The notes beneath the pieces are model-generated. The model had not been told where the DNA came from. It made no database searches and worked only from the letters and a program-made list of their open reading frames with translations. From the NCBI RefSeq assembly GCF_000014265.1, contig NC_008312.1:2790001-2822000 (forward strand): a stretch of DNA of 32,000 nucleotides, in the 5' to 3' direction. This DNA is from Trichodesmium erythraeum IMS101 (GTDB lineage: Bacteria > Cyanobacteriota > Cyanobacteriia > Cyanobacteriales > Microcoleaceae). Shown in pieces: positions 1-32,000 of the stretch. A program made the position numbers and the translations under genes. Each line of letters begins with the position of its first letter. Position 1 is the stretch's first letter.

Positions 1-821
1 ACAACATTCAAATTCCCTAACTCAGAGATAAATTCTTGACTTAGGAATTTGCTGTAGTTGCTATCTGAGTTATAAAACACTACTAGTTTTAATGAATTTA
101 ACTGACCTTGAGCATATTTGGCTAAAGCATTTGTCGCAGCTTGATCACTAGGTACAGTAAGAAAAAAATAAGAGGTGTTATCTATCAGATCAACAGAGGT
201 AATAATAGGAGAAATAGATACAAGCTGATAATTTTGATAACTCTTAGCTGTTGGCAGGGAAGTATCACTTGAGTAATGTTCAACCACTCCTAGTATTTCC
301 TTTGTCTTTGCTAACTCTGTGGCAACTTCTTCTGCAATTTGTGTACTGTTATTAGGATCATCATCATCATCAACAATTGTTACCTTCAGCATTCTGCTAT
401 CAACTAACCTAGAGTTGTTCCCATGAAACTGAGCATGGGGAACTCCATGCAAAACTTCTAGAGAACCATTCAAATTACTACTAATTTGCATAGATACAGC
501 TATGGTATAGTAGGGATATTCGACTTTTAGATTATTGATAAAAATTCGTGCTTCTGGATGATTAGGTTTTGATTTCAAGTAATTAGTGAAAATTTTAATT
601 GCATTATCATAATTGCCGTCGGCAACTGAACGAACTGTTTTTTCTCTTTGAAGTTTAAAGCTTTTTTGGGCAAATGCTAATGATTTTTCTCCAAATGTAA
701 TATTATCTGAAACAGTGCTAACTTCAGGTTGAAAAGGATTAAAAACACATAAAATTATAACAAAGAGTATGAAACTAAGGAGTATCAGTCTTAGCAGTTT
801 AATGTTTAATATTTGGCTCAT
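1..821 (-). CDS. ABC-type substrate-binding protein, type-1 periplasmic binding fold (LivJ-like), N-terminal part; 3' end lies beyond the left edge
   Basis: Absent from the supplied ORF track because it runs off the window. Read on the reverse strand from ATG (821-819), the frame is open to position 1 (273 codons + 2 nt). It starts with a hydrophobic anchor or signal, MSQILNIKLLRLILLSFILFVIILCVF, followed by a TPR-like DGNYDNAIKIFTNYLKSKPNHPEARIFINN. Then come KVTIVDDDDDPNNSTQIAEEVATELAKTKEILGVVEHYSSDTSLPTAKSYQNYQLVSISPIITS, YFFLTVPSDQAATNALAKYAQGQLNSLKLVVFYNSDSNYSKFLSQEFISELGNLNV. This matches the conserved layout of Leu/Ile/Val-type binding proteins. Hand translation; family call from motif recollection. 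Confidence 0.6.
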   Translation of the reverse strand, partial: MSQILNIKLLRLILLSFILFVIILCVFNPFQPEVSTVSDNITFGEKSLAFAQKSFKLQREKTVRSVADGNYDNAIKIFTNYLKSKPNHPEARIFINNLKVEYPYYTIAVSMQISSNLNGSLEVLHGVPHAQFHGNNSRLVDSRMLKVTIVDDDDDPNNSTQIAEEVATELAKTKEILGVVEHYSSDTSLPTAKSYQNYQLVSISPIITSVDLIDNTSYFFLTVPSDQAATNALAKYAQGQLNSLKLVVFYNSDSNYSKFLSQEFISELGNLNV

Positions 822-1048
822 ATAAATAGAAATAAGAAAAATTCCCTTCAAATCAACTAACATTAGTTATTAGGGAGATTAGCATATTTTTTTTCACTTC
901 TCTTCTACTCCCACATTCCCCTTCCTAACGAGGGGTTGAAAGACTTTTTAAACTTTTTTTAGAGAGTAATTGATTTTGATAGCTTGAGTTTGAATTAAGT
1001 CAAAATTTTCACCGTCAGTGTTAAGGTGTCCTTTTAGAGCATCCATTG

Positions 1049-1463
1049 TCAACAAATGCTCCTGAGCCCAGAGGTGGCCATTGTTATCCTGAATAGATTC
1101 CCGGTTTCCATATTACAGGTATCACAAACCGTCGGCAAGCCCGAACATCGTCTTGAAAAGCTTCCAGGGTCTCCATTTATATAAATTACTTAAAGTTGTT
1201 TTGTGTAGGGAAATCTGCCGTTCGATCTTTCTTTGTGTCCAAGTTTGATTAATTTGCTGTCAACCTCGGCCAGAAAATTGCTCTGCTTCTAAAACTTCGG
1301 TTAATAGTTTAATGGCTTCATTTTTTGTTAATCTATTCTTAAAATAAATCTCTTTTGCTAAGTTATGTGCTTCAAGAAATTGTTGTACTAAATAACATTG
1401 CTTTCCCTCTTCAAAATATTCAAAAAATGTAGGTATTTGATTATGTTGTCTCAGATTTTTTTT
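1049..1463 (-). pseudogene. Decayed Ser/Thr protein kinase remnant (catalytic subdomains IV-IX, broken by stops and frameshifts)
   Basis: Reverse-strand frame 1463-1260 reads KKNLRQHNQIPTFFEYFEEGKQCYLVQQFLEAHNLAKEIYFKNRLTKNEAIKLLTEVLEAEQFSGRG*. This resembles the cyanobacterial Hanks-kinase segment (H.QIP.LLAYFEE...YLVQEFIEG..L). Further downstream, in other frames, are DSKLIKLGHKE (possibly the DFG region) and GDPGSFSRRCSGLPTV (G-T-P-G-Y...PE-like region). No start codon and no continuous frame. Confidence 0.4.
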
Positions 1464-1483
1464 TCATGTTTAACAATCTTTAT

Positions 1484-1630
1484 TTATGACAAGCTTTTAG
1501 CGACTAGAAAAATTTGTGTTCGGGGATCTGATGAAGGTATTTGTTTGACAATACATTGAGGGTCATTAGGGTGGTCTAAATTAATTGCTAGGTAAGTAGT
1601 TATAAAGTTACCTTTTCCTAACTCAGACTC
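1484..1630 (-). pseudogene. 3'-terminal fragment of a paralog of the substrate-binding protein gene (fragment A)
   Basis: Reverse-strand frame reads ESELGKGNFITTYLAINLDHPNDPQCIVKQIPSSDPRTQIFLVAKSLS*. It begins with the same SELG motif at which the intact gene (1-821) leaves the window (FISELGNLNV). It is bounded upstream by an in-frame TAG and has no start codon. Confidence 0.4.
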
Positions 1631-1660
1631 CTAAATCAGATATAATTTTACAATGATTGA

Positions 1661-1852
1661 TAAGTATTTTGTTAATCATTATTTTTCTGATGAAGTTAAA
1701 TCAATTTTTATAACTCAGGAGCCATAAAATTAAGTTACAGTAGTTTAATGTTTTTATAAGTATTTTGTTAATTATTGTTTTTCTGGTGAAGTTAAATCAA
1801 TTTTTATAACTCAGGAGTCATAAAATTAAGTTATAGTAGTTTAATATTTTAG
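1661..1852. repeat. 96-bp tandem direct repeat, 2 copies (1661-1756, 1757-1852), plus a partial third copy near 2333-2360
   Basis: Copy 1 is taagtattttgttaatcattatttttctgatgaagttaaatcaatttttataactcaggagccataaaattaagttacagtagtttaatg. Copy 2 is taagtattttgttaattattgtttttctggtgaagttaaatcaatttttataactcaggagtcataaaattaagttatagtagtttaata. By eye there are about 7 mismatches. On the reverse strand each unit contains cctgagttataaaaattgat, which resembles tctgagttagggaatttgaat of the intact gene at 1-40. Confidence 0.8.
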
Positions 1853-2149
1853 TTTAAATATGTTGACTTTTGCGGGGGATTATTACTCTATCTACTGGGT
1901 AATATTTTTGACAAATTCTTTGTAAACTGGAATATAAGTTTTAGGTTTATGAAGTACAGCAAAAGTGATTTATCCAGTAGTTTTTGAACTGTTAAATAAA
2001 GGTTTCATTTTTGTTTTTCTGATGTACTTTAATTACTATTGTATGTTTACACTAGAAGCCGTATAATTTTTGAGTTGCGCGATCGCTTTTTAGATTAATG
2101 AGCCAAACCAAACTAATTTATAATTATAATATTGTGACTAAATCAATTA

Positions 2150-2322
2150 ATTTTCATTAAAAACAACTTGCTCAAATGGAGTTTTAGTAATTTGAAACAC
2201 TTGGGGTTGTGGAACTGAACAATTCAATTGTTTAACAAAATATTAAGATTATTAGGAGGCTCTAGAACCATAGCTAAATAAGTAGTTCTCAAACTACTAT
2301 TTCCTAGCTCAGAGATAACTTG
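2150..2322 (-). pseudogene. Second decayed 3' fragment of the substrate-binding protein paralog (fragment B)
   Basis: Reverse-strand 2322-2224 reads QVISELGNSSLRTTYLAMVLEPPNNLNILLNN*. It aligns with fragment A at SELG, TTYLA and PN. A shifted frame continues VPQPQVFQITKTPFEQVVFNEN*, comparable to IPSSDPRTQIFLVAK in fragment A. Confidence 0.35.
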
Positions 2323-2584
2323 ATAATTATGCCTAAGTATTTTGTTAGTCATTGTATTTTAAGAAAGTTAATTTTAATCTTTTACATCATTCACATCAAT
2401 TTGTATGAGCTAGATTTCGTTGATGTAACAATCACAGGGCAGGAATTTTGACAGTTAATGCCCATAAACGTGTTAGATGAATAAATCTTGATTGACTAAT
2501 AACTAATGACTAATAAATTATGACTTTTGACTGTTAGCTAATAAAAATCTCATGCCCTGGGAAGATTAGAGAAAATCAATAAGG

Positions 2585-2860
2585 GGAATAAGTTAATAAG
2601 CTTTCCCTAAAATTAGCAAAATTCTTTAAAACTCCCAGATACAAGATTTGTAATAAATAGTTTTAGGAAGTAGACAATGACAAGGTCTACAAAATCTCCC
2701 ACTTCTCTGGAAACGTGGCAGTGGAATAAGTTAATAAACTTTACTTAAAGTTAGCAAAATTCCTGAAAATTCCCAGATACTAAATTTGTAATAAATAGTT
2801 TTAGGAAGTAGACAATGACAAAATCTACAAAATCTCCCACCTCTCCCGAAACCTGGCAAA
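2585..2860 (+). repeat. 138-bp tandem duplication of the aas 5' region (leader, RBS, ATG and first ~16 codons)
   Basis: Copy 1 spans 2585-2722 and copy 2 spans 2723-2860, about 89% identical by eye. Both contain taataaatagttttaggaagtagacaATGaca. The copy-1 ATG (2677) opens a 23-codon ORF, MTRSTKSPTSLETWQWNKLINFT*, ending at 2748. The copy-2 ATG (2815) opens the full-length gene (MTKSTKSPTSPETWQM...). Confidence 0.9.
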
Positions 2861-4788
2861 TGAGCGATCGCGAACGTGCGAATCTTAAAAAAGTCACCCT
2901 CTACGACTCTATTCAATCTCTCTCAGAAATATGGCCCAGAGTAGCCCAATACTTTGGCCCGATCACAGCCCTTCATGACCCTCACGCTCAACCAGAAGTA
3001 AAACTTACCTACAAAGAACTCAATGAACAGATTCAAAAGTTTGCTGCTGGTTTACAAGCATTGGAGGTTGTGTCAAAGGAAAATGGAACATCTCTGCCCA
3101 CAAGAGTGGCCTTATTTGCTGATAATAGTCCCCGATGGATGATTGCTGACCAAGGTATTATTACGGCAGGTGGAGCAGATGTAGTTAGAAGTGGGACTAC
3201 AGATATAGAAGAATTAATTTACATTCTTAAAGATAGTGGAAGCATTAGTTTAGTCTTAGAAAATTTGGCCTTGTTGGAGAGATTGAGCGATCGCCTGCAA
3301 GATCTACCCATACATCTAATTATTCTCCTATCTGAGGAAGACGCAAACTCTTACAAAAGTCTACCCGTGGTCAAATTTTCCCAAGTCATTGCCAAAGGAG
3401 AAGAACGTCCCCTCCAACCAACTAACCAAAATCTTGAAACTCTAGCAACCTTAATCTATACCTCCGGAACTACAGGTAAACCCAAGGGAGTAATGGTAAC
3501 CCACGGCAACTTACTTTATCAAATAAACTTCCTGGGTACAGTCGTTCAACCCTCTCCAGGAGAATTTACCCTAAGTATTCTGCCAACTTGGCATAGTTTT
3601 GGACGTACAGCGGAATATCTTTTCCTCTCCCAAGGTTGTACCCAGATTTACACTAATAAACGTTACCTAAAAAAAGATCTTCAAGAACATAAGCCTCACT
3701 ACCTTATGAGTGTGCCGAGAATTTGGGAACTAATTTATGAGGGAGTACAAAGGCAACTGCGGGAACAACCGGCCAATAAACAAAAGTTAGCCAGATTTTT
3801 TCTTGATATTAGTGAACGTTATATTCAAGCTTGCAGAGTTACTCAAGAATTAGTTTTGGAACTCAACTCACCCTCTGAGCTCGAAAAACTAATGGCGACT
3901 TGGCAAAGTTGGCTCTTATGGCCTATTCACGCTTTGGGAACAAAAATTGTTTACCAGAAAATACGGCAAGCTACTGGTGGTCGCTTAAAATTTGCAGTGA
4001 GTGGGGGCGGTTCCCTAGGGATGCACTTAGAAAATTTTTTTGAAATAATTGGTATTGATCTATTAGTAGGATATGGTCTGACTGAAACCTCTCCGGTTTT
4101 GACAGTTAGACACTATTGGGAAAATCTGCGGGGGTCTTCTGGAAGACCTCTTCCTGGAACTGAAATTAAAATAGTTAATCCAGAAACTTACGAAACCTTA
4201 GGTTTTGGAGAGAAAGGATTAGTTTTAGCGCGAGGGCCACAAATTATGGTGGGTTATTATCAAAATCCTGAAGCGACTAAGAAAGCTATTGACTCAGAGG
4301 GTTGGTTGAATACTGGTGATATTGGCTGGATAAATCCTAGGAATGATTTGATATTAACAGGGCGCGCAAAAGATACAATTGTTTTGACCAATGGGGAAAA
4401 TATTGAACCTCAACCTATTGAAAATGCTTGTACCCGTAGTCAATATATAGACCAAATTATGTTGGTAGGGCAAGACCAGAAATATTTAGGTGCCTTGATC
4501 GTGCCTAATTTTGAGGCGGTGGAGTTATGGGCTACTCAAAGTCAACTTTCAGAGTCTCAACCAAAAATTGACTGGAAAAGTCAGGCACTTCAAGAGTTGT
4601 TCCGTCAAGAATTGAATCAAGAAGTAAAAAACCGTCCCGGATATCGGCCTGACGACCGTATTGGCCCATTTCGCTTGATTTTGGATCCTTTTACCATAGA
4701 AAATGGCATGATGACCCAAACTATGAAGATTAAGCGTCCCGTTGTCACTGATCATTACCGCGATCTGATTAACGAAATGTTTAATTAA
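2815..4788 (+). CDS. aas: Long-chain fatty acid--[ACP]/CoA ligase (AMP-dependent synthetase/ligase, Aas-like)
   Basis: 657-aa ORF with adenylate-forming motifs: LIYTSGTTGKPKGVMVTHGNL, GYGLTETSP, WLNTGDIG, LTGRAKDTIVLTNGENIEP and a C-terminal MKIKR. Size and layout match cyanobacterial acyl-ACP synthetases. An AGGAAG lies 8 nt upstream of the ATG. Confidence 0.85.
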   Translation: MTKSTKSPTSPETWQMSDRERANLKKVTLYDSIQSLSEIWPRVAQYFGPITALHDPHAQPEVKLTYKELNEQIQKFAAGLQALEVVSKENGTSLPTRVALFADNSPRWMIADQGIITAGGADVVRSGTTDIEELIYILKDSGSISLVLENLALLERLSDRLQDLPIHLIILLSEEDANSYKSLPVVKFSQVIAKGEERPLQPTNQNLETLATLIYTSGTTGKPKGVMVTHGNLLYQINFLGTVVQPSPGEFTLSILPTWHSFGRTAEYLFLSQGCTQIYTNKRYLKKDLQEHKPHYLMSVPRIWELIYEGVQRQLREQPANKQKLARFFLDISERYIQACRVTQELVLELNSPSELEKLMATWQSWLLWPIHALGTKIVYQKIRQATGGRLKFAVSGGGSLGMHLENFFEIIGIDLLVGYGLTETSPVLTVRHYWENLRGSSGRPLPGTEIKIVNPETYETLGFGEKGLVLARGPQIMVGYYQNPEATKKAIDSEGWLNTGDIGWINPRNDLILTGRAKDTIVLTNGENIEPQPIENACTRSQYIDQIMLVGQDQKYLGALIVPNFEAVELWATQSQLSESQPKIDWKSQALQELFRQELNQEVKNRPGYRPDDRIGPFRLILDPFTIENGMMTQTMKIKRPVVTDHYRDLINEMFN

Positions 4789-4803
4789 TGACTGTTGGTA
4801 ACT

Positions 4804-4846
4804 TTTGATTTTAGATAATTTAGAGGAAATCTAAAATCAAACTTTT
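4804..4846 (+). terminator. Intrinsic-terminator-like hairpin downstream of aas
   Basis: 13-bp perfect stem, tttgattttagat (4804-4816) pairing with atctaaaatcaaa (4829-4841). The loop is 12 nt and is followed by cTTTT. The stem is AT-rich, so stability is modest. Confidence 0.45.
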
Positions 4847-4890
4847 AACCCATATTTGTCAACACAAAACAAACTAACAAGAAAAAATTT

Positions 4891-5340
4891 ATGGATTATT
4901 CTCAAACACAATTACTTCTCAAGCGAGCGATTAATGTTAAAGTAGTTGTTACACCACGTTGGAAAGAGGAAGCTCAACAACAATTGCAAGCTCAAATTAA
5001 TAATTTAGATAGCCAATTACAACAGCTAGAAATGCAAGGGCAAAAGGCAATTTCTGATATTCAAAAGCAGAGCATACAACCTCCTAGTACGCAAGTACAA
5101 CAGCAAATCGAAAACATTCAATTGCAGATAAACAAAAATAAAAATGATCTTTTAGAGCAGAAAAACCAGGCTCTACAACAATTACAACAAGTACAAACAT
5201 TAGAATTAGAACAAGAAGTTAATCAGGGTCAAATTGAAAGCGTATTTACTGCTGATATTGGAGATAATTTAATCAAAAAAATGCAAGTAGAAATTCTGCT
5301 AAGAGATGGGGTAATTGAGGAAGTCCGTGGTGATGTTTAA
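4891..5340 (+). CDS. Gln-rich coiled-coil protein, YlqD-like family
   Basis: 149-aa ORF: LLLKRAINVKVVVTPRWKEEAQQQLQAQINNLDSQLQQLEMQGQKAISDIQKQ...GDNLIKKMQVEILLRDGVIEEVRG. From memory this matches proteins annotated as YlqD family in cyanobacteria. No stops occur in an AT-rich context. Confidence 0.6.
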   Translation: MDYSQTQLLLKRAINVKVVVTPRWKEEAQQQLQAQINNLDSQLQQLEMQGQKAISDIQKQSIQPPSTQVQQQIENIQLQINKNKNDLLEQKNQALQQLQQVQTLELEQEVNQGQIESVFTADIGDNLIKKMQVEILLRDGVIEEVRGDV

Positions 5341-5467
5341 AGAGAAAAAAGAAGGAAGAAAATGAATTTTTTACGGGGATTTAGGGATAATTAGGAAAAA
5401 GTAAAAATTGTATCCAATAAATAAAAAATATTGGATACTGGTGCTATATTTCAGATAGAAATTCTAT

Positions 5468-5567
5468 AGGACTAGCTTAAATATATGGGAGTAAGCTTAA
5501 CTAATTATCAGCTTTTTAGGACTAGCTTAAATATATGGGAGTAAGCTTAACTAATTATCAGCTTTTT
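5468..5567. repeat. Perfect 50-bp tandem duplication (2 copies)
   Basis: aggactagcttaaatatatgggagtaagcttaactaattatcagcttttt occurs at 5468-5517 and again, identical, at 5518-5567. Each unit has short inverted repeats (agctta/taagct, aagct/agctt) and ends in a T-run. Confidence 0.9.
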
Positions 5568-5957
5568 TTTGGTGCAATTCTCCGCCAACAGCATTTCGCT
5601 ATGGGCTAAAAATTCAAGGCTGGGAAATTTCCTATAGTACATCTTGAGAAGCTGATTGCTCATAACTCAATGGTTATAACTACTCAAAGACTCTCAACAA
5701 ATATAAAATTTGGTAGTCTTTAAAAACTTGGCGGATATAACATTAAATCTCCGGGTATACAAAGTAGGATTATGCCATCACCCCCCATATTTAATAAAGG
5801 CTATAATTTGAAAAAATACTCTTTCATAATTGTGATATTTGGAAAAATATCCCCCACTAAATTAATAAATTCTGACTCCCGACTTCTGAACTCTTTTTTC
5901 AAAAATTCTTTCTCAACAAGTCATCAACAAAAAAACTATAAATTATAGAGAACTAAC

Positions 5958-7253
5958 ATGATCAAAGAAATATTTATGCCTGCCCTTAGTTCTACCATGA
6001 CCGAGGGTAAAATTGTTTCTTGGCAAAAAACTTCCGGTGATTGGGTAGAAAAGGGCGAAACAGTTGTGGTGGTTGAATCAGACAAAGCAGATATGGATGT
6101 GGAATCCTTCTTTTCTGGATATTTGGCCACAATTATTGTGGAAGCAGGAGATGTCGCTCCAGTTGGATCTACTATTGGTTTGTTAGCTGAAACAGAGGCA
6201 GAAATTGAGCAGGCAAAGCAACAAGGTGTGACTACTCTAAACAAAGAACCTGCTAATACTTCTAGCTCCACAACTCCTGTGGCCACAGCTCCTATTTCTA
6301 CAGCCACAGAAAACCAAGAAAATTCTAGTCGTCGTAATGGACGAATTATTGCTTCCCCTCGTGCCCGGAAGTTGGCCAAAGATTTGAAGGTCGATTTGAG
6401 TACCCTCAAAGGTAATGGTCCTCATGGTCGTATTGTGGCAGAGGATGTGGAAATGGCGGCGGGTCGTATACCTGCTGTGGTAGCTGCATCAGCAAAGAGT
6501 ACTATTCCTACTACTCCAACTCAAGTATCTATTCCTGCTCCACCACCACCACCATCTGTAGTGTCTGCTCCAGTAACTCCTGGTCAAGTTGTGCCAATGA
6601 ATAGTCTGCAAAATGCAGTGGTGCGGAATATGAATGTAAGTTTATCTGTACCGACTTTCCATGTTGGTTATACTATAACTACAGATAATTTGGATAGGTT
6701 GTACAAACAAATTAAGTCTAAGGGTGTGACTATGACTGCTATTTTGGCAAAAGCAGTGGCAATAACCTTACAAAAACATCCTTTGTTGAATGCTGTTTAT
6801 GTGGATCAGGGTATTCAGTATCCCTCTGGGATTAATATTGCAGTGGCAGTAGCAATGCCAGATGGTGGTTTGATTACACCAGTATTGCCAAATGCTGACA
6901 AAATGGATATTTATTCTTTGTCTCGTACTTGGAAAGGTTTGGTAGATAGGGCGCGGGCAAAACAATTACAAGCAAATGAATACAGCACTGGTACCTTTAC
7001 TATTTCTAATTTGGGAATGTTTGGGGTAAATAGGTTTGATGCTATTTTACCACCTGCTCAAGGTTCGATTTTGGCGATCGGCGCATCTCAACCCCAGGTA
7101 GTGGCCACTGATGATGGGATGATTGGGGTTAAGCGACAAATGGAGGTGAATATTACTTGTGACCATCGGATTATTTATGGTGCTGATGCTGCTGCTTTCT
7201 TGCAAGATTTGGCGAATTTGATTGAAAATAATTCACAGTCTTTGACTATGTAG
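5958..7253 (+). CDS. pdhC: Pyruvate dehydrogenase complex E2, dihydrolipoamide acetyltransferase
   Basis: 431 aa. Lipoyl domain: MIKEIFMPALSSTMTEGKIVSW...VVVESDKADMDVE. E3-binding domain: IASPRARKLAKDLKVDLSTLKGNGPHGRIVAEDV, followed by an Ala/Pro-rich linker. The catalytic domain ends ITCDHRIIYGADAAAFL. Confidence 0.92.
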   Translation: MIKEIFMPALSSTMTEGKIVSWQKTSGDWVEKGETVVVVESDKADMDVESFFSGYLATIIVEAGDVAPVGSTIGLLAETEAEIEQAKQQGVTTLNKEPANTSSSTTPVATAPISTATENQENSSRRNGRIIASPRARKLAKDLKVDLSTLKGNGPHGRIVAEDVEMAAGRIPAVVAASAKSTIPTTPTQVSIPAPPPPPSVVSAPVTPGQVVPMNSLQNAVVRNMNVSLSVPTFHVGYTITTDNLDRLYKQIKSKGVTMTAILAKAVAITLQKHPLLNAVYVDQGIQYPSGINIAVAVAMPDGGLITPVLPNADKMDIYSLSRTWKGLVDRARAKQLQANEYSTGTFTISNLGMFGVNRFDAILPPAQGSILAIGASQPQVVATDDGMIGVKRQMEVNITCDHRIIYGADAAAFLQDLANLIENNSQSLTM

Positions 7254-7944
7254 TTCAGTAGTAGGGTAGCTATCAGTTTTTAGTCACTATTGGTAGCGTT
7301 ATAGGGTTTGTAGTTTGAAATTCAAAAGCTACTAATCATATTACAACCCAATGCGCTGCCTTTAGTTAAGGGTGCTGGCGCCCTTGACACTATAAGTAAC
7401 GGAATTTGGTGTATATCAAGCTAACCACCAATATTGCTAATTAACTTCTCTCAGTGCCGATCACCAAGGCGACATATTTAGTAAGAGCTAAACTAAAATT
7501 TTCTTCTCAACATTGGAAGATACCTCTAATATAGACAACTTTCTACTGTGGGTTATTAACAAACGTTAGCACTCATAGTATTGGCAATTTTATAAGAGCA
7601 AGACAAGAACAAAAATGTATGAGTTTGTATTCTTTTTGTTCCTACTTCCTTGTCTACTTCCTCTCCCCTCCTCCCCTAGTTATCTTGTCTTAACTTATTC
7701 AACTTACTGTTCTGGGGATAGAGTGATGGGGTGATCTGGAAAATTTTTCAAGCTTTTTCCTACCTCCTCTATTCCCAGTTCTTGATGACCACTCAAAAAT
7801 TTGCTCAGGGTTAACTATAGGAATTTAATAAGTTTGACCTTTTTAGATAAAATAGGATTTTCGCCTTATAACTTACACTTCAAAACCCAAAAACCAAGTT
7901 CAGTAATGATTTAAGCTTTGGGTGATTAAAAACACTAGGAATTT

Positions 7945-7975
7945 TTGCTCTGTTTAGGTTAGAGCAATTTTTTTT
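7945..7975 (+). terminator. Orphan Rho-independent terminator-like hairpin inside a 1.2-kb spacer
   Basis: Stem ttgctct (7945-7951) pairs with agagcaa (7961-7967), the loop is 9 nt, and a run of 8 T follows (7968-7975). The nearest upstream CDS ends at 7253, and no ORF of 60 aa or more lies between. Confidence 0.45.
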
Positions 7976-8462
7976 CCCTGTTTAGGAACAACTCTAATTA
8001 TACCAACTCTAATAATTTTTACCTACACATGATTAGACTATTTATTTATTAGGAGTCAGGAGTAAAATGAGAATAGCTTCAGTACCATTTTTCAGATGAG
8101 AAATTATTTTTTTGTGTGAAAGGAAATCTTCTGTAAAGTCTTTTAATCACACTTATATTATTTAAACATATTCTTTTTTATCCCTTGGTCTTAAATATTT
8201 ATTGTGATACTATTATAGTACGTCTAGTTTATTACAGAAGTTCAACCTGAAATAGACTTTAATGCTAGTACATTTGGGAAACTATATAATGTACTTTAGC
8301 TACCTTTAGTTTCTAGGAACTTTCAGCCTGTTCTTGAACATAAGTTGCTTAAAAATTAAGTCTAAAGACCTATTATTATTTTTCGTCCTCATGCCAAATT
8401 TTCTCGATCAGCCTAGTTTATGGGTAAGTCCTAATACTTTTTAATTTCAGGAAAAATCTACT

Positions 8463-9458
8463 ATGAAAGCAGTTGTAATGATATCACCTGGGACACCAGA
8501 AGTTTTGCAAGTACAGCAGGTTGCTGATCCTGTAATTGAAAATGATAGAGAAGTCTTAATCCGTTTAAAAGCTGCCGGAGTCAATCCTATTGATACCAAA
8601 TTAAGGACTCGTGGCACTCTTTACCCAGATAAAATGCCAGCTATTTTAGGATGTGATGGAGCGGGTATTGTGGAAGCTATTGGTAAAAATGTACAAAAGT
8701 TTCAAGTGGGAGATGAAGTTTATTTTTGTAATAGTGGTATCGGAGCTGCTCCAGGAAATTATGCAGAATTGGCTGTTGTTGATGAAAGATTTGTCGAGAA
8801 CAAACCGAGTTCTTTAAGCTTTGTTGAAGCTGCTGCTGCACCCTTAGTTTTAATTACTGCCTGGGAATCTTTGTATGATCGAGGAAAGTTACAAGCTGGT
8901 AGAAAAGTCTTGATTCATGGTGGTGCTGGTGGTGTTGGTCATGTGGCTATACAGTTGGCAAAGTTACAGGGTGCTGAAGTTGCTACTACTATTAGTTCAA
9001 AAGAAAAATCAGATTTTGTTAAAAGTTTGGGAACAGATTTAGCAATTTTTAAGAATGAAGATTTTGTGAAAGTTGTTTTAGATTGGACTAATGGGGAAGG
9101 GGTAGATTTGGCTTTCGATACTATTGGTGGTAAGGTTTTCTATGATACTATTCCGGCAGTAAAAGTTTATGGAGATTTAGTAACAATTTTAGAGCCTGAT
9201 ACTAGCTTAGGAAATTTGAAAGTTGCTAGGCAAAGAAATCTGCGAATTGGGTTGGAATTAATGTTAACTCCAATGACGAAAGGACTGATGGAAGCTCAAG
9301 AAGACCAAGCTAAAATTTTGCAGCAATGTAGACGGTTATTTGACCAAGGAAAGCTGAAGATTCATGTGAATAGAACTTTTGCTCTAGACGACGCCATAGA
9401 AGCACATCGAATTTTGGAAGCAGGGTCTATGCTTGGTAAGATTGTTTTGACTATTTAA
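8463..9458 (+). CDS. MDR-superfamily oxidoreductase (quinone oxidoreductase / zinc-type alcohol dehydrogenase-like)
   Basis: 331 aa. Contains EVLIRLKAAGVNPIDTKLR, GCDGAGIVEAIG, the nucleotide-binding VLIHGGAGGVGHVAIQLAK, and a C-terminal GKIVLTI typical of the family. Confidence 0.85.
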   Translation: MKAVVMISPGTPEVLQVQQVADPVIENDREVLIRLKAAGVNPIDTKLRTRGTLYPDKMPAILGCDGAGIVEAIGKNVQKFQVGDEVYFCNSGIGAAPGNYAELAVVDERFVENKPSSLSFVEAAAAPLVLITAWESLYDRGKLQAGRKVLIHGGAGGVGHVAIQLAKLQGAEVATTISSKEKSDFVKSLGTDLAIFKNEDFVKVVLDWTNGEGVDLAFDTIGGKVFYDTIPAVKVYGDLVTILEPDTSLGNLKVARQRNLRIGLELMLTPMTKGLMEAQEDQAKILQQCRRLFDQGKLKIHVNRTFALDDAIEAHRILEAGSMLGKIVLTI

Positions 9459-10933
9459 TTTTGAATAGGTAGGGATTTTCCATGGAACGGAACTAAATCT
9501 TAGGGTTCAAAGACATAAGATATCTTTGCTCTTAGTCTATAATTCTTAAAAATATTAAGTAGTTAAACAAAATTAATTACATAATTTTTTCGTAATGCAA
9601 TGAGACAAAAGTTTTCCAGTTGACATAAGCATCTATTCCTAGCTATTCATTTTGAGTAAAACGCCACCAAATTTATCTCAAATTCAACGGTGAAGAATAG
9701 GTAGGCAATTCAAAGATAGTAATTTGCAAAATTGAGCACTCTTCAAGTTAATCAAAAATCCCATCACTGTTATGAATAGATAATTGCTCTCAAACAATTT
9801 CTGTGGGTTGGTTTATATTAGGAAAAAGTTACCTATATAAAAAATAATTACATCAGAATTAATTTTTGCAGTTGAAACATAACTTTCTCTGATTATTTGG
9901 GGAAGAGATTCATCATTCTATTAACATTCAGATCGGTTTATATCTATATGGGGAATTTAAGTATTTCCGGGATACTGCCAGACACTGAGAATCCTAGTAA
10001 TCATACTAAACCATACTTCATCTAAGTAATATAAATTAATTTTTTCCCCAAAAAACTATAATTTTAAATTCTTCTGTTTTATTAGCTTGTTTTATTTATC
10101 TTCTTCACCCATGAGGTTGTATTTCTAAAGCTTTACCCTGATGATTCACTCATCATTCTGAAACTTTTAATAATTCTTGCTAGAGTTTTTTTAAGGTCAC
10201 AATTCTCCAGATTGATACAGTAGTACATCATTAGTTGTTTGTGTAAGTAATTTTGTTTAGTTACTTACTAAACTTTAGTTAGAGATTAGTTAATAAATAT
10301 ATAGCTATTCTATTTTTACATTGTCAAAAATCTAGCAGCTTTTTGGGAATCATGAAGATATAATAGTTTCGGAGTTTATTTCTAGTGTTTTTTATTTTGA
10401 CAACCTGGGGAATTAGATTACTATAATATCTTGATAATATATCAGTTTCAGTAGTGGCTTACTTCAAGAAAAGTACTAAAAAATGACAAAATTAATATTG
10501 GCTCTCTTGGAATTTTTCCTGGATTTTCCCTGACCTGAGTGGAACAAATATAGAAAAATTAATGTGCTGCAACTATTGTTTATTGGTTCTTCGCCGATCC
10601 CGGATCTTAACTAATACCAAACCCGGGTCTAATAGCAGGGTTGTTCCATGACCTAATCCCTGACAGTATTTACCTCTGATGTGTGATGTATATTTAACAG
10701 CTCTGAAGAAACCTGCTCCACATAGAGTTTTACTATTCATCTCTTCTACTTATAATGTTGATCCCATAATGTATTTACCAACGGCTGTAACTTAAAAAAA
10801 ATACTCTCTTACTCTTGGCAGGTTTTGTATCATTTGAGAATTCTATATCAGTTTCGGGAACATAGTAAATTATAAATTTAGGGACGTTCTACAGGAGAAA
10901 TGAAAAAAATATTTGTATAATTTATGAATTATA

Positions 10934-11641
10934 TTAGCAATCAATATAATATTTAGGAATAACTAAAGTTAATAACCAATATAATTTGTACTTAAAAGTG
11001 TTTTTATCTACATTTTTTTCTACAGCTGTAGGTTGTTTCATTACTTGTAATAACGAATTTAAAGCATAATTTTCAGATGAGTTTACTTGCTGATCAAAAA
11101 GAGCAATATTGATTGCTAAAGGCAGAGCAATAGCAGCTACATCTGGCTCTAATTCTTCAACTAATAAATCAATAGACTGAGGAACTCTAACTGCAGAACG
11201 AATTCCTTGCAATATATTTTCATTTAATCCTAACTGCTGTAAACTAGGATATATTTCGTCCCATTTAACTTTCTGATTGGGTTCTCCTGCTTGAATAACG
11301 TAAGCTATCAACCTTTCCAGTTTTCCTTGTTGCTTGGTTGTCATATTTTGGATAGGTTCAGTTTTAGTTAACTCTTGAGAATCATTTTGATTTTTTTCTT
11401 GTTTTATACCACTGACAATTTTTTCCCAATCTTGACCATCACAAGATTCGGGTTTTTCCACAGTTAAAGAAATAGTTATTTTTTTGTCTTGACTAGCATC
11501 TAGCTCAGTTACCTCTGCTCTGACTCCCAAAAAACCTAGCCATTTCGCAATTGTATGAATTAATGTTAGACGGGTTGAGTGACAGTTTGCTAATAACCGA
11601 ACCTGGGTCCGAACCATAGGACGAACTATTTGTGTCAGCAT
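10934..11641 (-). CDS. Hypothetical protein (function unknown)
   Basis: 235-aa ORF uninterrupted in AT-rich DNA, with a plausible two-part layout. The N-terminal part is MLTQIVRPMVRTQVRLLANCHSTRLTLIHTIAKWLGFLGVRAEV. A low-complexity linker follows, then a helical C-terminal part, LERLIAYVIQAGEP...IALPLAINIALFD. I do not recognise a family with confidence. Confidence 0.55.
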   Translation of the reverse strand: MLTQIVRPMVRTQVRLLANCHSTRLTLIHTIAKWLGFLGVRAEVTELDASQDKKITISLTVEKPESCDGQDWEKIVSGIKQEKNQNDSQELTKTEPIQNMTTKQQGKLERLIAYVIQAGEPNQKVKWDEIYPSLQQLGLNENILQGIRSAVRVPQSIDLLVEELEPDVAAIALPLAINIALFDQQVNSSENYALNSLLQVMKQPTAVEKNVDKNTFKYKLYWLLTLVIPKYYIDC

Positions 11642-11679
11642 TAAAATCCACTTACTATCTTAGCTAAAAGTTTACTTTT

Positions 11680-12490
11680 TTTATAGTATAGTCAAGGCTT
11701 TGGTGATAAATAGCAATTTTAGCTACAGATTTTTTTGACTATTGCCTTCAAATTTAGAAATGATGTACTCTATCTCAATTAAATCCATTGGTCTGAAGTT
11801 TAATCCACAAAATGCGCATTTACCTTTTTGTGGTTTCAACAGTGTTGTGACTTCTTTCCTTATGCTCGGGTTTTTGCCAATTCTGCTACTTCAGTCAACC
11901 TAGTTACTATCATGGAGTGATTTATTACTTTTAACTTTGACATACCTGATAATAAGTACCTCTAAGTGTTGACTTAATATTATGTTTGTCTTGGTTAAAT
12001 ATCCAGTTTTGGGTTTATTTCACATTGGGAAAATGCTTTTTCCAGACCGGGGTGTCTGTTTTGTTTGAGTGTTTCCTACTTACCCATAAAGCTAGTCTTT
12101 GACCTAAGAGGTTATCCAGTTTACTAAACACTTTTTTGTCAAATTGCATATATTGACAAGAATTGTGCACCTTGGTTATCAATTTATATTTGAATGGTAT
12201 CTTAAAGAGGTTTTCTGGTTCCCTTATGCTTTTTTTACGACTTTGAAAATGGTTGAATCAGGGTTTTAAACCCTTGTTTGCTTGACTTAACCTAACCTTG
12301 CCTGACTGTAAAATCTAAAAAATTAAATCCATATTCTGATGAGTCAAATTCAGGATGATTCTCTTTATATTCTTCAGTGGGTATGGCCTATTCTGTTTTT
12401 TCCGATTTAAGTTCTAATTCTATGCAGCTTAACCATTACCGTCTCAAGGCTTTTGTTACATTACTACTTTGATATCCTTGTGTAATATTT
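11680..12490 (-). pseudogene. Group II intron-encoded protein remnant (RT C-terminal part, maturase, HNH), degraded
   Basis: Reverse-strand fragments in several frames. WLSCIELELKSEKTE*AIPTEEYKENHPEFDSSEYGFNFLDFTVRQG corresponds to the RT segment L.L..EKT.I.H...GFDFLGF. LLGQRLALWVSRKHSNKTDTPVWKKHFPNVK* corresponds to the maturase L.RW..RRHPNKS..W...KY. TLLKPQKGKCAFCGLNFRPMDLIEIEYIISKFEGNSQKNL corresponds to the HNH Q.GKC..CG......D..EVDHIIP...GG....NLQ. Multiple stops and frameshifts. I could not find intron domain V/VI. Confidence 0.6.
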
Positions 12491-12721
12491 GGGGTATTTA
12501 TAGTTCAGATATTTTAATTCATAATTTAACTTTAGTTAATATATAGTCAAATATCATAATTGATTCATATTTTTTTTTAAGTATCAATTTATTTGTATCA
12601 AACTATACTTTAAATATAAAAAAAAACTTTTTCTACAAAAAGTACACAAAAAACACTTGTAATCTAAAAACGGTGATAAAAATTTAATTAGAGAACTTAA
12701 TACTCACAAAAGTAAAAAACT

Positions 12722-14143
12722 ATGGGACAGCAAAAATTTGGTGTTATCGGTCTAGCTGTAATGGGTGAAAACCTAGCTCTCAATGTAGAACGCAACGGAT
12801 TCCCCATTTCTGTATATAACCGCAGTGACGATAAAACTAAGAAATTTATGGCAGAACGGGCACAAGGAAAAAACGTCCACGCTGCTTATAGTTTAGAAGA
12901 TTTTGTTCAATCCCTAGAAAGACCCCGCAGAATCCTAGTAATGGTAAAAGCAGGAAATCCAGTCGATAAGGTTGTTGAACAACTTAAACCTCTGTTAGAT
13001 AAAGGTGACATGATCATTGACGGTGGTAACTCTCTCTATGAAGATACAGAACGCCGTACTAAGGATTTAGAATCCACTGGATTAGGTTTCATGGGAATGG
13101 GAGTTAGTGGTGGAGAAGAAGGTGCCTTATGGGGTCCTAGTTTAATGCCGGGTGGTACAGAGGCTTCTTACAAAGAATTAGAAGCTATTTTAACTAAAAT
13201 AGCTGCTCAAGTTGATGATGGTCCTTGTGTCGACTACGTTGGTCCTGGAGGTGCTGGTCACTATGTGAAAATGGTACACAACGGCATTGAGTATGGCGAT
13301 ATGCAGTTAATTGCTGAAGCTTATGACTTGCTGAAAAATGCTGTAGGAGTTAGCAACGAACAACTCCATGAAATTTTTGCTGAGTGGAATAAAACTCCAG
13401 AGTTGGAATCTTTCTTAATTGAAATTACAGCTGATATCTTTACTAAGAAAGATACTGAGACTAGCAATCATTTAGTTGACATGATTGTTGATTCTGCTGG
13501 ACAGAAGGGTACAGGCAGATGGACGGTGATTAATGCTTTAGAATTGGGTGTTGCTGTTCCTACTATTACGGCGGCTGTTAATGCTCGTATCATGTCTGGT
13601 ATTAAGGAGGAGCGTGTTGGTGCTGCTAAGGAATTAACTGGTCCGAGTGGTCAGTATGAAGGTGATAAGCAAGCTATGATTAATAAGGTGCGGGATGCCT
13701 TGTATTGTTCTAAGATTTGTTCTTATGCTCAAGGTATGGCTTTGTTGGCTCAGGCGTCTCGACAGTTTGATTATAAGCTGAATTTGGGTGAGTGTGCGCG
13801 AATTTGGAAAGGTGGTTGTATTATTCGGGCTGGGTTTTTGAATAAGATTAAGAAGGCTTTTGATGAAAATCCTGCTCTACCTAATTTATTGTTAGCTCCA
13901 GAGTTTAAGCAGACTATTCTTGATCGCCAGAATGCTTGGCGGGAAGTTGTTGCTTTAGCTGGTAAGTTAGGACTGCCTGTTCCTGCTTTTAGTGCTTCTC
14001 TAGATTATTTTGATAGTTATCGTCGGGTAACTTTGCCTCAAAACTTGACTCAGGCTCAACGGGATTATTTCGGCGCTCACACTTATGAGCGTATTGATAA
14101 GTCTCGTGGTCAGTTCTTCCATACTGAGTGGCCTACTAAGTAA
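12722..14143 (+). CDS. gnd: 6-phosphogluconate dehydrogenase, decarboxylating
   Basis: 473 aa. Contains FGVIGLAVMGENLALN (Rossmann), IIDGGNSLYEDT, GMGVSGGEEGA, HYVKMVHNGIEYGDMQLIAEAY and AQRDYFGAHTYERID. Confidence 0.95.
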   Translation: MGQQKFGVIGLAVMGENLALNVERNGFPISVYNRSDDKTKKFMAERAQGKNVHAAYSLEDFVQSLERPRRILVMVKAGNPVDKVVEQLKPLLDKGDMIIDGGNSLYEDTERRTKDLESTGLGFMGMGVSGGEEGALWGPSLMPGGTEASYKELEAILTKIAAQVDDGPCVDYVGPGGAGHYVKMVHNGIEYGDMQLIAEAYDLLKNAVGVSNEQLHEIFAEWNKTPELESFLIEITADIFTKKDTETSNHLVDMIVDSAGQKGTGRWTVINALELGVAVPTITAAVNARIMSGIKEERVGAAKELTGPSGQYEGDKQAMINKVRDALYCSKICSYAQGMALLAQASRQFDYKLNLGECARIWKGGCIIRAGFLNKIKKAFDENPALPNLLLAPEFKQTILDRQNAWREVVALAGKLGLPVPAFSASLDYFDSYRRVTLPQNLTQAQRDYFGAHTYERIDKSRGQFFHTEWPTK

Positions 14144-14986
14144 TTTAGGACTACCCGCAAACCGAAACTAGAAACCTGGTTTTTCAGAGATGTCTATTGT
14201 TAAAACATAAGATTTTTTGTGAAAACTGGGTTTCTTTGGGTAATATCATGTCCGTTGGTATTGGAAGGTGTCAAAGCCGGGGAGATATCTACTATATTTA
14301 AGGTTTTTTTCTCTTAATGCTTTTTCCTTTCCTTTGCACTGAGAATACTGATGCTGCTAACGGACATGATTAAAGTCCGATAATTATTTCTGTTTAAAGG
14401 TTAGGCGATCGCTCTTTGGTTAAATAGTGGCGATCGTCTTGAGCAATAACTAATTAGACTGATTTTGAGTAGCTTGTTCCCCTTGCTCAAGGGTTAATTC
14501 TAACTGTCGTGCTATCTCTTTTTCTGTTAACCTTGTTTCTTAGAATATAGGCACTCCTTGTAAAATTTTTCCAGGGTTGGAGATTGAACAATGAGTTGAA
14601 AATAAATATCAGGCATCTCTAAAAAAAATACTCTGTAAAATATTTTGTCTGTTTTCATCTAAAAATATTTTTGTAAAACTTTTAATTAAATCACGGTGAA
14701 TAACTAGCTATTAAGGTTTGAAGGTAATTTTAATTTTGTGAAAAATTTGTCGATTATTGAGAGTTTTAAACGTCGACAAAAAATTTACTTATTGGTTAGT
14801 TATTAATTGATGAATTTAAGTTATTAGTCGTCAAAAAAATTACTTATCAGAATATTTACTGGTATACTATCTTCTTCAGTTTAAGTAGGATAGAAAAAAG
14901 AGTAGATCATTTGTTTTTTTCCAGACTTACTTAACTAACTGAAAAAAACAAAGATTGATCTAAAAAATATTTCTAGGGAAGCAATT

Positions 14987-17900
14987 GTGGATCCTATATC
15001 TGAAGAATTAAACAACTTTAGACAAGGTTTTACTTTTACAGGTACAGGCGAAGTGTTAGCCGAGGTAGATAAATTCGGTGATGAGCTGCGATTTTCTAGT
15101 GGTCTTGAATTAAGTCCAGCTAGCGAGGAACTAAAAATTGAAAATATAGATACATCTAATGCTGATGAAAATTTCTTGTTGCCCAAGAGTAATTTGGGAA
15201 ATTTAGATTTAAATATAGAGGACTCAGAAGATAGGACTTTAAAGACTGAAACAGACCCACTGATAGGACAAGACAATGATCCCGTTCAAGAAGTCGACTC
15301 TTTAATTAGTGGGACATCTGATCGGGTAAACAATATACAAACTAGGGCTGCTAAAAAGCGGGATAAAGCAGGTAATAGTCGAGGAAAAGCCCACAACTTA
15401 GGAGTTTTAGAGGATGATCAAAAGTTACAGGAGTTTGTCGGTAAGTCTGACCGGAAGGACTTTTATAAGTTTAAGGTTAAGAACAAGACGGATATAGATA
15501 TTGAGTTGGGCGGCCTCAGTGGAAATGCGGATTTGTATTTGCTGAATAATAGGGGGAAAGTTATTGAGAAGTCTAATAAGGGTGGTAAAAGGGCAGAGGA
15601 TATTGAGCGGACTTTGAACCCAGGGACTTATTATGTGAGGGTGCAGTCAAAAGGTAGAGCAAATGCTAATTACAACTTGAGTTTGGATAGTGAGTTGTCA
15701 GATCTGGCGGGTAATAGTTTGAAGAGAGCTCACAACTTGGGAGTGTTGAAGGATGATCAAAAGTTCCAGGAGTTTGTCGGTAAGTCTGACCGAAAGGATA
15801 TTTATAAATTTAAGGTTAAAGACAAGACGGATGTAGATATTGAGTTAGGCGGCCTCAGTGGAAATGCGGATTTGTATTTGCTGAATAATAGGGGGAAAGT
15901 TATTGAGAAGTCTACTAAGGGTGGCAAAAGGGTAGAGGACGTTGACCGGACTTTAAACCCAGGGACTTATTATGTAAGGGTTCAGTCGAGGAATAAGAGG
16001 GTTAATGCTGATTATAGTTTGAGTTTAGATACAAAGAGCCCACATTTGCATATTCACGAACCTATAATTATAAACGCCATCGACACTGCTGCAGATCAAC
16101 CCGGTACATTAGATGACTCTTCAACAATTGATTTGATGGTTGTTTACACTTCAGAAGCTCGCCGAGCGGAGGGGGGTATAGATGCTATCAAAGATCTAAT
16201 TGAGTTTGCTGTTGATGACGCCAATGAAGCCTTTGCTAAAAGCGGAGTTCAATCCCAGTTACGGCTAGTCCATACAGCAGAGGTTAACTATACCGAGTCG
16301 GGTAAAAGTATTAAGGAACTTGAACGGCTAAAAAACGATTCAGACGGCTATATGGATGAAGTTCACGAACTTCGTAATGATTATGGTGCTGACATTGTAA
16401 GTTTATTTGTCAGCAGTCTTGACGATGCTGGTGGTATAGCTTATCCAATGGGCACGCCAGCGTATCAATTTGAAAGTCACGCTTTCAACGTTGTCACCAA
16501 TTATAATGCCAAAACTCGTCACACTCTTGCTCATGAAATAGGACATAATCTAGGATTAGCCCATGATCGCGATAATGCTGAAGGTCAAGGTTCTTTTCCT
16601 TACGGCTATGGTTACACTACTCCCAGTGGCGCGGGAACCATAATGTCTTATGCTAGGAACAGACTTCCATACTTCTCTAACCCTGCTATTAGCTACAATG
16701 GTGAAGCACTTGGTCAAACCAACCGTGAGAACTCTGCTTTAGCTATTAACAAAGTGGCTCAATATGCTGCTAACTGGCGACCTTCTGGTGGTACAATTAA
16801 ATCCCAAGACTCTATCACTCTCAACTCCCCCAACGGAGGTAATACCTTAGAACAGGGTTCTAATTATACTATTACTTGGAATGACAATATTAGCGAAAAC
16901 ATCAAACTGGAACTATACAAAGGAGGTTCTTTCTACAGTACCATTAACAGTTCTACTACCAGCGATGGCAGTTACAGTTGGAGCATACCCACATCCATAA
17001 CCAGTGGCAGCGACTACAAGTTAAAAATTAGTAGTGTTAGTGATAGTAGCTTGTACGACTACAGCGATAGCAACTTCACTATTGAACCAGAAGAGTTCAT
17101 CACGCTCACAGCTCCCAACGGAGGTAACAGTCTAGAACCAGGGAGAAGCTACTACATCGACTGGGAGGATAATATAAGCGAGAATGTGAAACTAGAACTG
17201 TACAAAGGAGGTTCTTTCTACAGTACTATTAATAGCTCTACCTCCAGTGATGGTCGTTACAATATCTGGACAGTACCCACATCCATAACCAGTGGCAGCG
17301 ACTACAAGATTAAAATCAGTAGCGTTAGTGATAGTGGCTTGTACGACTACAGCGATAGCAACTTCACTATTGAACCAGAGGAGTTCATCACGGTCACAGC
17401 TCCCAACGGAGGTAACAGTCTAGAACCAGGAATAAGCTACTACCTTGACTGGGAGGATAATATAGGCGAGAATGTCAAAATAGAACTGTACAAAGGAGGT
17501 TCTTTCTACAGTACCATTGACAGCTCTACCTCCAGTGATGGTCGTCACATCTGGGGAGTACCCACATCCATAACCAGTGGCAGCGACTACAAGATTAAAA
17601 TCACTAGTGTTAGTGATAGTGGCTTGTACGACTACAGCGATAGCAACTTCACTATTGAACCAGAAGAGTTCATCACGCTCACATCTCCCAACGGAGGTAA
17701 CAGTCTAGAACCAGGGAGAAGCTACTACATCGACTGGGAGGATAATATAAGCGAGAATGTGAAACTAGAACTGTACAAAGGAGGTTCTTTCTACAGTACT
17801 ATTAATAGCTCTACCTCCAGTGATGGTCGTTACAATATCTGGACAGTACCCACATCCATAAGCAGTGGCAGCGACTACAAGATTAAAATCAGTAGCGTTA

Positions 17901-20900
17901 GTGATAGTAGCTTGTACGACTACAGCGATAGCAACTTCACTATTGAACCAGAAGAGTTCATCACGCTCACAGCTCCCAACGGAGGTAACAGTCTAGAACC
18001 AGGGAGAAGCTACTACATCGACTGGGAGGATAATATAAGCGAGAATGTGAAACTAGAACTGTACAAAGGAGGTTCTTTCTACAGTACTATTAATAGCTCT
18101 ACCTCCAGTGATGGTCGTTACAATATCTGGACAGTACCCACATCCATAACCAGTGGCAGCGACTACAAGATTAAAATCAGTAGCGTTAGTGATAGTGGCT
18201 TGTACGACTACAGCGATAGCAACTTCACTATTGAACCAGAAGAGTTCATCACGCTCACAGCTCCCAACGGAGGTAACAGTCTAGAACCAGGGAGAAGCTA
18301 CTACATCGACTGGGAGGATAATATAAGCGAGAATGTGAAACTAGAACTGTACAAAGGAGGTTCTTTCTACAGTACTATTAATAGCTCTACCTCCAGTGAT
18401 GGTCGTTACAATATCTGGACAGTACCCACATCCATAACCAGTGGCAGCGACTACAAGATTAAAATCAGTAGCGTTAGTGATAGTGGCTTGTACGACTACA
18501 GCGATAGCAACTTCACTATTGAACCAGAAGAGTTCATCACGCTCACAGCTCCCAACGGAGGTAACAGTCTAGAACCAGGGAGAAGCTACTACATCGACTG
18601 GGAGGATAATATAAGCGAGAATGTGAAACTAGAACTGTACAAAGGAGGTTCTTTCTACAGTACTATTAATAGCTCTACCTCCAGTGATGGTCGTTACAAT
18701 ATCTGGACAGTACCCACATCCATAACCAGTGGCAGCGACTACAAGATTAAAATCAGTAGCGTTAGTGATAGTGGCTTGTACGACTACAGCGATAGCAACT
18801 TCACTATTGAACCAGAAGAGTTCATCACGCTCACATCTCCCAACGGAGGTAACAGTCTAGAACCAGGGAGAAGCTACTACATCGACTGGGAGGATAATAT
18901 AAGCGAGAATGTGAAACTAGAACTGTACAAAGGAGGTTCTTTCTACAGTACTATTAATAGCTCTACCTCCAGTGATGGTCGTTACAATATCTGGACAGTA
19001 CCCACATCCATAACCAGTGGCAGCGACTACAAGATTAAAATCAGTAGCGTTAGTGATAGTGGCTTGTACGACTACAGCGATAGCAACTTCACTATTGAAC
19101 CAGAAGAGTTCATCACGCTCACAGCTCCCAACGGAGGTAACAGTCTAGAACCAGGGAGAAGCTACTACATCGACTGGGAGGATAATATAAGCGAGAATGT
19201 GAAACTAGAACTGTACAAAGGAGGTTCTTTCTACAGTACTATTAATAGCTCTACCTCCAGTGATGGTCGTTACAATATCTGGACAGTACCCACATCCATA
19301 ACCAGTGGCAGCGACTACAAGATTAAAATCAGTAGCGTTAGTGATAGTGGCTTGTACGACTACAGCGATAGCAACTTCACTATTGAACCAGAAGAGTTCA
19401 TCACGCTCACAGCTCCCAACGGAGGTAACAGTCTAGAACCAGGGAGAAGCTACTACATCGACTGGGAGGATAATATAAGCGAGAATGTGAAACTAGAACT
19501 GTACAAAGGAGGTTCTTTCTACAGTACTATTAATAGCTCTACCTCCAGTGATGGTCGTTACAATATCTGGACAGTACCCACATCCATAACCAGTGGCAGC
19601 GACTACAAGATTAAAATCAGTAGCGTTAGTGATAGTGGCTTGTACGACTACAGCGATAGCAACTTCACTATTGAACCAGAAGAGTTCATCACGCTCACAG
19701 CTCCCAACGGAGGTAACAGTCTAGAACCAGGGAGAAGCTACTACATCGACTGGGAGGATAATATAAGCGAGAATGTGAAACTAGAACTGTACAAAGGAGG
19801 TTCTTTCTACAGTACTATTAATAGCTCTACCTCCAGTGATGGTCGTTACAATATCTGGACAGTACCCACATCCATAACCAGTGGCAGCGACTACAAGATT
19901 AAAATCAGTAGCGTTAGTGATAGTGGCTTGTACGACTACAGCGATAGCAACTTCACTATTGAACCAGAGGAGTTCATCACGGTCACAGCTCCCAACGGAG
20001 GTAACAGTCTAGAACCAGGAATAAGCTACTACCTTGACTGGGAGGATAATATAGGCGAGAATGTCAAAATAGAACTGTACAAAGGAGGTTCTTTCTACAG
20101 TACCATTGACAGCTCTACCTCCAGTGATGGTCGTCACATCTGGGGAGTACCCACATCCATAACCAGTGGCAGCGACTACAAGATTAAAATCAGTAGCGTT
20201 AGTGATAGTGGCTTGTACGACTACAGCGATAGCAACTTCACTATTGAACCAGAGGAGTTCATCACGGTCACAGCTCCCAACGGAGGTAACAGTCTAGAAC
20301 CAGGAATAAGCTACTACCTTGACTGGGAGGATAATATAGGCGAGAATGTCAAAATAGAACTGTACAAAGGAGGTTCTTTCTACAGTACCATTGACAGCTC
20401 TACCTCCAGTGATGGTCGTCACATCTGGGGAGTACCCACATCCATAACCAGTGGCAGCGACTACAAGATTAAAATCAGTAGCGTTAGTGATAGTGGCTTG
20501 TACGACTACAGCGATAGCAACTTCACTATTGAACCAGAGGAGTTCATCACGGTCACAGCTCCCAACGGAGGTAACAGTCTAGAACCAGGAATAAGCTACT
20601 ACCTTGACTGGGAGGATAATATAGGCGAGAATGTGAAACTAGAACTGTACAAAGGAGGTTCTTTCTACAGTACCATTAACAGTTCTACCTCCAGTGATGG
20701 TCGTTACACCTGGCTAGTACCCACATCCATAACCAGTGGCAGCGACTACAAGATTAAAATCACTAGTGTTAGTGATAGTGGCTTGTACGACTACAGCGAT
20801 AGCAACTTCACTATTGAAGCAGATGATTCAAACTCTGATAAATACTACTTTACCTACTTTTATGATCTAGGCGACTCCTATGATGGTTTCTTGTACGAAA

Positions 20901-21175
20901 AAGCAGGAAGATATTCTTTAGATGATTCATTATACAGCAGTAATGGTCGCTACCAGATATGGGATATTGAGAGTGGCGTGGGTAGTAAAAATGATATTGG
21001 CGATGTTTACGTTTATAGCTACTACGATGAGAATTATACTGGTGAAACTTACGAACCATCCTGGTGGACTTGGGGACTTACGGCAGGTGAAAATGGCTTA
21101 GGTAGTGAGTCTGACACAATATCGGGTTTCTATGGTGAAGAATATTTTGACCCCTATAATGAAGCTGACGGTTAA
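14987..21175 (+). CDS. Giant modular secreted/surface-type zinc metalloprotease: acidic N-term, 2x PPC domain, reprolysin-like metzincin domain, 14 tandem Ig-like repeats, Tyr/Asp-rich tail
   Basis: 2062-codon ORF uninterrupted in stop-rich AT DNA. The start is GTG at 14987, with AGGGAA 8-13 nt upstream, an in-frame TAA at 14936 and no ATG in between. Zinc site HEIGHNLGLAHD lies at 16532-16567 and the Met-turn GTIMSY at 16643. Both PPC copies carry the hallmarks D.YKFKV...GNADLYLLN...GTYYVRV. See the sub-features below. Confidence 0.85.
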   Translation: MDPISEELNNFRQGFTFTGTGEVLAEVDKFGDELRFSSGLELSPASEELKIENIDTSNADENFLLPKSNLGNLDLNIEDSEDRTLKTETDPLIGQDNDPVQEVDSLISGTSDRVNNIQTRAAKKRDKAGNSRGKAHNLGVLEDDQKLQEFVGKSDRKDFYKFKVKNKTDIDIELGGLSGNADLYLLNNRGKVIEKSNKGGKRAEDIERTLNPGTYYVRVQSKGRANANYNLSLDSELSDLAGNSLKRAHNLGVLKDDQKFQEFVGKSDRKDIYKFKVKDKTDVDIELGGLSGNADLYLLNNRGKVIEKSTKGGKRVEDVDRTLNPGTYYVRVQSRNKRVNADYSLSLDTKSPHLHIHEPIIINAIDTAADQPGTLDDSSTIDLMVVYTSEARRAEGGIDAIKDLIEFAVDDANEAFAKSGVQSQLRLVHTAEVNYTESGKSIKELERLKNDSDGYMDEVHELRNDYGADIVSLFVSSLDDAGGIAYPMGTPAYQFESHAFNVVTNYNAKTRHTLAHEIGHNLGLAHDRDNAEGQGSFPYGYGYTTPSGAGTIMSYARNRLPYFSNPAISYNGEALGQTNRENSALAINKVAQYAANWRPSGGTIKSQDSITLNSPNGGNTLEQGSNYTITWNDNISENIKLELYKGGSFYSTINSSTTSDGSYSWSIPTSITSGSDYKLKISSVSDSSLYDYSDSNFTIEPEEFITLTAPNGGNSLEPGRSYYIDWEDNISENVKLELYKGGSFYSTINSSTSSDGRYNIWTVPTSITSGSDYKIKISSVSDSGLYDYSDSNFTIEPEEFITVTAPNGGNSLEPGISYYLDWEDNIGENVKIELYKGGSFYSTIDSSTSSDGRHIWGVPTSITSGSDYKIKITSVSDSGLYDYSDSNFTIEPEEFITLTSPNGGNSLEPGRSYYIDWEDNISENVKLELYKGGSFYSTINSSTSSDGRYNIWTVPTSISSGSDYKIKISSVSDSSLYDYSDSNFTIEPEEFITLTAPNGGNSLEPGRSYYIDWEDNISENVKLELYKGGSFYSTINSSTSSDGRYNIWTVPTSITSGSDYKIKISSVSDSGLYDYSDSNFTIEPEEFITLTAPNGGNSLEPGRSYYIDWEDNISENVKLELYKGGSFYSTINSSTSSDGRYNIWTVPTSITSGSDYKIKISSVSDSGLYDYSDSNFTIEPEEFITLTAPNGGNSLEPGRSYYIDWEDNISENVKLELYKGGSFYSTINSSTSSDGRYNIWTVPTSITSGSDYKIKISSVSDSGLYDYSDSNFTIEPEEFITLTSPNGGNSLEPGRSYYIDWEDNISENVKLELYKGGSFYSTINSSTSSDGRYNIWTVPTSITSGSDYKIKISSVSDSGLYDYSDSNFTIEPEEFITLTAPNGGNSLEPGRSYYIDWEDNISENVKLELYKGGSFYSTINSSTSSDGRYNIWTVPTSITSGSDYKIKISSVSDSGLYDYSDSNFTIEPEEFITLTAPNGGNSLEPGRSYYIDWEDNISENVKLELYKGGSFYSTINSSTSSDGRYNIWTVPTSITSGSDYKIKISSVSDSGLYDYSDSNFTIEPEEFITLTAPNGGNSLEPGRSYYIDWEDNISENVKLELYKGGSFYSTINSSTSSDGRYNIWTVPTSITSGSDYKIKISSVSDSGLYDYSDSNFTIEPEEFITVTAPNGGNSLEPGISYYLDWEDNIGENVKIELYKGGSFYSTIDSSTSSDGRHIWGVPTSITSGSDYKIKISSVSDSGLYDYSDSNFTIEPEEFITVTAPNGGNSLEPGISYYLDWEDNIGENVKIELYKGGSFYSTIDSSTSSDGRHIWGVPTSITSGSDYKIKISSVSDSGLYDYSDSNFTIEPEEFITVTAPNGGNSLEPGISYYLDWEDNIGENVKLELYKGGSFYSTINSSTSSDGRYTWLVPTSITSGSDYKIKITSVSDSGLYDYSDSNFTIEADDSNSDKYYFTYFYDLGDSYDGFLYEKAGRYSLDDSLYSSNGRYQIWDIESGVGSKNDIGDVYVYSYYDENYTGETYEPSWWTWGLTAGENGLGSESDTISGFYGEEYFDPYNEADG
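15371..16040 (+). repeat. Tandem duplication (339 nt / 113 aa) encoding two PPC (bacterial pre-peptidase C-terminal-type) domains
   Basis: Copy 1 starts at 15371: GNSRGKAHNLGVLEDDQKLQEFVGKSDRKDFYKFKVKNKTDIDIELGGLSGNADLYLLNNRGKVIEKSNKGGKRAEDIERTLNPGTYYVRVQS. Copy 2 starts at 15710: GNSLKRAHNLGVLKDDQKFQEFVGKSDRKDIYKFKVKDKTDVDIELGGLSGNADLYLLNNRGKVIEKSTKGGKRVEDVDRTLNPGTYYVRVQS. Confidence 0.8.
16125..16785 (+). other. Metzincin catalytic domain (reprolysin/M12B-like) of the giant ORF
   Basis: IDLMVVYTSEARR...HTLAHEIGHNLGLAHDRDNAEG...GAGTIMSYARN. This gives HExxHxxGxxHD plus a downstream Met-turn, the metzincin signature. The subfamily assignment is from motif memory only. Confidence 0.75.
16814..20818 (+). 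repeat. 14 in-frame tandem repeats of 285/288 nt (95/96 aa), Ig-like Kre9/KNH (Ser-Thr-rich GPI-anchored family)-type domains
   Basis: Unit boundaries, taken at the gaaccaga(a/g)gagttc motif, fall at 17084, 17372, 17657, 17945, 18233, 18521, 18809, 19097, 19385, 19673, 19961, 20246, 20531 and 20816. The type A unit (96 aa) is ITLTAPNGGNSLEPGRSYYIDWEDNISENVKLELYKGGSFYSTINSSTSSDGRYNIWTVPTSITSGSDYKIKISSVSDSGLYDYSDSNFTIEPEEF. The type B unit (95 aa) carries V, I, L, G, I, D substitutions and RHIWGV. Confidence 0.9.
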
Positions 21176-21276
21176 ATTTAGAGATTAATTTGTCTTGTGC
21201 TCAATTCAGAGTAACATTATTCGGCGTTGTTGATGGGCGACTATGATTTTTTTAGCAGGGGTCATAGCCTAATAAA

Positions 21277-21320
21277 GCGATCGCTCCTGCCAAAACCAAT
21301 CATGTTGAAGGAGCGATCGC
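21277..21320. terminator. HIP1-based hairpin between convergent genes (candidate bidirectional terminator)
   Basis: gcgatcgctcct (21277-21288) and aggagcgatcgc (21309-21320) are perfect reverse complements, 12 bp and GC-rich, with a 20-nt loop. The hairpin lies 100 nt past the giant ORF stop and 180 nt past the stop of the minus-strand protease gene. The flanking U-tracts are weak. Confidence 0.45.
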
Positions 21321-21498
21321 CTTTATCCTTTAAGTGCTATATTTGAAGCATACAGGCTACACTGAAAGTATAAAATATAGGTTCTAGTAAGCTTAAAAAG
21401 CTTATTTTTGTTATAAACTATGAATAATTTATTGTTCTTAAAACCAGGAAATTTAGTTGCTCAACTCGGTTTCTGTGTAAGTTATGACTATATTTTTT

Positions 21499-22203
21499 TT
21501 AGCCTAGTCTAGTACTTTGCAAATATATCCGCTTCAGAGTATTAATATCCCTAGATGAAATAGGAGGAGGTTCTGCCACCTGAGAATAATACATAACATC
21601 AGTTTTCTCAGGACTATGACCCCAAATACCCAAAGCATGACCAAACTCATGACGAGCAGCAGCAGGCAGATATTTACCTACTTGCATAGGACTCAACCAA
21701 ATCACAAAATTATGAGATAAAATACCATTCTCATCTTCAGATAACTGATAGCGAGCTTCTGCCGAACGCGCTCTTAAATTTCCTGCTCTCAGAGGAGGTC
21801 GCTTGTTAAAAATTTTAATATCAGCAACTTCTGGGCTATCTACCACTTGCAAAGGTAAATAAATATTCCATTCCCAAATAGCATCTACTACAGTCTTAAC
21901 CCATTGACGAGAGCGAGACTCATCATTATCAGAAGATTCGACATAAACCTTGATCGGAAATTGCGACCAAATTAGATAACCTACATCCTGAACTTCAATT
22001 TGATCAAAATAATCACCACTACCACTAGGGTCTTGCCATTGTGCCAAAGTTTCTGGTAGAGGATAAACTTTCAGAGAAGGTAAATTTTGAGGAGTAACTG
22101 CTGTAGTCGGAATTGAAAACAAAAAATAGAAAGCTACCATCCAAATAGCAAAACCGAAAAAAAAGAACCGTAAATAAACCGATGCTATCTTGTTAGTAAA
22201 CAT
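21499..22203 (-). CDS. Small membrane-anchored zinc metalloprotease, matrixin-like metzincin
   Basis: 234 aa. N-terminal hydrophobic anchor: VYLRFFFFGFAIWMVAFYFLFSIP. Catalytic motif: AARHEFGHALGIWGHSPEKTDVMYY (HExxHxxG...H plus a Met-containing turn). Confidence 0.75.
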   Translation of the reverse strand: MFTNKIASVYLRFFFFGFAIWMVAFYFLFSIPTTAVTPQNLPSLKVYPLPETLAQWQDPSGSGDYFDQIEVQDVGYLIWSQFPIKVYVESSDNDESRSRQWVKTVVDAIWEWNIYLPLQVVDSPEVADIKIFNKRPPLRAGNLRARSAEARYQLSEDENGILSHNFVIWLSPMQVGKYLPAAARHEFGHALGIWGHSPEKTDVMYYSQVAEPPPISSRDINTLKRIYLQSTRLG

Positions 22204-22423
22204 TATACCAAGCTTGAGAAGTGTTTGTTAAAGAACTACTCAGAAGTCAGCACTTAGCCATCAACTGTTTTGAACAAAATACGTCTACGCCAGTACCGGG
22301 TTTCTGGGTTCCTCTGTGTAAGTCCTGAAAATATTACATTCCTCTTCAAGTCTAAGAGCTTCAAGAGGGATACCGAGATATTTGGGAAGTCTATTAGCCA
22401 GCGTCAGCTTAACGCCACTTTTA

Positions 22424-22463
22424 AAGGTTGGCAGTATTAATTAAAAATTCAACTACCAACCTT
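22424..22463 (-). terminator. Hairpin about 40 nt downstream of the glgB stop
   Basis: aaggttggcagt (22424-22435) pairs with actaccaacctt (22452-22463). This gives 11 Watson-Crick pairs plus one G-U in the minus-strand RNA, with a 16-nt loop. There is no strong U-run. Confidence 0.35.
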
Positions 22464-22501
22464 CTCAATTTTACCCGAGTTTTTATTGAGCGAGTTGATC
22501 C

Positions 22502-24841
22502 TTAAGATGCATTTTTAGCTTTAGCTTCCACAGTTTCAACATCTTCAGATTCTTGAATCATTGCTATCGTTTTCTTCTTGTCTAACTGAAACACTACAAC
22601 ACCTAAAGGAGGCAAACATAAATCTAAAGACTGTTGATAATCATGGAAAAACCAATCATCAGTCCACTTACCACCCAAATTACCCATATTGCTGCCACCA
22701 TAGTTACCAGCATCGCTATTAAATATTTCAGTATAAAACCCTGGTTCAGGTACACCGACGCGATAATGACTATGAGGTTGAGGAGTAAAATTACAAACCG
22801 TTACCACAAAATCCTTCCCATCTTTAGCGCGACGAATAAACGACACCACACTATGATTATTATCATTGCAATCTATCCATTCAAATCCTCCCTCATTACA
22901 ATCTTGTTCATACAAAGCAGGTTCAGAACAATAGAGATGATTCAGATCCCGGAAAAATCGTTTCATTCCTTGATGAGCATCAAATTCGAGCAAATGCCAT
23001 TCTAAATCACCCCAAACATCCCATTCACCCCACTGAGGAAGCTCCATCCCCATAAACATAGTCTTCTTACCAGGATGAGTAAACATATAAGCAAACAAGG
23101 CCCGGACATTAGCAAATTTCTGCCAATTATCTCCAGGCATCTTACCCAAAATACTGCTCTTGCAATGTACCACTTCATCGTGAGACAGAGCCAACATATA
23201 GTTCTCAGTATGGTGATACCAAATACTGAAAGTAACATTGTTTTGGTGGAACTGTCGGAACCAAGGGTCCATCTCAAAATAGTCCAGCATATCGTGCATC
23301 CAACCCATGTTCCACTTAAAGTTGAAACCCAAACCACCAACATAAGTAGGCCAAGTCACCATAGGCCAAGAAGTAGATTCCTCTGCAATAGAGAGAACAC
23401 CAGGATAGTAACTAAAAAGCAAATGATTAACTTGACGGAGGAAATCAGCAGCTTCAATATATTCTACACCTCCGTATTTGTTAGCAACCCATTCACCATC
23501 AGGTCTCATATAGTTGTGGTAGACCATAGAAGCAACAGCATCTACTCTGACACCATCAATATGATATTTGTCAAACCAGAAAAGTGCATTTGCCGCTAGA
23601 AAGTTACGAACTTCATTACGACCATAGTCAAATACTAAAGTACCCCATTGCTTGTGTTCACCTTTGCGGGGATCTGGATGTTCATAGAGGTGAGTGCCGT
23701 CAAAGAAAGCCAAACCATGTCCATCTTTAGGAAAATGTCCGGGTACCCAGTCTACAATTACCCCAATACCATTTTCATGACATTTATCCACGAAATACAT
23801 AAAGTCTTGGGCACTACCATAGCGAGAGGTAGGGGCAAAAAATCCTGTAACCTGATAACCCCAGGAACCATCAAAAGGATGTTCTGCTACAGGTAACATT
23901 TCAATGTGGGTATAGCCCAAATCTTTAACGTAAGAAACTAGACGATCTGCTAATTCGCGGTAGGTAAGAAAACGGGCATCTGGCCTGAGTTCCGAGACTT
24001 GAACTACAGGCTCAGTTTCCCCATTAGGTAGTTTAGCTGGTTCATGAGCAGAAGCATGAATCCAAGAACCAAAATGGCATTCATAGACGGAAATAGGTTG
24101 AGTGAGTGGGTCAGTATGGCGACGTTTCTCCATCCATTCTTGGTCATTCCAAGTATAAGAGTCTAAGTCAACAACAATGGAAGCAGTTTTGGGTCTTACT
24201 TCTTGTTGATATCCATAGGGGTCGCTTTTTTCATAGATGTGTCCTTCCCAGTTTTTAACCTCATACTTATAGCTTTCTCCAGGGCCAATATCGGGAATAA
24301 ATAATTCCCAAACTCCTGTATGTCCTTTGCGCATTTGGTGTTTACGACCATCCCAATAGTTGAAGTTCCCTAAAATTGAAACATTACGAGCATTGGGTGC
24401 CCAAACAGCAAAGTAGACTCCTTTAATTCCATCAACTTCGGTAATATGCGCTCCTAGTTTTTCGTAGATGCGGTGATGGTTTCCTTCTCCAAATAGTTGA
24501 AGGTCGAATTCTGTGAGTTTTGCAGAGCGAAAAGCGTAGGGGTCATGGATAACTCGTTCGTGTTCTCCTTCTTTGATTTTAAGTTGATAGTTGGCCAGTT
24601 TTGGGGTGTTGATGACACATTCAAAAAAATGAGGGTTATGGACTGACTGCATTGGGTACTCTTTGCGGTCTATCGGAGAAATGACAGAGACAGCTTCAGC
24701 ACTTGGTTGGTATGCTCGGATCACTGTCATAGTTTTGCCACTGAGTTCTATCTGGTGAGAACCCAATACTTGAAAGGGGTCGTGATGGTGATTCCAAGCT
24801 ATTTGGTTAACTTGATCAGCAGATATTGTCATTTTTGTCAA
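22502..24841 (-). CDS. glgB: 1,4-alpha-glucan (glycogen) branching enzyme
   Basis: 779 aa. Has the N-terminal CBM48-type region and GH13 motifs: GYTHIEMLPVAEHP, GIGVIVDWVPGHF, DGVRVDAVASMVY, SIAEESTSWP and ALSHDEVVH. Confidence 0.95.
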   Translation of the reverse strand: MTKMTISADQVNQIAWNHHHDPFQVLGSHQIELSGKTMTVIRAYQPSAEAVSVISPIDRKEYPMQSVHNPHFFECVINTPKLANYQLKIKEGEHERVIHDPYAFRSAKLTEFDLQLFGEGNHHRIYEKLGAHITEVDGIKGVYFAVWAPNARNVSILGNFNYWDGRKHQMRKGHTGVWELFIPDIGPGESYKYEVKNWEGHIYEKSDPYGYQQEVRPKTASIVVDLDSYTWNDQEWMEKRRHTDPLTQPISVYECHFGSWIHASAHEPAKLPNGETEPVVQVSELRPDARFLTYRELADRLVSYVKDLGYTHIEMLPVAEHPFDGSWGYQVTGFFAPTSRYGSAQDFMYFVDKCHENGIGVIVDWVPGHFPKDGHGLAFFDGTHLYEHPDPRKGEHKQWGTLVFDYGRNEVRNFLAANALFWFDKYHIDGVRVDAVASMVYHNYMRPDGEWVANKYGGVEYIEAADFLRQVNHLLFSYYPGVLSIAEESTSWPMVTWPTYVGGLGFNFKWNMGWMHDMLDYFEMDPWFRQFHQNNVTFSIWYHHTENYMLALSHDEVVHCKSSILGKMPGDNWQKFANVRALFAYMFTHPGKKTMFMGMELPQWGEWDVWGDLEWHLLEFDAHQGMKRFFRDLNHLYCSEPALYEQDCNEGGFEWIDCNDNNHSVVSFIRRAKDGKDFVVTVCNFTPQPHSHYRVGVPEPGFYTEIFNSDAGNYGGSNMGNLGGKWTDDWFFHDYQQSLDLCLPPLGVVVFQLDKKKTIAMIQESEDVETVEAKAKNAS

Positions 24842-24905
24842 TATATATATTTGTTAACAATTAATTAAGAATGCTACCATAATTGGAAAGATATACTATT
24901 ATATT

Positions 24906-24924
24906 ATGTCAACTAGGTTGACAT
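24906..24924. promoter_or_regulatory. 19-bp perfect palindrome 65 bp upstream of the glgB start
   Basis: atgtcaac tag gttgacat has 8-bp perfect arms and a 3-nt centre. The related gttgac(g/a)tcc motif recurs at about 25195 and 25255, inside the tnpB-remnant 3' region. Confidence 0.35.
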
Positions 24925-25189
24925 CCTCCCCAACTGCACTCCTATGAAATAAGCTATTTCTTAATCCATTTTTTTTAGTAGTTTGGACGCATAAATTTTT
25001 TGACTATGTACGGACGCTCTTATGCAAAGTCCCTACCGTAGCAAAAGTTTTAATCCTATTACTTATAATACCTACTAAATTATCAGTTACAGATAAGCTT
25101 TCTTGATTGATTTCTACTACAAGACTCTGAAAATAGCTATTAGTAAATACCTATTCGCAAAATTTTTGGTTACTTTTGCTGATGATGGA

Positions 25190-26408
25190 ATGAATGTTGA
25201 CGTCCTTTCCGGCTTGAAGGCGCGGAGATTTCTACTAAGCTTTAGATCCTTAGCTGGTTGACGTTTTATCGGCTATTGATCTACCCCTATTGCTCCCCTC
25301 GGACCAGGGAGATGCTGGTGGCTTAAGCTTCCCTCCACGTCCATTTTTTATCTGGTGACTGCCCGCCCGCGAATAATAATATATTTATTACTGCGTTTTG
25401 CAAAAAGGTCCTGTTTAGCTCCACAGTTGAGACATTCCTATTCTCTCACTGAAAGGTCTATTTTGCCTGCGGCTGAAACCATAGTATGAGGATATTTTGG
25501 ATGCTGGATCCCTGAGACTAATTACTCTGAAATCACGATCATATTTGTCGCTTTTCCTTTTAGAAGTGTTCTAAATTTTCTCCAACCTTAAATATAATAT
25601 TGCTCTGGATCATTTGCAGTTTTTTACCATATTAGAAACATTTAAATCTGCTAAAACTATTACTTGGTTTTTGTCTTTTATTTTAGGAGATAATTTATGC
25701 AGAAAATCTATCTTAGTATCTTTCAATTTTCTATGAAATTTATCAACTCTAACCTGTACTTTTTCATATTGTTTAGATGTTTGAGTTTTCCTGCGATAAT
25801 GACTTACTTAATTTACCCCTTTTGAAGCTCCTCTAAAAAAGACTATTTTTTATCAGTTTTTTAACGGTTTAGGACCATATTTTTTTTGAATATAGTCGCC
25901 CTAGAAGGGTGAAGCTTTAGAGCAAATTTTTTAGTAATTATCTTAAAAAAAATAATTTTAATTTTTCCAATTTTTACTAAATAAACTTTAGTTAACCAAC
26001 TTTAAAAACACTTTTTTTAAATCTTGTAAATTGTTTTAGCTTTCTACTTTTCAACTTAGGGGTTTTTATGAATTTGCATTTTATTTACCCCTTTTATTGA
26101 TTTTAAAAAGTTTTTATATACCTGGTTTCAATCATTTAAATACTGCTGCAATGAGATACAAGAAATCTCTAACAACTATCCTCTATCTTCAGTTTTTTTT
26201 GCTTGAGTAATTAGCTATTTTGACAAATTGTGATAGACATTATTTTTTCTATCCTAGTTTTTATTTTTCCTGGTAGAAGCCTAAGCTATTATTCCAGATT
26301 AAGTGAAAACACTCAAACAATTGTATGAGTTTTGTCGTTTTATATTTATGTTTTTTGTGTGCACTTCATATTTATACCTAGCCTTCATATTTTACTTGGT
26401 TTTAGCAT
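25190..26408 (-). pseudogene. tnpB: Degraded tnpB (IS200/IS605-family, IS1341-like RNA-guided nuclease gene), no tnpA
   Basis: Reverse-strand fragments, listed from the N-terminal end. MLKPSKI*RL at 26408 matches MLKAYKYRL. LLKQKKTEDRG*LLEISCISLQQYL matches L..LKK....WLKEVSS.ALQQ. SHYRRKTQTSKQYEKVQVRVDKFHRKLKDTKIDFLHKLSPKIKDKNQVIVLADLNVSNMVKNCK* is the RuvC-II region (IVLEDLNV.GM.KN). HPKYPHTMVSAAGKIDLSVRE*ECLNCG is the Zn-ribbon region (PSS..CS.CG...LSVREW.C..CG). AVINIL matches NAAINI. The C-terminal NLRAFKPERTS matches EA.AF..G. Many stops and frameshifts. Confidence 0.8.
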
Positions 26409-27491
26409 GGATAGTAGAACTATAGCATAATAAGTTTGATATGCAACATAATTAAAAAAGGAGACATTCTGTTTCACACTTAAATATAAATTTGTTCTGG
26501 ATAACTAAATACAGAAAAAAGTACTAAGAAAGAAAGGACTAGAGTTGATCAAAGATTTCTGGGAAACTGTAGTTAGTAAAAATAATTTAAAATAATATTA
26601 GAGTTTAATGTGGAGGTTGATTATATTCATTTAGCTATAGGATACTCGCCAAAATTGCCAGTATCTCTCAGATAATAAACCGCTAGTAAACCACCATCTG
26701 AAGAGTTAATAGTAGATTTTATGGAGCAGGAAGATACAAAAAACTCAAAAAAACTAATTTGCTCAATGGATCCCATCTTATTTTGCGCTTCCATTGGAGG
26801 CGCACCTCTGAAAATTATTAAAGATTACATTTGGCATTAATTGTCCCCCACTGAAGGACTATCCCTGATCAGAAACTTCTGAAAATTTTGTTGGAAAAAG
26901 GGAGAAAGAGTATAATTAACAAGGGGAACTAGTTAAGTCTTTAAAAAAACAATGTGCTTAACATAACTTGTCTATTTTTTCAAGTATTATGTTCAGAAAA
27001 ATCTTGATAAAGCATAGCTAAAAGGGGGAAGTTTGATACCCATTTTTTTTATTTACCTTTTTATAATTATAATCTTAAGTATTTCTGAAACGATTGATAG
27101 CTATGAAACTAAATTTTTTGTTTCAGATAAATAACATAAATATACAAATTATGAAAATAATTTTTAAATGATTTTTTGACTGTTTAACTGCTTAGATAGA
27201 GATAAATAGAATTAAATCAAAAGAAAGTCTGTTTAATGAAAAATATTACTTTGTAAGGTGAGACAAATATTTTAACTGAAATAGGATAGCTATATTAGTA
27301 TTCTTATTGATATAATTTTGGCTGCAAAATTTTTTATCTATGAAATAGAAGCAAAAATATTAATCAAATAGTTTAGAAGTGGATAAATATAAAAATTAAA
27401 AATTTAATTATAATGGCAGGTTACAACACATATTTAGTAGTAAATACTATTGTATTTTAAATTATATAGATTTCAGTATAGGTACACTATA

Positions 27492-28064
27492 ATGGTCGCA
27501 GTTAGAAGTTCATTTCCAACCATAAGCAATAAGTCCACAAAAACTAATTTTTCTGTTGCCTCAAAAAAATCAGTTTCCCCACACAAACCAATAGAAAAAA
27601 ACTTATCTGGTGGTAACTATACCTCTCAAGAGGGTAAAAACTTACACAAAATTCAAGAGCAGAACCTGGCTCAAGTTATCTCCCTACCACAGTCCCAACC
27701 ACTTTGGTTAAAATCTTTGATGGTGACACAATTTACTTCGTCCATTGTTACGGTATTATTGGCTACTGCAAGTGTGGCCTTTTACGGCTTAACAATTGCT
27801 GGCCAGTCTAAATGGACGATAGAATATCAAGAGTTAGAAAAACTTAGAAAAAAAGAACAGGAGATAAGTGTTGCTAATGAACTATTAAAAAATTACATAG
27901 CTGAACAGGCATCAACTTCTGAGAGTAGTATAGCTGCAAAAGATTCTGTAAATAGAATATTTTTAGAACCAGCACCTCCACGTCCTGCTCCTAATGCTCC
28001 TCAGCCTTATCTAGAATCTAGTTCAGCTCATAAATATTTTTTCAACACACCAATAGGATATTGA
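27492..28064 (+). CDS. Bitopic membrane protein with periplasmic coiled coil; FtsL/DivIC-like candidate
   Basis: The ORF track starts this ORF at a TTG (27450). The first ATG is at 27492 (MVAVRSSFPT...). There is one TM segment, LMVTQFTSSIVTVLLATASVAFYGLTIAG, followed by the heptad-like EYQELEKLRKKEQEISVANELLKNYIAEQ and a Pro-rich tail, PAPPRPAPNAPQP. It lies upstream of ftsI on the same strand. The function call rests on topology and position only. Confidence 0.55.
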   Translation: MVAVRSSFPTISNKSTKTNFSVASKKSVSPHKPIEKNLSGGNYTSQEGKNLHKIQEQNLAQVISLPQSQPLWLKSLMVTQFTSSIVTVLLATASVAFYGLTIAGQSKWTIEYQELEKLRKKEQEISVANELLKNYIAEQASTSESSIAAKDSVNRIFLEPAPPRPAPNAPQPYLESSSAHKYFFNTPIGY

Positions 28065-28279
28065 AGTTGAACTTAGTACTTAACTATCAATACTATCAAT
28101 ATATATGTTGGAGTTGTTGGGAATTAAACAAAAAAATGGCTAAAATCTAAAATAAGTCACGGTTCATATCATAGTGTTTTCAGGTATAAAATACTGAAAA
28201 CTTTATAGAGTAACTTTTTGAGCATTTTAAATTTTTCCAGACCTAACAACTCTATTACCTAAAACTTGGGTTTAGAGAA

Positions 28280-28545
28280 AACCAAGCCATAAAGCCATAG
28301 TACTGGAAGATTTAGAAATAAAACATATGCTCAAGGATCACAAGCCAGCCTCATACCCTTTGATGGGAGGGTAACAAAAGAGATGGGTAGTGATGCTAAC
28401 TGCGGAGAAATAGTCAGGCCACTAGAGTACTTTGGGAAAGGGAATTAATCAAAATTGATGGATATTTTACTAGTTCCAAAGGTTGCTCTAAATGTGGTCA
28501 TGTAGTAGAAAAATGGGTGGGGCTCGAAGGCTAGTAATACTGCTA
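28280..28545 (+). pseudogene. tnpB: Short tnpB fragment (RuvC-II to Zn-ribbon region)
   Basis: AIVLEDLEIKHMLKDHKPA (28291 onward) matches IVIEDLNVKGMLKNHKLA. LWERELIKIDGYFTSSKGCSKCGHVVEKW (28430-28516) matches YGR.VVKIDRWFPSSKTCS.CGH. The two pieces are in different frames and intervening sequence has been deleted. Confidence 0.65.
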
Positions 28546-28559
28546 AAAGGCAGGTAAAG

Positions 28560-28799
28560 TAAGCTTTCTATGGCTCATTTTTACAAGAAGGCTTCAAATA
28601 TATGGCCAGTGAAAAGCTCTTATATCTTTCTTGTATTCTTGGTGGTCAAATTTCATCGGTCCTATTGTTGGGTTGAGGGCATAAGCCATACAGTAGAAAC
28701 TAAAAATTAAGAGGATGGACTAACTACTTTAGAATTGGACTTACAAGATATTTAGGAAACTGGATATGTTTTTGTGGAAAATACTATGGCCTTGAATGA
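28560..28799 (+). pseudogene. Group II intron maturase fragment abutting the tnpB fragment
   Basis: Frame 28704-28799 reads KLRGWTNYFRIGLTRYLGNWICFCGKYYGLE*, which carries the hallmark maturase motif (L)RGW.NYFR.G. Upstream, YIFLVFLVVKF may derive from the FDFLGF segment. An in-frame TAA sits at 28701. Confidence 0.5.
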
Positions 28800-29233
28800 G
28801 GATCATTGAGATATGATTTTCTAGTCAATTCCCTAATGTTTAATAACTGATGTTATACAAAAATAGAATTAGTTCTTGATTAATGGTTCAGCTCTCAGGT
28901 ATGAGGTTAAGGGTTGCAAATTTGATAAGTTAATAAGGTCTTACTAGCAAATCTATTAATTTTGGTCTATTAAATAACTATAACTTTTTACGTCAATAAT
29001 TTTCAAAGTTTGCTCTCTACCACTAAACCTACTCCTTTGTCGGCGCCAGATTATAATTAGTAAATTATTATTCTAGTATATAGCTTATAGTCAGATTTGC
29101 CTAGGTAATTTTCTAACTCGAAGGGAGTAAAGCGATCAAAACTACTAACTATCTTTGCTCTCTACTACTAAACTAGCAAACCTGAAACTACTAAATTAAC
29201 TTTTATGATCCCCTATTATTATAAATAAAACAA

Positions 29234-31120
29234 ATGGCTTCTTCTGACTCTTCTTCAAATTCTAAACTTCGTCGTAGGTATTTAAAGCGCAAACAAGCGG
29301 AAAAATTTAGTTCTCATCTTAAAAATCAAAGATATCAAGATGAAATATATTCTGTTAGAAATAATGATCACAAATTAGCTTCAACTCCCCCTGATGAAAA
29401 CTCTGAAAAATGTAGAACATCTAGGCTTTACCAAGTCTGGGTGCTTCTGATGTTGGGCTTAGTAGTATTAATAACTAACCTATTTCGTTTACAAATTTTG
29501 CAAGGAAAAGAATTACAAAAGCTAGCTCAAAAACAGCATACCATAGAATCAAATCCTTTTATTCCCAGACGACCAATAGTTGATAGAAATGGGAATCTTT
29601 TAGCAATTGATCAAATAGCATATACTCTCTATGCTCACCCTAAAATTTTTAATCGCCAAAAACAAGAAGTTGCTAATAAGTTGTCAACTGTTCTAGAAGG
29701 AGCAAGTTTAAAGAAAAATCTAACTTCTAATGATTTACTTCAAATGTTTCATCAAAGAGAGACAGGTATAAAAATTGTTGAGTATATACCTCAAGAAACT
29801 GCTAATAAAATTACTGATCTATTTATTGATGGCTTAGAATTAATTCAACACTCACAACGGCTCTATCCTCAGAAGGAATTAGTGGCGGAAATTGTAGGAT
29901 ATGTAGATGGAGAAAGCAAAGGTCAAGCTGGAATTGAGTATAGCCAACAAAATCTTTTAGAGCGCTCTATGGGAGCAATCAAATTTCGGCGCTTAATTAA
30001 AGGTGTTTTGGTACCTGATAAACTAACTAGGGGTTTTTTGCAGTTAGATGACCTTTCCCTTCATTTAACTATTGATTCTCCGTTGCAACGATCAGTACGA
30101 GCTATTTTACAAAAACAGTTAGAAAAGTATGACGCCAAGCGGGGTACTGTCATAGTGATGGATGCTACTGATGGTTCTATATTATCTTTGGTCTCGGAAC
30201 CTTCTTATAATCCTAATAAATACTATAATTATGATGTGACGTTGTTCAAAAATTGGGCTGTAACGGATGTTTATGAACCTGGTTCTACTTTTAAACCAAT
30301 AAATGTGGCTTTGGCTTTGGAGGTAGGAGCAATTGAAGAAGATAGTGTATTTTATGATACAGGAAGGATCAGGTTTGATCGTTGGTCTATATTTAATTCT
30401 GGTGGTGGCGGCGGCGCCCGAACTGTGACTCAAATTATTCAACATTCTAGTAATATCGGTATGGTTAAAATTGTTGAAGAAATGCCGCGCGCTGTTTTTT
30501 ATGATGGTCTCAAACGTTTGGAACTAGATAGTATTACTGGTACGGATTTACCTTTTGAGGCTGCTAATATTTTGAAGGGTAGAAACCAGTTTTTAATGGT
30601 GCCGGTGGAAGCAGCGACTACTGCTTTCGGTCAGGGGTTCTCTCTGACTCCTTTGAAGCTAGCACAGTTACATGCGGCTTTGGCAAATGGGGGAAAGTTG
30701 GTGACGCCTCATGTTGTTCGTGGATTATTTGATAGTAAGAAGCAACCATATTGGCAGTTGCCAATGCGGGAACCTAAACAGGTTTTTTCTGTTGATACGA
30801 CGAGAAAAGTTTTGGCAATGATGGAAAAGGTGGTTGAGAGTGGTACTGGTAAAAGGGCTAGACTACGTGGATATCGCATTGCTGGCAAAACTGGTACGGC
30901 GCAAAAGGCTTCTGATACTGGAGGTTATTCTGATGATGCTCGAATTACTAGTTTTGTGGGTATTTTGCCAATGGAGTCTCCTCGTTATGTGGTTTTGGCT
31001 GTTATTGATGAGCCTATTAAGGGTACTGGGGGAAAGGTTGCTGCTCCTGTTGTTAAGTCGGTGATTAAGTCTTTGATTAATATTGAGCAAATTCCTCCTT
31101 CTTCTATTAGGTCTAAGTGA
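29234..31120 (+). CDS. ftsI: Class B penicillin-binding protein, septal peptidoglycan D,D-transpeptidase (FtsI/PBP3-type)
   Basis: 628 aa. Basic N-terminus, then a TM segment LYQVWVLLMLGLVVLITNLF. PBP dimerisation region: RRPIVDRNGNLLA. Transpeptidase motifs: STFKP (SxxK), HSSNIG (SxN) and AGKTGTA (KTG). Confidence 0.9.
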   Translation: MASSDSSSNSKLRRRYLKRKQAEKFSSHLKNQRYQDEIYSVRNNDHKLASTPPDENSEKCRTSRLYQVWVLLMLGLVVLITNLFRLQILQGKELQKLAQKQHTIESNPFIPRRPIVDRNGNLLAIDQIAYTLYAHPKIFNRQKQEVANKLSTVLEGASLKKNLTSNDLLQMFHQRETGIKIVEYIPQETANKITDLFIDGLELIQHSQRLYPQKELVAEIVGYVDGESKGQAGIEYSQQNLLERSMGAIKFRRLIKGVLVPDKLTRGFLQLDDLSLHLTIDSPLQRSVRAILQKQLEKYDAKRGTVIVMDATDGSILSLVSEPSYNPNKYYNYDVTLFKNWAVTDVYEPGSTFKPINVALALEVGAIEEDSVFYDTGRIRFDRWSIFNSGGGGGARTVTQIIQHSSNIGMVKIVEEMPRAVFYDGLKRLELDSITGTDLPFEAANILKGRNQFLMVPVEAATTAFGQGFSLTPLKLAQLHAALANGGKLVTPHVVRGLFDSKKQPYWQLPMREPKQVFSVDTTRKVLAMMEKVVESGTGKRARLRGYRIAGKTGTAQKASDTGGYSDDARITSFVGILPMESPRYVVLAVIDEPIKGTGGKVAAPVVKSVIKSLINIEQIPPSSIRSK

Positions 31121-31226
31121 GGTTAAGGGTTGAATGTTAAGGTTTTTTAAAGGCTGTAGTAAAACTGCTATGTATTGAGTTATTATGATTACATTGATAT
31201 AAGTAATTCAAAAAACGAACCTAGGA

Positions 31227-31550
31227 ATAGGAAAAAAATCAGTTGTTATTGCTAGCTTTTCTATGGCTTTTAGAATGTCTGCTTAATATGCTCAAGCAGC
31301 TGTTCTAAGTTTTGATTTTAATAGCGGATCAAGTAATTCATCTGGAGGTGACTTGGTTTTTAGGGAAACTAATGGATTTCAAGTGACTTTTTCAGATGAT
31401 CACTCAAATGGATATTCTGGGGGTAATGCTGACTGAGTACATGTTACAAATAGAGGTTATGGCAATGTTAAAGTTGGTCATCCAACGCTGACCTCAACTA
31501 TTTTGGGGGTTAATTTTTTTTGGTTTCATTGCTGTGAGTTGGGGCGGTAA
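31227..31550 (+). pseudogene. Decayed small secreted PEP-CTERM-type protein gene
   Basis: One frame reads (ATA)GKKSVVIASFSMAFRMSA*YAQAAVLSFDFNSGSSNSSGGDLVFRETNGFQVTFSDDHSNGYSGGNAD*VHVTNRGYGNVKVGHPTLTSTILGVNFFWFHCCELGR*. It has a signal-peptide-like start with ATA where ATG is expected. In-frame stops lie at 31284 (TAA) and 31434 (TGA). The C-terminal PTLTSTILGV plus a hydrophobic stretch and a basic end resembles a degraded PEP-CTERM anchor (PEPSTILGL...). Confidence 0.4.
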
Positions 31551-31587
31551 TTTGTTTGGTTTCGTTCTTCAACCCCAACAACTTTTA

Positions 31588-32000
31588 CTAACTAAAGGTT
31601 ATTCCTCCTCCTCCTTCTATCTTGTCAATAAAGACTTGATTTTTAACGTCTCCACCAGCGGCATTACCTTGTTGTACTGTTATTGCGTTGCGAATATTCT
31701 CTTGTGCTTCTAGTTGTATTTTTTCCTTTCCCTCTGCGGGTAAACCTTTGCCTCCACGCAATAATGCTACGGGAAAATCTTCTGTTTGGGAAAAGTCGAA
31801 TATGGGGGTTTGTTCTCCCCCTTGTTGTTGAGCGCTTTGGGGAACGGTTTTTCCTACATGGTGCATTAGGTTGGAAAGGGTGACATATTTGTCTCCTGGT
31901 TTGTTGTCTCCACCTTGTAATGCTTCGAGAAGGTGGTATGTGTAGATGCTCATTGTTTGATCTGAGCGGATCCATGATAACTGGTATCCTGTGGATGAGG
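31588..32000 (-). CDS. Caspase-family (peptidase C14, metacaspase-like) protein, C-terminal part; 5' end beyond the right edge
   Basis: The reverse frame is open from the window edge: SSTGYQLSWIRSDQTMSIYTYHLLEALQGGDNKPGDKYVTLSNLMHHVGKTVPQSAQQQGGEQTPIF. The block (F/Y)TYHLLEAL.GG...G.(I/V)TL..L..YV...V......Q.P is the typical end of bacterial caspase p10-like regions. The ATG chosen by the ORF track (31953) is probably internal. Confidence 0.6.
   Translation of the reverse strand, partial: SSTGYQLSWIRSDQTMSIYTYHLLEALQGGDNKPGDKYVTLSNLMHHVGKTVPQSAQQQGGEQTPIFDFSQTEDFPVALLRGGKGLPAEGKEKIQLEAQENIRNAITVQQGNAAGGDVKNQVFIDKIEGGGGITFS

Follow-up and report, generated by a model that had tools for sequence, protein, structure and literature searches.

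The gene Tery_1835 of Trichodesmium erythraeum IMS101 raises the question of what a zinc peptidase does when it is placed behind two PPC domains and in front of a long array of near-identical repeats. We analysed it within a 32,000-nucleotide stretch of the genome (the window). A 6.2-kb open reading frame with the order PPC-PPC-metzincin, 14 Ig-like repeats and a Tyr/Asp tail had been proposed in a first-pass annotation; the reading frame is real and intact, with a GTG start and 2062 codons, and every one of these domain calls was correct, with Pfam scores above the gathering cut-offs for the PPC, metzincin and repeat domains. Beyond that annotation lie the dimorphism of the head, a very recent amplification of the stalk DNA and an unannotated domain family in the tail. 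The layout is as follows, a leaderless module of about 135 residues preceding the PPC domains.

14987..21175, + strand, complete CDS Tery_1835 (ABG51091.1 / WP_011611466.1 / Q114I3, 2062 aa)
14987..15391, + strand, leaderless N-terminal module (aa 1-135), acidic and without a hydrophobic core
15407..15670, + strand, PPC domain 1 (aa 141-228, Pfam)
15746..16016, + strand, PPC domain 2 (aa 254-343), its last strand forming the left edge of the apparently exchangeable cassette
16017..16813, + strand, apparently exchangeable head cassette (aa 344-609), a metzincin in IMS101
16097..16786, + strand, adamalysin/M72-like metzincin catalytic domain (aa 371-600), from profiles, motifs and model
16814..20833, + strand, 14 tandem KNH (PF10342) Ig-like repeats (aa 610-1949), unit 285 or 288 bp
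20834..21172, + strand, C-terminal Tyr/Asp/Gly-rich YD module (aa 1950-2062, 113 aa)

The gene lies at genome coordinates 2804987-2811175, with matching length (PMC12090762 Table S1/S2). Reading back from the GTG, the first in-frame stop is at 14936, and Okeania orthologues have their ATG start at the aligned position. It is preceded by gnd and followed by an M10 peptidase gene and then glgB; the 323-nt spacer downstream holds no ORF, and no secretion genes were found in the neighbourhood. A reading frame of this length could have arisen in assembly, as a chimera or through artificial expansion of the repeats. Early IMS101 drafts do split the gene and order the units differently (P0183, P0178), and short-read assemblies all gap the array or collapse it to 1-3 units. 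An independent short-read scaffold (L081) is identical to the window from 7181 to 16948 and 99.9% identical from 20501 to 31175, with a 100-N gap at the position of the array. Since it matches both flanks of the gap, the ends of the ORF, the head and the junction between head and first repeat are verified, and they are likewise reproduced by contig L085. Because the short-read assemblies collapse the array, the count of 14 is that of the finished genome, and the one point that no second assembly confirms is the number of copies within 16948-20501. A fragment from MAG_R01 (P0168) carries more than six non-identical KNH units, so multi-unit arrays are real, and we regard an artefact as very unlikely.

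The head was matched at aa 378-575 by Reprolysin_5 (95.4 bits, cut-off 27) and Reprolysin_4 (76.9 bits, cut-off 22), and Reprolysin_3 also scored above its threshold (52.5 bits, cut-off 22.4). The zinc motif HEIGHNLGLAHD at aa 516-527 (nt 16532-16567) has the extended form HExxHxxGxxH(D), and the Met-turn GTIMSY lies downstream of it at aa 550-555 (nt 16634-16651). In an alignment of 30 sequences the H, E, H and H of the zinc motif are invariant and the Met of the turn nearly so. An AlphaFold2 model of the core has a metzincin fold (pLDDT 88-97), and Foldseek placed it closest to CpaA (6o38, E 5e-13), with ADAM8, snake-venom metalloproteinases and ADAMTS among the other matches (TM 0.6-0.7). 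By profile and model, the head is an intact adamalysin/M72-type zinc endopeptidase domain with predicted activity. The MEROPS M72 label itself comes only from the GenBank/UniProt annotation.

Two characterised metzincins resemble this arrangement. Mep72 (PA2783) of Pseudomonas aeruginosa is an extracellular, matrix-associated metzincin secreted in biofilms, whose autoprocessing frees the head (PMC4334185). Its family is the top NCBIfam match, covering aa 380-683, and in both proteins beta-sandwich domains, of carbohydrate-binding type in Mep72, come after an adamalysin-like metzincin head. The Mep72 equivalog (NF052434) was nevertheless rejected, as Tery_1835 reaches 134 bits where 645 are required. 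Mep72 carries a Sec signal and two CBMs, leaves the cell by T2SS and is co-transcribed with an inhibitor, BamI, whereas Tery_1835 has no signal peptide, carries N-terminal PPC domains, 14 KNH repeats and a YD tail, and has gnd upstream instead of an inhibitor. CpaA, the Acinetobacter M72 O-glycoprotease, likewise joins a metzincin to tandem Ig-like repeats (PMC7542363), but sequence identity is only 17%. Its four repeats wrap the dedicated T2SS chaperone CpaB, and it has neither PPC domains nor a stalk array; no such chaperone gene accompanies Tery_1835.

The architecture recurs among orthologues, but the head differs by strain, and two orthologues (P0001, P0002) are without the YD tail. A metzincin occupies the syntenic locus in IMS101, L081, L085, GBRTRLIN201, St4_bin8_1 and St5_bin8. 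In L082, MAG_R01, St2_bin6, MAG_R03, ALOHA_ZT_67 and isolate 21-75 its place is taken by an S8 subtilisin preceded by a prodomain of its own, with about 1.25 kb instead of 16017..16813. BLAST identity to S8-bearing loci (L082, L083, L084, L003) stops at 16032 of the window, and at base level at about 16016; this sharp break is the end of PPC2. The S8-bearing L084 and the M12-bearing L086 share 99.70% identity across the 8,902 nt before the break and are unrelated beyond it, and the downstream M10 peptidase gene is conserved behind both allele types. All S8-bearing contigs come from short-read assemblies and end or collapse inside the KNH repeats. The protease head looks dimorphic among strains, metzincin or subtilisin at one locus, and appears exchangeable on a conserved scaffold.

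The two heads might instead not be alleles. Each genome could contain separate genes for the metzincin and the subtilisin, whether in tandem or at different places, that share near-identical PPC and KNH sequences, with short-read assemblers joining gnd to either. The way the S8-bearing contigs end would permit this, L082 is a mosaic on the right-hand side of the gene, and in Okeania the M12 and S8 heads are indeed tandem paralogues rather than alleles: Okeania KiyG1 and a tar-biofilm MAG each carry an M12 gene and a PPC-S8 gene in tandem. Yet in the finished genome of IMS101 the metzincin gene is all that lies between gnd and the M10 gene. IMS101 is also missing from the 90% cluster of the S8 allele, S8-type genomes are outside the M12 cluster, and the two clusters have zero genomes in common. 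One homologue search missed a known S8 allele and has no bearing on an S8 copy elsewhere in IMS101. Contigs such as L084 and L086, with flanks 99.7% identical, run unbroken across the roughly 1 kb of shared N-terminal module and PPC sequence into one head; an intragenomic repeat of 1 kb would normally break such contigs. In addition, T. erythraeum isolate 21-75 links gnd to the S8-type junction. We therefore consider paralogues mistaken for alleles unlikely, and continue with allelic heads at one locus.

Polymorphic toxins and MARTX-type effectors also combine a conserved delivery scaffold with functional cassettes that are exchanged by recombination and differ among close strains. In Tery_1835 the variable module is internal rather than C-terminal, and it is a housekeeping-type peptidase. 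A polymorphic toxin system was rejected: no immunity gene follows, and the same M10 gene lies behind both alleles.

Loss of function has to be weighed as well, Trichodesmium being rich in pseudogenes. Tery_1835 might be a decaying or silent relic whose repeats expanded by neutral slippage and serve no stalk function. The S8 allele of isolate 21-75 and of Tara contig L087 is decayed, with an IS-like insertion, two in-frame stops and its catalytic domain deleted, and a 7-nt indel shared by St2_bin6 and St4_bin8_1 splits off the first 59 codons. Of the transcripts and peptides that the first-pass annotation suggested looking for, only the transcripts were found, at a low 7-22 CPM in IMS101, and no peptides are present in two IMS101 proteome supplements. 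Against a relic, a stop-free frame of 6,189 nt, an intact catalytic motif and in-frame units of 285/288 bp are unexpected under neutral decay. The metzincin head remains 96.9% identical between clades with its motifs retained, and the transcripts, detectable if scarce, respond weakly to Fe. A relic is, in our judgement, quite unlikely.

How the protein would leave the cell is less obvious from its sequence. The absence of RTX, PEP-CTERM, S-layer-homology, transmembrane and lipobox features, remarked on in the first-pass annotation, was upheld by profile and hydropathy checks. GGxGxD nonapeptide repeats of T1SS substrates are absent, with no HemolysinCabind match; there is no signal peptide, and the highest Kyte-Doolittle mean over 19 residues is 1.06, leaving no hydrophobic segment. 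A match to the T9SS cargo profile TIGR04183 (37 bits, cut-off 23) was discounted, as it falls at aa 288-337 within PPC2 and not at the C-terminus. Export is therefore putative, and an extracellular character is supported by the lack of any Cys, the strong acidity and the PPC and KNH domain types. With this composition and these domain types, Tery_1835 may be, as the first-pass annotation suggested, a filament-surface or colony-matrix enzyme.

The N-terminal region is a candidate for a role in this export. The first 135 residues have no Pfam match, but the conserved motifs DPL(I/T)G, (V)D(S/P)L(I/T)G and AGNSRxKA recur in paralogues with M12, S8, C1 and M23 heads. The two PPC domains (PF04151, aa 141-228 and 254-337) score 77.1 bits against a gathering cut-off of 25.9, a likeness to the classical PPC-bearing secreted peptidases of the Pfam description. 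In Tery_1835, however, both lie N-terminal to the catalytic domain (aa 141-337), behind the conserved leaderless module, and not C-terminal to it. The order is thus atypical against that description, as first proposed, but not within the lineage: PPC domains stand upstream of the head also in paralogues and in many cyanobacterial S8 proteins, and many proteins of cyanobacteria have N-terminal PPC cassettes ahead of S8, C1, M23, M10, calpain or M12 heads. In the S8 allele a Fervidolysin-type prodomain is placed between PPC2 and the S8 domain, so that the PPC domains are N-terminal even to the prodomain. Because the cassette lies upstream of this autocleaved prodomain, it would be removed on activation, and the PPC domains of Tery_1835 are probably lost at maturation. 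Before that, the cassette may act in export, folding or latency.

Behind the head, the Kre9_KNH profile finds 14 repeats of 95 or 96 aa (385 bits, above the gathering cut-off), modelled as an Ig-like sandwich (pLDDT 75-90). Tandem Repeats Finder gives a 288-bp period, 13.8 copies and 97% matches. At the DNA level there is no difference among units 5, 6, 7, 9 and 10, between 2 and 11, or between 12 and 13; 13 of the 14 units share at least 90% DNA identity, and unit 1 is about 20% apart from the others. Because five units are 100% identical, the array must have expanded very recently, and judged by its DNA it was produced by unequal recombination of very recent date. The repeats together carry a net charge of -117. 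The array recalls the Periscope Proteins (SasG, Rib, Sgo_0707, CdrA; PMC8201768), in which long arrays of folded domains with near-identical DNA, beyond assembly by short reads, lie between an N-proximal functional domain and the C-terminal end. Tery_1835 differs in projecting an enzyme instead of a ligand-binding domain, in its marine cyanobacterial host and in having no recognised wall or membrane anchor motif; in the other assemblies available for comparing repeat number between strains, the array is gapped or collapsed.

The explanation we favour is that Tery_1835 is probably an exported modular protease on a stalk of variable length, with a head exchangeable by recombination on a conserved chassis. 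The mature enzyme would consist of head, stalk and tail. Assuming about 4 nm per Ig-like domain, the acidic, Ser/Thr-rich rod would measure some 50-60 nm and might keep the protease away from a surface or matrix component bound by the YD module. By analogy with Periscope Proteins, repeat number could set the reach of the enzyme. PPC2 and the KNH repeats could serve as homology arms for head exchange between alleles or paralogues.

Alternatively, the protein may be mainly a fibrillar adhesin or matrix scaffold, its KNH and YD domains binding polysaccharide or particles and its protease head serving self-processing or release. A stalk of highly identical repeats with a terminal module is reminiscent of Periscope Proteins and fibrillar adhesins. 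Mep72 processes itself, and alginate stabilises it by way of the carbohydrate-binding domains (PMC4334185), and the Ig-like repeats of CpaA resemble glycan-binding domains (PMC7542363). In Microcystis and Leptolyngbya there are also proteins with long YD-module arrays and no enzyme. However, no adhesive domain is recognisable in Tery_1835, and the same chassis position has recruited five full-size peptidase classes (M12/M72, S8, papain-like C1, M23 and M10) across Trichodesmium, Okeania and relatives, which points to external proteolysis as the selected activity. We give an adhesin a low probability and retain the stalked protease.

Proteins with the whole chassis of N-terminal module, PPC, KNH and YD tail form a family that recurs in Trichodesmium and Okeania. 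Extending the stalked-protease reading to the lineage is possible but doubtful: Trichodesmium and relatives such as Okeania would build surface proteases from chassis and cassette, in which the N-terminal module and PPC domains form a new export or latency signal, an adjustable KNH stalk and YD binding module stay constant, and metallo and serine heads are swapped by homologous recombination and kept polymorphic in natural populations. If so, head polymorphism might, for example, help the enzyme escape inhibitors that epibionts or grazers direct at one protease class, or suit it to different substrates.

An anchoring role for the tail is a guess, since the YD module is poorly predicted (pLDDT only 30-50). 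It has zero Pfam matches even at E<=10, and a profile built on it finds 277 representative proteins, frequently as tandem arrays. By this profile the YD module is a real repeat-domain family, unannotated so far. One distant member, P0322, carries RTX repeats.

The 6.2-kb open reading frame picked out in the first-pass annotation encodes an intact metzincin on a chassis common to five classes of peptidase; the head is swapped as a cassette at module boundaries, and the stalk array has recently expanded. The reading frame is real, running uninterrupted over 2,062 codons (window 14987-21175, forward strand) from a GTG that lines up with the ATG at which the Okeania orthologues begin, and the closest in-frame stop 5' of it is at 14936. 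An exact-sequence look-up identified the product as Tery_1835 of T. erythraeum IMS101 (ABG51091.1, WP_011611466.1, UniProt Q114I3), annotated in databases as 'peptidyl-Asp metallopeptidase, MEROPS family M72'. Pfam bore out all three types of domain called on first reading (PPC, reprolysin-like and PF10342-like), and the repeats, estimated there at about 1340 aa, have that length.

Domain layout of Tery_1835
Two PPC domains (Pfam, above the gathering cut-off)
aa 378-575: Reprolysin_5, _4 and _3 (Pfam, above the gathering cut-offs)
aa 516-527: zinc motif HEIGHNLGLAHD of the metzincin head
aa 550-555: Met-turn GTIMSY of the metzincin head
aa 610-1949 (1,340 aa): fourteen Kre9_KNH repeats (Pfam, above the gathering cut-off)

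The C-terminal 113 aa had no Pfam match, even at E<=10. A signal peptide, TM segment, RTX, SLH, PEP-CTERM and lipobox were sought in the protein and none was detected; for the last five, profile and sequence checks agree with the earlier reading. An NCBIfam T9SS-tail match scores above its cut-off, but it lies inside PPC2 rather than at the C-terminus and therefore reflects fold kinship between PPC and T9SS sorting domains. The protein is strongly acidic and contains no cysteine, with a net charge of -117 on the repeats.

That the long ORF is an assembly artefact is a rival explanation, and a chimera had been raised as a concern in the first-pass annotation. The gene is split in early IMS101 drafts (P0183, P0178). 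Window 7181-16948 is reproduced at 100% identity, and 20501-31175 at 99.9%, in an independent scaffold from short reads, L081 (ENA ERZ23497920), which has a 100-N gap in place of the repeat array, while contig L085 reproduces both gene ends with the array collapsed to three units. This verifies the head with its junctions, and the tail; the count of 14 units comes from the finished IMS101 genome only. Caution is needed with short-read Trichodesmium MAGs, in which this gene is systematically broken or collapsed.

An AF2 model of the head (30-sequence alignment) reached pLDDT 88-97 over aa 369-599, and its fold matches support the metzincin core first proposed from sequence. The top PDB match was Acinetobacter CpaA (6o38, E 5e-13), followed by ADAM8, snake-venom P-I metalloproteinases and ADAMTS (target-normalised TM 0.6-0.7). 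CpaA is an M72 metzincin O-glycoprotease that likewise carries Ig-like tandem repeats (PMC7542363). The best NCBIfam model was Mep72, a biofilm metzincin of P. aeruginosa (PMC4334185), which scored 134 bits where the equivalog cut-off is 645; the protein is thus a relative rather than a member. Conserved cysteines kept in most homologues are lost from the Trichodesmium head. PDB sequence searches returned a marginal serralysin motif match for the head and no match for the PPC region.

The stalk is built of 14 units of 285 or 288 bp each. Units 5, 6, 7, 9 and 10 are base-for-base identical, units 2 and 11 match each other exactly, and so do units 12 and 13; the remaining units differ from unit 1 by ~20%. 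Such identity in DNA means that unequal recombination has expanded or homogenised the array very recently. A single unit is predicted to form an Ig-like beta-sandwich (AF2, pLDDT 75-90) with generic PDB matches only, in line with the fold first suggested for the repeats. The stalk bears the genetic signature of Periscope Proteins (PMC8201768); however, their defining trait is length variation between strains, and all assemblies besides IMS101 break or collapse this array.

A search for orthologs found the architecture conserved as a family: homologues share the order N-module, PPC domain(s), peptidase head and KNH repeats, often with the YD tail last. The leaderless N-terminal module is conserved over ~110-135 aa, with motifs DPL(I/T)G, VD(S/P)LTG and AGNSRxKA. 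Five unrelated classes of head occupy this shared chassis.

Peptidase heads on the shared chassis
M12/M72 (metzincin): window protein, P0001, P0002
S8 subtilisin: P0003, P0010, P0015, P0066
C1 papain with a lectin-like domain: P0005, P0006, P0012, P0013
M23 with LysM: P0028
M10/serralysin-like: P0004

Since many cyanobacteria also have N-terminal PPC arrays ahead of S8 or calpain heads (as in Fischerella P0087), PPC before protease is the norm in this lineage, where the order is not atypical as had been thought.

Synteny with Okeania was considered and rejected, the Okeania orthologue sitting after ppc with DUF2887 genes on its flanks. These genes bracket the metzincin orthologue on both sides in Okeania KiyG1 (L002 6474-7208 and 12109-12762), and one lies upstream of it in a tar-biofilm MAG (L001 8697-9485). 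In both genomes tandem paralogues lie downstream: a PPC x4-S8 gene that is split in two ORFs, and a PPC x3 gene whose head is unassigned. A part for DUF2887 in cassette shuffling is possible.

Across Trichodesmium assemblies the locus keeps its order, ylqD-pdhE2-adh-orf235-gnd, then the chassis gene, then the M10 peptidase and glgB, and carries one of two heads.

Head at the locus
Metzincin: IMS101, L081, L085, T. erythraeum GBRTRLIN201 (P0180), St4_bin8_1 (L086, P0181), St5_bin8 (P0182)
S8: metagenome contig L082 (P0161), MAG_R01 (L083), St2_bin6 (L084), MAG_R03 (L003), ALOHA_ZT_67 (P0150), isolate T. erythraeum 21-75 (L088)

In each of the four S8-bearing loci that were compared, BLAST identity to the window stops at 16032; the base-level breakpoint is at ~16016, in the last strand of PPC2, and homology is back at 16814, in KNH unit 1. 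The two head cassettes occupy window 16017-16813 (metzincin) and L082 11047-12298 (S8). L084 (S8) and L086 (M12) are 99.70% identical over the 8,902 nt up to the breakpoint and unrelated beyond it, with eight differences in the final 250 nt and none in the 750 nt before those. Such a rise in divergence was considered as a sign of balancing selection and rejected, since it also occurs between same-head alleles and therefore shows only that the N-module/PPC region evolves fast. Head type does not follow the phylogeny of the flanks.

Identity to IMS101 over adh..gnd
L082, S8 head: 99.6%
L086, M12 head: 98.7%
L084, S8 head: 98.6%
L083, S8 head: 98.0%
L003, S8 head: 90.9%

Between clades, the heads themselves are 96.9% (M12) and ~98.3% (S8) identical. 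A rival explanation is that assemblers mis-joined tandem paralogues; the 90% clusters of the M12 and S8 alleles share no genomes, and IMS101 is absent from the S8 one. The S8 cassette includes its own Fervidolysin-type prodomain between PPC2 and the catalytic domain, which puts the N-module/PPC cassette within the portion that maturation normally removes. A further homologue search with the S8 head returned only subtilases of 47-59% identity, and not even the known allele P0003.

Contig L082 (13825-23501) is 99.4-99.7% identical to IMS101 through tail and spacer, then 94% (M10) and 91.5% (glgB), and has a NACHT/NB-ARC gene at the site of the IMS101 PBP gene. The contig is thus a recombinant of natural origin or else a chimera of assembly.

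The S8 allele of isolate 21-75 (L088) and of Tara contig L087, where the flanks are 99.4% identical to IMS101, has two in-frame stops and a deleted catalytic domain, and its KNH array is broken by an IS-like zinc-finger ORF (L087 6720-6911; L088; peptide CPSCNSVFSRQEW...HKCLDCGRQFVE). A 7-nt indel common to St2_bin6 (L084 7850-8029) and St4_bin8_1 (L086 9850-10029) makes the first 59 codons a separate ORF (P0179), and MAG_R01 (L083) has a replaced N-terminus without homology to window 14962-15081, so the extreme N-terminus is not uniformly conserved. Turnover of the locus is therefore fast, by way of cassette exchange, array expansion and pseudogenisation. A rival explanation is that Tery_1835 is itself a silent relic. 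Transcript and peptide checks had been proposed at first reading: transcripts were detected in IMS101 RNA-seq at 7-22 CPM (HFe vs MFe, log2FC 1.1, padj 0.049; PMC12090762, Table S2), and the protein is absent from the lists of two proteome supplements.

The YD tail (113 aa, rich in Tyr, Asp and Gly) is conserved to its final residue in Okeania P0005. In P0004 and P0008 the module is internal and stands between PPC and head, and in other proteins it occurs in tandem, with up to 16 copies. A profile search of 1.84 billion representatives found 277 proteins at E<=1e-3, 41 of them at E<=1e-30, from organisms including Microcystis, Leptolyngbya, Methylumidiphilus and Gallionella. Most of the seven YD proteins checked had no significant Pfam domain, and one had RTX and cadherin-like repeats. 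A diverged KNH domain was rejected (hhalign probability 0.2%), the weak phmmer cross-matches between YD and KNH being compositional. The tail, unrelated to KNH, is thus an unannotated, putatively extracellular domain and not a terminal sorting peptide. The AF2 tail model (7-sequence alignment, pLDDT 30-50) was too poor for fold assignment, and Foldseek matches of the tail-region model were to a generic Ig-like fold in the KNH part only. In Microcystis aeruginosa MAGs, the P0321 cluster comprises 1,700-2,000-aa proteins made largely of tandem YD modules, an unannotated repeat-protein family of bloom-forming cyanobacteria. These proteins carry the IMG name 'pimeloyl-ACP methyl ester carboxylesterase', and the 90% cluster also holds fragments named as PPC-domain and S8 proteins.

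Tery_1835 would be exported and matured by removal of the N-module/PPC, leaving a head-stalk-tail enzyme whose KNH rod, ~50-60 nm long if each Ig-like domain spans ~4 nm, would determine how far the protease extends from the binding partner of the YD module. PPC2 and KNH sequences would serve as recombination arms. A rival explanation is that the protein is mainly an adhesin. A double-glycine (PCAT) leader was rejected: the aligned N-termini lack a GG/GA/GS cleavage motif at the hydrophobic spacing that such a leader should show, and IMS101 Tery_1835 lacks Gly at the putative cleavage position.

PPC domains, stalks of identical repeats and metzincins that carry Ig-like repeats (CpaA, Mep72) are already known. 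Our literature searches found no paper text on Tery_1835 and no description of the PPC-metzincin-KNH-YD combination, of the N-terminal PPC/leaderless cassette, of the YD domain or of a serine protease replacing a metalloprotease at a single syntenic locus in nearly identical strains. Much of the new nitrogen of tropical oceans comes from Trichodesmium, which is colonial, its colony surface chemistry governing dust capture, epibiont interactions and colony formation; to our knowledge, almost nothing is known of its surface enzymes and their export. The locus offers a defined candidate for a stalk-mounted extracellular protease. It also provides a natural experiment, in that close strains differ only in the protease's catalytic class; head function and selection can therefore be tested directly by strain comparison and metagenome read-mapping. 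The leaderless N-module and the YD domain, both unannotated, recur in many cyanobacteria of filamentous and colonial habit and may define a so far unrecognised route of export or anchoring.

The neighbours of Tery_1835 are housekeeping genes (acyl-CoA synthetase-like, ylqD, PDH E2, ADH, gnd, glgB and PBP), with no secretion-system, inhibitor or chaperone gene among them. Convergent with it is the M10/matrixin-like zinc peptidase ABG51092.1 (window 21499-22203, reverse strand, 234 aa, motif HEFGHALGIWGH), which has a strongly hydrophobic N-terminus and is conserved in Trichodesmium, Okeania, Hydrocoleum and Dapis. P0002, the tar-biofilm MAG orthologue, has two KNH repeats followed in the same protein by an M10-like domain whose HExxH is not intact.

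Scans of the window for Rfam families and tRNAs gave zero matches, and promoter and terminator scans around Tery_1835 gave no more than chance. HIP1 palindromes (GCGATCGC) occur at window 21270-21325 and 14400-14450; the pair that lies between the convergent genes, with a distance of ~35 nt, could fold into a hairpin; the simple terminator scan called none there. Long AT-rich stretches (29-34% GC) that lack ORFs of at least 90 aa lie between housekeeping genes at window 24842-27449, 9459-10933 and 11642-12721, and fit the abundance of non-coding DNA in Trichodesmium. Two ORFs had no Pfam match, one of 235 aa (window 10934-11641, reverse strand) and one of 204 aa (27450-28064, forward strand). 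All seven Trichodesmium loci with gene annotation have a call for the 235-aa gene, and all three that reach past glgB have one for a 190-aa counterpart of the 204-aa ORF.

Follow-up and report, generated by a model that had tools for sequence, protein, structure and literature searches.

The closest known concept for the locus described here is that of the Periscope Proteins, which include Sgo_0707 SHIRT, Rib/alpha C, SasG, Esp, and CdrA (Whelan et al. 2021, PMC8201768). These proteins consist of folded domains in tandem, each longer than 50 residues and at least 80% identical to one another, and the high identity of the underlying DNA is thought to drive intragenic recombination (PMC8201768). 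A tandem array in Trichodesmium erythraeum IMS101 appears to be a further case of this known class of repeat. It lies in a window of 32,000 nucleotides (nt) from contig NC_008312.1 (positions 2,790,001 to 2,822,000 of the forward strand), whose numbering is used throughout; all features discussed are on the plus strand. In common with Periscope Proteins, the encoded protein has an N-terminal functional head, a putative stalk that makes up most of its length, and a repeat number that varies among homologs. Its units are 95 to 96 amino acids (aa) long, and neighboring units share 86 to 100% aa identity from unit 2 to unit 14 and 76% between units 1 and 2.

The locus differs from the described Periscope Proteins in that its head is a protease rather than an adhesin and it occurs in a marine cyanobacterium that is free living and polyploid. 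It also differs in its surface features, with neither an LPXTG or other known anchor nor a signal peptide found: the N terminus (MDPISEELNNFRQG...) contains no hydrophobic signal-like segment by eye, none of the anchor or sorting-domain families reached its cutoff in a profile search, and no secretion partner was found. The description "extracellular stalk" is for this reason tentative, although the protein may still be exported. In Periscope Proteins the repeat number varies among closely related strains whose proteins are at least 90% identical; here the counts differ between species (2, 5, and 14 units), and variation among close strains would be plausible. The terms "cyanobacteria" and "Kre9" do not occur in PMC8201768, and a literature search on Trichodesmium tandem repeats, Kre9, and extracellular metallopeptidases yielded no paper on this gene. 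A large repeat array described in the transcriptome paper on IMS101 is noncoding, lies near Tery_0080, and is a locus other than this one.

The whole array is contained in a single open reading frame (ORF) of 2,062 aa (positions 14987 to 21175), of which it makes up 65%. The ORF begins with GTG, with AGGGAAG 6 to 7 nt upstream, and the start position is also kept in the orthologs from a biofilm cyanobacterial MAG (L001; 959 aa, 2 units) and from Okeania sp. KiyG1 (L003; 969 aa, 5 units). Promoter and terminator scans gave background-level results. The N-terminal sequence ISEELNNFRQG was considered as a double-glycine leader and rejected, as it has no GG and is not conserved in either ortholog. 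The protein, putatively an extracellular metalloprotease, consists of an acidic N terminus followed by two PPC (pre-peptidase C-terminal) domains, an M12 metzincin domain, 14 Kre9_KNH Ig-like domains, and a 118-aa C-terminal domain. The two PPC domains lie in tandem (positions 15368 to 15689 and 15707 to 16031) and match PF04151 in two stretches (77 to 91 bits; E value, 1.9e-21; cutoff, 25.9). They are 87% identical to each other at the DNA level in a blastn self-match and, like the repeat units, show an excess of within-genome similarity. In a separate search, an alternative query peptide from the PPC2/S8-propeptide junction returned short fragments only.

The catalytic domain (positions 16118 to 16711) matches PF13688 at 95.4 bits (cutoff, 27), PF13583 at 76.9 bits, and also PF13582. 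Its translation contains the zinc motif HEIGHNLGLAHD at positions 16532 to 16567 (aa 516 to 527) and, downstream, the Met-turn-like sequence GTIMSY. With its profile matches (Reprolysin_5/4/3), an HExxHxxGxxH(D) motif, and a Met-turn, the domain belongs by sequence to the M12/reprolysin-like bacterial metzincins and is a predicted protease. The model for Mep72 of Pseudomonas aeruginosa (NF052434, equivalog) also matched, over model positions 1 to 314 of 573 and extending into the first repeat unit; the score of 134.3 bits is far below the equivalog cutoff of 645, and the protein is therefore not Mep72. Unlike the PPC-containing bacterial metzincins, Mep72 among them, it carries PPC domains N terminal to the protease and a 14-unit array after it. 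A PDB sequence search using the protease plus two units as the query gave no match. The C-terminal domain (positions 20819 to 21172) is aromatic, acidic, and all-beta. It matched no Pfam or NCBIfam family and no PDB fold, and it was not found in JGI metagenome contigs. It belongs to a rare family with a tendency to occur in tandem copies in other proteins, and the same domain is present in the homologs P0164 (68% identity) and P0004 (52%).

Each repeat unit of 95 to 96 codons corresponds to one Ig-like domain, and a short linker (EPEEF) separates neighboring domains. The Kre9_KNH profile (PF10342; Kre9/KNH-like N-terminal Ig-like domain, named "Ser-Thr-rich GPI-anchored membrane family protein" by NCBI) matched 14 stretches with 384.9 bits (E value, 1.7e-117), and every unit scored above the gathering threshold (one unit alone, 41 bits; cutoff, 24.6). 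The characterized members of this family are fungal cell wall or GPI proteins, whereas in this protein it occurs as a tandem module, in a bacterium and outside any GPI context. An AF2 model of two units consisted of two Ig/Fn3-like beta-sandwiches joined by a 5-residue linker (pLDDT, 93.4). The pTM was 0.69 and two models out of five scored lower, so that the geometry between the domains and any rod-like shape are tentative. The best PDB matches of the model were tandem Fn3/Ig modules (3pdd CbhA, titin Z1Z2, and fibronectin). Paralogous proteases of Trichodesmium and Okeania (P0005, P0012, P0017, P0019, and P0164) likewise combine PPC and Kre9_KNH modules, with 1 to 7 units of lower identity than those found here, and other family members have near-identical units, reaching 97 to 99% aa identity in P0002, P0003, and P0006. 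Neither 14 units nor seven DNA-identical copies were seen among the paralogs sampled, in which short-read assemblies could conceal such arrays.

Tandem Repeats Finder (TRF) reported a single array at positions 16886 to 20830 with a period of 288, 13.8 copies, 97% matches, and a score of 7139. For the comparison of units, a MAFFT self-alignment was cut at the unit starts given in the initial annotation, most of whose reading by eye was reproduced. Seven units (starting at 17084, 17945, 18233, 18521, 19097, 19385, and 19673) are identical over all 288 nt, exactly as had been claimed. The unit at 18809 departs from them, again as described, by a single base (column 28, G to T, at position 18836; GCT to TCT, Ala to Ser). 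The proposed 2 kb with a single variant corresponds to positions 17945 to 19960 (2,016 nt). The unit at 17657 has three differences from the identical A units, the column 28 change among them. The distinction between a 288-nt type A and a 285-nt type B also held, with three B units; the types differ by 15 substitutions and the deletion of one codon.

From the 5' end, the array begins with a diverged unit (16814 to 17083; about 80% nt identity to A), followed by a type A unit (17084 to 17371), a type B unit (17372 to 17656), eight A-type units of which six are identical (units 4 to 11; 17657 to 19960), two identical B units of 285 nt each (units 12 and 13, starting at 19961 and 20246; 19961 to 20530), and a terminal unit (20531 to 20815). 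The B unit at 17372 differs from the other two at two sites, both of which also occur in the terminal unit and in no other. The terminal unit had been called an A/B hybrid of 288 nt. Its composition is mixed as proposed, although four private substitutions make it a mosaic rather than a clean hybrid, and since it carries the 3-nt deletion its length in register is 285 nt, the larger figure having counted the next GAA codon. Every unit has a length divisible by 3. Through the array only a single frame of the six is open, and the other five contain no ORF of at least 50 aa. Chance is not a credible source of such an array.

A higher-order duplication, in which the middle of the array arose when a four-unit block (17657 to 18808) was copied to positions 18809 to 19960, had been suggested from the order of the units. 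The two blocks indeed differ at only two sites, and both open with T at column 28. However, column 28 is the only site that separates this scenario from single-unit events, and identity at a period of 288 accounts for the remainder equally well. The TCT codon is also present in unit 3 of another assembly (L082), so that the column 28 T may be an old inherited unit variant. The near identity of the blocks thus stands, and their origin in one duplication of four units, turning on a single site, is doubtful.

The two unit types are old and the copies of type A are young. Units of types A, B, and terminal recur in further assemblies that are T. erythraeum-like, and the comparison of A with B gives a dS of about 0.11 and a dN of 0.04; the nine A-type copies have a mean diversity of 0.29%, and seven are identical. 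In a tree of units, the first units group across genomes, the diverged unit of IMS101 being the positional ortholog of the first unit of the others, and the inner units group by lineage. These relationships show that the units at the edges are old and orthologous by position and that those in the interior are lineage specific and nearly identical. In a strain whose flanks are 99.5% identical (L081/L084), the first unit is the same as that of IMS101 for 158 nt and then continues as terminal-unit sequence, so that on sequence grounds its 3' half is replaced by terminal-type sequence. Together, the orthologous first units, the lineage-clustered inner units, and this half-replaced unit point to recent unequal recombination or gene conversion in the array, a conclusion that is well supported and that agrees with the recent expansion or conversion first put forward. 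A single resolved array fits recent amplification and ongoing conversion alike. We regard the array as real, as the product of recent expansion, and as a repeat of a familiar kind; 14 is its count in the deposited assembly.

That count may differ from the count in the cell. The array could exist with the number or order of its identical A units misstated by at least one, if shotgun data were unable to resolve them. The two perfectly periodic runs, at 17910 to 18835 (926 nt) and 18837 to 19968 (1,132 nt), are lengthy relative to Sanger reads, and other assemblies bear out an initial warning that the locus is an assembly trap. In one (L083, GCA_018457135.1), the flanks are 100.000% identical over 12.1 and 9.9 kb and a gap of 100 N exactly replaces positions 17104 to 20763; contigs L085 and L002 stop at or before the array; and L084 and L081 have 1 and 3 units, respectively, between flanks that are 99.2 to 99.8% identical. 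We do not take the latter two as proof of polymorphism, because the first and last units of that strain have 170 or more identical nt in common, so that assembler shortcuts could have collapsed the array. Two database fragments that look overlapping are inconsistent with each other: P0080 has 10 units in another order (div-A-A-A-A-A'-A-B-B-last), whereas P0085 matches the deposited order for units 1 to 6. Besides this match, landmarks anchor short blocks of the deposited array (a B unit at position 3, the three-variant unit at position 4, and the one-variant unit at position 8), which argues against such an error. The usual error in assembling repeats is collapse rather than expansion, and 14 is therefore more likely a minimum. 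We consider a wrong number or order of A units rather unlikely, and copy number polymorphism between strains or cells plausible. A search of JGI metagenome contigs for a 32-nt unit-junction pattern gave no match.

The uniformity of the units could alternatively reflect selection for multivalent binding of one ligand, such as a polysaccharide from the sheath, colony mucilage, or prey, in which case copy number would be stable and length variation in itself unimportant. Kre9_KNH arrays stand behind M12, S8, and C1 heads in the PPC-containing proteases of Trichodesmium and Okeania, as would befit a reusable module; the unit types, compared with one another, give dN/dS values below 1 (0.3 to 0.6); and the fold matches include tandem Fn3/Ig-like modules of glycan-acting proteins (3pdd and 6e9b). 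Selection at the protein level nevertheless leaves the identity at synonymous sites unexplained, the unit numbers of the orthologs are far apart, and bacterial Kre9_KNH domains have no known ligand, the family being named only in fungal papers in the literature searched. Maintenance of identity by such selection thus seems unlikely.

The units are in frame and encode Ig-like domains, 14 of them in the deposited sequence. We think it probable that unit A was amplified recently and homogenized by recombination, and that the domains likely act as a stalk or spacer or as binding modules. The 14 Kre9_KNH beta-sandwiches lie between an N-terminal PPC-PPC-M12 head and the small C-terminal domain. The inner A unit would have been amplified recently in the IMS101 lineage, and recombination of RecA type between the 288-nt repeats (unequal crossing-over and gene conversion) would keep it uniform, with sister or polyploid chromosome copies as the probable recombination partners. 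The reading frame would survive every gain or loss of a unit, and the likely outcome would be a variable-length stalk or spacer between the protease and the C-terminal domain, or a set of binding modules there whose number varies. It is by analogy with the Periscope surface proteins that we infer either role. PMC9640675 assumes, with reference to Sargent et al. 2016, that a Trichodesmium cell has about 100 genome copies. A more speculative possibility, which we regard as improbable, is that of a variable-length "periscope protease," in which recombination among some 100 chromosomes would generate alleles of differing unit number within filaments and between strains. These alleles would tune the reach or avidity of the M12 domain, and the C-terminal domain, of undescribed fold, would attach the protein to the cell surface or colony matrix.

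The locus is broken, gapped, or shortened in every short-read Trichodesmium assembly examined, and gene catalogs and metaproteomic databases will as a result contain forms of the protease that are truncated or chimeric. The Kre9_KNH module of bacteria is uncharacterized, as is the C-terminal domain. If the length variation is real, the idea of variable-length repeats, which was built on the adhesins of pathogens, would extend to an enzyme, and to a marine nitrogen fixer that is polyploid, forms colonies, and is of ecological importance.

The repeat array lies wholly within an ORF of 2,062 aa (14987 to 21175, plus strand) and accounts for 1,334 of its residues; no ORFs of 50 or more codons were found in the other frames of the array. 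Tandem Repeats Finder reported a single array at 16886 to 20830 (period 288, 13.8 copies, 97% matches). When 14 pieces cut at the unit starts of the initial annotation were self-aligned, the seven A units that it had called identical (17084, 17945, 18233, 18521, 19097, 19385, and 19673) matched over 288/288 nt, and the unit at 18809 departed from them, as described, solely at 18836 (G to T, Ala to Ser). The unit at 17657 has three variant sites relative to A, including the G-to-T change also present at 18809, and periodicity is perfect over 17910 to 18835 and 18837 to 19968. The B units at 19961 and 20246 are identical, at 285 nt each, and the B unit at 17372 carries two changes relative to them, both common to the last unit. 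A is separated from B by 15 substitutions plus one codon, and the first unit is ~80% identical to A. The unit order, div-A-B-A'-A-A-A-A'-A-A-A-B-B-last (div, diverged; A', an A unit with few variants), was also read correctly. The observation is real, and its description is accurate apart from two details of the last unit, which had been given as a 288-nt A/B hybrid: the codon is absent here too, so that the unit is 285 nt in register, and it is a mosaic that carries four private changes, not a plain hybrid.

Pfam assigns to the protein two PPC domains, an M12/reprolysin-like catalytic domain (the translation shows HEIGHNLGLAHD, with GTIMSY downstream), and 14 Kre9_KNH Ig-like domains (E 1.7e-117); one such domain plus the linker EPEEF makes up one repeat unit. 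In the literature searched, just two papers, both on fungi, used the Kre9_KNH family name. Two adjacent units modeled with AlphaFold2 (16-sequence alignment, pLDDT 93.4) form two beta-sandwiches, and the top-ranking PDB hits are tandem Fn3-like or Ig modules, including CbhA 3pdd, titin Z1Z2, and fibronectin. The N terminus (MDPISEELNNFRQG..., 14987 to 15380) is an acidic segment of ~130 aa conserved, together with the protein start, in the orthologues from Okeania and from a cyanobacterial metagenome-assembled genome (MAG). No signal-peptide-like hydrophobic segment was seen there when the translation was read by eye, no known anchor was present among the Pfam/NCBIfam matches, and no secretion genes were present among the neighbors, which are ordinary housekeeping genes (AMP-binding enzyme, 2-oxoacid dehydrogenase E2 subunit, zinc alcohol dehydrogenase, 6-phosphogluconate dehydrogenase, GlgB, and PBP2). 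The label of surface protein in the initial annotation is therefore putative. The next gene downstream, convergent and encoding 234 aa (21499 to 22203, minus strand), matches matrixin (M10) weakly. Elsewhere in the window, short noncoding tandem duplications occur at 1660 to 1850, 2585 to 2858, and 5467 to 5567 (periods 96, 138, and 50, the last 100% identical), and long stretches lack ORFs of at least 100 aa (e.g., 24842 to 27449), in agreement with the reported IMS101 coding density of 60%.

The C-terminal domain (118 aa, aromatic/acidic, 20819 to 21172) has no Pfam or NCBIfam match and belongs to a rare family, with 30 clusters at E<=0.001 among 1.84 billion representatives. Elsewhere it occurs in 2 to 8 tandem copies per protein, and it is likewise the final domain of P0164, a C1-peptidase paralogue, and of P0004. 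Its AlphaFold2 model (29-sequence alignment) is confident and all-beta (pLDDT 94.4, pTM 0.87); Foldseek returned no PDB match for it beyond E about 1 or TM 0.27.

Orthologues were sought with the N-terminal 609 residues. The orthologue from a tar-biofilm cyanobacterial MAG (L001, 72% identity, 959 aa) carries two units behind two PPC domains and the protease and has a different tail; that of Okeania sp. KiyG1 (79% identity, 969 aa) combines a single PPC domain and the protease with five units, of which three are mutually 84 to 94% identical. The MAG tail (L001 12400 to 12880) contains GLEHEEGNPNSLMSY, M10-like by eye only, and downstream of the MAG locus (18632 to 20352) lie three clusters of a 121- to 123-nt tandem repeat, 96 to 100% identical. 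In a neighbor-joining tree that included every unit, first units cluster together irrespective of genome, and the Trichodesmium inner units and the Okeania inner units each form a group of their own. It follows that the edge unit is old and positionally conserved and that amplification or homogenization of the inner units took place separately in each lineage. Old edge units with lineage-specific inner units are the classical pattern of arrays under unequal exchange. A-like, B-like, and terminal-like units occur at 96 to 99% identity in the T. erythraeum-like contigs L081 and L082, A and B are separated by a dS of ~0.11 and a dN of ~0.04, and the A-type copies in IMS101 differ by a mean of 0.29%; the unit types are thus much older than the IMS101 copies. 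The strain represented by contigs L081 and L084 has flanks 99.2 to 99.8% identical to the window, and it too shows exchange between units: over 158 nt its first unit matches that of IMS101 at 100% and then continues as terminal-type sequence; the IMS101 first unit retains the "DGSYSW" version common to Okeania and the MAG. Near-identical units, up to 97 to 99% aa identity, occur in other family members too. The PPC pair (window 15368 to 16031; L001 10376 to 11030) is 87% identical within the window and 94% within L001, above the 78 to 85% between genomes, and Okeania has one copy; as with the main array, the pair reflects either independent duplication or concerted evolution.

The unit tree, the ages of the unit types, and the L081/L084 exchange jointly support the proposal of recent expansion or ongoing gene conversion, a single resolved array fitting either process, and the array is best read as recently expanded, recombination-homogenized Ig-like domains in a large protease gene. 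The 4-unit higher-order duplication also proposed is possible: the two blocks differ at two sites, but only the column-28 T separates this model from single-unit events, and the same TCT codon is found in unit 3 of L082.

The warning that the array is a hazard for assembly is strongly supported. Contig L083 (GCA_018457135.1) is 100.000% identical to the window over flanks of 12,117 and 9,900 nt and has 100 N in place of 17104 to 20763; L085 ends directly after unit 1; sister SPAdes assemblies have one unit (L084) and three units (L081); and the database fragments P0085 and P0080 overlap inconsistently, with P0080 having 10 units in another order. At least 170 nt are identical between the first and last units of the L084/L081 strain, and the shorter form can therefore be an assembler shortcut. 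Consequently, none of the assemblies and fragments compared supports the deposited count of 14 independently, and the stretches of three identical A units may be miscounted by one. Analogy and the differing counts between species make copy-number polymorphism a plausible prediction. Two independent assemblies, the ENA contig L082 (9724 to 11474; 99.6% identical upstream) and Trichodesmium sp. MAG_R03 (L002, 4149 to 4234), share an alternative continuation directly after the second PPC domain (junction at window 16016) whose translation (EYVPDEILVKLKSEPTV) is S8-propeptide-like; in L082 it runs into a stop codon, beyond which lie three Kre9_KNH units and an IS1-type transposase. It may be either a rearranged, decayed allele or a crossover to a paralogue.

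Among described concepts, the Periscope Protein class (PMC8201768) comes nearest. The array has repeats of the specified kind (>50 residues, >=80% identity), and a folded-domain stalk, of putative rod shape, is predicted from the AlphaFold2 model. As to length variation between strains, the one- and three-unit assemblies may reflect either true differences or assembler shortcuts; no secretion signal or known anchor of the kind typical of that class was found in the protease. We therefore suggest that the array may work like a periscope stalk, without assigning the protein to the class. By its domains the protease belongs to Kre9_KNH, PPC, and M12 metzincin; with 134 bits against a cut-off of 645 for the Mep72 equivalog, it falls outside that group.

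This kind of repeat is already well known; the interest lies mainly in the host organism, the protease head, the uncharacterized C-terminal domain, and the practical effect on assemblies. The repeats stay in frame, each encodes a domain, they have 288 nt of homology, and units have exchanged sequence in relatives. The inferred mechanism is interunit RecA-dependent unequal crossing-over and gene conversion, which would have amplified the A unit and would keep its copies alike. Polyploidy would favor such exchange, with about 100 chromosome copies per cell assumed for Trichodesmium in PMC9640675, citing Sargent et al. 2016. Each event would alter the protein by whole domains, and the array, placed between the protease head and the C-terminal domain, may thus serve as an adjustable-length spacer or supply identical binding modules in variable number.
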